A stretch of DNA of 64,000 nt. It comes from Leidyana gryllorum EB-2025a. Taxonomy: Eukaryota > Protista > Apicomplexa. The number at the start of each line of letters is the position of its first letter. Position 1 is the first letter of the stretch. The translations under genes and the position numbers were made by a program. The notes below the pieces were generated by a model, which searched no databases, was not told the origin of the DNA, and was given only the letters and a program-made list of their open reading frames with translations. The stretch spans positions 124,001-188,000 of the forward strand of contig JBLWGC010000047.1 in assembly GCA_048772705.1 (NCBI GenBank). Reading direction: 5' to 3'. Shown here piece by piece: positions 1 through 64,000 of this stretch.

Positions 1-1104
1 AGACCACTGCGGAGAAAAGCAAAGCAGCCACAGAGACGAGTACTGAAAAGCCAAAGGAAGCGTCAGAGACGAGTACTGAGAAGCCCAGTAGAACCAGCTG
101 GGCCGCAGGAATCACCTGGGGGGCCGCCAAGCCCACAACAGCCGCCGGGGGAACTGAGAAGCCTACAGGAGCCGGCTGGGGAGTCACGGTACCCGGCTGG
201 GGAACCGCAAAGCCCACAGAAGCCGCTGGGGACACCTCGAAACCCACGGGTACCAGCTGGGCCGCCGGAGTCACCTGGGGGGCCCCGAAGCCCACGGGGG
301 CCACCGAGGGAACCGAGAAACCCAAAGAAGCCACCGGAGAACAGGGAGCCGCAGAAGACGGGGCTGGGGCCTCATCGTCGTCTTCAAGTGCCCAGAAGGC
401 ACCCGAGCCAAAGAAGAGCGCCTTCTCTGAGTTACCGTTGAATTTCGGCAGTGGTGCCAGTAAGGGTTGGGGCACCCCATCGAATGCTGGGAAGGAGGGG
501 GAAACTCCGAATCACAAGGAGAATCAACGACCTTTCGGAGGCAGTCTGAGTCGTCTGGCCCCTGGAGGTGAGTGTTTGTTTATGCGTTTGGCGAATTATA
601 ATGGTGTGTTCCGGCGCAGACCCATTGGTGTTGGATGAGTCACAGATTGGAATGGGTGGAGGAGGTGACCGGCCAACGTCAAGTCGTCCCGAGAAGTTCC
701 TGGGTGAGGAGAATGAGGAGTTATTGGGAGTCGACTGGAACGCTGCTCTGATGAAATGTGTCAACACTGCCCCGCCAGACGCTACAAAGCCCGTATATAG
801 GTATAGGCCGCAAGGGCATGGCTGCTTCCGGGTGCTGAAGAGCACAAGAGGAGATGGGGGGACTCGTGTGGTGTTTCGGCAAGTGGGAACCTGGAAGGTG
901 TTGCTGAATAGTCCAGCTGAGGTACTGACAGGTTTGACAGCTCAAGATACCGCGGCTCACAATCATCTGCTCAAGTTTGGAGCCCTGGACACGTGTGCGG
1001 AAGGCGCTTCGTCGAGCACAGAACCTGTGTTTGCAATGTTTGCTGTGAGGTTCCCTGAACGAGCGAGTCGTGATGATATGCTGAAAGTGATCCAGAAACC
1101 GTGA
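1..1104 (+). CDS. 5'-truncated WG-repeat protein with C-terminal Ran-binding (RanBP1-type) domain; Nup50/Nup2-like nucleoporin candidate
   Basis: Frame 3 is open from base 3 (TTAEKSK...SWAAGITWGAAKPT...GWGVTVPGWGTAKPT...SWAAGVTWGAPKPT). An intron runs ~568-619. The last exon reads GEENEELL..AALMK..YRPQGHGCFRVLK..TRVVFRQVGTWKVLLN..FAVRF, matching the RanBD pattern (GEEDE..KL..W.ERG.G..K.L..R.VMR.....K...N..FA.RF). Confidence 0.65.
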
Positions 1105-1185
1105 CCCCTATTTTCATCATGTATGTGTGGTTGATGTGTAGCAAGATGCATAGTGACAAACGACTGAAACTGTCATTTAGCGCTT

Positions 1186-1506
1186 CTACCGGAGTCTGCG
1201 AGCTTCACGCTCATTCTCGAGAAGGCACAGAATATCGCCTGTGATACACAAAGATGAGATAATACACCCAAAACCTAAACCTCCAATCTTACCAGTCTTC
1301 ACGGGACCCTTGACGTTTCTCAAAAGAGATCTGCGGTCCTCCACACGCAGGAACTCAACACGAACTTGAGTGACATTGCCACGGGATCCAGTCCTGCCAA
1401 TAATCTGAGTAACCTTAGCCAAGGTCACACCCTCGTCAATGACGGGAGCGGCCTCAAAAGCGTCTGCGGCGTTGGTAGTGGCCTTCGCAGTAGTGCCCTT
1501 AGCCAT
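1186..1506 (-). CDS. RPS28: 40S ribosomal protein S28 (eS28), 2 exons
   Basis: [24 protein letters not shown]...RNVKGPVK / [20 protein letters not shown] at 1506; in-frame GT-AG intron ~1239-1292. Confidence 0.97.
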
Positions 1507-1583
1507 CTTGAGTCCGGGGTCAGGAATCAATCGAAAAAATTTGAAAACGACACAAATCTCAGAGCGGACAAAACAATGACCCC

Positions 1584-3605
1584 TTACTTCCGCTTCCACA
1601 CCACGTCTAGGGTCATCTGACCCCTCTCACGGACCTTTTTAGTCTCATTATGCCCCTCATCTCCACTGCTGTCGCTCAGTTCAATAACTGCCCGCTTTCG
1701 GCCCAAATTCTGACTTTCTTCTTTCATTTCAACTTGAGCTCCGAAATGGTCTGGAGAACACTCCATTATCTCAATAGACGACGACGCGGAAGAGCTCTCA
1801 CTCTCCTCTCCTCCATCTGCATTCTTTGGGCTCGTCATCACGTTTTTCGATGACCCCTCATTATCACCCGCTCCGGAGGCTTTCGTGAATAACAAAAGCG
1901 ATCCTCTCTCCAGAAAATGGCTCGCTGTTATCCCCAATCGATTTACCTCGCGCCCTCTCGTCTTCTTCTCCTCCTGCACTGCTCCATCGATTTGTCTTAA
2001 CAGAATTTTCATCGCTTGGGCCATAATCTGTTCCAACGCGGGCTTGAAACTCCCCAGATTCGACCTGCACAACCATTAAAGCTCACTTCCAGGCCGGTTT
2101 CGAACTCACGGAGGAACACTTGGGTCTCTATTTGCTTCATTGACCAACACTCCCAACGCGTGTGGCGCATTGAACACCGTAGATCCTGTCATCAGCATCT
2201 CAGTCCGACGCCATTTTATCGTCAGTTTCGAAGGCCGCCGACCATTGAAACGCCGACTGTCCTCACAAATCCGATGCAAACTATCTATCACCAACGGCTC
2301 CAGCGCTGTGTATATCTCTGTAGTGGCATTGATGGCCGGGAAAGACAGCTCAACCAGTATCGACTTCGGAGCACCCCGATCCACCACTCTGCCCGGATCT
2401 TGTCCTCTCACAATCTGACAGTACCATAAATGCTGGAGGTGATCACTGTAATTACCTTCGCCAACCACACACCCGTCTTCTCTCCCACTAACCCACACAA
2501 CTGCTCCTCAGCAAACACTTGTAGATCAGCCACCATTACATCGTCGATCTCTTTCCTGAGAACCTTCGCAAACTGGGCAGCCAGCAGTTGGCCCATCTGA
2601 CCTCTGGCAACGAAAGCATCGCTTCAAACCACCTTACATTCCCCTCACCTCAGTCCGTGAACTCTGGCAAGAGGCAACTCTTGAAGCACGCGTTCACGAG
2701 CAGCCGCGTCCCCAAGGGCTGTCAGACCTTTGGGTTTTCGCCACCCCACGATCACACTGACCACTCACGTGGATGGAAATGGCATAGCAGAACCTACCGG
2801 GCTAGCATTCCCGATTCTGCCACCCCTACACTGCAACTCAAACCGCGCATCGTCTTCCTAATATGCTCTTGGATGCTGCGAGCCAGATATATTGCGCAGA
2901 TCAGTTGCTAAGAGGTGGTTGTACGTGATTATCACAGCCTTCTGACCCTTCCACATACCCGGGAAAATCTTGAGGCCTCCTGAGGGAAGGCAGCCAGCTC
3001 TAGTTTGCTCGGCATCTCAACATCCTTCAACAACTCTGGACAACCGAGGGGCTGAACGCTACCGATGTGAAAGGGGCCATCCAGCCCCCAATCAATTTGC
3101 CGATCTAACAACCGCCGCTCAACTTCTTCAGTTACATCAATGCAGAAGTCGTCGATACTGTTCCGTTGAATCACGAAGCGCCCGTCGTATGCCCGTAGCT
3201 GCTTTTCAACTCTGTCAGAATCACATCTGGTCAACACCAGCATTACAAACCGAACCTCACTCTTGAGATACAAAACGGTTGTGAGGCATATCAACTGGGA
3301 CTATTACCAAACCCGGGCACCGCTTCAGACATTCGCCAATACTTCGTGGCCCTATTTTCTGTAAGCCGATGATTGTCACCGCGCTCTCTCACCCCTATCC
3401 CATCACCGCGCTTGATCTTCTTGTCACGCGCTTCGTACGATATAGCGATGAAACCCCCATTCTGCACCTGCTGTATTACTACAGGCTTCCCCACGAGTTC
3501 CGGTCGCCGGTATCGTTCAGCTAACAACCAATATCAGGCATTGGCGTCGCTTGTTAGACTACCTTGCACATAAAAGCAGTCCAGGTCCATGTACAGGAAC
3601 GGCAT
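1584..3605 (-). CDS. Y-family translesion DNA polymerase (eta/iota-like), multi-exon
   Basis: Exon 1 [14 protein letters not shown] (motif I), then [30 protein letters not shown] and catalytic SIDD. C-terminal PIP/NLS-like [11 protein letters not shown]. Confidence 0.88.
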
Positions 3606-3671
3606 TATCCGCGTGTGGTGTTCGATACTCGGAGACACACACTTATCGCGCACTTCAGATTACTTGTCAAG

Positions 3672-4733
3672 ATGCGGCTCACTTCGATATTGCTTTTCAC
3701 CTACATTGCCCAAGTCTTTTGCGCCCCAGAGGATCCTTCTGAAGTACCCGAAATAGCTCAGCGGGAATCCGAAGATGGTGAGGAGGAAAATCAAGAAGGA
3801 GCTCCCCGACCCGAACCCGGCAGTCCGCCGCCTGGCGAAGGTGCCGAATATGATATGACACCGTTCGAAAGCCTTATCAAGCGGTGTGATGGCTGGGAGT
3901 TCCCGGACGAAGCATTCAAAGCTCAGCCGGACAACAAGAAGGTCTACCTCAAGGTTGCCAAAACTGCTGACAGCCCGTTCGCCGAACAGAACTTGACCAA
4001 GTTTGCTAGCGTCTTTGGAATCAGAATTATTGCTGATGAGGACGTTGAGGACAAGAAGGTGGAGCATGTCGCCAATACCTTGGCAAAGGTTATTGACGCT
4101 GACGCTGACGGCAAACCCGACAATGAAAAGCTGAACACCGAGCTTCTGACCTTCCATCCCATCCTTTTTGTCATCTCGGATGGTGAGAAGATCATGTCAT
4201 TGATGAATGCTCAAGAGCCTGAAGAAGGATTCCCCATGGAGCTCAAGTTCTGCCCTTTCGCATTCGATTTTGAAGAAGCCGGCAAGATTGTACCTGGCGG
4301 ACCCCGTGGAGATGCAACTTGCGAGCCCGAAGAAGGCGCCGTGAACACGAATGATCGCACCCTTGCTTTTGTATTGGATCATCTGATGGGTCGCGGATTC
4401 GGGCAAGTCTTATCGGCTGAGCAACAGAAGAAGCTCGATGAAATCTACAAGAGCAGTCTGGACGCCGGTACTTTCGAACCTGAGAATACTGGCTGTCCCC
4501 AGGGTTCGGATGATTGCGGACGAGTTATGCTTGCTAGCTGGGGGCTGAGCACTCTGCTCGGCTTCGACACCTGCTGGTGCGAGAATGCTCATGCCCTCAA
4601 GTTCTGTGATCCCGAGTCATTGAAGAAGGGGGAATCCGACCTGGTGGAGTTGCTCGGCGACCTCTTCCCGGATGCGGCGAAGGCGGACGACAAACCCTAT
4701 TCCCCCAAGGACAAGAGTGTCATAGCGAAGTAA
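3672..4733 (+). CDS. Secreted acidic protein, intronless, resembling bacterial zincin-like hypothetical proteins with a degenerate metal motif
   Basis: Signal peptide MRLTSILLFTYIAQVFCA. Core TKFASVFGIRIIADEDVEDKKVEHVANTLAKVIDADADGKPDN contains an EF-hand-like DxDxDG loop. Several Cys. Confidence 0.75.
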   Translation: MRLTSILLFTYIAQVFCAPEDPSEVPEIAQRESEDGEEENQEGAPRPEPGSPPPGEGAEYDMTPFESLIKRCDGWEFPDEAFKAQPDNKKVYLKVAKTADSPFAEQNLTKFASVFGIRIIADEDVEDKKVEHVANTLAKVIDADADGKPDNEKLNTELLTFHPILFVISDGEKIMSLMNAQEPEEGFPMELKFCPFAFDFEEAGKIVPGGPRGDATCEPEEGAVNTNDRTLAFVLDHLMGRGFGQVLSAEQQKKLDEIYKSSLDAGTFEPENTGCPQGSDDCGRVMLASWGLSTLLGFDTCWCENAHALKFCDPESLKKGESDLVELLGDLFPDAAKADDKPYSPKDKSVIAK

Positions 4734-4881
4734 GGAATTACAGAGCGTCTTTTTGTGACAAGATCGAATGCATTGAATGTATACAACACTAAGAATGTGA
4801 AGTTAATTGTATAAGTATCCGATACGAAGAAAATATTATATGGTTTTGTCGCCAATTGGCATAAACCAAAAATCAGTACGA

Positions 4882-5646
4882 TCAGATGTTCCCAGCAGCA
4901 AGTCCGATGATTGAATTGAGGGGGTTACCCAGGAGGCCTTGGAGGCCAGCGCCCGAGGGCATGACGCCAGCAGCGGCGAGTAGACCATCCTGGGTAGGGT
5001 TGTGTTGATTGACGGCAGTAGCCAATTTGTCGAATGCACCAGCGAAAGCCATTTCTCCAGCACGTACAGCTCCATTGGCGGCACCAGCAGCTTGGGCGGC
5101 GGCTCTTCTGGCTTCTTCGTGGAGGCCACGAGCGGCGTCTAGGCCAGCTCCGAGGGTGTTGGTGCCAAGAGCGACCGAGCTATCAACGAAGCCAGCGGCT
5201 CTGCTAGTGGCTCTATCGAGCACGGAACGGCTGCGTTGGGCGACCCCCTGAGCAATCTGCTCTACCGTATCCAAACTTGAGTCAGCGACATTGCGTGTGC
5301 GGTCGACAAAGTCTCCGACAGATCTTTGAACGTTCTGTGCCCCGCCAACAGCGGCTCCTGCAATGGGTGCAGCTGAGCCTCCCACGAAGTTGCTGAGGAG
5401 GTCTCTTGGCATGCTCAGGATGCCTCCCAAGCCGGAATCCATGAGGCCTTTGGGCAAGAAGCTGCCAATGACATTGGGGGGGGCTTCAGCTGCGAGTTTG
5501 CGAGGAGTAGCCTGTCGGGTCTTGCGGAGGGGGCCGGAGGGGGTGGCGGCCTTTCCCTGCCCAGAGGCTTTGCGTCCGTGGCCCTTGAGGCCAGCTTCAG
5601 CACCAGAAATAAGAGCGACGAAACAGAGGCAAGTGGTGAACTTCAT
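4882..5646 (-). CDS. Secreted Ala/Gly-rich amphipathic-helical protein, intronless, function unknown
   Basis: 254-aa ORF with signal peptide MKFTTCLCFVALISGAEA, a basic pro-region ending PRKL, then an A/G/V/D/R-rich helical body. Confidence 0.75.
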   Translation of the reverse strand: MKFTTCLCFVALISGAEAGLKGHGRKASGQGKAATPSGPLRKTRQATPRKLAAEAPPNVIGSFLPKGLMDSGLGGILSMPRDLLSNFVGGSAAPIAGAAVGGAQNVQRSVGDFVDRTRNVADSSLDTVEQIAQGVAQRSRSVLDRATSRAAGFVDSSVALGTNTLGAGLDAARGLHEEARRAAAQAAGAANGAVRAGEMAFAGAFDKLATAVNQHNPTQDGLLAAAGVMPSGAGLQGLLGNPLNSIIGLAAGNI

Positions 5647-5765
5647 CGTCAGCTAGGGAACAGTAAAGTGTAATTAGGGGCGAAGGGGAAGTGAGTGTTG
5701 TTTGTCACGACGATATTGAATAAGCAGCGAGGAAAACGTATATATACGATATTGACACACATTGG

Positions 5766-7095
5766 TCAAATTGGGGCAACAGACAGGAGGCAGCCGAGTG
5801 CCCCTAAATAACCATCATGTCTGAGAAAGAGTGCCTCCTGCTTCACTTTGCGACATCTATGATTAGATTTTTGTAACTGGGCGACGAATCGATCAAACTT
5901 GGGTGCCCGGAAGTCTCCGTCTTCGCCCGGATCGACCTCGCTGGAAGACTGAAAGGCTTCGTGAATGTTAGCGTCGTGCCCATACATCGTGTAGAAGACC
6001 ATAGCTTGTGTGATGGTTTGCATAGTAAATGCGTGTCCGTGGATATACTTGCCCCCAAAGATGACCCTGTCAGTCTGATGGACGGCCGAGAGTAGAGAAG
6101 CTAAGTATCCTAGATTATAGGAGACCATTTTGATGGCAGAACGTGCGATATCTTCAGGCTTGGGATTAACAATCGCCTTTTGACGAGTACTCTCGACGTA
6201 TAGTCGACCGAAGCTGCTCCCCAAAGTGTCAGGAGGCAGCTTTCGGCTTCCCGCTGTATCGCCAACGAGATCTGCCACAGTCAAGTCCAGCTTGTCGCTC
6301 CCTGTTGAAAGAAATACTTGTGCACCACCATGGGCTCATAAATTCAACTCACCTTTTTCTGACAAGGACACCACCTCGTCAAAAGATGCAGCGCCGAAGC
6401 ATAATTTGCTCAAGCCCAGAACCGTGCCTCCACCTATACAGGTACCGGATACTCGGGTAAATCTTTGGGGGGCTGTTGCCTGATGGGTTGACGGAGTATG
6501 AAGGTCAGTGTCCCCCATGGTCAGCCTACCTTCAGAATGGAGACACCCGACCCGATATTAACGAGTAAGAAAGGATATACATTCGAGGGCTGGTGGAAAT
6601 CATGTGTGTGTGTGTGTGGGCGGCGGGAAGGCGCGGGAGCGGCCGAAAGTTACTTACCGCAATCGAGCGTTCGCATTTGATCTTGCGGGTTAAATCGTAG
6701 TAGAAAGCTTCGTTTCCGAGACTAAGGACGTATTCCGCGCCACCACATACCGCCGAAAGTTCTTCGACTTTGACTACTTGGCAATCGAGTTTAGTGGTGA
6801 GGTAGTCGAACAATCGGTGAGCACCGCCACCGCTGACTCGGAGTCTACGGGACTCGGGCAGCAGATTGTGATTGAGTATAAACTGAATCAGTCTGTCGGG
6901 GGTCCGGGTGGGGAACCAACGGAATGAAACGTTGTATTTTGTTCCATTATGGGTGAACTTGATTGGAGGACAGTCACAGTTGGTAGAGGTTGGAACCGAG
7001 CTATTAAGACAAGGTTCGACATATGCAACTTTAGCTAAAGTACCACCAATGTCTATACCCACGCGATGTTGAAGCAAGACATCCTCAACACTCAT
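5766..7095 (-). CDS. PANK: Type II pantothenate kinase (fumble family), multi-exon
   Basis: GIDIGGTLAKVAY, SGGGAH, LVNIGSGVSILKV, RVSGTCIGGGT, DLTVADL, SSFG, FLRHDGYLGALG. Confidence 0.93.
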
Positions 7096-7117
7096 TTTCT
7101 CAATTGTATGTAGACTT

Positions 7118-7899
7118 TCAGGCTTCATCATCAGTAGGAATGCGAATTGAATTGATGCCGGTATCGATAGCGCCTGCGAAAGAAGGGATTGTGATAAATT
7201 GTGATCGATTGTACTCACCAACACCGCGCCAAGACGCGCGTTTCTTCTTGGCCTTTTCAGACCGGAAGTCTTTTCCTTTCACTCTTATCATTTCTTCAGC
7301 GGCTTTGGAGGCCCATGTGTCCCCTCCCTTTGCCCAAAAGGAGTTATCCAGTTTACGTTCAGCAGCTTTCTGGCCCCAATAGTCCAAATCTATCCGCTGC
7401 AGGGGGGCCTTGGAGGAGGCATTCTCAGTCTCTGGGGCCTCGGTGGGAGCATCCTTTTCTCTCTTAGCCTCTTTAGAAGCCTTCTTCTCTTCCTTTTTCT
7501 TCTTCTTGGACGCTGCTTTGTCCGTCACCTCGTCGTCCTGAGCGGTTTCTGAGCGTTTGCGTTTACGGTCTTTCTTCTTCTCAGACTTGGCGCTGGAAGA
7601 GTCTGCTGTTGGTTGGGAACTCTTGTTAGTCTCATGGCGACGGACTGCGACGCTGTTAGCGCGCTGTTCCCTCTCCACTTCCACTGCCAACCGCTCAAAC
7701 AGTGGAGTCAGTGATATCGGACATTCTTCTCCGACCTGGAATAAAACAGTTTGGAACGAGCCAACGCCTCGACGACTCAATTTACCTGTGTTTCCTTGTG
7801 CAGGGCCTTCGCCGACTTCTTAAGGCCGTGTTCCCGGAGATATTTGTGCAGAGCCGATGCCACACAGACCGGGATTGGCCCGTCCTGGTGCTTACCCAT
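7118..7899 (-). CDS. Srp40/Nopp140-like nucleolar protein (N-terminal LisH, C-terminal SRP40_C domain)
   Basis: Exon 1 MGKHQDGPIPVCVASALHKYLREHGLKKSAKALHKE is LisH-like. C-terminus LDNSFWAKGGDTWASKAAEEMIRVKGKDFRSEKAKKKRASWRG..IDTGINSI. Confidence 0.88.
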
Positions 7900-7963
7900 C
7901 GCTTTTTTTTGAACAAGGACTTTGCATGTTGGAGGTTTTTGAGGTGGCGCACAACTGACACCA

Positions 7964-10436
7964 ATGGGAGCCTGCGCAGCGAAGGGAGGTCAAACCCTAA
8001 AAGAATCCACTCGGACCTCTGAAGCGCCGCTCCCTGCCAGTCCGATCACTCAGAGTCCGGGCAAGGGCGATGATTCAGCGTCCACCACTGATGCCATGAA
8101 AAGATCTGTGAGTGGAGAAGTTTGGAACGACGAAGATGCTCCGGTCGAAGCTTCCAAAGAGACTGATCGCCAGTCTTACGGACCGGAAGGCGAGTCGAAG
8201 GTTGCTCAGAAGCGGCGTAGACGCCTTTCTGTATCCACTGTTGAGTCCAAGCCCCCCAAGGCTGCAATGCAATGCGGAGAATTAGGTGGTCCAGCAGTAG
8301 ATGCTCAAGTAAGCCATCCGATCGATCTTACAATCGACCCTCTGATCTGATCCCGGACTCACTCCTCCCTTCCTCCATCCACCTTGCAATCCGCGTCCCA
8401 ACCCTACCGTAATCCTTGTCCTAACGCTACCGTAAACCTTACTCTTTGACTCTAACCCACTTGGGGCACCACATGCACACTAGATATACACACGTGTGTG
8501 TCTCGGTACTACGCTGTTCTGCCAATCGGCCGGTGAACGCCGCCAGTAAGGTGACGGTTGTGGCTGTCGGTTCACCCTGTTTCTTGAATGTCTCAACGTG
8601 TACCTTCCTAACTCCGGCGTGCTCCGCTGTTACTGGTTGCGTACAAACGCCCGCGGTGATCTCTGCTCTCCCGTTGTAGCTGTGTTGCATCTCGCCGTCG
8701 TTGCGAATATGCTGCGCTGGTTATGCTTCATGTCCTCAGGGTCAACAGACGATTAGAACGAAGATTACCAAATTCAATGACCCCGCTCTTGAGTTGGTAG
8801 ACCGGAGCAAAGGAGCAGTTCGCGAGGTTACCTTACGTATGTTAAAGGAGCTCTTCCCTCAGGCTGAACACTACGCCGTATTTGGTAGCCCTTCCTATGA
8901 CATTCAGCGCGGTTTCGATGTAAGTATGCGAGAGAGCACGATGGTGAAGTGCCACTCCTCTCTTAGAATAAGGTAGCGGAGATTGGCGGCGTGATGCCCC
9001 CAGGCAAGACTTTGCGTGACATTGGCGTGGGCTATGCCTGCAAGAAGGGTTTGAAGCCCGAAAGTCCGAACCAGGATGACTTCTTCATTATGAGAGTGGA
9101 TGACTGGGCGATGTACGGCGTTTTTGATGGTCATGGGCCTTGCGGTCATGACGTCTCCGCCTTTGTGCACAAGACTCTCCCATTCCTAATTGTATCTGAC
9201 CCCCTATTCGAAGAAGATCTCCCTGCAACACTACGGAGAGCATTCTGGCGGGTAGGTGACGTCTTGCCCTTCTTGTTCTGCGGCCGACATGGCTTCTTTG
9301 CCTTACACAGGTGCATCACCTCATTGAAGCTGCCGCCGAACAACCCGGAAGCAACTTGGATGTCGCGTTGAGCGGCACTACAGCGACAGTCGTAGTCCAT
9401 CGGGACAATAAGTTATACGTGGCCCATGTTGGCGATTCCCGATCGGTCATTGCCCAGCGGAAAGATGGTGAGTGGCGTGAAAGTGAAGTACGCTTCAGAC
9501 TCTGTCCGTCCCTCAGGCCGGTTCGCGGCAATAAACTTGACAATTGACCACAAGCCTACGAAAACGGAGGAGAAAGCCCGAATAGAGGCTTCAGGGGGAG
9601 AGGTCCGACGCTTGGAGGGCGACATTCCTCATCGTGTTTTCGTCAAGAATCGAATGTATCCAGGTAAGTTGCAATTTCTGGCTTGCAGTTACCGCCCTCG
9701 CAGGATTAGCAATGTCACGCGCAATTGGCGACATCGTTGGCGTGGCTGTGGGCGTTACACCGGATCCCGACATAAAGTGAGTAATCGACTTGATGGGGAA
9801 AAGGGGCGGAAGAAGCGCGGGCGTAACGGTCACAGGCACAGGCAATGTGCGTGCGCCCTGATGACGGGTGGTGCCGGGCGTCAGGTGATAGAAGGCCCGT
9901 TGGATGAGCGCCAAACTCGTCGCACACGTTTGCTGCTTACAGTTGCCCGCACTCTGGGCGACCACATCTGACCCGAATGGCGCTTTGTTTCCAATACTGA
10001 CCGCAGGACCTGGGAGATAACCCCTCAAGACAAGTTTTTCATTATCGCCACAGACGGTGTGTGGGAGTTCATAAGTTCCCAAGAGGCCGTTGAGATAGTG
10101 GGACAGAAGCGCCACCAGCAGGTGAATGAAGGAGCTGGTAAGTAGTAGGTGTGGGGGATGCTAGAAATGGATCGTGTGGCGGCAGAGTTGTTGGCCTATG
10201 AGTCGTGGAGGCGGTGGGTGGAAGAGGAGGAAAACGTTGTGGATGATGTAACATGTATTGTGGTGTGGCTCGATCATCACTCGGGACCTGATACACTGGC
10301 ACCAGCGTCCCCTGTGCCTCGACCTGGCGGGCCCCGTAAGAGCGTCCAAGTGGATAGCCCTGCAGCAGTGAATCCGCGCCAATTGAGGTCGCATAGACGA
10401 GCGAACTCCGTGCAGCACCGTCGACCGAAGGAGTGA
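7964..10436 (+). CDS. PP2C/PPM protein phosphatase with N-terminal acylation motif, multi-exon
   Basis: MGAC N-terminus. CKKGLKPESPNQDDF, GVFDGHG, SGTTA, AHVGDSR, DHKP..EKARI, LAMSRAIGD, ATDGVWEF, DDVTCIVV. Confidence 0.93.
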
Positions 10437-10545
10437 ACCTTTTCTGTGGCTGTGGGTGTATGTACAGTTGGTCTAGGCCGGCCCAAAAATACGTTGGTGT
10501 GTTCACACACAGCCTCACCGTCCACACCCGCTGCTTTGAGCAACC

Positions 10546-11772
10546 ATGTCCATGCTCGAGTTTGTGCGTCGGGCGTTTGGTGAGGGTGGCGCACAGTTGG
10601 AGATCTTAAGTAACCTTCTGGACTGCAAAGAGATTGGTGCTGACACCACCACCGAGGAAAAGTTCCACTTAGCTCTCGCCGAGGTGCTGCGTCTCCGGAC
10701 ACAGCTACAGAACCTCCAACAGCAAGTCAGCCATGTTATTCAGGACCGAGAGCGTATGAACCTTCTCATATGGACCGAGCTTAGCCGTCTCGGGTCCAAG
10801 ATAGAAGGCCACTCGGGCTACGAAACTCCCATGTAAGTGTATTTACCCGTCAACTTGTGCTACTCGACCACACAATGCTGCCTCCCCCGTCCCGCTGCCA
10901 CCACAACCCCCACTCATAATCAAACTACCCTCCATCAGACGCACGGCTTTGATGGAGGATGGCGCTACCAAAGGAGACCCTATATTAAGAGCCATTCTCG
11001 GCGCCTCTGGTCTGCCCACATCCTCCACCGATACACCGCGGGAGCATTCACCCATGGGTGGATTACAACAGGCTCAACCAGACAGTCTGGTCTCATCGTC
11101 CAGCAGCTTACCGCCTTTGCGGTCCGCCAAGCGCGTAAGCCCTCTACCCCTCCCTCGTGAAAACAAAGTCCACACCTGCCACAGCATCGGTCACAGCTGG
11201 AAGATGGTGGAGCTTCCCCACGTCACAGCGAAGAGGAATGGGATCCCAACAGTCGCGGAAGGTCATCCGATACCCCCTCGGAGCAAAAGTTCCTGATCGA
11301 CTCGTGGATGAGTAAACAACGTAATGCTTTCCTCAAAGCAGGTGGGGTCGGAGAACCGTGGACGCTCAACGGAGCCTGGCACTGCTATGTGTGCAATAGC
11401 GAGTCCAAAGATCCACCCGGCGACCACTTTTGTGTCGGCAAATACGATCCAACCCAGCGTGACGGCCTCAAGGTCTTTTGTCAGTATTGCCGCAAAGGCA
11501 CCGGGCGAATGCCTGATCTGCGTGTACACTTTAAGAAAATTGTATACTGCCGAGTTCTTCGAGAGGAACTCAAACGCACGATCATGGCCGCCCCCACGCC
11601 TCAGCAACAAAATGTGGTACCGCCTACATCTCCGTCGTCGTCAAGCTCCAGTCACAAGTCATTCGCCGGAAACAGCCCCAAGTCAGGCCCTCACATGTCC
11701 GAGGACGAAGAGGATCTATTGGGTGACCCCGCAATGCACCTTAAAACCGATGAAGAACCGCGAATTGACTAA
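10546..11772 (+). CDS. Hypothetical protein with N-terminal coiled coil and C-terminal Cys/His zinc-finger-like region, 3 exons
   Basis: Exons at ~10546-10832, ~10939-11134 and ~11185-11772 are joined by GT-AG introns. Motifs CYVC..H.C and CQYC-x12-H-x6-C. Confidence 0.65.
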
Positions 11773-11883
11773 TTATCAACAATGACATTATCTCCCAAGA
11801 TCCTATATGGTCCGTAGCCGCTCTGGTGTCCTGGGAGACATAGAAAGAAACACACACATCGAGCACACACGCGTTTGTATGGT

Positions 11884-13384
11884 ATGCTGGCCCAATGTCT
11901 GATATGGTCTGCGTCAATTACTCTCGGAACTGCATGGTTATCCCCTTTCGTACGTACATCAGAGACCTCTCCCATCATTCGTGTCACACTGGAACCTCCT
12001 GAAACCCCCTATCCACAAGTTGCTGAACTTCGAACACAGCTCGAGAAGGATCGGCTGGCGTAAGGCTTTTCAAAACACTATCTATCAAGTGACTCTGCAG
12101 ACTGGAGGTCAAGTACTTCGAGACTCTCGAGAAAGCATTCGATAAGCAGCTCACAGCGAGCCGTACCCAGGTCCAGAAGGTCATCACTAATGCTCTCAAG
12201 GTCCTGGAGGACAAATCAACACTCGAGCTGGTGGCCAAAGGATCTCTTGCCAAAAAGCCTGCCAAGCCTCTGAGCTTCCTCCAAGTGTCTGGCCTGACCG
12301 ACACCATCAAGCAGAGGTTGTCGAACGTCAATGTCCCGTCTGTGAATGTGGAGCTCGTGGACCTGTGGCCTCCGGACCCGAAAATCGAAGCTAAGATGGT
12401 GAGTGAGCTCATGATGGACCGTGCCTCTCAACATCTGCCTGAACAGCGACAAATTGAACAGAAACGGAACAGCAAGGAGAAACAGGTACGTTTTGCATTC
12501 CCTGCCTTCACATACTGTTGATTCTAAAGATGTTCGACACAGCTACCAAAACCTTCCAGAACATCACGACGATCTTTGTCGAAGAAACCAAGAAGAACCT
12601 GCAGATCCAACTCAACGCTTTCATGGTGGATGCCAAAGCTGTTGGCAATGCGGTCTCCAAGCTAGGCACTTCAGCTAGATTCCAGCAGGTCCTCGCGGAC
12701 GTTGATGCCACCCCCATGGGCAATGTGAGACAATTTCGTCCCGACCTTGTCCAAAACATAGAACTGCATGGAGATTACTCCGCAGCTAGCTTAGAACCCA
12801 TGTTCCCAGTATGTCGACATCAGCAAATCGTATACTGCTTCACTTTCTCCACACTAGATCAGTCAAATGACCCAGATTATTTCCCCCTCTCCCACGGGAG
12901 ATCTCAACTGGGATGCCGATGGCCCCATTCTCATCAGGGACACCGACGATAACGAGGGAATCGGGGCGGACGCAGACCAGGCTGGCCCCGCTCCCCCGCT
13001 CTCTTTCCTACAAGTTGGTAACGTTGTGGATGGTCTTGGAGCCAATCAACTGAATGTTGCTGTGGGTGCCAGCGACAAAGGGTGAGTCCTGCGCTTCATA
13101 CGTCACCATCGAACCGGCCATGCCCATTGCAGTTACCCAACCGTAACCGATATCATCGACGAAATGCAGAAGAAGCGCGATGCCACAGAGCGACTTGAAC
13201 GAGCCAAATTCCTTCAAATGTACGAGCATCTGTGAGTCAATTGTAGCCCGCTTGTCCGTCACTCATCTTGGCTTTAAACAGGATGCGCGCTCAGATCGAG
13301 ATCCTGAAGGACCAACTGCACTACGAGATGGCCCGGGTTATCAGCTTATTGGGCAGCACGGCCAGCGCATTGAAGACTGCTTAG
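11884..13384 (+). CDS. Secreted protein similar to the apicomplexan blood-stage antigen 41-3 family, multi-exon
   Basis: Signal peptide. IIRVTLEPPETPYPQVAELRTQLEKDR; two LSFLQ motifs; VNVELVDLWPPDPKIEAKM; YPTVTDIIDEMQKKRDATERLERAKFL. Family assignment is from recall of the family, not a search. Confidence 0.7.
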
Positions 13385-13401
13385 CCGATTATCAGTGTAT
13401 T

Positions 13402-16400
13402 CTAAATCAGCAGCTCGTCTTCCTCCTCTTCCTCTTCTGCGGCTTGTGCTTCACCTCGCTCTTTCTTTTGAGCGAACTGCTTGTCATACATTTCCACGAT
13501 TTGACTGCTCTCAGTTGCCTGAGTTGGTTTCTTGTCCTCCCGGATCCGGAGGAATCGGGGAAACCTTAACCCGATACCCTGAGAGAAGAGTAGATCGAGA
13601 CAAGTGAAGCACCATCGGCTCATGTTACCTTCTCGCTGCTCCGAACACACCATCCCGCTGTGTGAACCGGAGAGATAGACAGATCGGCTGCTTTGCACTC
13701 CCACACTTGCGAGGCATCCAACCAAACTTCAGGATACATGCGGTCTGACACGTGATAGTCCTCGCGCTTATGCTCCAAAGTCCGTTCCTTGAAATAGGCA
13801 AAGTGGGTCGCCAAGTCGTCGTCAGTGAATCCAGTGGCCACTTTGCACACAGTGCGGAAGACCTCGTCGTCTGGATCGTATACAGCTGAGTCAGCGGCAG
13901 GTATATGAGGGGAAGGAGTGACTGCTGATGGCTCACCAAGGAGATAAGTACCATAAGCTCCACTCCGACGACCACGGCCCCAAAAGGCACCGATTGGTAC
14001 CAAATCGACTGAGTCCCCTAAGTCCTATGATAAAAGACAGAAGAATCATCTCACAAATCCGGAAATTGGCAGCGCTCACATCCAGATAGTCTTTCTTGAG
14101 CTTCAACCAGTTCACTGATCTCTTTGAAGGCTCATAAAAGGACTTTTCCCCTTCAAGAACTTTGACCATCAGCCCTTCGGTACGATCTGACACAAGCCAA
14201 GATTGAATAATGCATTCTACTGGGTGCTGACTCACTGTCAATGGCGTCCTGAAGTAGCGCTTCGAGCTCTGTTGTGTCTTTGACAGTTCCCCCTCGAGCA
14301 AAGTGAAGTTTTTCCGGTACTTCATGTACAGCGACACGAAGTTGATCCCGGCGGTGGGCAAGAGACGTGCTCACCAGACACTCTCCATTACACCGGAGGC
14401 AGTCGAAAACGAAGAGGCAGACATGTAGATCGAGTGTCTGAGTGACGAGTGATGGACGTGTGGGTTTTGAGCGTACCTTAACGTCGACGTCTTTGCGTTT
14501 GCGTCCACTTAGTGTCTGGAAGGGCAGGATCTCTTTAGTTTCACGATTGAAAGCAACAACTTCGGCATCAATGATGAAATCTGTGCACTCTGGATTGATG
14601 GCTTCCACGGCGACTTCTTTGACATCCGGATACTTGACATCCAATACTTCCATATTTCGAGAGAAGAGACTGAAGAACGTTTGTTGTGAGATAACGATGG
14701 GACGTTATAAGAACTCACTGCACAGATCCATCCTCGAGTTTGTGTATCTGTATCCTTTCTCCGTCGTATTTGAACTCAGCAAGGAACTTTTGGCCGCTCA
14801 TAGCATCGAGTACATCAGTGAGGCCTTTAGTAGGTTTGGCAAGCATCGGGGAGACGGGAATGCCCGGACATATGGTACAGTCTTTGCGAAGGGACTCTGG
14901 GTCAGCGCCACATAAGAGGTGGTACACCACGTAAGCGAGATTTGGCACTTGAGAGAATGCAGTTCGCACCGCAAGTTCCATATCGACTAGGAGGTCGAGG
15001 AGGGGTTTCTTTGAGTGGAAATGGTAGTTGGGCGGGAGTTAGTGATCATAGCTTACTCCAGACACCTTGTCAGCCCCGTGGCGAGCGTCAGCGATGGTTT
15101 TGGTGTCCTTGAAGAAGTCCAGAAAATCATTAGAGACTTCAGAAGCGAGGAGAGACGATTTGATGGCGGCGGGAGGGGTTCGGACTTGCGACTTATCAAC
15201 TGGCGTGAGAACAAAGGCAGTGGCTAGAGCAATGAGCACTGCAGCAGATTTGACTCCAATCCGAAGATTCTTTTCGAGGAATCTGACGATGTATTTGGGT
15301 TCCTGTTGCACAGCGGCAACGAGGAGCTTCTTGATCTAATGGATGAAGTTGGATGGGGAGATGGAGGGCGAGGTTACTGACTTACTCGATCGCGTTTCCG
15401 AACCTGAGCATTGTTGCCTTTGGCCTCTGCAATGGCCCGAAGGTCGTTGAAGGTGCCTCGGAGCGTTAGTCTGGCGGGCTGGATGAGAGTTTTGGTTGCC
15501 AGTTTGGAGGCCTGGGCAATACTGCCGAGGTCACCAGTGTTCTGCAGCTCTGAGGGGATTGGTGTTTGGTTGGGAGCAGTTTTGCGGCCAACACTCACCG
15601 GTCCGCACACTGCTCTCCTTGCGACCGTAGGTCTCTGAGATTGTTTTGATGAGGAGCGCCTCGCCAATGCCGATCTCAATACCAAAGTACTCCGGAGCCA
15701 ATCTGAGGGCGGGTAGCGTGAAGGAGGTGGCGGGCGAGTGCTCTCACTTGTGTATGCTGAGGAAGACAGCGTAGATGAGCTCGTGAGGGCAGTGATAGAG
15801 TACGAGTCGGTAGAAGTTGGTTAGGAATAGGATGGCTTTCTTCTTTGAGCCCGCTCCAGAGTGTTTAACGTCTTCAATCTTTTGCCATATCTCCGTGAGT
15901 GGCTGGAAACTGAGGGTTGGGGGGGGTCGAGTGAGTAATTGAGGTGTCGCTCACAGCATCATATCGGTCTTATATATGCGTTCTTTGCCTTTGGTGGTGT
16001 AGAATGCCCATTTGTCTGGCGGCATCAGCGCGGGATTGAAGTGATCACTTTCTATATCACTGGACCCCGGCCCTGTGAGAGGCTTGACCAGTTCCTTTTC
16101 CACATCTGAGAGGATTGGAGTGGGAGGCGGGATGAGGTCGAGGCTTACCCAAAGCTTCTTTTCCGGTGACAGAGTTGTCTTCGGCAATAGTGTCATCAGC
16201 GGCCTTTGTGGGAGCGACAGTGCTGTCTATTTCGACGTTGGGTGAGTCATCGGGTGGTGCCTCGATGGTGGTGTCGGGCTTTTCTTGTTTGACATTTGGT
16301 TCGAGCTTCGGCTCGGACTTGGATGCGAATAGTTTAGTCTGATTCTTGGGGCTCGGATCGGCAGTGTTGGAGGTGCTGGGTTCTGGGTGGGGTGAATTTG

Positions 16401-16562
16401 CGGTCAGAGTAACGTACTGGAGCCGAATAGAGTGGTTTGCAGTCTTTGTTTCTTGGCTGGGGGTTGCTGCTGTTTAGGAGCAGTGTGTGGGTCCATCATG
16501 GTATTCTCCTGATCGCTGTCGTCGTCTTGGATGATACGCTTCTTCTTTGTTGCTGGAGGCAT
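13402..16562 (-). CDS. LIG1: ATP-dependent DNA ligase I, multi-exon
   Basis: [19 protein letters not shown] (adenylation Lys), [37 protein letters not shown]-terminal NLS and PIP-like [10 protein letters not shown]. Confidence 0.95.
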
Positions 16563-16580
16563 TGGTGTGTTTGAAATGTT

Positions 16581-17678
16581 TCATTTTTGTTGTACGAGTT
16601 GGGTGTATACATTGAGGGAAGCGTGGCGCACAGCTAAGCCCGCCTCTAAGACTGCTGGTGAGGGTCCCCTATCGGTGTACTGGTGTACAAGGAGATCCCT
16701 GCTACGATAGGTCCCAAAGAGGTACTCAGTTAGACATTTGACTCGCACTGGAATAAAGGATTTGACAGCCTTGTTGCGGATTTGGCGGCAGTTACAGTCA
16801 ATGGCGGTGTGTTGCCAGCCTATGTGATCAGTTTCAAAGTGCTGCTGCCCCCAACGGCTGCGGTCAAGAAACTCGACAACTTGAAAGGGGAAGAGTCGAG
16901 CGTCCACACTCGTCAGAATCGACACAATGTGGCGTTCCTGATCCCACGTAGTCATCAAATGCTCTGGCGGGTTCCAGTATGCCGCCTCGATACACGTCTG
17001 TATCAGAAGGACTTCGTTCAGCTGCAGCACGCGGGATTGTGGCCGGCCCAAGTTTGCAATGCTCCCTTACCTCTTTGGCGACCCGGTCGGGGAGGAGTCT
17101 GAGCATATAGACAAACTTAATCTCTCTATCGTCTCTTCGACGGCCGAATATGTGGACTCCGGCTCCCCAAACGGGTACAAAGGTCTTCTCGACCCGGTTT
17201 GAGTGTCGATGACAGATACTGAATCCAACGGTCTTTATCCACCCGTCAGAGTCTTCGATCACTGAGGCCACAAGATCTCTGGTCCTCGCCTCCACATTGG
17301 GTTCCAATTCGTCCCCGTCAGCCGAAGGCTCCAATGACAATTTGTTTCGATAGGGACAATCTATAGTGGGATCATTGTATTTGGTGTAGACGAACGAGCG
17401 GTTCTGTAATATGAGTTGAGTAGTCTGCTCGATCAGATGGTGTTGGTTCTCCACCTCCCACAACAGAGTGTCCTGATAGTCTCGATTAAAGTACCTAAAC
17501 AGTGAGTGAGTGGGAGTCGAGGTCGAAGTCGAAGACGAAGACGAAGAATGTACCTGACATGAAGTGCGGCGTTTTGGAGATACTCGTGCAGTTTCGCGTT
17601 CAGCTCTGCCAGGGGAGATGGAATATTGACCAAATTGATGGGCTCAGGAACAGAGGATATGATGGTGGGCTTCGTCAT
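16581..17678 (-). CDS. Hypothetical protein, multi-exon
   Basis: Three successive minus-strand ORFs (17433-17678, 16864-17463, 16581-17051) separated by plausible short GT-AG introns. No recognisable motif. Confidence 0.55.
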
Positions 17679-17692
17679 GCTTTTTTGTGCTC

Positions 17693-20296
17693 ATGGATGA
17701 TGATGACCTTCTCTTGACCGGCGGCGGAGATACATCAGGCAGCGAAGATGGCCTCAATGACGACCTTTGGCACTCCCGCAGGCTCAAACGAAAACGGCTC
17801 GAGTACCAGGGATCCTCCTCAGAAGCCAGCGATTCCTCTTCTGCCAACTCTCTGTCAGACAACGAGAAGAAACGACCCGTATCACCCCCCGCCCGCCGCA
17901 AACCGGCTCGCCCCAAGAAGGAGAAGGCGCGCTTCTTCAAACGCAATGTCAATGTGGAGGCACCGGCTTTCGTCAAAGCTGCCCCCACCGTCACCGTCAC
18001 TGTCACTCCCGCCCCCGGTGCCGCCACCAACGCCGCACAAAGCCTCGTCGAGGGATTCAGCAGCGATAGCAGCAGCAGTGGAGACGACGACGACGCCAAT
18101 GACGCCGCGCCCCGTCTAACCGCCAAAGAAATCTTCGCCGCACAGGCAGCCGCCAGAGCCGCAAAGGATAAAGACGAATCCGCTCAGCAGCCACCCAACA
18201 AGACCGCGCAGAAAATGGAGAGACAGTATGGCCTCGGCTTCAAGATGATGGAAAAGATGGGCTACACCGGTGGAGGACTCGGAACCGAAGGACAGGGACG
18301 AGTCGCACCAGTCCAAGTCCATATCCGCGAGAACCGAAGAGGTCTCCAAGAAGGAGAGGAACGCCACGCCGGCCTGGGAGGCCTCATGAGCGGCAGTATC
18401 CTCTCCTCCAGTGCCCTCTCCGGCGACGGAGACGAGGAGAGCGACGACGAACTCGAAACTGGATCTAAAACTGCTCCAGAAGCTTCAGGGCTCGTCTCTG
18501 AAGCGCCCAACAGGCGTGCGGCTGCCAAAGGGAGCCAACCCCCCGCACCGAAACGTAACTTCTTCCGCAAATCTAACAACAGAGGCGATGCACCCACCAC
18601 CCATACCCAAGAACTCAAGAAACTACAACTCGATGCCATGCGCTTAGTCGACATGAGAGGGGCTGAGCCGGTCATCCACGAGGCTGGACATCTCGAAATT
18701 GGCCGTGTTTGGGGCGACGGAGCTCAACCAACCGCAAACCCCGAACCCACTTCCCCACCGCCGAACCCGTGGCTACAGAGAAATCATAATATCCCCAAAC
18801 AACCTGAAGATGCGGCTCAGCTTGCACGCTTGGAGACCGTCCAGGGCATCATTCAACGGTGTTTAGATAAGCTTCACCGTAAATCTGCATCGTTCAATGA
18901 ACGACAAGCCAAGTTGGTTCAAAAGTATTGTGCAGCCCCCAAACCGTCAGAAGAATCCACTCCATTAATCACTGATCACTCCTCAGGCCAATACTGGGAC
19001 GATGCCGAAGAGTCCTCTTACCAGTTTGGCCTCACCAAGCCAACCCCCCTTGCTCTGTCCACACCCTCCGGAAAGGACAATGCCGAGTCAGAGGATGCCG
19101 CCGCGCCTGACGAATTGACCTTCGATGAACTCACTCGCGAGTTCAAGAAGATCCGTAAAGATTATGACGATGAGCTCGAAATGCTAGAGTTAAAAAAGAC
19201 AGTTGGATCGTCTCTCCTCGAACCAGTTCTGCTAGAGGCCGCCAAAGCTTGGGATATATCTGCTCAGCCTGATGGTCCCGTGAAGAAACCCGATCTCTTG
19301 TTCTGGCGATCTCTGTTGCGAGATTCCTCGGGGGTGAGCGACGCTCAAAGCGTACTCTTCTTTCATGTCCATTTGCTTCTTGCAGACCGACAGACTGGGA
19401 CGTGTGCTAGTCACCGCAGTGGTTCAACCAGTCTTAGAGCCATGGTTCCGAGCTGAATGGAGACCACAAGAAGATCACGAAGCTGGCGTTGCCGTGTGTT
19501 TGAGATGGCTGAGACCTTGGACGTCGCGCGAAACAATGGAGGAACTGATCCGAGATGTGGTCATTCCTCGCTTGGAATACGCTTGCGATGAGTGGGATCC
19601 GGCCAGTAGCGCCGAGCCGCCGCACTTGTGGCTCCTTCCGTGGCTCGAGACATATCCCAAGGATCGAGGTAAGCGACAAAAACAGCTGTGGACACACGTG
19701 TGTGGTGTGTGCAGTATGGCAACGGGCCTGGAGTACTGTAGCCAAGAAGTGCATTTCTGCGCTTCACCATTGGGACCCAACGGATCGATCGGCTGCGGGC
19801 GTGCTGCTTACTTGGAAGGTCCCGTGGCAGGGATCACACTGGACTAAGGTCAAGTCGACTGTGCTAGATCAAGTCCGTGTTTGGTTAGGGCGAGTGAATG
19901 TAAGTGTTTCTGGGTCTATATCGGTTGGATCACTTGTGCTTCTCTACTCAGGACGAATTGACACCCGCAGTTCCCCAGATCATTGACCAGTTGTTCAAGG
20001 ATTGGGAGGGAGAATTGTCGGAGACTGTCTTGACAGAGGCGGTGCTGAGCTTTTATTGCCCTCGTGTGCTGTCGAGACTGAAGGGGAGAGAGACGCAGAG
20101 CGGGGAGGAGTTGGATGCAGAAACTGCACTTGCGGCATACAGCAAATGGAAAGAATTAAGCCGCACCACATTCACTGATCCACGACTCCGGTCTGAGTTT
20201 CTACAACCATTACTGCGTGCTCTGCGAGCCCCGCTGGAGTCTGCGAGGGCGGTAGCTGTACCACCCGGCGAAAAACCACCCCCAGAACCACAGTGA
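17693..20296 (+). CDS. TFIP11: G-patch spliceosome-disassembly factor TFIP11/Spp382(Ntr1)-like
   Basis: G-patch GLGFKMMEKMGYTGGGLGTEGQGRVAPV. GCFC-like region VIPRLEYACDEWDP..PPHLWLLPWL and HHWDPTDRSA..LLTWK. Confidence 0.85.
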
Positions 20297-20706
20297 CACA
20301 ACAATAAATGTCCTCCTACTCACGCGCCACACCGTTATACGCACTCATTTAGCTATACTCAACATATATACACACACACACAATATCACAGACATTCTAC
20401 GGCCTTCTCGGGCGGTGACGGGTTCGAAACAGTCACAGAGGGCCGCTTGATTCATACGGCGAGCATTATTGATTACTAAAAGTGTTGTGTATTGATTTGC
20501 ACAGGGGTGTGTTGAGTGGAAGAGTTGAGGATCTGGAAAGATTGTAGCATAAAAGTTGCGTCGAGACGGGTGTCCCAAAAAGATGCGGGTCCAAAAATTC
20601 ACTTTAGGAGAGCCCAAGGTGGCGCAATGCCTGGTTTCAGGATTGAGAGAGAGTCTCCATTGCGTTTTACTATGGTTATGTGCTCAGTTCAACTAGCTGA
20701 AGCAGT

Positions 20707-23249
20707 ATGGACGTGACTGACGCCTTCAACGAGTTCCCGGCGAGTTTGGCGGAGTTGCCGCTGGACGTGGCGAAAAAGACCCTGGAGAAGACGGAGAAAG
20801 CGCACACGTGCTGCAGCGAGGGGCGAAATTGTTTATTCTACGCGGTTCTTCGTCCTGATGAGGACGAAGCGTGCGAGCTGTCCCGACTGATCCTTGAAGA
20901 GGAGATAGTGCCACGAGACCATGTCGACCTGTACGGACAAACCGCATTATTCTACGCAGGACGCGAGGGGCATCTGCGCTGCGTGGAGATGTTGGTGCAG
21001 GAGTTCTTTTTTGACGTCTCCCACGTGGATCACAACAAGCAGACTGTCTTGTTCTATGCTGCAAGAGACGGCCGGACTGAGACGCTGCAGTTCCTGGTTG
21101 AACATGGTGCCGACATCAACCATATTGACACGAATGGAGACACCCCCATCTTTTATGCTGCGCGTGACGGGCGCGCCGAGACGGTGCATAAGATGGTTGA
21201 GTTGGGAGCGGACTGCAGTATCCGGAACAAGAAGAAGGCATATGCGTCGACCATCGCTCGGAAACACGGGTACAAAGAGTTGGCCGCGGACTTGGACGCG
21301 CGTCGGAAGTCTCAACAACAACAGACTGTTGCTGCAACGAAGCTCAGTGAGACTGAAACTCCGACTTCAGCTCGAGGCGGTCGAAGACGTCGTCCTGCAA
21401 CCCGCGCTGCTGCAGCTCGACAGAAGCGTCCTCCCCCGCGTGAAGCTGAGAGTCCCGCTCCCAAACGTCGGCTGCGACGACGGACTTCGTACACAGCGGT
21501 TTCTGATAGTGTCAGTGAAGTTGAAGCCGAATCTGCTTCTCCGATAGCCCTTGCGGCTGCCACGGCCAGCGAGCCTCGCCCCTTTCCGCCATCCACTCAA
21601 CCGACTCCCCCCGATTCTTCTTCTGTACTCCACCCTGCCACTGCCCCTGCCAGCGCTGCAGCCTCGCCGATTGCTCCTTCTAACTCGACCCCAACTACAA
21701 CAACTGCTGCCTCTACGCCTTCAAGTTCCACTGCAACTGGATCTGCTGCTGGTGGGTCTGCAACTGCTTCCACCACGAGCACAACCGGAAACGCCTCTCC
21801 TCACCATAATAGCACTCCTCCTACCGCCTCTACACATTATAATAAATCCACAGCTGAGTCTTCCTCTCCGGCTCCCCAATTGATATCTCCGACTTCCGCT
21901 GCTGCTAATATTCCTGATCCCCCGGCCAGTGCAGCCACACCTCCTCCCAACAACCCCGCAGTGCTGCCCGAGCCGCCCCGGATTTCCTATACACTGCAAT
22001 TCCTCGGTCCTGATCGCTTATGGACCTTCGCTACACCCGCAAAGGTGCGCGAGTTTGAAGCTCTCTTCCCACAATTCGCTGTGTGGCCGCGGTCACAGCA
22101 GCTGCCTGAAATTGGGCTCGACGAAGACCCGTTCAGAGCAAAATGGCACCAACTCGCTCTACAGTAAGCGGCTGATTGTTGCAAATCCTCCTCACTTTTC
22201 CGCCAGATTGGTCAATTGTATGCTCGATGGTAGTGTGGAAGGCGCTTGGCTGTTTGCTCAGCCTGTGGACCCGAAAGAGTGGGACATTAAAGACTACTTT
22301 AGGGTGGTTAAGAAGCCTATGGATTTTTCCACGATTCGGAACTTTCTGTTAAAGGAGACACACTATCCCACGATATCAAGTTTTTGGGACGACGTGCAGT
22401 TGGTGTTCTACAACTGCATTCTATATAACTCTGCCGCGTCTAACGTTGGCGAAGTATGTTTGAAGGTACAAAAGGCCTGCGCCGATTGCGCCGACGAAAT
22501 TGGGGTCACCAAAATACTCGAAGAGGTGAGTGCGATTTTGACTGCCACTCTGATGATCTCCTTCAAAATAGGAACGCTTGCGAGAAACTGCTGCCCGAAC
22601 TGCCGCCGATGCAATCCTGGGACCTGAACCAACGCCTCCGTCTCCTCCCGCCACTACCACCACTGCTACTGTGGAGGACGAAGCTCCCAGTACGGCTGCC
22701 CCGTCGACGCCATCTCCGCCCCCTCCCGAGGCGTCACCGTCACCTGCCGCCTCTCCCTCGCCTGCTGCTGCGTCTCCTGTCATGAATGAGCAGCACGTTG
22801 TCAACGCAGCCACTCCTCCTTTATTTCCGAGTGATCTCGAGGTGGTGGCTGATAAGTGTGCTGTGGATAATAGTGGAGTGGCTGAGACTCCTGCTGCTGC
22901 TGCTGCTGCTGCCGTTCACACAGAGGACCCACTGCCCCCGGGCGAGAGTCGCTTTGCTGCCACAGTCCCGCCTAACACTGGTATGGACACGGACGCAGTA
23001 GCAGCAGCGTCGTCTGCTGCTCTGGGCGTGGCGGCTATGGAGGAAGGTGAGGTGTTGAACGAGAAGGAGGAGATGGGAGACGAGGTTGAGGCCCCTGCAA
23101 TCTCGGCTGCCGACGGGGAAGAAGGTGAAATCGAGCCCGGAGAAGAGACAGAGAATATGATGCCAAGTGGTACACTGACGGAAATCCATACCTCTTCAAC
23201 TGTCTGTTCTTCGTCTGCTCATGTTCAATCCTTGGAAACCGATTCTTAG
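20707..23249 (+). CDS. BDP1: Ankyrin-repeat plus bromodomain protein (apicomplexan BDP1-like)
   Basis: Ankyrin repeats GQTALFYA/QTVLFYAARDG/GDTPIFYAARDG. Bromodomain AWLFAQPVDP..DYFRVVKKPMDFSTI..LVFYNCILYN. Confidence 0.88.
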
Positions 23250-23275
23250 TCGCGAAAAAATCAACTTTATTTCAA

Positions 23276-24001
23276 ATGGTCGGTCAGCAGCGAGTGAGAC
23301 TCATACAGAAGCCCGCTACCGTAACACGGATCACCAGTCGCCCTGGAGCTGTGACAAGAGTGTCTCCGACACCTCCTTTGATTACTCGCGTTGACCACGC
23401 TCCAGTTGATCATGTGACGCCGGCCGGCGTGACCAGAGTCACTCACGTGCCGCCTACGGTCCGGGTGACTCAGGTTCCCCCTCAGGTTCGAGTGACCACC
23501 CACGTGGCCGCTCCCACAGTGGTGGCCACCACGCCCTCTACAACAACAACGGTTGTGAACACTGCAACCCCATCTGTGGTGACCCAGTCGTCATCCGGCC
23601 CGACTATGGTGGTGAACACCGGCCCCACGCTCATGACCCCTTCGGTGCCCGCTCCCCATGCCACTATAATCCAAAGTTCGCCCACAACTGTTCACCACAC
23701 ACACGGAAGCCGTCGTCTGCACGTCGTAGGAGGAAGCGCGCCCCCAGTCAGGGTGGTTAGCGACTCCACGCCGGTAGCTGTCGTTCACAATGGGGGTTAT
23801 CACAATAGTTCCTGGCCCTGGCGGCGGAGAAGAGACGTTGTTGTCGTCGATGGAGGCCACAGCACATCGCGTGCCTGGACGTCGTTCTGGGTGGTGGTCG
23901 CAACAGTCCTCATGGGAGTTGGAGTAGCCGCCTATATGGTGCCCACGACGACCACCACAACGAGTTCAGAGGGTCGTGCCGAATACGTTCGTCTGGAATA
24001 A
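23276..24001 (+). CDS. Val/Thr/Pro-rich repeat protein with a C-terminal transmembrane helix
   Basis: 241-aa intronless ORF with VTR[VI]/VRV repeats and TM segment FWVVVATVLMGVGVAAYMV. Confidence 0.7.
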   Translation: MVGQQRVRLIQKPATVTRITSRPGAVTRVSPTPPLITRVDHAPVDHVTPAGVTRVTHVPPTVRVTQVPPQVRVTTHVAAPTVVATTPSTTTTVVNTATPSVVTQSSSGPTMVVNTGPTLMTPSVPAPHATIIQSSPTTVHHTHGSRRLHVVGGSAPPVRVVSDSTPVAVVHNGGYHNSSWPWRRRRDVVVVDGGHSTSRAWTSFWVVVATVLMGVGVAAYMVPTTTTTTSSEGRAEYVRLE

Positions 24002-24651
24002 GAAGGAGAAGAGGAGGAGAAGGGCGATGCTGATGATGATGCTGACTTTGGTAGTGCGACTATGTGAAGGAGGACAAAATAAACGGATGCTGCGTTCCGC
24101 CCATTCGTCGGGCCCACAATGACCACAAGACATTCATTTGACTCTCAACAAGGAACAATAAGCGCGCACGAATTTCGAGGAGGAGTTCACCACAGCGTAT
24201 ATAGACGACAAATTTGTGTGTGGAATAACGTGTGTCAGTAACCAATAGATTATCAAACAATGTTCGAGCAGCGCCGACAGAGAACGCTTGCAGATCTTGG
24301 GCTGCGCTCCATTGATATTCACCTCGGCGCGAGCAACTGTTTGTGTGCGTGTGTGTGCGAGTTGGCGGTTCGGGTGGAGTGTTTACTTGTCGCTCGCACA
24401 CACGAGACGTGGGGACAGTGACCGCTCGCTAGCTATAGCGCGCACACATCTGATCCCTTTCCAGCCGGCCAGTCAGCCCTTCACGTGCGCACAGCAGGCC
24501 TTGGTGTGCGGGTGCGTAAATGTGTGTATAGAAGAACGAGCAGGCAGGCTGTGGTGCAGTGTGTGTGTGAATGAATCTGTGTGTTCAAAGCGGATGGCAT
24601 CACGCGGCGGCCGGACAATTAGCGCGCGCGGCCCGCGAAAAATCATCATCA

Positions 24652-25500
24652 TCATCTCATTGTATAGCAACGAAAAACCGAGCAGGTTGGTGGGGGTGTA
24701 GTAGATTCATCGAATGCGATTATATTCGGTGGTGTCGATTGCTCGGTGGAATCTGTGGTTTGTGAAGCTGAGCGTTGTGCCTTGCTGTCAACTGTGAGTG
24801 GGATAGCAACGGGCGACGGGGAAGGAGCGAGTGGTTCTCCGTTGTTGATCCGCTTTTCGAGGAGAGCTGCGATCTTAGTGACCAAAAGGTCGATTGCAAT
24901 GGTGTTTCCGCCACCACCCGGAAGAATAATGTCAGCATAACGCTTGCAGGGTTCTACAAACCTCTCGTGCATTGGTTTGACTGTGGTAAGGTATTGCTCG
25001 ACGACTTGGTTAACTGTTCGACCTCGCTCATCGACATCTCGCAAAAGGCGGCGCAGAAAGCGCACATCGGCATCGGTATCGACGTAAACTTTAATGTCGA
25101 TAAAGTTTCGGACTCGCTCGTCGGTAAGCAAAAGGATACCATCGAGTAAAAGCACGTCCTTGGGTTCCAAGCGCAATGTCTCGGCTTTGCGACCGTGCGC
25201 GGCGAAGTCGTATAATGGCATCTCCACGGTTTCACCGCGGCAGAGAGCCTCGAGGTGCGAGATAAGTAGATCATTTTCCAAACTATCGGGGTGATCATAA
25301 TTCAATTTTCGACGGTCTTCGATATCCAACTCGGGATGATCCTTATAATAAGAATCGTGGAAGATGAACCCCACACTGCGACCCTTCATCTGTGCCATGA
25401 TCTTATTCAGCACAGTGGTCTTCCCACTCCCACTTCCACCACTCAGAGCCACGAACACGGGCCGCCGTGTCGCGCTCGGCGGGGAAGTGTCGTTCTCCAT
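24652..25500 (-). CDS. udk: Uridine/cytidine kinase, apparently intronless
   Basis: P-loop SGGSGSGKTT, DSYYK, NYDHPDS, KVYVDTDADVRFLRRLLRDVDERGR, VKPMHERFVEP.KRYADII. Confidence 0.95.
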   Translation of the reverse strand: MENDTSPPSATRRPVFVALSGGSGSGKTTVLNKIMAQMKGRSVGFIFHDSYYKDHPELDIEDRRKLNYDHPDSLENDLLISHLEALCRGETVEMPLYDFAAHGRKAETLRLEPKDVLLLDGILLLTDERVRNFIDIKVYVDTDADVRFLRRLLRDVDERGRTVNQVVEQYLTTVKPMHERFVEPCKRYADIILPGGGGNTIAIDLLVTKIAALLEKRINNGEPLAPSPSPVAIPLTVDSKAQRSASQTTDSTEQSTPPNIIAFDESTTPPPTCSVFRCYTMR

Positions 25501-25855
25501 TCCAACCGAAAAATTAGCCGCAGATTTCTAATTTTTCCATTGCCCTTCGGCGACGAAACTCCCCATCTCCGCCGCTCGTGGAGAAAGCTGCTTTCTCCAC
25601 CTCCCGGCTTTGACGTAAAAACTCATCCAAATCAGGACGAGCAGTATGACGCCCCTTAGTAATCAAAGGAGCCTTGCACTTTGTTCGATCACTGGGTACT
25701 TCACTCGCAACCTCTACCGCCGAAATTATAGGCTCCCAAGGCCACCTCAGAAACCTGAAAACACCGTCCAAAACATCCACAAAAGTCCTTCCACAAACTG
25801 CACTTTCACCAAACTCCTGCTTCATCATAACGTGCTTATCACACATTTAGCCACC

Positions 25856-27192
25856 ATGTTAATTCAAGCCGCCCTGGACCTCGTCGCTAGCGCATTCACA
25901 GCCTCTCTCACCCATCTTCGCGTGCACGATGATGGTGAAGAAGAACCACCACAAGCCTGTCCATATCCAGTTGGATTCAGCTTCGCTCCAGCAGGCCTCC
26001 TGATGCCATATCATTTGGGCGTCCTCGAGTACCTCAAATTCGCAGGCATCTTAACACCCGAAACGCCAATAGCGGGATCTTCAGCAGGTGCTTTGGCAGT
26101 CGCTTGTGCCACAGTTGATTATCCCATCGAAGACACAATGGAAGCAATATACAAGCTGGAAGACTCGATTAGGTAACCTGTCCCTACCCATTATTCTCAC
26201 CGATCGAACGTGTGTGTTCACAAATCACAGACTGACCGGGGCGCGTGCGCGGCTCAAGGAACCTCTAGTGGACGCCTTGGAGGCTTTGCTCCCTGTTGAC
26301 GCCCATGAAATCTTCAATGCGAGACCGGCGGGAGCTTACGTCACTTTCAGTTCCTTGACTTCCAAGAAGAACATGGTGCGCTACTTTACCAGTCGTGAAG
26401 ACCTGTTAGAGTGTGTGCTCGCAAGCTGCAATATTCCCTTCTATCTCAGCTCGTCAGGTTACATCGAATGCAGAGGTGAGCAGATAGGTGCACTCTCCTT
26501 AATGTTGGCTCGCGTTCGCGGCACATATACGCGTGAAACCCTGTACAGTCGGCACACCTCAACCCCGCTGCTGACCCACGACACCATTCTTGGAGAGTGT
26601 TTCGTTGCCCACCCACCCAATTATACCTTCGCTCGCTATCTTTTGACTCGCTTCGTTTTGTTCAGGTATGAAGGCAATGGACGGCTTCTTTGCTGACATG
26701 ATGAACTTTGGATGTCCAAAGATCCCGGGAGTAGAGCGTCAGGTTCGAGTGTTGCCCTTTCCAGCTCGTCAGGTGGCGTATCGTCTCAGTCCGAGAGATA
26801 CGATTTCTCCAGATCTAATACTGATGGAAGACTTAATTCTCGAGAAGCACAAGAGGTGGTTTGAGGAAGTCTACTTGACTGCCTATCCAGCACACCGACG
26901 GTCCTCTGAGCCTCCCATAGCAATAAATCCAGACACTTTTGACATTTGGTTGCGGCTGCGCTATGCGTTGAACGCGGCCCCTGACGACGACACCATCCTC
27001 CACTTTTTCGACGCAGGAAGGCGGGACGCTTTTCGGTGGTTGATGTGCAACCAGGGCACTTTTCGACCACCTTTTCACCAAGGGGACTGCGTCAAGCTGT
27101 ATCCGCTGCTGGGACAGACAGCTTGTTGTCCAGTAGGACGGTTCGAAGACACCTGCGAGCGATGTCGTTGCGGTGTTAGACAGCCCGACTGA
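25856..27192 (+). CDS. Patatin-like phospholipase (PNPLA family), multi-exon; 3' end uncertain and may include 27222-27443
   Basis: GFSFAPAGLLMPYHLGV, GSSAG nucleophile elbow, ASCNIPFY, catalytic DGFF. Confidence 0.88.
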
Positions 27193-27466
27193 ACGAGGAG
27201 AGAGCATGCACACATATATTTTTGAGCTCCATGTGGAAGGCTTTCCAGGAGGCATGTTTTGGATGCTGTTGTCCAACCGCCTACCCGTCAGCCGCTCGGC
27301 GAGATGAATGGCGAGAGTATATGGCTCGGGAGTGGATGAGTGGGAATTCGCGCACTGACCTCGAAGCGCCACTCGTTCCGGGGCCGCCGGACGACATGGA
27401 GACGAACTGCGGTGACGAGAGCCAAGAAGAGCAGCCTGCTTGAGGCACAGCCAAGGCGGAATGGCG

Positions 27467-27492
27467 TGAATGAATGAATGAATGAACGAATG
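27467..27492. repeat. (TGAA)n microsatellite
   Basis: gtgaatgaatgaatgaatgaacgaatg. Confidence 0.8.
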
Positions 27493-27968
27493 TTTGGCAG
27501 TGATCAGTGGGGCAGACAGGCGTTGAGGCAGGCGGCTCCATATTGTTTACTGCTCTCAGTCGTTGACTACTCTCACTCTTCGTCTGGTGCCTCGTATTGT
27601 TGCCCCCTGCCATCATTGCTGCAAGTATTGAACATAGATTAGAGCGAGATTTGCAGAAGGAGAACCGCCCCGGGTTGTTTGTGTGGCAGCTTCGTGTTGT
27701 CGCCCATCCAAAGGGTGTTATGATATAGAGAGTAGAGAAGTTGCCCCTAATTTTCAGTCATGTGGACCTTTTTGTATTGAGAGGACTGACTACTTATCGC
27801 GTTGTGGGCATTGTCTGCCGCTCTGAATTGTGACCGATCTCTCTTCTCTGTCTGTGTGTGGGCACAAAATTGATTGTCTTATTGAAGAGGTGTTTGAAGG
27901 TAATTTTTGTATTCGCAAATGGGTAGCAACGGCGTGATGTTGGCTAGCTATGGTTCACAGAAATTTCA

Positions 27969-29735
27969 CTATGACAGGGGGGTTTCACCACCGCCTCCCC
28001 CAGTGGCAGGTCTGGTTGGGAACTCTCTGGGTAGAGATAGGAGATGATCGATGAGAGCAACAGAGCGTGGGGACCAGCCTGGGAATCTTCGTTGTCCTGC
28101 CGTAGCTTGTATTTGCAGCGAGTCGGTTTTGCAGGCTTGGTATAGAGTGTTGAGATCGCGCCATAAAGGAAATACTTCTTCCATGAGGTCCAGTCGGAAA
28201 GTTGTTTTGACGAAGACTTGGGCGAATTCGTGTCGGTAGAAGGCGGGGTGTGTAGCCATAAAGATGTCGAGCATAATGGTGGCGATGAGTCTGGACATTT
28301 CTAGCACAGGATAAGTCATGTTGATAAAGCAGAAGACGGAGACACAGAGTAGAAGATCTACCATAGTCTCTGCGAGCGGTATGAGTCCCGAGTGTGGAGT
28401 GTCTTCAGCAATTGGGCTGATGATATACTCGAGCATACTGCCGACGAGGTTATGGTTACTGAGGCGGATCCCCACATCCCATATTGACATTCGCATACCG
28501 GTCATTGTTTCAAATTTGGGAGCGAAACGATCGATTGCGGCGAGATATATCATTATCCAATCAACGGGTGTTTTGTGCATTAAGCTGCCGCCTTTGAGAT
28601 ATGACACAATGTACATTTGAGAGATGACGAGGTCACGCACGTTATTCACGTGTGGTACCTGGTTGACAAACCATCGCGCTTTGGTCATCTGTTTGTAGTC
28701 ACATTCACTGCAGACGCCGATCAGTACACAACTGGTACTGATACGCGGGATGTACTCGGCTTTAGGCATTATTCCACTGGCCATCGCCACATCAAAGGCG
28801 TGGACAGCTGTGAAGAAGGAACTTATGGGCCATCCCATGGTCTCTATGACCCGAGCCATCCAGTATATAATAGATTCACGACTCTGGGGAGCCGACTCAA
28901 TCGTCGTACTCTTTGCCTCCCGGAACTCATACAAAGCCGCAGCTATCGGTTGGCACGGCAGCACACGTCGCACAGAATTGCTGCGGCTCGTGCAAGTAGT
29001 ACGAGCGGTATGTAGATTTTCTCCACCACAACTCGGACAGTAATCCTCGTCATCCACAGGAGCAGTACAGTAATAAGACTCACCACCTTTCATGGAAGGA
29101 GACGACGGAGTGCTGCCACGGCATTTGCAGATCCTCGAACGGCCCAAAAACTGTCGCGATAGTCTTCTCATACCCAAACGATATTGTTGATCAATTGCAG
29201 ATGATGCCGCTGCCGACGCAGCGTCGCGTGATGCTGTGAGCTCATAGTTCTTCACCGCTCGTAACATTTTCAGTGGCACCACAGTCGCTGCCTCCGCTGC
29301 CAACAACGCGTCATACACACTTGGGTCACTGACCGCCTGTGTCCAACTCTGTGACAGCTCGCGCAGCTTCAGAGCCGCTGCCCGAGTTGGGCTCAGCCAT
29401 CCCCATAGGACAGGGATATACTGCCTCAGAGTTCGTGGCTGATATCGAACGCGATCATCCACGTTTCCTCCCGGGAGATCAGACTGGCTACGATGGAACT
29501 GAGCGGGATACGATCCTCGATATTGTTGTTGTTGTTGTTGTTGATGTTGTCGAGCAGAAGGAAATGGGGAGTCCAGTAGAATCGGACCGGCAGTCCTTTG
29601 ATGCATTAGTCGGCGGCTGGTCAGACTGCCCGCCGGCGGATTCGATGATCGCAACGGCAGGTGCGAGATCGGCTGCTGGTGACCATGGGGGTGGTCTGAC
29701 CAAATAGACTTGTGGCACGGAACTGGACCATACAT
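27969..29735 (-). CDS. Divergent cyclin-domain protein with an N-terminal F-box-like segment, intronless
   Basis: Cyclin box-like RESIIYWMARVIETMGW..SSFFTAVHAFD...RISTSCVLIGVCSE..LVISQMYIVSYL..TPVDWI. F-box-like YIPVLWGWLSP....LKLRELSQSWTQAVSDP. First ATG at 29735. Confidence 0.7.
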   Translation of the reverse strand: MYGPVPCHKSIWSDHPHGHQQPISHLPLRSSNPPAGSLTSRRLMHQRTAGPILLDSPFPSARQHQQQQQQQYRGSYPAQFHRSQSDLPGGNVDDRVRYQPRTLRQYIPVLWGWLSPTRAAALKLRELSQSWTQAVSDPSVYDALLAAEAATVVPLKMLRAVKNYELTASRDAASAAASSAIDQQYRLGMRRLSRQFLGRSRICKCRGSTPSSPSMKGGESYYCTAPVDDEDYCPSCGGENLHTARTTCTSRSNSVRRVLPCQPIAAALYEFREAKSTTIESAPQSRESIIYWMARVIETMGWPISSFFTAVHAFDVAMASGIMPKAEYIPRISTSCVLIGVCSECDYKQMTKARWFVNQVPHVNNVRDLVISQMYIVSYLKGGSLMHKTPVDWIMIYLAAIDRFAPKFETMTGMRMSIWDVGIRLSNHNLVGSMLEYIISPIAEDTPHSGLIPLAETMVDLLLCVSVFCFINMTYPVLEMSRLIATIMLDIFMATHPAFYRHEFAQVFVKTTFRLDLMEEVFPLWRDLNTLYQACKTDSLQIQATAGQRRFPGWSPRSVALIDHLLSLPREFPTRPATGGGGGETPLS

Positions 29736-30077
29736 CGTTGATACAAAGGGCAACAAGATAGGAGGAGAAAATCCGACTCGCAATCCACGCTCACAGCTCT
29801 GGGGACGTAGTTCGTACTCCGCAGCGTCAAGATGTACAAAGGGGAGGAAGTCAACCAACGGGTGCCGCGTGTTCTGTGTGTGTATATATCTTAATTCTAA
29901 CTAACTAGAATATGAGCACAGTCGCAAAGACAAATGGCACATAAAGAGACAATTCACCCCGTGTCTCCTTTGCCAACACTCCAATTTGTTGCCAGCTCAC
30001 ACGTCCCCCAACACCTTGGCACCTCCTCAATCCCCATAACTTCCCAAGATGGACTTTGTGCTATTTTTAGCCCAAAA

Positions 30078-33076
30078 TGAACCCTGCGCTACTCGAACTC
30101 GACTATGGCAACGATGACCTCGAGCTCCCACCCTCAGTCGCCGACACAGTAAGCCTCTGACATCTCAAAACACCACACACACCCTAAACACACACACGGC
30201 CCTGCAATATCCTCACGCATACACACTCACACCCCCTCAGGTTCTCGATCTTTCCAACAGTGGTCTTCATGTGTCCACAACTTTCAAGCCCGACCCTCAC
30301 TGGGGGAGCATCAGCTCCCCCATCAATGCTGATAGTGACTCTGACGACGACGAAGAGGACCCCGAACCAACAACACAAGGGGATCACCTTGGACAGACTC
30401 AAGTCCCGGGATCGACCCCCACTGCTGCTCACAGTATGCAGCCTTTGAGTATGATGGCCGAGCCTTCTCTATCACCTGAAGCATTGTACGAAAACAGCTC
30501 AAGCTCTAGCTTACTGTTCGATCCGCCACTATCAACCCGGCCGCCTGCCTCCCAGGCCATACTGCCCGCCCTGACCCCACAATTCCCGCTTCGACCGGGT
30601 GTCTCGTCACCTCTTTTATGTGTGAGTGATGCAGCAGCACCACTGGCAGTAGTTGATGCTCCGAGTCCTACTACAATCGACCCCCATAACGATATATTGC
30701 AAGCCGATTCCCTTTCCGCACCGGAAGCGGAAATTGTGGATATATCCTCAGAGGAGGAGGATGGAGAGGCAGCAGATCGTGGAGCTCTGTTGCGGCCCCT
30801 CCCGCGTCCCCTAATGGCTCGGCGGAGTGGCGGGAAGTCGTTTGCGTCAACCCGCTGGCAGGTCGCTCGGGCTGTTGCCGAGTCGTTGGGGAATGAGCTC
30901 GCGAGCGATGATGGGAATTGGACCGGCGGTGGAGAGGGCGAGGAGACTCGACGGAAGCGTCCACGAGAAGAGCGGGAGCGCGAGCGAGACGTCATATTGT
31001 CTGATGAATGGCTGGCCAAGCTGGTGTCTGCCATGGAGAAGCGGTTTGTGGTGCAGCCGCGGTCGGGCGAGGGTCCGCCTCCTCCAGCAGCGGATGGTGA
31101 GAGTGGGGAAGCGAGCGACAATGAACCTCCCCCTTCTGTTCGAGTGCCGCCACAACCACCCGACCTGTCGTCTCGGATCCCGAAGAAGAAGAAACCACGG
31201 GGCGGTTCGGGAATGGACAATGCGGAGCTCCGTGGAGGAGCAACGAATACTCTGGTGGGCATCGCTCCCCCTTCGTCTCCAAGTGTGACCAATTCAACGA
31301 CTCACACGACTAATAATTCACCTAATCCTCTGATGGCCGGTGAAGAGAGGGCTCCTTCTTCACCGGCATCGTCACAACCCGTATCTCCCGGTCTCAACAA
31401 GTCAAAAAGCACCTCTCCCACGGTCGGTTCGGGACGCACATTGGACGAGTGGGCAGGGCGTGGCAAGATGAGAGGACAAGGCAAAGGGGCTGGGAAGTTC
31501 ATGGGCCGTGGAAAGTGCCTTCCGTCTCCCTCACTGGCGGACGACGGCTCCTCTTCCTCGTCCGGCTCCTCTTCTGCGTCGTGCTCATCTTCGTCGTCGT
31601 CAGCGTCCTCAGACCTCAACAACGATCCCTCGGTTGAGAGCACAGACCTCGGAACTCGTACTACAACCACCACCACCACCAGGCGGCGACCAAAACCAAA
31701 GACCAATGCCCTGGTGGTCCGCAAAGGGCTACGGAGTGGTGGGGCGCGGGAAAACGGCGGCAAGTCTCTACTGATAGCCGCGTCGGCGGCTCCTTCGCCA
31801 TCAGCGGCAACGCGGTTCCTGAGAAACTCATCGTCTCCGTCCTCAGTGTCGCGTTCGCCGTCCCCAGCGCTCGGGCCGCGTTTGCCCGCGGCCTCTATAG
31901 AACTAGCGTCATTTCACCATATACCGATCCACGAGCTGAGCGAACGAGACTCCAAGTATGTGATAGATGGCTATCTCTTAACGGCGGAGATCAAATTGTC
32001 GTGGCATCGACGGAAGAGAAAACAGGACAGAGTGTGTCATGGCTACAGTCGTCTGGCTCCCGGGTACCGAATTAGCTGTCCAGTTCTGGAAGAAGCGGAC
32101 CGCGTTCGATATACAGTGAGTGGAGTGGAGTTTTGTTGATCGACTTTCTGCGTAGAATTCACCCACGGGTTGGCGAGCCCAGTGCAACTATCCCGGACAC
32201 AACTCGCATCGCATGGAGGAGTTTTTGCTCAGTAGACGTGATATCGCCATTGAGTACTTCAGTTGGTGGTTCTGTGAAAGGATGGCCCCTCAGACCAGAC
32301 TGAAATGGCCAGACGGCGAGGGCATCGTCAGAAGGTACCATGTATTGATACCCTGAATCCATGTGAGAGTACTTGAAAAAATAATGTATTCCACCCCTCT
32401 GCGCCGCTCCCACCCGGTACTTCCCCTCGCCTTCTTCGCGGTCAAGAAAGTCGAAGACGACGAAGATGACGAACAACTCACCACCACCGTAGACTTGTCA
32501 GCAGCAGCCGCGCCCCCCTTAGAGAGCAGTCACCAACAACGCTCTTCCCTAGGAGGTGTCCAGACCCTCGGCACCACACAATGGTCAGTCACCGATCTCA
32601 CCGACTGGCAGACTAGCTGGGGCCCTGGACAACGACTCGCCGCCAAGTCCAGAAATATCACTTCTATATTCAATCGATCATCCCTACGACCCCAAGGAGG
32701 ATTCCTAGAGGCTTTGAGAACACTCAGACGCGTCTCGAAGCCACTACGCACCCAAAGGTTACGGGATGTCCGCAAGGCAGGAAGCGCCCTCGGAGCTCTT
32801 CAAGATGCAGCAGGGGATCCCTATCCACCCCGAAACCTCACCCCCATAGATACCACATCTACTGCTGGTTTCCAACTCATTGATGAGATCAGATTCTTTT
32901 TCAGCGTCTGTATCTCCGCTTATCCCCCTCAACATGTATCCAAACACTACGGCATCAAGCTACAGGTAAAGATTGCACTCAACATCCACTCCAACAGACT
33001 GTCCTCCATACCATATTGCTCACGTCACGATGCCAAAAGCGCTTCTCCTCCGAGCAAATTGTACATAAAGTTGTGA
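30078..33076 (+). CDS. Large low-complexity (S/P/G/R-rich) hypothetical protein; boundaries uncertain
   Basis: 622-aa ORF 30271-32139 with NLS-like RRKRPRE/PKKKKPR. Probable upstream exon from 30078 and downstream exons (32156-~32335; 32363-33076). Confidence 0.5.
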
Positions 33077-33144
33077 ATCAAATGTACCAAAATGTGGAGT
33101 GAATGTGGATGGGATGGGATGCTTCTGTATGTGAGAGACGTGGT

Positions 33145-33212
33145 GTTTGTGTGTGCGTGTTCTGAGTGTGTGTTTGTGTGTGCGTGTTCTGAGTGTGTGT
33201 GTTTGTGTGTGT
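33145..33212. repeat. GT-rich tandem repeat (unit ~gtgtgtgcgtgttctgagtgtgtgttt, about 2 copies) upstream of the lipase
   Basis: Direct duplication visible in the sequence. Confidence 0.75.
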
Positions 33213-33289
33213 AACGACGTTCGCGCGAGAGCTTCTTTGCAGTGCTTTGCTTTGTTATATAGTCACGGTTCCCCTGTTAGGCTCGCACG

Positions 33290-35195
33290 ATGCCCGAAAC
33301 AGTCCGAGAATTCCTCACTGGCAAGCCTAGCGGAAGCAATGACGAGGCGGTCATCGTAGACTATCTTGATAAGGCTGACGTTCATCGTCCAGCGTACTGC
33401 TTGGCGGTAGATAACATACGCCAGCTGATCCTTTTGGTCATCCGCGGTTCGGCCCAATTCAGCGATGTGGCGACCGACGTGCAGTGCGAGGTTGTCACGG
33501 AGACGCGAACGCACGACGGAATGGGCCGTGCGGCTGCTTGGTTTGACGATCACCTCTGTCCGACTGTAACCTTTCTCGCAAATCTATACCCTACCTACCC
33601 GATCCGACTCATTGGACACTCATTGGGCGGAGGAGTGGCAAGTTTGCTAACAATGCGATGGCTTCACAAGACTGCTATAGCTGGGCCGCCCCCGAATCGA
33701 CCACGTCTCAAAGCTTATAGTTACGGAGCGCCCGCAATATGTACACCTGATTTGGCAGCGACCTTTCGAAGCCACATCACCAGCGTGTCGTGTGGTCGTG
33801 ATATAATTGCCCGTTTAAGTTATGGCTCTGTAGTCAACATGACTAACATGTTGTTGTCCATGTGCCAAATCCTAAAGTATGGCGCGGCTGGTGATACTGT
33901 ACCCACCATTAAGGAGGCGCTCCATCGAAAAGAGCGTACCCAAGGATTATTCACTGCGTTCACTCATGCCAAAGACTATGTGGAACAAGCCTTTCATGAG
34001 CAAGCAAGTTTAGTCCAACACACCCATGCCCGTAAGCTCTCGCCGCACCATCGCGCCCGCCACATACGCTCCAGGCATCGCCAATAAATTCACAACTCCC
34101 ACCACTGATGAAGAGTCGGACGACGAAGAAGATGAATGTCGACGACCTGGGGGGCCACGCCTAGAGGCCTTTCCCGAAAATGAATGCGAATCGCCTTCTC
34201 CCTCTTATCGCTCAATGTCGCACGCTCAGTTCGAGAAGACGCCTACTTCTCCTAAACGCAACCTGAGAGATGTCATGGCCCATGGCGTCCAAGGCGTTAA
34301 GGCCAATTTTGCTATGTTCATCAAAAGCAATAGATCTCAAGAAGAATTTCGGTGAGCTCCACGAATCTTTGTAACTCTGTCGGAAGCCGAGCGTTCGTGG
34401 ACGCTGGCTATCCTACACAGGGGGTGAACCGCTTACGATATGACTACGTTTTCTCAGAGCTGCGCTGCAAGAGATTCGAAAAGTAAAAGACCAAACCGAC
34501 AGGACAATCCTATGTCCTGCTGGACAATGGTACCTGTTCGTCCCTGCTGTACATTTTCTGATGGCTGGATTGCCTCCGCCAGTCCATCTACTTCCAGGTA
34601 AGAACACAGCTGTGATTTGAACAATAACACACACTCGTGTGTGTACGCTGTCTGTCTGTCTCCGTGTGGCCGTTCGCCAACCAGCTTTGAGGACATACCG
34701 TTCACTTCAGGCGGCTTTGCGATGTTTAATGCTTCCGAGCGCGTTCTGAGTATTTGCGATGAGATGATTTTTGTTCGGAGGGCTGTCCATGACCACTATC
34801 CGACGTACATAAACTTTGCCTTGGGTAATCCATTAGGTATGACGATGCCGGAGCCTATGGCTGGAGAGATGGAAGGCGCTATAGACTTGGGAGTGGATGT
34901 TCAGGTTCGCCCAGAGTGGCAGTTGCCCCACCTGGGGCTTATGCATCGACATTTGCGAAGCCGACAATTGGCATGGCATATGAACGCAGATCCGCTGCCT
35001 GCCCGGCCTGTTTTATTAACAAGGCACCCCGCGGCGGCCCCCTCTCCCCCTTCTAGTCCTCAACGTTTGGACACACAATCCACTGTGCCCTCCACGCCAC
35101 GTCCAGAAGACAAGGACAGCATCACAACCACCAAGTATTTAGATGCCCGGCAGACTAAGGGTTGTGTCTGCTGGAGTCCTCGCAGACGCCGCTGA
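33290..35195 (+). CDS. Class 3 lipase (DAG-lipase-like), multi-exon
   Basis: LLVIRGS..SDVATD, THDGM, IGHSLGGGVA (GxSxG), YSYGAP, DIIARLS, late HDHYP (catalytic His candidate). Confidence 0.88.
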
Positions 35196-35487
35196 GCAGA
35201 TGCAATGAGTGGAGGTAGAAGCGAAGGAGAGCAATTGATGAAAGCTGGTGAATTACAGATGATAGCTGCCCGATCGTAGAATAGCTCGATCGATTCTTTG
35301 TTAACTGCCCCCTTTGAGAATTTCCTACGTATGTCGAACAAAGCGGGGGCAGTCTGTCTCAATTCAGATTGGGTCCAAAGAGAAGTCGTCTGCTGGAGTT
35401 CGGTCGCGTTGAGAGTCACACATACACACACACGCATACAAGTTTGGCTATAACTAGTCGCGCTCGCTCTGTTCGGCAATCTTTTTT

Positions 35488-38455
35488 CTAACTCACAAAT
35501 AGTGGTGTCATGACCTGCAGTGTATGATGGGGGCAGCTTGGATGGGGGGCTTAACTCACCAGTGTTACGGTCGCTACCAACTTGATCAGCACATGCACAG
35601 AAGGGCCTGCTGTATCCTTGCACGGATCACCCACGGTATCGCCAACCTGTTGTCCAACATTGTTTCTGACAGATCGGATGATCAAACTCACCACAGCGGC
35701 TTTGTGGGCTTCTGAGCCTTTTCCGCCCAGTACGCCAGTCTCGATGTACTTTTTAGCATTGTCCCATGCACCTCCTCCGTTGTTCAGGAAGAGTGCCATT
35801 AAGATTCCAGTGGAAGTGGCGAACATCATGAAGGCTCCCAAAGCCTCAACCCCCAAGAGAGGATTCCCACGCGCCGCGCCAATGAGTCTGCGGAAGTGTA
35901 TACGACCTAAACACGGTCTCTTACTTGAAGCAAAGGCCCACAACTATGGGTGAAAGGGCAGCCACGAGGCCAGGGAGTATCATTTGTCGAGTGGCTGCTT
36001 CACTCACAATCTTGACGCATTTCCGGTAGTCGGGTAGCTCTTGGAAAGTCATTATATTCGGCCGTTCGCGGAATTGCCGTCTGACCTCAGCAACAACATC
36101 GCCAGCGGTGGTTCCCACCGCGTTCATAGCCATTGCAGAGAAGAGGAAGATCGTTGCAGCTCCCAGCAGACCGCCCACAAACACATCGGGGCTCGTAATG
36201 TCTACAATCTTGAACGGCTTCTTTACAAAGATAGACACTTCATCAAGGAAGGCCGAGAATAGCAAGAAGCTGGCCAACGCAGCTGTCCCCACGGAGAAGC
36301 CTTTGGTGTTGGCTTTGGTGACGTTGCCCACTGCGTCCAATCTATCAGTGATTTCCCGAGTGGTACCATCCTAATGTGATGGGAGATGTGTTTCCGACAG
36401 GCGCACACACGCGTTTGTGGTCCTTACCGTTCCAGCAGATGTCATTTCCACAATGCCTCCAGCATTGTCGGCTATTGGGCCGAATGAAGACATGGACAGT
36501 ACATATACAGCTGTGGACAGCATCCCCATGGTAGCAACGGCTGTTCCAAAGAGACCGCCGAGAGCGGGCGATTCTGGTGAAATTCCGCTTACCACACCTG
36601 TGGTTGTGGATTATTCGTTGGTGGTGGGGGTTGCGGCATTATAGTTTTACCTTGGTGATATGCGAAGACGATAGCGATCGAGATCGCGACAACTGGGATG
36701 GCGGTACTTTCCAAGCCAACGGACAGGCCGGCAATAATATTGGTGGCTGGTCCTGAATTACTTGCGGTGGCAATACGTTGTACTTTGGAGTAGTTGTAGT
36801 CCGTATAGTACTGGGTGGCGAAGAGGAAGACGAGGGCGCAGAGGATACCTGAGAGGCCACAGAGGGCGAATCCTCTCCAGGCGTGAGGTGCGTCGGCAGG
36901 GTTGAGGAAGAGGTAGCACAGACAAGTGAAGGAGATAGCTCCTGCAACGCAGGTATAGAAATAGACGGATATCATGTCTTTGAGCGGGTTTTGTGCGCGA
37001 CGACTGTTTGCGGGTGATCCATCTGCGCCGAGTGGCAAGAGTGAGCGGTTTCCACGGCCACCCCCAGGGACCCGGCCGACCGCAAAAACTGCAATAGTGG
37101 ATATTAGCAGGTCGACTGAATGAACGGCGAGAGGAAAGAGGACAAAGCCCGCGGCCGTGCGTTCCGGGAGTTTGGCTTCAGATGCCAGCGCACTGCCGAG
37201 GATCATGGCTGCCAGCATTTCTGCGGCCAATGACTCAAAGACATCAGCGCACTGTCCGGCACAGTCACCAACGTTGTCGCCCACCAAATCAGCAATGACA
37301 GCGGGGTTGCGGTAGTCATCCTCGGGTATTCCGGCTTCAACTTTACCGACGAGATCGGCTCCGACGTCGGCTGCTTTGGTATAGATTCCGCCTCCCAGTT
37401 GAGCGAACATGGCGACCAGACTGGCGCCAAAGCCGAAGCCGACGAGGAGAAGTGGTAACTTGAGGGTGGGTACCCCTGGGAATAAGAGGTGGCAGGTGAG
37501 CATCATCATAGCCAATCCCCCAACAGCCAGCGCTACATTGATGATTGAGCTGAAAGCTCCGCCCCTGAAACAGATTCTCAAGGCTTCCTCGTAGGTTTTG
37601 TGAGCGGCTGCAGCAACGCGGCAGTTCGCGCGTACTGAAACCCAAACTCCGCTGTAGCCCGACAGGGCGGAAGCAAAGGCCCCCATTAGGAATGTGATGG
37701 AGGATACAAAAGCGAACTGGACGGGCGATATGCCCTCTCTGATATCCTGAGGTAAAGAATCGGCCGATCGTACAGCGTAGCAGATGAAAAGGGCAATAGC
37801 GATGACCCCCGATATCTTGAGGATCGAGGAGTTCTGAGTGGCATAGAAACCTTCGGCACCTTCTTGAATGGCTGTAGCTATCTCGACGGTGTGATCGTCC
37901 CCTTCGTCTTGAGCCATTATCCAAGACAACATCCAGAAGGATATCACACAGAAGATTATAGCTACCGTCAGAGCAGCAAAGTTGTATACAACGAAACCCT
38001 CATTAACGGTCAAAGACACAATCAGAAGTAACCCCAGAAGACCAGCGATCAGCGCCGAAGTTGATATAATCCGGGTACTCGGACTCAGTCGTCGGAACTC
38101 ATTCACAGCCATTTCAAAACACCTGATCACCCAGCCGGCCATATTCCAAATCTCTCACCACCACTCACTGATTCGCGATTCCACCTGTCATTGTCATTGT
38201 CCTCGTCCGCTTTCCTTTCCGGGACGAAGGGACGCCTCCTCCAGCAGACGTGGCGTACTCTCCTCCCCCGTTGCCAGACGATGACGACGATGGGTCCAAC
38301 CGTAAAGAGTCATGATGCTGTCCTATCAGAGTCGAAAAACTGCCTTGGCTATGGATAGGCGCAGACGGAATCGGCACCGGAATGCCTCCTCCATTCGTCA
38401 TCAGACCTCCTTCAGCCGGACTGAAGCGCTGAGATGCTCCAGCCGGTGGTATCAT
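35488..38455 (-). CDS. Membrane H+-translocating pyrophosphatase, K+-independent (type II) signature
   Basis: [65 protein letters not shown] (Lys at the K+-dependence position), [24 protein letters not shown]. Confidence 0.96.
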
Positions 38456-38525
38456 TGCTCAAGTTCTTTTTTGGACGGACACGGGACCAGAGAGAGTTAG
38501 TTGCTCACTCCCAACATGCACAAGT

Positions 38526-39603
38526 CTACTGGGCAACCTTTGACACTACCCATTCGTAACCCCGCAACAATGCCCCTGGGGCAAGTGGATGCCTCAACAA
38601 ACGCAGAACATACGAGTGAACCAACGTGAAGCTCTGCTTCGTGTAGTAATTCAGACTCGATCGGCCCCGCAACATCTGCCAGTAAAGGACCACAGGCCAC
38701 AAACGGGTACGACCCATCAAAGTGAACACCAATAACAATATCCCAGTCGCAACTTCCAAATGCGCCCGGGTTGTATTCAGATCCACCCTCTGTGTGAACC
38801 AAATATTGCCATGAACCACCTTCTTGCCCTTACCTTCCGTTTAATCACATCCAAATAAGGCTTCAGCATAGACACCTGATTCAAACTCGGCGAGTCTGCA
38901 ATCATCTGAATAGCTCCGATTATGGGAGACAGCATGGCCGAGAACACCTGAAGACACAAACCCGTAATCGATCACATTCAACTCCTCTCTAACTCACCCG
39001 TAGAGAAGCTGAACCCATCACAATCATCAGAATCTGGAAACCCTCCAGCTGACACGCCGCGTTCCACCACATCAGGTTGAATTTCGGCACACCCATGTGA
39101 GAACACACGTTCGCCACGCACCCAATGATGAAGGCCACCAATGACACCGTGTACGCCCGAGTCGCCAGTGCCACTGGCATCATCGATATCAGATTGAATA
39201 TCAACGCAGCTCCCAGATGCAATGTTGCCACCTTCTCCAAACTCGCTCGACCGGCAGAAGGGGCCGGAGGCACATATCCGCCAGGAGGAGGTACCCCATA
39301 TCCACCAGCGGAACTTCCCCCACAGGACGCTCCTCCAGGCGGCACTGAAGACGACGTCGTCGACGACGTCTCCTGCCCGACAGTCGAGGTGAGGTCAAAC
39401 TCGGGATCAACCTCTTTCTTGTAGTACTTCTTCTTGTACTTGAGGACTTGACCCGCCGCCGGAGTCGGATATAAATTGGTCAGATACTCCTGCCACTTGG
39501 CATCGTTACGCCAGTCGTGCTCTGAGAATTACCCATTCTACATCCCCACCTCCTCACTCTATTCCAGCTTACCCAGAAAGGCACGTTCAGATGCAGTGGC
39601 CAT
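38526..39603 (-). CDS. TMEM33/Pom33 (UPF0121) ER/nuclear-pore membrane protein, multi-exon
   Basis: Spliced N-terminus MATASERAFLEHDWRNDAKWQEYLTNLYPTP..KYKKKYYKKEVDPEFD, several TM helices, EVATGILLL...VLYWQMLRGR. The 3' end is approximate. Confidence 0.75.
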
Positions 39604-39624
39604 ATTGCCCAAATATTTTGTTGC

Positions 39625-40058
39625 TCATTCGGAAGAATTCAAAAAGATGATCAATCCGCAACTCATCACAAGCAGTACCACCAGTATCGCTATCAGCGTG
39701 GCCTTGATTCGCTCATCCCCTCGCCTCGATTCCATTAATTTGTCCCTCGTCTTCTGCAATGAGATTGGCTCCATTGACGACTCTTCGATCCCGGATGACT
39801 CCAGCTCCGAATGAACATTTGGTTTCCTCATGCGCATCCTTTTCAATGCCTTCTTCTCCAAGTGCCTCTGCTCCCTTTCCTGCTTTCTCAATGTCTCCTC
39901 CAGAGCGTGACGTTGCATCGGTGAGAGCCCCGGCAGCTGACTCAACACTTGACGGCCCACAATCGTCCCCTCCTGAAGCAAAATAGATTACCCACGCCAA
40001 AATCCACTCTTACCACATTGTACAGGCCAAGCACCGCCACCAGCAGCAATAGTCTCAT
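39625..40058 (-). CDS. Small type I membrane protein (signal peptide, coiled coil, C-terminal TM), 2 exons
   Basis: Exon 1 MRLLLLVAVLGLYNV then GTAAG donor; exon 2 EGTIVGRQ...LIAILVVLLVMSCGLIIFL. Confidence 0.6.
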
Positions 40059-40086
40059 TCTCTCACACAAGGTGCAGAGTTCGATC

Positions 40087-40578
40087 TCAACGCCGCTTCA
40101 CCACTTTCCCTTGCCGGTCCACCTTCAGGACCATATCCCGATCGAGACATCCTCCAACATTAGCGAAGCCTAACATACCGCCAGGCTTATCAAAGATCCC
40201 GGACGTATTCAGACATCCACAACAGCCCTCGCTCTGCTTCTTGACAAAGATCCGCTTTTTCGACCGAAAGATCGGCACATGGACGAAATGGGGATAAGCA
40301 CTCGGCTCCTGTAACGTCTGCATATCATTCACTATCATTCCTGGGGCCGTCAATGACTCATAGGGATTGTACGCAAGCTGTCCAGGGAAAGGTGGGACTG
40401 GCATGGCCATCTCCGCATTATTCTCTCCTCGTAATTGTCGGTAACTCGGCAACGGCAAAGGAACGGCGCCATTATGTGGGTACCCACCAAACGGCTGCTG
40501 TGATTGCTGATATACTGGGGGCGCTTGCAATGCTGTTGGGGCCACTTGACCTCCATACAACATTGATGACTGAAACAT
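40087..40578 (-). CDS. Pro/Gln-rich small protein with basic plus CCGC motif (possibly palmitoylated)
   Basis: 163-aa ORF containing RSKKRIFVKKQSEGCCGC. Confidence 0.55.
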   Translation of the reverse strand: MFQSSMLYGGQVAPTALQAPPVYQQSQQPFGGYPHNGAVPLPLPSYRQLRGENNAEMAMPVPPFPGQLAYNPYESLTAPGMIVNDMQTLQEPSAYPHFVHVPIFRSKKRIFVKKQSEGCCGCLNTSGIFDKPGGMLGFANVGGCLDRDMVLKVDRQGKVVKRR

Positions 40579-40621
40579 CGCACCAAAAATTACACCCCCA
40601 AGTCGTGTTCTGCCCGGGCAA

Positions 40622-41562
40622 CTAGCCTCTTGTACCCATCGCTGGCCGCGTCATTGATAACGATCTTATCATGTAAACCCTCTGGAAGAAGTGAGGACAA
40701 GTGTAATCAGGTAAACATTGAGTCTGCTCAAACTCACGGCTTTGTGCAATGTCGTTCAACACCTTCAGAACTGAGCCCACTGTCGTTGTGCAGGAAATTC
40801 GAGGGGTGCGAATCTGAGGTAACTCACGAGTTTCGCCAAACGCCGTATCTATCGGGAGCGAATGATGCCGGTGAATCTGCAAGAATCCCTGTGGGGACTC
40901 TTCAAGGTTAGCATTCACGTATCCATCTTCCTTCTCGTACACATGTACCAACGGAATCGACTCAACTTCCTCCACGTCTTCGAAGGGCACCCGGATACTG
41001 TCTTGATTAGTGACCTCAGATTTGTATCCAGCCTGCTTGAACTCTTTGATATCTAAGGCCTCAGCTAAAGCCTGTCAAGTCGTATTTAGAATGGGTATGT
41101 TGTTGGGAAGAGCCTACCTCCATGCGTTGGATAAGATGAGGCACACTCAATGATGCTTGTTGTGACGTCAGAGCCACAGCTATACATTATCGATATACAT
41201 CACCACGTAGAGCAGCCTTACGAGGTTCGTATCCCATGAGCTCTTGTGCACGGAGCTCCCTTTTGCTCACTTCCTTGTCCAGTTCTTCGAGCTCGCGATC
41301 CTCGTGGACAGATTCTAAAAGTCACATGTGTCTTCTACACAGTCGAGTATCTCACCTAGCAGCCCCAACGCCCCGAGATCATCACGACACTCTATGCCGT
41401 GGAGCCAGGGATGTTCAAGGGTTCGAACGATCAATGACTTGGGTTGAGGTGGAAACTCATGTAAGCGTGTACATAAGGCTGGTCCGAGACGAACTGTGCG
41501 TGTAGCTCAAATGCAACTCACTCGGTGTCAGGCTGAGGCTCACGGCCAACCAGCTGGTCCAT
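40622..41562 (-). CDS. Hypothetical multi-exon protein
   Basis: Short exons flanked by GT-AG (e.g. SVHEDRELEELDKEVSKRELRAQELMGYEP) and last ORF 40622-40990. Start uncertain. Confidence 0.35.
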
Positions 41563-41628
41563 CCATAACACATCGCACTGTCTTTTGACACGTAGAAGAC
41601 CGCGCACACACGGAGACACACAACTTCC

Positions 41629-42300
41629 TTAGCCACACCAACACGATCTTTTTCTCTTAGTCACTTCAACATGACGCTCCGAGAAGCCAGATCCATCATC
41701 ATCCTCAGCTGTAGTGCTACCTGTTTCTCGCTTATCCATCTCTACTCATCAAACGTTGCTGAGCTCACTTGGTGCTTTGAATGTTCCGTCACCAGTCAGA
41801 ATTCCTATGGGTTGGGCACGCGCAGGTCCCATGTCAGTGGAAGTTCTGAAGGTTCTGCCTCGATGCATCTTGGCGCCTACGATGTTATAGGCCGATGCCC
41901 GACCTCCTAGTTCCTTTCGTAATAGTTTTTCCGCAGCATTAGCCTCAAGTATATTCTTCCGATTCTCCAACTGACCGCGTGGGTGTAAACATCCTTACTT
42001 CGCCACCCACTCACCTCAACCACGGCATCATGCTGATATCGCATCCTTTGACAAATTCTCAATAATTGCTCCATCTGCTTCAGATGAGCTGCTGATCCGT
42101 GCGCCGCCAAGAATTCTACTTGGCTGATCTCACGATCGGATACATCATAGACACTACACACAGAGACTGACCTGATCGTGTCAGACTCATTCCTCATCGC
42201 CTTATAGGCATTACGCAATTCAATCTTCATTGAATCATCGGGCAGCCGTTTTTCGGCGTACCACAAAAATGGAGTCAGCGTCGATACTCTAGTGATGCAA
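41629..42300 (-). CDS. Helical multi-exon coding segment ending KRKRSCWCG; a separate gene or the 3' part of the adhesin gene
   Basis: ORFs 41907-42266 and 41749-41970, plus last exon EDDDGSGFSERHVEVTKRKRSCWCG*. Confidence 0.45.
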
Positions 42301-42513
42301 GATCACCACTGCCAACGGGACATTTTCTCACTGGTGAAGTAATTGAACGCCAGTCTCCACCCCCTCAAATACGGGTTTAGGCCACAAATACCTCCCCTCT
42401 TGTGTCAACGCGGCCCTCCAAGCTGTAACATAAACATCTGCAATCTCCTCTGCAGGAGTGATGTCTGCATTCGAAGATCTCGCGTCCGAATTCTCTGGCA
42501 TATATCAAAAAAA

Positions 42514-45234
42514 TCATACATCATCTTCTACCGCCTCTCCTTCATCAGCACTAATGTCTTCAGATGACTCCCGTGATTCCAACTCCTCCTCCACCTCTTC
42601 CACGCCATCCTCTTCCACCGGACTTCTCGTGATCCTGATCTCATAGAAGCTCTGTCCATCCAAAAATACTTCCTCATCGCCTTCGGCTTCCACTCCATCC
42701 TCCAACTCTATGCTGGGCGCAGCCGCGCCGCTCAGCAACAAAGCATCGTACTCCATATCCTGTTTGTCCTCCCAATATGCTCGACCCGCTCCACAATCTA
42801 TCGACAATATATATGTGGCTAGCCAATCCCTTCTCACCTAAGACAACTGTGCAAGTTGCTGTCGCTGACTCCTCCCCATCATAGGCTGTCACCAACAGCT
42901 CTCGCCGAGCTACTGGGGAAACAGCACAAGAGTGCGATACTTCAAATAGTAGAGATCTGGTATCAGCATCTTGGATGTGAATCTGGAGGGGATCACCATC
43001 CGGATCTGACGCTGTGAACAAATCATTGTTGAACTTCTTTGTGTCAACATCAATGTACACACGATCTCGGAATTCATCATACTTCATCACATTTATGCCC
43101 GGATCTGCAGTTTTGCAATGGATCGTGGGTTTGTGGTTCTCCAAACAATCTGCAGCAAGTCAGTCCCATTGCCAATCAATAGATGGAAGTCAACTCACTG
43201 ATAGTCATGGGGCATGTGGTGAAAGTCACCCCATCCGGATTCCACCCTGCGGCCATAACATCCAAGGTCTTGGTGCCGGGTGTGTCGCACGTATATGAAA
43301 AGCTTAACGGGTCCACTACTTTGGTCTGGAAGACTAACCCAACTGACCGAGTTGCTTCCACTGGCTCCACGGCAAAGAGCATGCCGAAGGGCTGGAGTGG
43401 AAGGGGTCTGTGAACAATCAGATCCATGGTCAACGGGAGGCATCGGATCGACGTTGAGGGAATTGCCTTGATGATATCGGTGTAGTCACGCTTGGGTGAC
43501 TCAGCTTGCGTGTCCTTGACTTCCTTCTCTTCTACTCCATCGGCTTTAGGCGTCGAAGACGTGGTGCTGCTGGTCGTGGTAGGCGTGGTAGTAGTTGTGG
43601 TTGTGGTTGTGGTCGAAGTCGTTGTTGTCGTGGGAGTTGTGAACGTAGTTATACCGTTGCCAATGTCAACGATTGTGGGAATGGGAGTAGGTGGCACCAA
43701 TGCTTGATACATACGTTGGATGTCTGTGCGGCTGAGCGCCGGGTTCGAAGCATCCTCCGTTGGATGAGCCAAGGGAGCCTTCTCAACGATCCATGCGTCA
43801 GGGTTCACGTGGGCGGGTGGCAACTCCAGAAACGCACTGTCCTTCCTTATGGCTGGGTAAGGCGTCTCGACGAAGGACCCCTTATTGTCGACTAGTTGGG
43901 GTCTATATTTGAAGGGCCTTTCGGGTCCTTGGGCATCCGCCCACCATTTCTGGAAGGTCATGTCGCTCAGAGTGGCCTGCTCAGGCTGCAAAGTCTTCAT
44001 TCGATCCATGTACATTTGGACCAACTGTTTCAACTCTGGGGGTTCAGCTTCCCCAAAGTTCAACGCCAACCGACTGGCAACTCTGGCTGCTTCGTCGTAA
44101 AGTCCGTCCTCTTCAAACCTCCGACCAGGTAACGAAGGATGAATGACGCCTTGCTCAACATCATGAGCCCCCTCGCCACGGATCCGATTCAACCTTGGTT
44201 CGAAGTAATCAACCATTTCAGCCTCCCCGTTAGCCACTGGTAGACCATATGGTGCGCTGGCGGTGGGCCATTGAGCGTTAATCCCAATTCTGGGCTGGCC
44301 CACCAGAATCTGAGCTTGATCAACGGTGCTTGCAGCGGTAGAAACGGGAATCTGACCGATTGGGACATGAACCCCAGAATATGCGTTGACCCTATTGAGT
44401 GTAGGGGTGGGTGCGATGCAACCTGGGTGATTCATCTATGTAGGGAGTTCGATTTGGACGGACTCACTGATCGAAGTCTTGCACAGACTGGTTCCTTTGC
44501 TCAGCAACCCTCCCGAGGTGTCAGTGACAAATACCTTGAACTTCAAATTAAAGACACCGGGAGCATCACACGAGAACTGAAAGGTACCTGGAACCTGTGT
44601 GCGGAGCGTGTTGGATGAGTATGCAGCATTGTTCATTCACCTTCGATAGCGTTTGCAATTCCTTGACATGTATCAGTGCTGAGTCTGGATTCAATCCTTG
44701 AGGCAGGGTGACGTTAAAGATGTCGTTACTAAACCCATGGGCGTTGATGTTCAAAACCTCTCCGATGAACATATCGCGTTGGAAAGCCCGGCATGCCACG
44801 ATGGGCTGTGCTGGGAATAGTGAAGCAGGTAAGACGTGCGCCGCTGCATTCAGGAATTTTCCTTCCGCAGATCGGCTCTCAGGTGCTGCCGCAACTGGCA
44901 AAGTGAGTTTGGGACCAGCATGGATCTGTTCAGATCGGTGTTGTGCGTGTGCTTGCACGTGTTCCACAGAGTGAATATTTGCGTCAAAGCCTGGTGGTAA
45001 GGTTCTTGGGTTGCAGGTCTTGATTGAGAGCAATTGGATGCCATTCAAGAAGTTGGGCCGAGACAATCCGGTCAGGGCGCCAGCAAACGGAGCAGAGCAC
45101 TGTTCGTCTCTGCTACAATCACTATCAGCGAAGCACATCCGTCCTAGAATGCTTTGAAATGGACCCTTGGCATCTTCGTTCGCACGCACAAAGAGCTGCA
45201 AGAGCCCAGATAGCCATAATGCAGCCGCCAGCAT
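42514..45234 (-). CDS. Secreted/surface adhesin-like protein: Cys knot, three Cys-bounded Ig/cadherin-like domains, Thr mucin stalk, acidic tail
   Basis: Signal peptide MLAAALWLSGLLQLFVRA; CFADSDCSRDEQC. Shared F.F/Y.CD.PG...L motif in domains 1 and 2. Cadherin-like NHKPTI..TASDPDGDPL..VTAYDG. Poly-Thr run. May splice further 3'. Confidence 0.65.
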
Positions 45235-45305
45235 GTGTCGCCCCGGGAGCGAACGTGTTTGCAAGAGACGCTAACAAACGCAATCAGACCTTACACCTAC
45301 TTTGA

Positions 45306-47787
45306 ATGAGGCGCCGTATCACGTCGGCTCTATTAACGCTGGCACTATGTGGTTGTGTGACGAGTGCACGAAGATTGAGATCACATCGCGCTTGGTTGGC
45401 GAGGTACGGGCAGCCACTAACGCTGGAGCCAGCTGCGTTCTGCGATATGCGGGGTGTTACTATTGCTGTTCCCACCACAACCATTCATACGAGGGAGTCG
45501 CCTGCCTCGGTGGCTTGGGGAAGTTTGGCAGGGTCCCGCCAGGTTCAACTTGGGCCTCGAGGTCCCGAGTGCGCTGCTCGCCTCGAGCCGGGATTCTTCA
45601 GAAGGGAAGGGAATGACACGACCGTGGACGCATGGCTGGCCCGGGCAACTCATACGGGTTGTCAAGGGCACTCAGTTTATACCGCTGATTCTATTATCCA
45701 TTCGAATAGATGGACAATCTCTTGGCCGGAGCGAAACAGCTCCACAGAGGGCGAACGAAGACCAAATCTCAATGTTCTCGTATCTTGCACATGCTCAGTT
45801 GAGACGGAGGAATGCAGTGCAAACGCTCGATGGGAGGATCCAATTCTATCACCAGTTTTGGACGCGGACGGGTCCGAGAGTTTGATAGGGGGCTACAGTG
45901 TTAATTCGGCGGCTTTAGTGGGCCCTCATGCAGACGTCGACATTTTGCCAGATCTTGAAAGGTAAGAGCTGCCATCGGAATCTTCATGATTGTTTGGCCA
46001 ATAGTCGCTTCCATTTTGAAACCTACGGCCCACCTTCCGAGCATTTATGGCCCTGGAAGTGTGACGCGTCAACGCCTGATGGACGGAGTCACCCTCTGTT
46101 GGTGGCGGGATGTCCTGTGTCGGACAAATTGGACTTTCAGGTGAGGGTATCTCCATATTGGGTTGTAAATGTTGGCTTGCAGACACATGCTGTGACTTTG
46201 CGAGGTCTATTTGGTCGCGAGCGGACGTTTTCGCAGTCGAAGGGCCATTTGGCCTTCAGTTTAAAGGCTGTGGGGTTCGAAGGAGCAGAATCTGCCTTGG
46301 TGATGGTGACGTGTGAGATGACGACTGCAGCATCTGCTCCCAAGTTGGAAGAGATCTGCCATGATCAGAAACTTCTTGTCCCATCACCCAGAGCAGTTGG
46401 GTTGGAGGGTGGCAATTCAAATCGTGCAAAAAATCCAGGTTCGTTGGTGGTCGGCGGACAAAGTGTGGAGTCAGTTGACTCTGCTGGCAGAGAGGGATCT
46501 GCTGAAGTTTTCAGACGATGGGAGAAGTCGTTGAAACGGGAGGGGAGAAAAGGTGCTCGACGGCGGAATGGTGGGGGCGTCGGCGATCCGGGCGCAGGTA
46601 TGGAGGGAGGTGCCCCCCCGCGTAAGCTGTTGACCCAAAAGGAGGCTGAGGAGGAAGCAAGAAAGCGTTTCGATGCTATTTCGCACACAATCGACTTGCC
46701 CGATCTGACGGAGCATCTGGAGAGTATAGATTTCATGGACGACGATTTGGATGACGAAACGATGATATTCTTCAATCCTGGAAGTGTCGAGAGCATGTTG
46801 CCGGAGCCGGTGGCACGTTACAAGCCTCCGGCTTTGCTTTCTGTGAAGAATGACTATGCTATTGACAATTTCGGGGTGACTTGGAATCGTGGTGTCAACA
46901 ATCGTCAAACGGCTGTGAAGGTCGGGAACGATGCTGCTTGGGTTGGAGCGGATGTGGCTCTGCAACAGCGTCGGGCCACAGCGACAGTGGGATGGAAGGA
47001 CTTCCACATGAATGCTCTCACAAGTTTGGAGCAGCAGGAGTTGGGTGTTGGGGTGAAGTACGGCAAGTATGGTGTGGCAGCAGTGCGGAACAACCAGGAA
47101 GATGCCACTTCGATAGAAGTGAACACACCGTATGTTGCGGTTGGTACTTTGGCGAACTTTTTGGATCGTAACTACGGACAGAAGATTCGCATAAAGGACT
47201 TTGAGATTGTTGGTCGTCACGATTTCAACGAGCACATCTACCAGGATCCTAACAAACTGGCATCAGAGTTTATGATCAGTTACAAAGATTATGGTGTTGC
47301 GGTGGGCAGCGATGTGGTTGATACTCGTTACGGTGTCAGCATTGGTATCAAAGGGTATCAATTCAGTGTTCTTCGGGACTTTGATGAACGACAAACCGAC
47401 TTTGTGGGAAATTTCGGAGACGGTTGGCAACTATATGTCAGCCAAGATGCTCCTGATCAATACTCCAAGTCGATGTTCGGTCGTGTCGGTTTCGGGAATT
47501 TGAAGAAAGCCTATGTGCTCGCTGGCGCTGGTGTGGGTGATGACGGCATCCCAGAGTTCAATGCACGGTACCACGGGAAACGTGCTGCTATTGTCATGGA
47601 TCTTGAAGGATCCGGTGTTGGTGATAGAACTTTGATCACCGGATTCTCGTTCGGGAAGTTTACTTACGTTTGGAATAGCAAGTTGGCACTGGACAACTTG
47701 CGAGTACCCCTTATGGTCGGGGTTGAGCCGTTACAGGTCAAGAACCTTCTCACCCCTGGATCGCTCCCGACTCCACAGCACTTCTAA
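45306..47787 (+). CDS. Signal-peptide protein with a Cys-containing N-terminal region and a C-terminal tandem beta-hairpin (beta-barrel-like) domain, 2 exons
   Basis: Signal MRRRITSALLTLALCGCVTSA. Intron ~45962-46004 joins ORFs 45306 and 45928. About 22-aa alternating-polarity hairpin repeats from ~46855. Confidence 0.75.
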
Positions 47788-47820
47788 ATCTGATCGCAAT
47801 AGAAAAAAATTACCCCACTG

Positions 47821-49244
47821 ATGAACTCTTTGCACTCTTCTCCATCATTTTCCCAACTTAACCCCTCCAATCAATGCCAGGATCCACCTTCAACCTCTTA
47901 TCAACCACAACTCCAGGATCCGTAAGTGGCAATCTAATAGCCACCTCATAATAATTAAATCAACAGTCTAATTGAATGGGTCGGTACCGCTATAAGAAGT
48001 CAATGGTCCACTGGTGCCACACCGGGCGACCTCTACTCTGTAATGGGTAACATCGAAAGATGCGTAGAAGAACACAGGCGCAACCCAGAGTCCAGTCACA
48101 TATCCAGACACGCGCCCAAGAACACCAAGTTCTGGACTCCCCTTCCTATGCGGGAGGCCTTCATGAGAATGGATGCCAAATACAAGATAAGTCAACGACG
48201 CTGGATTCCGCCCAGCAACCACGAGATCCGCCAAACCCTAAATCTGGCACAAGTTTTGGTCACCTGTAAGAATCTACGGCTGATCACATTCGATGGGGAT
48301 GAAACCTTATATCCAAACGGTGCTAATTTTGAGGACCCCGAATTGGCTAACCTTATCATCAAATTGTTGCGGAACGACGTCCACGTCGCTCTGGTCACTG
48401 CTGCGGGATACGGGCAAGACCCCGAGCATTACGAGGTGCGCCTCGGTATATTGCTAACCGCCCTCAAAGACGCCAATCTGGGACCCGAGAAATTGGGCCA
48501 ATTCATGGTATTCGGAGGAGAGGCTAATTACTTGTTCAGGTGAGTGCTAGACTTCTGTCTGCCTTCGCTACTGATGTATTTCGCCAGACTTGGTGAAGAT
48601 TGCGGTCTTCACTGTGTTCCATATGACGAATGGCAACGTCACTCCCCCATCGTTCTCACCAAGGAGAAGGATCTGGAAGAAGCCACACGGCTGCTCAATA
48701 CAGCCGAGGCGACTCTGCGAGATGCTGTAACAGAGCTTGGACTGCGTGCGCGAGTTATCCGCAAGGAAAGGGCCGTAGGAATTGTCCCAGGCGGACTGCA
48801 AGGCGTCCTGAGGGTCCCAACTGGATCGGGCTCCAAGTCCATCAGGTCAGAAATTCTTGAGGAAGCTGTGGCACGGGTTCGCGAAGCGGTCAATCGAATT
48901 GGTAAGTTCCATAGTTCACATGGCTTGGAGTACACTCAAAATGACCATCATCAGATCCGAAGATCCCCTACTGCGCTTTCAATGGAGGCTCGGATGTCTG
49001 GGTCGATGTCGGGAATAAGGCAATGGCGTTGGAAGTATTACAAAGCATATTAAATATTCATCCTTCAGAGTGCTTGCATCTAGGTGACCAGTTCACACAA
49101 TCAGGAAACGACATCACCGTGCGCCAAAAATCGCCATGTATCTGGGTGATTTCCCCAACTGAAACCAAAGCTGTTCTTCGACGCTTGATAAAAGGAGGTG
49201 ATATGGAGCAGCAAGTAGATAGTGACGGAAACGAAAATTGGTGA
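47821..49244 (+). CDS. ISN1: IMP-specific 5'-nucleotidase (HAD superfamily), multi-exon
   Basis: DPLIEW, FWTPLPMREAF, ISQRRWIPPS, LITFDGDETLY, VTAAGY, FGGEANYLFR, FNGGSDVWVDVGNK, LHLGDQF..GND. Confidence 0.93.
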
Positions 49245-49249
49245 AGGTG

Positions 49250-49536
49250 CTAAACAGATTGTGTTTGATCATCCAAGACGTGTAGTGCTTCTTGAAACGC
49301 AAGCTTGAGCTGCGTTATCTCGCTCTGGTATCTTTCTGCGAGATGCTCCTGCTCCTTCAACCGCAACTGATTGCTCTGTTCAACATCGCAGTTCAGTCAT
49401 CACTTCTTACCGATAAATCGGATTCCATTTGCTCAAACTTGGCGTCAATCATCTCCAAGATCTGTGATAGTGTCTTCGTGTGTCCATGTATCTCATTTGA
49501 GCACTCAATAAGTACTTCACGAGTCAGGTCAGCCAT
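49250..49536 (-). CDS. Small (~76 aa) acidic coiled-coil protein, 2 exons, absent from the ORF track
   Basis: MADLTREVLIECSNEIHGHTKTLSQILEMIDAKFEQMESDLS |GTAAG...AAG| EQEHLAERYQSEITQLKLAFQEALHVLDDQTQSV*. Confidence 0.55.
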
Positions 49537-49618
49537 ATCGATCGTGTGTGCTCGATGGACAACATCACATGGAAATTAAGGCCAGGCGTTATCTAGGGTA
49601 TTTCACCCTCAAAACGGT

Positions 49619-50966
49619 ATGATTACTCCCCAGCGGATGTCAATGCTCGAAACCAGGGTTGTTATATCATTGCGTTCTCTCATATTGGTATTGGATCGTG
49701 CATATGGATACTATTAGATTACCTTCGGCCGCAATTGCACTTACTGTCTGTGACAATATTGTTCGCCTTCCTGTTGGTCGCTATCTTAGGGTGGGTGATT
49801 CCAGCTTTGCGATTGACAGCAAGTTTCCTGCTCAGAGTCACTGCGACTATTCAGCGATCCGTGACCCTAACCTGGGTGTACTCCGTACTCACTCTTGCAT
49901 TGGCTATCACTGTCCTACTGCTGGCGTTGGACTTTCTGGATACTATAGACTTTTTACCGATACCTCCCGCTCATCCGGTAGGCTGGCCTCATTGATTCCA
50001 CATGACCTTCGTAGACGTCTGTCAATGACGAAATCGGCATCACCGGAGGCCATACACATGGAGGCACCTTTCTTCAAGCCGTACAGACTTTGTGGACAAC
50101 TCCTTTGACGCTCTTGGGATTACGGGCGGTTGAACGAAAGCCTTCGTTCCCTGTCGAAGATCGGACATATGGGGACGATTTCACGGCTTATGCCCGTAAC
50201 GCTTTCCCGACTAGCCGGCGTTATCTAAAACATCAGCACAACAGTCTACTCCACCGACGGTCGCATGCGGAGCCTCCTGAGACGCTGCAAGGCCTCGAGA
50301 AGGCTATAGCAGAGGATGTAGTCGATCTGATGGAAGAGAGAGAAGCTGGTCAGCAGCTAGTACAGCAGGGGAGCCGGCTTCGTGCTCAACGATGGGCAGA
50401 TGGTGCTGGTCTGCCTAATCAGGTGGAAGATGGCTCAGCGAACTTGAAAGCTAACGGAACAGCTGAGGGCAGCAAACTGGATCTGTTAGGTTTGGAGAAG
50501 AAGAGCTCTTCTGGAGAAGCAGAAGAGGTGTCACTGGAGGAATTACCCCCTGAGGTGGCCGATTTACCCGAAGATTTGCAGATGACCGTGACTGCGACGA
50601 CCAAAACGCTCAAACACAGTGAGGTTCTCGACCAATTACTATCAAACTTCCTTGATTGCAGTCGTTAAAATGATTTCTGGAATCATTCTGGCAGTGATGT
50701 TCCTATATATGCTATACGCTGACTGGATCATCACAAGTTTCGCATTAAACCAATGGTAAGGAGGGCATTGATTCCAATTCTCATTGTGATTTAGTACTTC
50801 ATTCGACTCCTTGGATGACATCCCGGACCAATTTGAGCCTCTGTTGTCTCATTCGCCTCTGGAAAGTATTGAAGCGGATCAATTGAACCTCAAAGACTCT
50901 CCGTTGGTTCCGGCCCCATTGCCAACTCCTCCTCCTTCACCTCCCCGAGGAGCTCCTGTAGTTTGA
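49619..50966 (+). CDS. Hypothetical multi-pass membrane protein, multi-exon; start uncertain
   Basis: Two N-terminal TM segments (49735-49995), a soluble loop (50090-50618), TM exon IVKMISGIILAVMFLYMLYADWII and a Pro-rich last exon. Confidence 0.5.
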
Positions 50967-51722
50967 GAACAGGGTGAGCGATCATCGGTCAGAGCTGTGG
51001 GACAGCAGACGGGTCTTCCTGGTCGTAAGAGCATGAACGCTTCGTCGTTATCGTGCACGACACGATAACCAGTTTCATAGAAGTGGAGGTCGCCAACCCA
51101 TCTGAAGGCAGCAAGTATAATTCTGCAGAGTCAGCGGTTTGATTGGGGCTCACCTGTCATTGAAAAGTCGTGCGGTTCCTGTGTCGCTGCTTATACGATT
51201 ATCAATGGCCACTGCCTCGTCGAGCTCTTTGTTGAGTTGCGTTTCATCGCCATTGCTCAACATCTTGGCAGTCTTCATGGAGGATATGGCTTCTCCGAGC
51301 TCTCCAAAATTGAGAAGTGCCCTTCCACGAGTCCAATGTGCTTCGAAACAATTCGGATTGAAGGAGATCGCTCTGTCAGCAGCGAGGATGGCTTTGAACC
51401 AGGAGTTCTCCATGAGGAACGTTTGTGCGACAGCTTCCATGTATATAGCTCTATTTTCTGCATCACCAAGACCAGCTCTTTTAAATTGAGTACGAGCGTT
51501 ATCGTAATGTCCAGCGGCTGCTAGTCTATTGGCTTCCTGTCGGTGGCGATAAGCGACTTCGAGAGGGATAGATATTTTGGGGGGCACACTGATATTGGGA
51601 GGAGCATCGATTTCCTCTTCGAATTGCTGGGCGAATAGCGTTCTGGTTCGTTCTGCTTGGTCGGATCGGTTTGTGTCGCCAGTTTGGGTTGATGAAGGGA
51701 ATTTGAGCTGCCAGGGAGTCAT
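50879..51722 (-). CDS. TPR protein, TTC33-like
   Basis: ANRLAAAGHYDNA..F.RA....YMEAVAQ..M.....FKAILAADRAISFNPNCFEAHWTRGRALLNFGELGEAI. Second exon follows intron ~51123-51153. Confidence 0.7.
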
Positions 51723-51775
51723 TGCAGACTTTTTTTCAAGGGTACTCTGAAAGTTTTGTGTTTGGGTACCGCGAG

Positions 51776-53585
51776 ATGGCTGCCACGGCTGCGCCAGTGA
51801 CCGCCTTTATGGCGGATAGAGAGAGTGGAGAGGATGTTCGTTCCCAGAATGGTGAGTGTATTGGTGTGGCGTTAGCGTGACATGATGTTGCAGTGACTGC
51901 GGCTAACACGCTTGCGAATATTCTGAAGAGTTCATTGGGTCCCCAGGGTTTGGACAAGATGCTGGTGGACGGTATCGGCGAGATGACGATTACGAACGAC
52001 GGTGCAACCATTTTGAAGCAGTTGGAGGTTCAGCACCCTGCTGCTAAGGTGTTGGTTGATCTGAGTGACTTGCAAGATCAGGAAGTAGGTGATGGAACGA
52101 CTACCGTGGTGTTGTTGGCTGCTGAGCTGTTGAAGAGGGGCAACGCTTTGATTCAACAGGGTGTGCATCCAACGTGGGTGGTGACAGCATTCAAGTCGGC
52201 AGCCAAAGAGGCGGTGAAGTACATTCAGTCGAATTTGACGATGCGATTGGATCAGAATGCGGATCCGGAATTACTGAAGAACATTGCTCGTACGTCTTTG
52301 AGTTCCAAGTTGATTGGCGGGGAGGACGATTTTTTCGCCAATCTGGTGTGCGAGGCTGTGCCAAAAGTGCGTTTCGAGGATGAGAAGACAGGCAAAGTGA
52401 AGTATCCGGTTAAATCCATAAACATTCTCAAGACTCACGGGAAGAGTACTCGGGAATCTATGGTTGTGGACGGTTTTGCTCTGAGTCACATTGGGCGAGC
52501 CGCTCAAGGGATGCCGATGAGAGTGGAGAAGGCGAAGATTGCCATTCTCGAGTTTCCTCTGAAACAATATAGAGCACAACTAGGCGTCCAAATATTGGTC
52601 AAGGAGGCTGAGGAATTGGAGAAAATCCGTCTCAAGGAGAAGGATATCTGCAAGGACAGAGTGGAGAAGATATTGGCGGCTGGTGCCAACGTTATCCTCA
52701 CTTGTGAGGGCATTGATGATATGGCTCTCAAGTACTTTGTCGAAGCCAAAGCTCTGGCTGTCCGACGTGTGCCCCGCGCTGATCTCAGGAGAATCGCTCG
52801 GGCCACTAACGCTCGTCCGGTGATTACTATGGCCAAACCAGATGGTGACGAGGAGTACTTTGATCCCGCCTGGTTGGGTGAGGCTGACGAAGTGTGCGAG
52901 GAGAGAGTCGGCGATTGGGATTACATCTTTGTGAAAGGATGCCAAGGTGGCCGAGCTGCGTCCATTATCCTGAGAGGAGCCAATGACTACTTGGTGGACG
53001 AGGTCGACCGCTGCGTGCACGATGCCATCTGCACCGTCAGTCGCACACTCGAGTCCAACCAAGTGTGTCCCGGTGGTGGTGCCGTGGAGACTGCGTTATC
53101 GGTCTATCTAGAGGACTTCGCCCGTACAATGGTGAGTTTGTTTGGTGGTCAAGTGTTCTCACATCGTGTGTCTGTGTGTGTGTCTTAGGGTTCCAAGGGG
53201 CAAGTGGCTGTTGCCGAGTTTGCTGAAGCTCTGAACATCATTCCGAAGACTTTGGCTGTGAATGCGGCTAAGGACGCTACTGAGCTGTTGGCTAAACTGC
53301 GTGCTGCTCACTGGAGGTCTCAGAAACAAGATTTCGCTGAGGAAGACGTTCAGTACAAGTGGTATGGATTGGACTTGGTGAATGGAACTGTTCGGAACAA
53401 TCTGAAGGCCGGCGTTCTGGAGCCGGCTATGATTAAAATCAAAGCTATCCGGTAAGTAATGTGATGGTTGGGGTCACACGACTGCAATTTTTGAAATCAG
53501 GTTTGCGACCGAGGCTGCTGTGACCATCCTGAGGGTGGACGACATTATCCGGTGTCATCCGGAGGAGGATATGGGTCAGCAGTGA
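51776..53585 (+). CDS. TCP1: T-complex protein 1 subunit alpha (CCT1)
   Basis: DRESGEDVRSQN|VTAA..KSSLGPQGLDKMLVD, TNDGATIL, GDGTT, KYPVKSINILK, FATEAAVTILRVDD. Confidence 0.97.
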
Positions 53586-53597
53586 GGAGGGTGTTGG

Positions 53598-56500
53598 TCA
53601 GATGCAACTGTCATCTGGCTCTTCTTCTTCGAGGGGATTGTTGTCGTCATTCGTGGGGTTAAGGAGGATATCACGTAGATCCTTGAGACTAGCGCCACCA
53701 GCGTCAACTTTACCGTTCTCGAGCGCAGCGGCAGCCATCATCCTTTTGACCTTTTGCTTTTTGACCACTGCCTCTTCCACTGTATTCCGCGTTACTACTC
53801 GGTACACTCTAACAGGCCGGGTCTGTCCAATTCGGTATATACGGTCAATTGCCTGATCCTCAACATGGGGATTCCACCAGGGGTCCATAACATACGCCAC
53901 GTGAGCGGCCGTCAGAGTCTGTGCAGCATCAGAATGTGAAACAAAGGGGGGGGGAGGGTGTTGACTTACCAGTCCAGTTCCCGCAGCTTTAATGCTGGCC
54001 AACATGACCATATTGTGATTGACATTCTGAAACTCGTTGACAATGGTTTCTCTCTTCTTCATCGACAACTTTCCATCAAACAAACTCGTTCGGACTCCGC
54101 GTCGTGTGAGTGCCTCCTGAACGTGCGTCAGCAGCTGCGACAAACATCATTTGACTCAGAATCTTCACTACAAAGTTGATTGGCTTACCTTTACGAATGT
54201 AGAGAATACCACAATCTTGTTGGGTTTGCCATCTGACTGCTTTTCGAGGAGATCTTGGGTTATTCGGTCACAAAGACCCCGAATTTTACTCGATTCCACA
54301 AATGGCCTCTCTTCTTCGCAGTCAAACACGGAATCCTTCGCTGCCTCTCTCATCCGTTGAGCCTGGCGCAGTTGAGCTTCAGATTTTCGGACCAATTGCT
54401 TCTTGCTGAGAGGCTTGCGACATATGGGGCAGTGGGCATTGATCTGTTTGGTGGTGCTGTCGAGCCATTCTGAGATGCACCCAAAGTGAAACAGATGGGA
54501 GCAGCCACTGATCGTGTCCGGTGTGTCTCCCAAACATATTGGACACACATCCGCCAAAGAGTCTCCTTCAAGTAAGGAGGCCATTTGATTGGTGCCCAAC
54601 AGCTGATCGATGAGTGGGTTGAGGTCTTTATCGTTCCGCAAAAGTATATTGTCGAGTTGCACCCGAATATGATCAGCTACAACACTCTCAGTGTTGGCCA
54701 TCAGACGTAGATGCGTTAAAACAGTCCATAGCTGGGCAGCCTGTGCCTTATCAGCTCGTTGAGCGGCCTTTTGAGCTGTCCGAGCCAAAGCTTCATACCG
54801 CTCCCACTCCTCCGCGTTCATTTTGATCCAAACCATATGTATGGTCTTTGGCGGAAGTGTGCCCAAATCGTTGGATTCGTTGCTATTGGCGCCGATTTCG
54901 ACGGTCTGAATGGTCTCAGTGGTGTTCAAGTTGAGATTTCCAGTCAGCGAGCTCGCAGGTGAGCTGTTGCTGACGGAGTCGCTGTTAGGTGTTGAGCTCG
55001 TGGCATTATTGGAGGGATCTTCTGCACTGGAAGTGCCGCCGGCTTCAGCAGCCGTGTCGATCCTATCGAGAATGGTCTTTTTCCGTCTGAGGAGTATCCA
55101 TTGAATAGCGGCCTGAATTCGGCACCGAGCGCGTTTGTCCTTGAGGAGGTTTTTCTTTGCGTCTCCGCCGAGCGCACTCTTGAAGTTTTGTTTGGTATCA
55201 AAAGGTTGGACTCTTAAAAAGTTCAGCAAGGGTCCGAGATCTTCAATCTTGTTTTGGAGCGGAGTACCGGAGAGACACCATTTGTAGAGCCCTTGCAGTT
55301 GGAGGGTGGCAACAGTGGTGCGGCTATTGGCGTTCCGGATAGTGTGTGCTTCGTCCAATATGATGCGTCTCCAGAAAATATTGTGGAGAGCGCTGGGCTC
55401 GAGTTTGCTGTCCATTTGGGAAGCCGCTTGGCAGACGGTACTGTAAGTGGTAACGACGAAAAGCTTTGTGGATAACGACAGCGTATCGACGTGATTCCTC
55501 TCCGTCCCGTAGTAGGAGAAGATTAGATCTGAATGAAGGGTGGTGTGATCACGTAACTGTGCTCTCCAGGTATTGAGAACGGATTTCGGACAAACGATGA
55601 GTGTGGCATCACTTTTGACGTGGGGTTTGCCGTCGACCATAACTTGATCCTCTTCGGGTACCTCTTTGTTATGTCCGGCTCGTCCTCCCCGTTTCCTGCG
55701 TTTCTCGTTCTCCATCTTGAAGAGGCTCTGGCCGTGTTCCTCAATCTTTTCCTGAACCACAGGATCCAAAAGAGCACAGGCGATAGACTGTATAGTCTTT
55801 CCGAGTCCCATATCATCAGCCAAGATACCTCCTTTGGGGGGTTTGAGGTCTTTGACAAACACGTGGTGCCCTCCCAAGATACGGCATTCGGCAACTTCGT
55901 CTCTGACGGGGTGCCGTCTCCATATCTGCCATTCGCCTTTCTCTTTCAACACTTCTCTCAAATCCAATCGCGACTGGTCTTCCATTTCTCGCATCCACCA
56001 CACGCCTTTGCGTTGGTGTGCGAGCAGCTCAGACTTGAGACCTGGGACTTTGGCATCGACGTCCTGCATATTGGCCCATTCCTTCATGGAGAACATATCA
56101 TTGATCCGGTTGGCCAAATCTTCGGTGTCTTCTTCGACGGTGGCCTCAACGGGACGTCTCAGAGGACCAGCGTCCTCGTTGTTGGCCTCCCCATTGAGCA
56201 GAGAGGCGGGCAATTTCTGGAACCCGTCTTCGTCCAGTTCGTAGTTCTCGTCTTCGACTGCTTGCAGAAAGTCGTCGTCCAGAAGGGTTTGTTGGGAGAC
56301 TTCGGAGAGATTATGGCGCGCGAGCTGACAGGAAGTGCTCAAAGTATTGTCATCGGGGCCGGGTGTGAAGACATTGAGGGGCTCAAAAGCAAAACTTCGA
56401 AAAGTATCTTTCCCACGCGGCAAAGCCGACCACCCGAACGATCCCGCAGGGGGGGGCGGGGAACTGATACTGAATCGCGCTCGGTCAGAGGGGAACACAT

Positions 56501-57911
56501 AGTCGACATTGGGGTACTCTTGGAACCCATTATTATTGGTGCGATCTCTTCGGGGGCAGAGACAGGAGAGGACGCAGTCTCGACCATAAAAGTTGGTTGC
56601 GAGACGGCCTGTGGTCAAAGTGAGGGGGTTAACGGCTCCGAAGATACTTTGGGAATCGTCAGCAAGTCGCCGTCGAGCATAGGTGGCCCAAACCCGGTCG
56701 GAGACGAGACACTGTAAAAGTTCATTGGGTTCGAGGGCATCGATATAAATGCTGACGGGTTTCCGATACCGTTGATACGAAGAATCGCTCTCCGCAAAGG
56801 TGATAACGTGATCGCCCCCTTCGAGTTTCGCCATTGTCCGGGCTGGAAACTCGTAGCGAGTTCGGAAGAGCACCGGTTGGGTACATATAGTCTCGACAAT
56901 AGCGCTCGCCACGGGAGGCAGAAAGCCGGCGACTTGGGTCGAAGTGCTCGTCATCAAAACTCCAATGCCGGCCCGCCATTGCATTGTAGACTCATCGATC
57001 CAACTGAAGAGTCGAAATCTCATTTCCCGATCTAAATGAGCCAACCTCCAGCAGTTCTCAAACTCTTGGGTGGGTTCCACGTAGGTGTGAATGATAGCGC
57101 AACATCTCATATTGTCAGTATACGTCATGTGACGGTAGTCCACGACTCCTCTCTCCCATATAATTCCACAGTCTCCGTTTCGGGTCGGAGACATCAACTC
57201 CGCCACCGACCGGTGCTGTTGGTGGCCACCCGCCTCACCGTCATTTTCGAGCGAATTTGTAGTCGAAGCAGCGCCCTGAGGGACAACAGCGCCCTCACTC
57301 TCCTCGTCATCGTCGTCGTCGTCTATTGCAATTGCCTCCTCCGGATTCAACGCGTCCAAATCAACCAATACTGGAGATGGACGGGGGGGGCGAGCCGCCG
57401 ATCCGGAAGCAGTCGTCGAGGGGGGATGTTGATAGCCATCCAAATCACCAATCTCGCGTCCATTCAACTCTATGATTTCACACGAACTACTCGCCGGGGT
57501 ACACTCTCCCCCACTGCTCTCTGCCCCCACATTCACACTCTCTCGCAACGGCGGTAACTCGGGGGTCTCAAGTTGAGCTTCAGCTTCAGCGGGCGGTAAC
57601 ATTTCCTGATCCTCCCGGATCGCAGTCTCGGCGGCGGGTGGAGAGTTCACATCACCATCAGCGACGCCCACAGACTCCGCTTTCTCGGCGTCTCCCTCAG
57701 TCCCGCCGCCGCCGCCGGTACTGGTGGTCGACCAGCTACCTTTGATGAGAGTTGTCTCCTCCTGACGACCGGTCAAGAATAGACTGGTGGCTTCCTCTAC
57801 ACTCAATTGGGGTCCACGGGCTAAGGACCCGTCAAGTAGTCCTTCATCTCGACGCACACGTTTCGACTCTGGTTCAGACCATGAGGTACTTGAAGCTGGC
57901 CGAGGGGGCAT
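53598..57911 (-). CDS. Rad5/16-like SNF2 helicase with RING finger
   Basis: GGILADDMGLGKT, LIVCP, RIILDEAHTIRN, WCLSGTPLQN. RING CPIC..C.H.FH..C...CPICR is inserted between the ATPase lobes. DPWWNP.VEDQAIDRIYRIGQ. Confidence 0.93.
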
Positions 57912-57965
57912 ATGATACTTAATTTTTTTGACGCTACTCTGACTGACTAACTCTCAAGTTCAAGT

Positions 57966-60900
57966 TCATAAGGCTATGTTGGCGGCGAAAGGACTGAATG
58001 ACGCTGGCGTATTCGGCAACATGGGAGCCATCCCAATACTCATTAGTCCCGATACTGCGTGTGTGGAATGGGACCCCATAGGTTAAAGCAACTTTAGAAA
58101 ACCCTCACCGAGCTCATTCGCAGAATGCTTATCTTTGCGCTCGCTCTGACTCTGAGTCTGCTTCGCAACCTCCTTCTCCAACTTGTCCAGCCTCTGACGC
58201 AAAGTGCCTACGCTCTGAATCATAAACGGCATCAACTCGTCTTGGTACCCAGCCAGCCATGCCAACTCCATGGCCACCTCTGGCCGCACCAACGGATTGC
58301 ACACCTGCACAACGCAACAAATCAAGTCATTCAGTCAGTCAGTCATTCAGTCAGTCAGTCAGTCAACCAGTCAACCCCCAAACTCTCTCCCCAATCCTAC
58401 CTGCAGACAGGCAGCAAAGTGCTGCGGGCTCTTGAGCTCATCAACAAAGTACTGCAACAGCGCTTCAGCGATCGCCGGATCACCCGAAGTACGAGCGATC
58501 GCCATCGCCTGCTCGTACTGATGGAACTTCTTTGCTAACTCGATCGCGTGAGTATACTTCCCATTCTTCTCGTACAACGACAAAGCCAATTGCTTCATCT
58601 CAATCAACTGCATAACAATGTGACGACCGCAACAATGACCACCGAGTGACAAACAATGACCACCGAATGACAATGACAGAACCCCAACAGCAACCGGAAC
58701 AATTACAGAACCCCAACAGCAACCGGAACAATGACAGAACCCCAATAACAGCCGACATATAGATCATAACAATCCACAGCAAACCGAAAACATCGAACAT
58801 CGATCGAACCACCGACCAAGTAACTCACCTCGTGTTTCTCGAGCTTCGCAGCCAATTCTGGTTGATCAAAGTTGTCATAAGCCGAAATACTCTTCCGTAG
58901 CTTCTCAACGTCCTTTCTGTCCAGATACAGCTCGTGCAACGCGTCATTCACAATAGTCGTGTGCTCGTTCGCACGCGCCTGCTCGTCCTCCAGCCAGCTC
59001 GCCACCAATGCCATCGGACTCAAATTAATTCGAGACGCCTCCAATGACAAACGATGACTCTTGATCGTTTGGATCACTCGCAGGTGTTCGATCTGACCAC
59101 TCAGAGCCGACAGTAACTGATTCAGCATCGTCGGATGCTCCTCCAAGTACAGCACCAATGCTTTGTACAGAATGTCCAGATTCGTCACTTTTTGGAGAAT
59201 AGACAGGAACTGCTCGTGCTCCCAAGCGATACTGCTGTGGTTCAGAATCACACTGGCCGCCTGGTCGTACTCGTTGTACGACAGATACAACAACACCTCT
59301 GCTTTCCACAGCTTCTCGGCCTCACAAACTTTGATCAGTTTAGGCACATTCAGCCGCCCAGCCGTCACCACCGGAGCACTCTTGAGGAAGTCCAACAACT
59401 GCTCGGGTTTGTACTTGGCGTACACAATACCCATCTCTGTATACAGGCCAATGTTACCCTTCCCTGTGGCCACACCCGCCTCCAAGAACTCCAACAGCTC
59501 ACTCGAGTACCCAGCCGACTCGTAAGCGTTGATCAGCCGCTCCAAATGATCCGAGTTGTTGATAACGTTCAGACCAGCCGAATGGGCAATCTTCAACTGA
59601 CCATTAGCCACACTCGCCAGGGCCACCTCAGTCCAGGACTTGGCACTCCCAGCTCGCTTGGCACTCTCATAAGCCGCGTTGTACTCACCCAACTTGATCA
59701 GACACAGAGTCAACTTAGTGTGGTTAGGCACCTTGGCATAGAAAACTTTCGCCGCCTTGTAACTGTTCGTGGCCCTCTCCACATCGCAGTCAGCCTCGGC
59801 TGCCAAACCCTCTTCGTACAACCGATCACCAATCATCTGAGTGTTGGCTGTATGGGCCCCGACCAAGAAGGTTTCCAGAGGACTCCACTGCCCAGTCCGG
59901 GCCAAACAGTACGCCAACTCGGAGTCCACGTCTCCCATTGAGCCAACTCGTTGAGCTCGCAGCTTCCGCAGAAACTCAGCGAGTTCCGAGAACTGTTTCG
60001 CTTGTTTGGCACATTGGATCACCCGTTTGTACTCAACGCACTTCTCAGCTTTGCCGTAAAACAACATTGCTTTCACCACCCATTCGCCTGCAGCAGTCTC
60101 CTCTCCGGCTGCCAGTCTCTCTTCGGCCTTGTCCAGCTCTGCGAGGGCCAGAGACTGCCATACAGTGGTATCCTTGGCCTTCTCGGCATAGGCCTCGGCT
60201 TGGCTGAAGTCCTGCATCTTGTACAACAGAATGTCCAGTGCCTTCTCGTTCATGTTGAACTTTTTGTACACCATCAGTGCTTCTTCGTACAACTTGAACT
60301 CCTCACTCGTGGCCACAGCGGCAACTTGGTGGGGGTCAAACGCGTCCAACCGGTTGATATAATCCTTAACCTTCTCAGGCTTGGCCGACATGGCAGTCAA
60401 CAAGAGCAAATTCTGGAACGCCGACGAGTTACTCAGAGTCTCGCCATCCAGTCCGGAACCGCTGAAAGTCACAGTCTTCTGGAGAACAATGCGTTCGAGC
60501 AGTTCCAATAGTTCACTCTCCAACTTGGCGTCCACGAAGGCTTTGACTACGCACGAGATCTCATCCACAGCAGAAGCTTCGGACAAAGCGGTGGCAGTAA
60601 TCTGATCGACCAGTTGACGACGGTATTCCTTGTTGTCGTCGCTCAACACCTGAGCCCACACCTCAGGACTCTTGCGCTGGATCAGATACTTGGCCTGAAT
60701 TCTGAACAGACCATTGCGATTGGTGATGCTGATCAACTCTGCGTCGCATTGGCCTCGCATATACGCGATGACGGCCATATGGGGGTCTTTGTTCTCGCAG
60801 TATTGACCAATAGTTCGGGGGTCATAGTTCAGATTGGTGCTCAGGAACTTCTCGGGGTCGCGGTTGGTGTCGATGTACACTTTGGCAACGGCATTGTTCA

Positions 60901-63900
60901 GAACAGCATCGGTGAGACCCTCTTCGATCCGTTGTTCCATCCAGGGCAGAATGAGACTCAGACGGCCGCGGTTCTCCATCTCGGGGATCAGAGGTTCCAG
61001 TGGGCACTGTCCACGCACTCTATCCAACAAGTCGGTGACCACCGACTCACTGCAGCCCAAATCCAGAAGAGTAATGATAATGGTACCAGCAGCTCTGGAA
61101 TTGACTTTGGTAACATAGATCTCCAGATAGTTCATCAGATCATTGCGGTAGAGGAACTCGGTCAACTCGTCGATGTGGCCGTGTTTGTCGTAGACATATA
61201 TGAGAGGTTTTGGCTCTTCAACAACGGCTCGGCAGTTCTTCAGAAACTCCATAACACGGATGGGGTCGTAATAGACGGATTCACGGACAACGCGCTCGAC
61301 CTCCTGATAGTTCTCCAGCTTCATTGCCGCCTCAATGTACTTGAAGTGGACATCCGGGTCGTTACTGAAGGCCATAATGCTTCCGAGGAAGTAGTACAAC
61401 CCTTCAGTGGAGTTAACGTTCTCAAACAGATTGATGAGATTCTGAATTCCCAGCCGGTTGTGGTATTTGATACACACTTGGACGACACTCTGCAGGTTCC
61501 CCCGATTCTGACGCAACATGTCACTCAGAATCTCAATGACAGTGTTCTCGGAACTCGTCACCAACAGCTTCTCGCAGAAGCCCAACAGCCAATCGAGATT
61601 CATTTGTGTTCCGCAACGAATCATCACACGCTTGATATCATTGATATCGGTGTAATGCTCAAGGGCTCTTCTGTAAAGTCCCGCCTTCTCACACAGCTGG
61701 GCAACTCGGAGTCTATCGTAGTGCGTGAACTGCTCCGATTGGAACAAGAGCTCGGCTCCGTTCTGACTGCTGCCAGGCCCCGTCAGGTTGATCTCAAACA
61801 GACGGGTTTGCAGACTCGCGTGCTCCGGCTTGTCACTTTTGAGCGTGTCGACCAAGATGCCAGTGATCTCAGGTACCTTGCCAGCACCAACAAAAACATC
61901 AATGGCTGAGTTGATATCCATAAGTGGTGGCTCATTGGCCAGAAGACTGCGAGCAAAGTTGACCGCTCCCATAGGATCAATCGTCAGCATCGATCTCAAC
62001 AGGAAGCTAAAGTCAGCCGAGTACTTCTTCTTCTTCACGTAAGTCAGGATTTCTTGGAACATACTTTTCTCCACCAAGAACTGGATCACTTTAGCGTGAC
62101 AGTTTGCACGACTGTAAATCCGGAGGGCCATCTGTTCATCTAAACTTCGGCATAAATCTCCCAATTGCTCTGAACATTCCAGAGCGTCGTCGTCCAACCA
62201 TTTTCCAACCAGCTCGGCACGATGTTGCGCCACCACGGGACGCATCAATTCAAGGGATTCATACCCGCTCAATTTAACCCCCAATTCAAGGAGATAATTG
62301 AAGTATTGAACAATGATCGATGACTGACCGGGAGTCACAGGCGCATTCTTGATCTGCGCAAACACATTGGGGTTGCGCAAGGCATTGCCTTTGCTCAAAG
62401 CTGCGACCCGGGCAGCAGCGGTCCATTTCTGCTGCTGCACAAGGGTACGGAACAGCTTGGTGGTGTAGTCATCGGCTACTGGATAGCAGTAACGCTGAGC
62501 CAGAGACAAGGCGACGTCCACACCCAATGTGGCTTGCACGTGACTGATCAATGTATTTTCATTCACCGTTACGGATATTATCGCTCCTTTCCGATTCACC
62601 AGCAATATTCCACCCGAGCGCTTGTTAGCGCAACACAGGAACACACTGTCCTGAGACACGCGTTCGCACGCGATTTGACGGCCGGTCTTGGCATCGAATA
62701 TCATTGCGTAACCCGCTTTAGTCGCTGTGTATATGACACCATGGCGGCTCGACAACTGAAATTGAGGTGACGTAGACTCGATGAGGCGCAGTACATCATA
62801 TTGAGTAACTCACATGTTGTGCGATCGGCAGATCATTCTGTTGATCGGGGGGGTAAGAGAACTCCGAGGTGATTTTGAAGGGTGTAGGACGGCCTTCACC
62901 CCGCTGGGAGTAGATATCCATGACGTAGAGCTTGTTGACACCGGCTTTGCGTTCACAGAAGGTGAAGACTTTGAGTGGTTCGGCCTCGGGATCATCAAGC
63001 TGCGGGATGAAAGCAGATTAGTGATGAGGTGACGGGGGTTGGAGACTTACATTGATGGATCCAAAACAGCCAGAATGGCCCTCGAGGAATTGTTGTAGGC
63101 GGCGTTGGACAGAGTACAATTGAAGGCAGCCGATGATGCTTTTTCTTTCGCCTAGATATATACCGGCCAGAAGGCACCATTGTACATCGGCGGGTGAGGT
63201 TTCATTGTCGACAGTGTAGTTAATGATCTGTACGCCGACGTCGGCCATTTTTTCGCCGCGAGAGAACATGAGGATGGGTTCTTCGCAGCTCGATCCTGTG
63301 GCGGGTCCAAAGGCATCAGATCCTACATCGCCGCGTAAGAACCAGTGGTAGACGCCAGTGCGAGTGATTATGACGAGGCAGCGCTGTGGGAGCCATCTCC
63401 AAAAGACGATTTCTTCGGAGAAGGTGTGATCGCCGAGGCGGGCTTTGGTGTCCAAGTCGAAGACCTGAACAAAGTGGCCTTCTCCATCGTCCAAAAGGCC
63501 TGCGGGAGGAGAGGGAATGAATGTTTGGAGAGGGAATGACTGTTTGGAGAGGGAATGAATGTTTGGAGGAGAGTGGGTCGGCTGACGACAACGGTGTGGG
63601 TGGGTACCGACCTCTCAAGGCGAGGATATTTTCATGGGGATTCTTCATGGCCCCCTCGGCCTTGCGGCTGATGCGTCGATCGACTTCAAAGTCTTCGACT
63701 ATATCGACAATACCGACCTGTTTGGAGTTTGTTTGGGATTGGTTCAGGGCGGCTCGCGGTTTACCTGAGAGGCCTTATCTTTGTCGCCTGCGGCGGAGGC
63801 ATCTTTGATACAGAGATATCGATCGCCTCCGAAGCAGGCTGTATTGAACCGAAAGGCTTTCTCTTGGAAAGAGTATGGTGGCTCGCACAACTATGAGGAG

Positions 63901-63991
63901 TGATGGTTTATCAATACTCTCTGGGCATTACCTGTGCGAGGACCTCTGTGTGAAGAGGGGACGAGCCCGTACCGGCCGCGCCACCGAGCAT
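57966..63991 (-). CDS. CLTC: Clathrin heavy chain, multi-exon, apparently complete in the window
   Basis: N-terminal propeller (AEGAMKNPHENILALR, IINY, LQLYSVQRRLQQFLEGH). CHC repeats (ECSEQLGD, HYTDINDIKR, DPDVHFKYIEAA, YCENKDPHMA, YDNFDQPELAAKLEKHE). PEVAMELAW..MPFMIQ. ATG at 63991. Confidence 0.96.
58325..58372. repeat. (CAGT)n microsatellite in a clathrin intron
   Basis: agtcattcagtcagtcagtcattcagtcagtcagtcagtc. Confidence 0.8.
58633..58752. repeat. Intronic minisatellite: about 2 copies of a 21-nt unit plus about 2.7 copies of the 29-nt unit caatgacagaaccccaacagcaaccggaa
   Basis: Units start at 58671, 58700 and 58729, inside clathrin intron ~58608-58828. Confidence 0.85.
63504..63572. 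repeat. Intronic minisatellite, about 3 copies of the 19-nt unit ggagagggaatgaatgttt
   Basis: Direct tandem copies in a clathrin intron. Confidence 0.85.
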
Positions 63992-64000
63992 CTGGACGTC

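Follow-up and report, generated by a model that had tools for sequence, protein, structure and literature searches.

A predicted 24-strand amphipathic beta domain joined to a putative ZP-like module in a gene family of apicomplexans and chrompodellids

We analyzed a 64,000-nucleotide stretch of a Leidyana gryllorum contig (the window) and found a gene at 45306-47787 of the forward strand, whose three exons encode a 798-aa product ending in a predicted sheet of 24 antiparallel, amphipathic strands. This C-terminal beta domain founds a previously undescribed domain family. It is preceded by a signal peptide, a Cys domain and a charged linker, and is followed by a short tail.

The preliminary description of this DNA had placed the signal peptide, the Cys-containing domain and the charged linker with PRKLL ahead of the repeats, and all of these are real, given two introns. 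The open reading frame 45928-47787 (ORF) is in frame with the 46855-47784 translation, and joining the upstream signal-peptide and Cys parts to it requires two short GT-AG introns. Exon 1 (45306..45961, with a GTAA donor at 45962) is an ORF containing the start codon, the signal peptide (about 45306-45368; a basic n-region and a hydrophobic core, with small residues leading up to the probable cleavage point) and, from the conserved Cys domain, the first half with six Cys. As observed, it aligned with residues 8-188 of the intronless homologue P0004 (E 4e-32). Intron 1 (45962..46004, 43 nt, GT..AG) accounts for the frame shift between exons 1 and 2; the 90% relative L003 has at this position a 38-nt GT..AG stretch of little identity, flanked by sequence differing mostly at third codon positions. 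Exon 2 (46005..46140) encodes the core of the ZP-C-like subdomain (W-P-W-x-C ... L-x-x-A-G-C-P-V-S). It matched 15 family members by phmmer at E below 1e-4, and its G-C-P column is invariant in the Cys-domain alignment. Intron 2 (46141..46182, 42 nt, GT..AG) is in frame and stop-free, and reading it as plain ORF adds 14 false residues, which are absent from the homologues P0003 and P0004; the same stretch is diverged in L003. Exon 3 starts with the end of the ZP-C-like subdomain (46183..46365; F-S-L-K-A-V ... C-E-M ... I-C), which holds the last two conserved Cys, and runs to the stop codon at 47785-47787. All features lie on the plus strand. P0004 aligned colinearly across both intron junctions, and L003 carries diverged, indel-bearing sequence precisely at both introns. 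The searches were run with single exons or homologues as queries, and an exact look-up of the ORF matched no recorded entry.

The beta domain (46834..47688) is repetitive. BLOSUM62 self-similarity of the 320-aa C-terminal part peaked at lags of 11, 22 and 44 aa (z 3.7, 4.8 and 3.9, respectively, over a background of 300 shuffles), and the five example peptides from which tandem hairpins had been proposed are all present in the 46855-47784 translation, indicating that the hairpin repetition is real. AlphaFold2 predicted 24 strands with four sequences (pLDDT 65) and the same 24 strands with a 37-sequence alignment (pLDDT 91.3, pTM 0.77). The predicted fold is an all-antiparallel meander, as had been anticipated, although it comprises 12 hairpins and 24 strands rather than about 11 and about 22. 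The proposed extent was likewise revised at its end, where the last 32 residues (47689..47784) form a low-confidence tail (pLDDT 45-63) and not beta structure; this tail shows a partly conserved N..P...G..P pattern, a short predicted helix and a non-conserved terminal residue. The strands have 7-10 residues each; they are joined in alternation by short turns (2-3 residues) along one edge of the sheet and longer ones (4-13 residues) along the other. When the family alignment was analyzed strand by strand, every strand proved amphipathic, but a plain lag-2 hydrophobicity autocorrelation over the whole beta domain was not significant. Over the 24 strands and 37 sequences, face A consists of 51% VILMFC and 12.5% YW with 5% charged residues, and face B of 37% GAS and 27% charged residues. 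The hydrophobic face is continuous across the sheet, with 2-3 aliphatic residues and one aromatic per strand. In many members, a conserved helix-like stretch precedes the domain, and no TM helix was found downstream of the signal peptide in complete family members.

Comparison with known families returned no confident Pfam or PDB match, soluble families included. Pfam showed no match for the beta domain of this gene at E up to 1, none for the 37 family beta domains at E up to 10 except two chance-level CW_7 matches (E 0.095), and nothing bearing on the beta domain among the long relatives or ten neighbouring ORFs. PDB sequence searches with the ORF and the domain profile gave chance matches only, and Foldseek found no global match against PDB with either model (TM at most 0.32) or against BFVD. 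OspA, barrels, propellers and MORN proteins appear side by side in the weak Foldseek lists (TM 0.1-0.32). OspA with its engineered extensions and MORN proteins, the top matches by probability, share tandem hairpins of ~22-23 residues with our domain. However, the TM-score was about 0.2 with an rmsd of about 23 Å, no MORN Pfam match was obtained, and their sheets are polar on both faces, whereas one face here is 64% hydrophobic or aromatic and 5% charged. A six-bladed propeller, prompted by the 44-aa period and the propeller matches, was rejected because the inter-unit connections have only 4 residues and no propeller match was significant. RHS/YD, CW-binding and MORN repeats were also rejected, since their signatures are absent from the 37 members.

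An exhaustive search identified 63 relatives carrying the beta domain, which is C-terminal in all of them. The named relatives are all apicomplexans (gregarines including Gregarina niphandrodes, Rhytidocystis, Cardiosporidium, Toxoplasma TGME49_287490, Neospora and Besnoitia) or chrompodellids (Vitrella, Alphamonas and Piridium). Signal-peptide-like N-termini were observed in complete homologues from Gregarina, Vitrella, Cardiosporidium, Rhytidocystis, Digyalum, Alphamonas and Neospora. The coccidian members keep RRL and the beta domain and wholly lack the Cys domain, indicating that the beta domain needs no ZP partner. Most named relatives come from gregarine trophozoite or whole-culture transcriptomes; thus, the family is not oocyst-specific. 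Literature searches found no paper on the Toxoplasma, Gregarina or Besnoitia gene identifiers and nothing relevant on a described beta-barrel family of this kind. The family includes TGME49_287490, an unstudied gene.

In animals, ZP modules form extracellular filaments by polymerisation, as in egg coats, cuticles and uromodulin, and they contain four Cys in ZP-N and four (or six) in ZP-C. The Cys domain of our family spans ~280 positions with 10 conserved Cys, is common to 25 members and begins with a conserved H-x-Y-W-x-x-x-Y-G ... A-W-C motif. When its profile was searched against PDB, uromodulin was the sole credible match (E 0.12). With the ZP-C half alone, uromodulin was matched at E 0.013 and each of the four Cys had an aligned partner; the last two, encoded by exon 3, fell on the final two Cys of uromodulin ZP-C. 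The six Cys of the first half were not matched to ZP-N. The Pfam ZP-C model (PF00100) scored member P0041 at 21.3 bits against a cut-off of 24.6 (E 3.2e-4) and matched neither the other members nor pieces of this gene, and Pfam ZP-N gave E 0.15 in one member. UniRef names the Vitrella member P0015 as a 'ZP domain-containing protein'. No counterpart of the external hydrophobic patch of ZP precursors was identified, and a word search with the Cys-domain profile returned its own first sequence only. These matches, sub-threshold everywhere, lend moderate support to homology, and we regard the domain as a probable divergent ZP-like module, a character that the preliminary description had overlooked. 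In its canonical form, the ZP module is considered specific to metazoans, choanoflagellates alone having ZP-like relatives (PMC13361971). A literature search for ZP domains in Apicomplexa found nothing relevant.

The linker (46366..46833) is charged and poorly conserved. It contains a polybasic stretch (46534-46569), an R-K-L motif (46621-46629) and an acidic helix-like stretch (46651-46758). The PRKLL pointed out earlier coincides with the position of a family-wide RRL motif, which had gone unnoticed. RRL occurs in 15 of 22 family linkers compared with 1.9 +/- 1.25 in shuffles, and in 15 of 21 linkers compared with 4 of 21 protein remainders three times longer; the next commonest RRx in the linkers is RRR, with nine. 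R-x-[KR]-R was found in 9 of 22 linkers against 3.9 expected, and R-x-L-x-[EQD] was not enriched (6 against 4 expected). The local version in this gene, R-K-L-L-T (46621-46635), is neither strict TEXEL (RRL) nor full PEXEL (RxLxE/Q/D). In Toxoplasma secretory proteins, the protease ASP5 cuts at a constrained RRL motif, which may be N- or C-terminal (PMC4764566). Like the TEXEL/PEXEL substrates of ASP5 and plasmepsin V, the members of our family are signal-peptide proteins with a conserved R-R-L-x-x in a disordered stretch, and in ASP5 substrates, too, the motif can be far from the N-terminus (PMC4764566). In contrast to those substrates, this gene has R-K-L. We consider the linker motif, conserved family-wide, a putative TEXEL-like, cleavage-type site. 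Most family members are free-living or extracellular and have no host-cell export, so such a motif would serve maturation rather than export.

We tentatively favor, at a little less than even chance, a reading in which the product is a processed extracellular coat or wall precursor. It would be a secretory-pathway precursor with two folded modules, a disulfide-rich ZP-like one and then the 24-strand beta domain, separated by a disordered charged linker with the TEXEL/PEXEL-type motif and the polybasic stretch. An ASP5/plasmepsin V-like or furin-like protease would cut the linker, much as animal ZP precursors are cleaved between ZP-C and the membrane anchor. Once released, the ZP-like part would, by the same analogy, polymerise to build a coat or wall outside the cell. 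In place of the TM or GPI anchor, the beta domain would use its hydrophobic face to hold on to a membrane or to a layer of lipid or hydrophobic wall material. Uromodulin, ZP3 and cuticlins, as animal ZP precursors, share with our family the signal peptide and the Cys-rich module, a second half that aligns with ZP-C (four Cys, L-I-x-N-G-C-P and F-S-x-x-x-F), a basic cleavage-type motif after ZP-C and a C-terminal part outside the polymerising module. However, the similarity here is below curated thresholds, the conserved Cys number 10 instead of eight, and a 290-aa beta domain stands in the anchor position instead of a TM helix or GPI signal. Furthermore, the basic motif is RRL in most members rather than R-x-K/R-R, and our proteins come from alveolates, the canonical module being regarded as metazoan.

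Sporulation is the period of sporocyst wall formation. Microarray data for the Toxoplasma homologue (TGME49_087490/287490; Table S2, PMC3278417) showed background levels in tachyzoites, bradyzoites and day-0 oocysts and a modest, 2.5-fold rise in sporulating oocysts. The homologue was found neither in the covered parts of the oocyst proteome supplement nor in the supplement of the cat-stage RNA-seq paper.

Instead of anchoring, the beta domain could be a soluble structural or binding domain, folded as a two-layer or flattened closed sheet, that buries its hydrophobic face within its own fold or by self-association and binds wall polysaccharide or protein. We consider this the less likely account, though one to be taken seriously. 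Soluble sandwiches typically have eight-residue strands and V/I/L/F/Y cores, and the hydrophobic face is the more class-conserved one (7-class entropy 1.08 against 1.36), as expected of a protein core. In addition, conserved Arg/Lys-Glu/Asp residues on the polar face could form surface salt-bridge ladders, and Y-G-containing hairpin repeats recall glucan- and choline-binding repeats. Nevertheless, Foldseek returned no sandwich, solenoid or beta-taco, no lectin or cell-wall-binding Pfam family was matched, and invariant glycines on the polar face are odd for a plain solvent-exposed surface. All 24 strands also have the same face polarity, which forces about 100 hydrophobic positions onto one side.

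A bilayer-spanning 24-strand beta-barrel of the secretory pathway, serving as a pore or as an autotransporter-like translocator and anchor for the N-terminal module, appears unlikely, and its more specific form, a monomeric barrel in a secretory-route or cell-surface membrane that anchors or passes a polymerising ZP-like module, slightly more so. In composition, the two faces are similar to those that outer-membrane barrels turn to the lipid and to the lumen. Consistent with a barrel are also the even strand number, both termini lying on the same side, one edge with short turns and the opposite one with longer loops, aromatic residues at both strand ends, and a pTM indicating a compact object. 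In the model, DSSP extends strand 1 from residue 4, whereas its hairpin partner pairs only residues 6-13; this would imply a second partner, most simply strand 24, and hence closure. VDAC, OccK, AlgE, FimD and LptD were among the weak Foldseek matches, and the helix-like stretch before the domain recalls autotransporters and VDAC. However, the strands are short and bear conserved Arg/His/Asp/Asn at their ends, leaving to each strand's aliphatic residues and single aromatic a hydrophobic belt estimated at roughly 13-20 Å along the tilted strand, a thin span for a bilayer. Without a plug, a barrel of 24 strands would be an enormous pore, and we know of no beta-barrel insertion machinery in the ER or plasma membrane. 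TM-scores to real barrels were only 0.12-0.26, the 24-strand usher included, and autotransporter, Porin_3 and Omp85 signatures are absent.

Known barrels differ in detail as well. VDAC/Tom40, the usher (24 strands) and LptD (26 strands) are up-and-down meanders with short turns, and VDAC/Tom40 and the large bacterial barrels appeared as weak Foldseek matches with probability up to 0.94; however, their TM-scores were 0.17-0.26 (VDAC 0.25) with rmsd of 12-22 Å, and our family has shorter strands, an ER signal peptide and no sequence similarity to them. VDAC has 19 strands in contrast to the even 24 here, where Porin_3 was not matched. Omp85 proteins (Sam50/Toc75) are 16-strand barrels with POTRA domains, and mitochondrial and Omp85 barrels have no ER signal peptide. 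Type V autotransporters, like our protein, place an extracellular cargo at the N-terminus and, after a linker, end in an all-beta meander whose amphipathic strands are even in number. The membership in this class raised earlier nevertheless fails, as there are 24 strands against 12 (Va) or 16 (Vb), no PF03797 match, and a non-conserved 32-aa tail after the last strand in place of a terminal aromatic signal; the route here is moreover a eukaryotic secretory one, with no insertion machinery known for it. What is left is a loose analogy of N-terminal cargo and C-terminal beta module.

The sheet might instead wrap a hydrophobic lumen or groove and carry or transfer lipid, for example to a lipid-rich wall layer. 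The continuous hydrophobic face is about one leaflet thick, coccidian oocyst walls contain a lipid layer, and the Toxoplasma homologue is induced in sporulation; however, the PDB fold search showed no likeness to RBG/VPS13, LptA/TamB-type or large-lipid-transfer folds, and we judge such a role improbable. An envelope channel of a cryptic plastid, as suggested earlier, or of the mitochondrion is very improbable: it draws only on the Arg-rich stretch after the signal peptide and on the general rule that eukaryotic beta-barrels are organellar, whereas the family occurs in Gregarina niphandrodes, regarded as a plastid-less eugregarine, the Arg-rich stretch aligns with the conserved start motif of the Cys domain and is not a transit peptide, the disulfide-rich N-terminal domain and the RRL motif point to the secretory route, and Porin_3, Omp85 and POTRA signatures are absent.

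For these organisms, the family adds a 24-strand amphipathic beta domain, confidently predicted, which has no relative in Pfam or PDB. Eukaryotic beta-barrels are, as a rule, confined to organelles of endosymbiotic origin, and a membrane-spanning beta domain in this family would be an exception. Among eukaryotic transmembrane beta-barrels not assembled from toxin-like oligomers, such a barrel would be the first one made outside mitochondria or plastids, and its partner would be a ZP-type module from a non-animal lineage. Should the ZP module of these alveolates prove genuine, the evolutionary account of this matrix-building domain would have to be revised, and it would be a pointer to filament-forming coat or wall proteins of parasites that have so far escaped recognition. 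Furthermore, RRL is conserved in organisms that lack host-cell export, which suggests that ASP5/plasmepsin V-type cleavage originated as a routine step in the maturation of secreted matrix proteins.

The β-hairpin feature of the preliminary description formed the last part of an open reading frame (ORF) at 45928-47787 (+), which contains exon 3 of a gene starting at 45306. In our model, exon 1 (45306-45961, +) begins with a typical signal peptide and is followed by a 43-nt GT..AG intron (45962-46004, +) that shifts the reading frame. Exon 2 (46005-46140, +) and exon 3 (46183 to the stop codon at 47785-47787, +) are separated by a 42-nt GT..AG intron (46141-46182, +), which is in-frame and stop-free; a plain ORF listing read through it unnoticed, adding 14 false residues. 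The coding sequence comprised 2397 nt (798 aa). The intronless homologue P0004 was colinear over both junctions (exon 1 at 8-188, exon 2 at 191-238 and exon 3 from 240). At L003, the locus of a 90%-identical relative, GT..AG stretches of diverged sequence and unequal length occupied both intron positions, and the exon differences from the window fell mostly at third codon positions. The three-exon model is thus supported by two independent comparisons, and the feature is real and lies within a well-supported gene. Queries in all searches were single exons or homologues. The same kind of very short intron may be hidden in other genes of the window.

Next, we analyzed the C-terminal β domain. 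All five example peptides of the preliminary description were found in the translation. BLOSUM62 self-similarity over the C-terminal 320 aa peaked at lags 11, 22 and 44 (z 3.7, 4.8 and 3.9, respectively, relative to shuffles); therefore, the 22-aa hairpin unit is real and nested in a two-hairpin super-repeat. AlphaFold2 gave 24 strands already with four sequences (pLDDT 65) and the same 24 with 37 sequences (pLDDT 91.3, pTM 0.77; all five models above 86). The hairpin repetition thus stood as first described, with its number corrected from about 11 to 12. In the model, strands were 7-10 residues long; turns had 2-3 residues on one edge and 4-5 on the edge bearing the termini, which also carried longer loops (one of 13 residues, one of 8), and the last 32 residues of the protein formed a low-confidence tail. 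When the family is aligned, the residues of each strand fall alternately on two faces, one hydrophobic (V/I/L/M/F/C 51%, Y/W 12.5%, charged 5%) and one small or charged (G/A/S 37%, D/E/K/R 27%), the latter with several near-invariant Gly, Arg, Glu and Asp.

When the 37-sequence model was compared with the PDB by Foldseek, no match had an E value of 1e-3 or lower and no TM score exceeded 0.32; the BFVD offered no better match. The weak matches mixed single-layer sheets (engineered OspA, MORN1), membrane barrels (VDAC, OccK11, AlgE, FimD, LptD) and β-propellers; any antiparallel-meander structure gives a weak Foldseek score. The rmsd was 23-24 Å to elongated OspA sheets compared to 12-16 Å to compact barrels or propellers. 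Strand 1 was marked extended from residue 4, although pairing with strand 2 within the hairpin accounts for no more than residues 6-13; strand 1 therefore needs another ladder partner, for which strand 24 is the simplest candidate. Together with the pTM and the lower rmsd to compact folds, this suggests that the predicted sheet is compact and probably closed. A β-propeller is unlikely, given links of only four residues between four-strand units and the lack of a significant propeller match. Memberships of the porin, Omp85, MORN and RHS families all failed on the features tested.

A word-index search recovered three relatives from Logan assemblies, P0003 among them, and the exhaustive profile search yielded 63 proteins with E no higher than 1e-3 (43 below 1e-30), many of the short matches being fragments. 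They reached 1406 aa, and the β domain ended at or near the C-terminus in nearly all. Taxonomic placement rests on the 30 of these 63 for which names were recovered. Apicomplexan members came from Gregarina niphandrodes (GNI_077960), Blabericola, Selenidium, Digyalum, Siedleckia, Rhytidocystis, Cardiosporidium (three paralogues), Toxoplasma (TGME49_287490), Hammondia, Neospora and Besnoitia, and chrompodellid members from Vitrella (two proteins), Alphamonas and Piridium; none of the 30 names belonged to Plasmodium, a piroplasm or Cryptosporidium. The Gregarina protein was the closest named relative (41% identity), which makes a gregarine-like apicomplexan the probable source of the window. No Pfam model matched the 37 domain copies, the β-domain profile matched no PDB sequence, and the relatives' gene identifiers did not occur in the searchable literature. 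The family is undescribed, and its architecture is striking and confidently predicted. Some relatives' gene models appeared imperfect. The Toxoplasma (P0071, TGME49_287490, 405 aa) and Hammondia models lack a signal peptide and seem to miss their 5' part; for Neospora, an alternative model (P0075, 1324 aa) encodes a signal peptide, ~1000 aa of disordered sequence lacking Cys, and a single RRL. P0002 as called follows the family up to the conserved T-G of strand 23, beyond which its sequence is unrelated, and its locus (L002) probably holds an unrecognised intron at ~6420-6544.

The Cys domain was not private to the window gene, since an iterated profile recovered its ~280 positions in 25 family members, with ten conserved Cys. 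The motifs W-P-x-x-C, L-I-x-N-G-C-P, F-S-x-x-P-F and C-x-M ... C marked its second half. Against the PDB, the whole-domain profile matched a single sequence, uromodulin (E 0.12), and the second-half profile matched uromodulin again through a different entry (E 0.013); both matches lay on the C-terminal half (ZP-C) of the egg-coat-type ZP module, with all four Cys aligned. Pfam ZP-C scored 21.3 bits on the homologue P0041, just below the 24.6 cut-off, ZP-N appeared once among the members (E 0.15), and UniRef labels one Vitrella member 'ZP domain-containing protein'. This moderate evidence makes it fairly probable that the Cys domain is a divergent ZP module. According to a 2026 review (PMC13361971), the canonical module is a metazoan character with ZP-like relatives only in choanoflagellates, and our literature search yielded no publication describing ZP domains in Apicomplexa. 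What was once proposed as a possible transit peptide, the Arg-rich segment that follows the signal peptide, aligned to the conserved first motif of the Cys domain.

The linker that connects the last Cys of the ZP-C-like part to the β domain varied from 17 to 431 residues and was 17-41% charged and otherwise unconserved. RRL occurred in the linkers of 15 of 22 proteins (1.9 +/- 1.25 in composition-preserving shuffles). This enrichment was specific: the next commonest RRx, RRR, occurred in 9 linkers, and only 4 of 21 remainders of the same proteins had RRL, though three times longer. The PRKLL noted earlier in the linker is present and corresponds to the window's version of this motif, R-K-L-L-T (46621-46635); two close relatives have R-M-L-L. 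R-x-[KR]-R was likewise enriched, occurring in 9 of the 22 linkers (3.9 expected), and the window linker contains a polybasic stretch (46534-46569, +). In Toxoplasma, RRL is known as TEXEL, and the Golgi protease ASP5 cleaves its substrates at this motif, which may be placed N- or C-terminally (PMC4764566). Coccidian members, which have a signal peptide and a long Cys-free disordered region and lack the Cys domain, keep exactly one RRL, ~135 residues before the β domain, so the motif travels with this domain. A helix-like motif, S-R-[LIV]-K-x-L-x-x-A-V-x-x-G-x-F-G, was conserved ~30-60 aa before the β domain in the linkers of several gregarine-type members (P0030, P0032, P0036, P0041, P0043), and in the window an acidic helix-like stretch (46651-46758) occupies this position. 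This motif might pack on or in the β domain.

The window is an ordinary gene-dense segment of a eukaryotic chromosome (GC ~52%) with housekeeping genes for a G-patch protein (17687-19456, +), an ankyrin protein (20707-22167, +), H+-pyrophosphatase (36589-38142, -), an SNF2/RING helicase (54168-57911, -) and clathrin heavy chain (58703-62755, -); it also holds a TCP-1 chaperonin gene (51893-53188, +). An ISN1-like (IMP 5'-nucleotidase) gene lies downstream (48043-49250, +), and another follows the gene of the homologue P0003 at locus L001, where ISN1 occupies 7341-8552. TCP-1, ~4 kb downstream in the window, is also the next gene (TGME49_087500; 287500 in the newer numbering) after the Toxoplasma homologue TGME49_087490, the old identifier of TGME49_287490 (Table S2, PMC3278417), which suggests retained microsynteny across Apicomplexa. 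In the same table (Fritz et al. 2012), TGME49_087490 scored 3.59, 5.67 and 5.21 in day-0, day-4 and day-10 oocysts, 3.24 in tachyzoites and 3.69 in bradyzoites; expression thus rises above background, by 2.5-fold, only during and after sporulation. Just upstream and divergent, an ORF (44566-45264, -) showed a signal-peptide-like start and several Cys and no Pfam match. A 254-aa ORF opposite the β-domain coding region (46471-47235, -) is most likely a shadow ORF, because the plus-strand product is strongly conserved.

Animal ZP precursors are cut between ZP-C and the membrane anchor and then polymerise. The window protein resembles them in its order of signal peptide, ZP-like module, basic cleavage-type motif and C-terminal non-polymerising part, but has a 24-strand amphipathic β domain in place of the anchor. 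By this analogy, we tentatively propose a processed coat or wall precursor whose β-domain hydrophobic face would attach to a membrane, a lipid layer or a hydrophobic wall layer. A soluble domain with this face buried internally or by self-association is a somewhat unlikely alternative. A genuine bilayer-spanning barrel would accord with a closed sheet and is nevertheless improbable, ranking below peripheral or self-buried arrangements because the hydrophobic belt is merely 2-3 aliphatic residues and one aromatic per strand, flanked by charged conserved residues, 24 unplugged strands would form a very wide pore, and insertion machinery for β-barrels is not known on the secretory route. A lipid carrier is less probable still, the plastid envelope channel once considered was rejected, and autotransporter membership fails on the tested features.

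The β domain is accompanied by what is probably a ZP-like module and by a conserved motif resembling TEXEL, and the function of the protein is inferred. As a coat or wall precursor, the protein would be processed to yield a coat or wall component, and the continuous hydrophobic face of its β domain may grip a membrane, a lipid layer or a hydrophobic layer of the wall.
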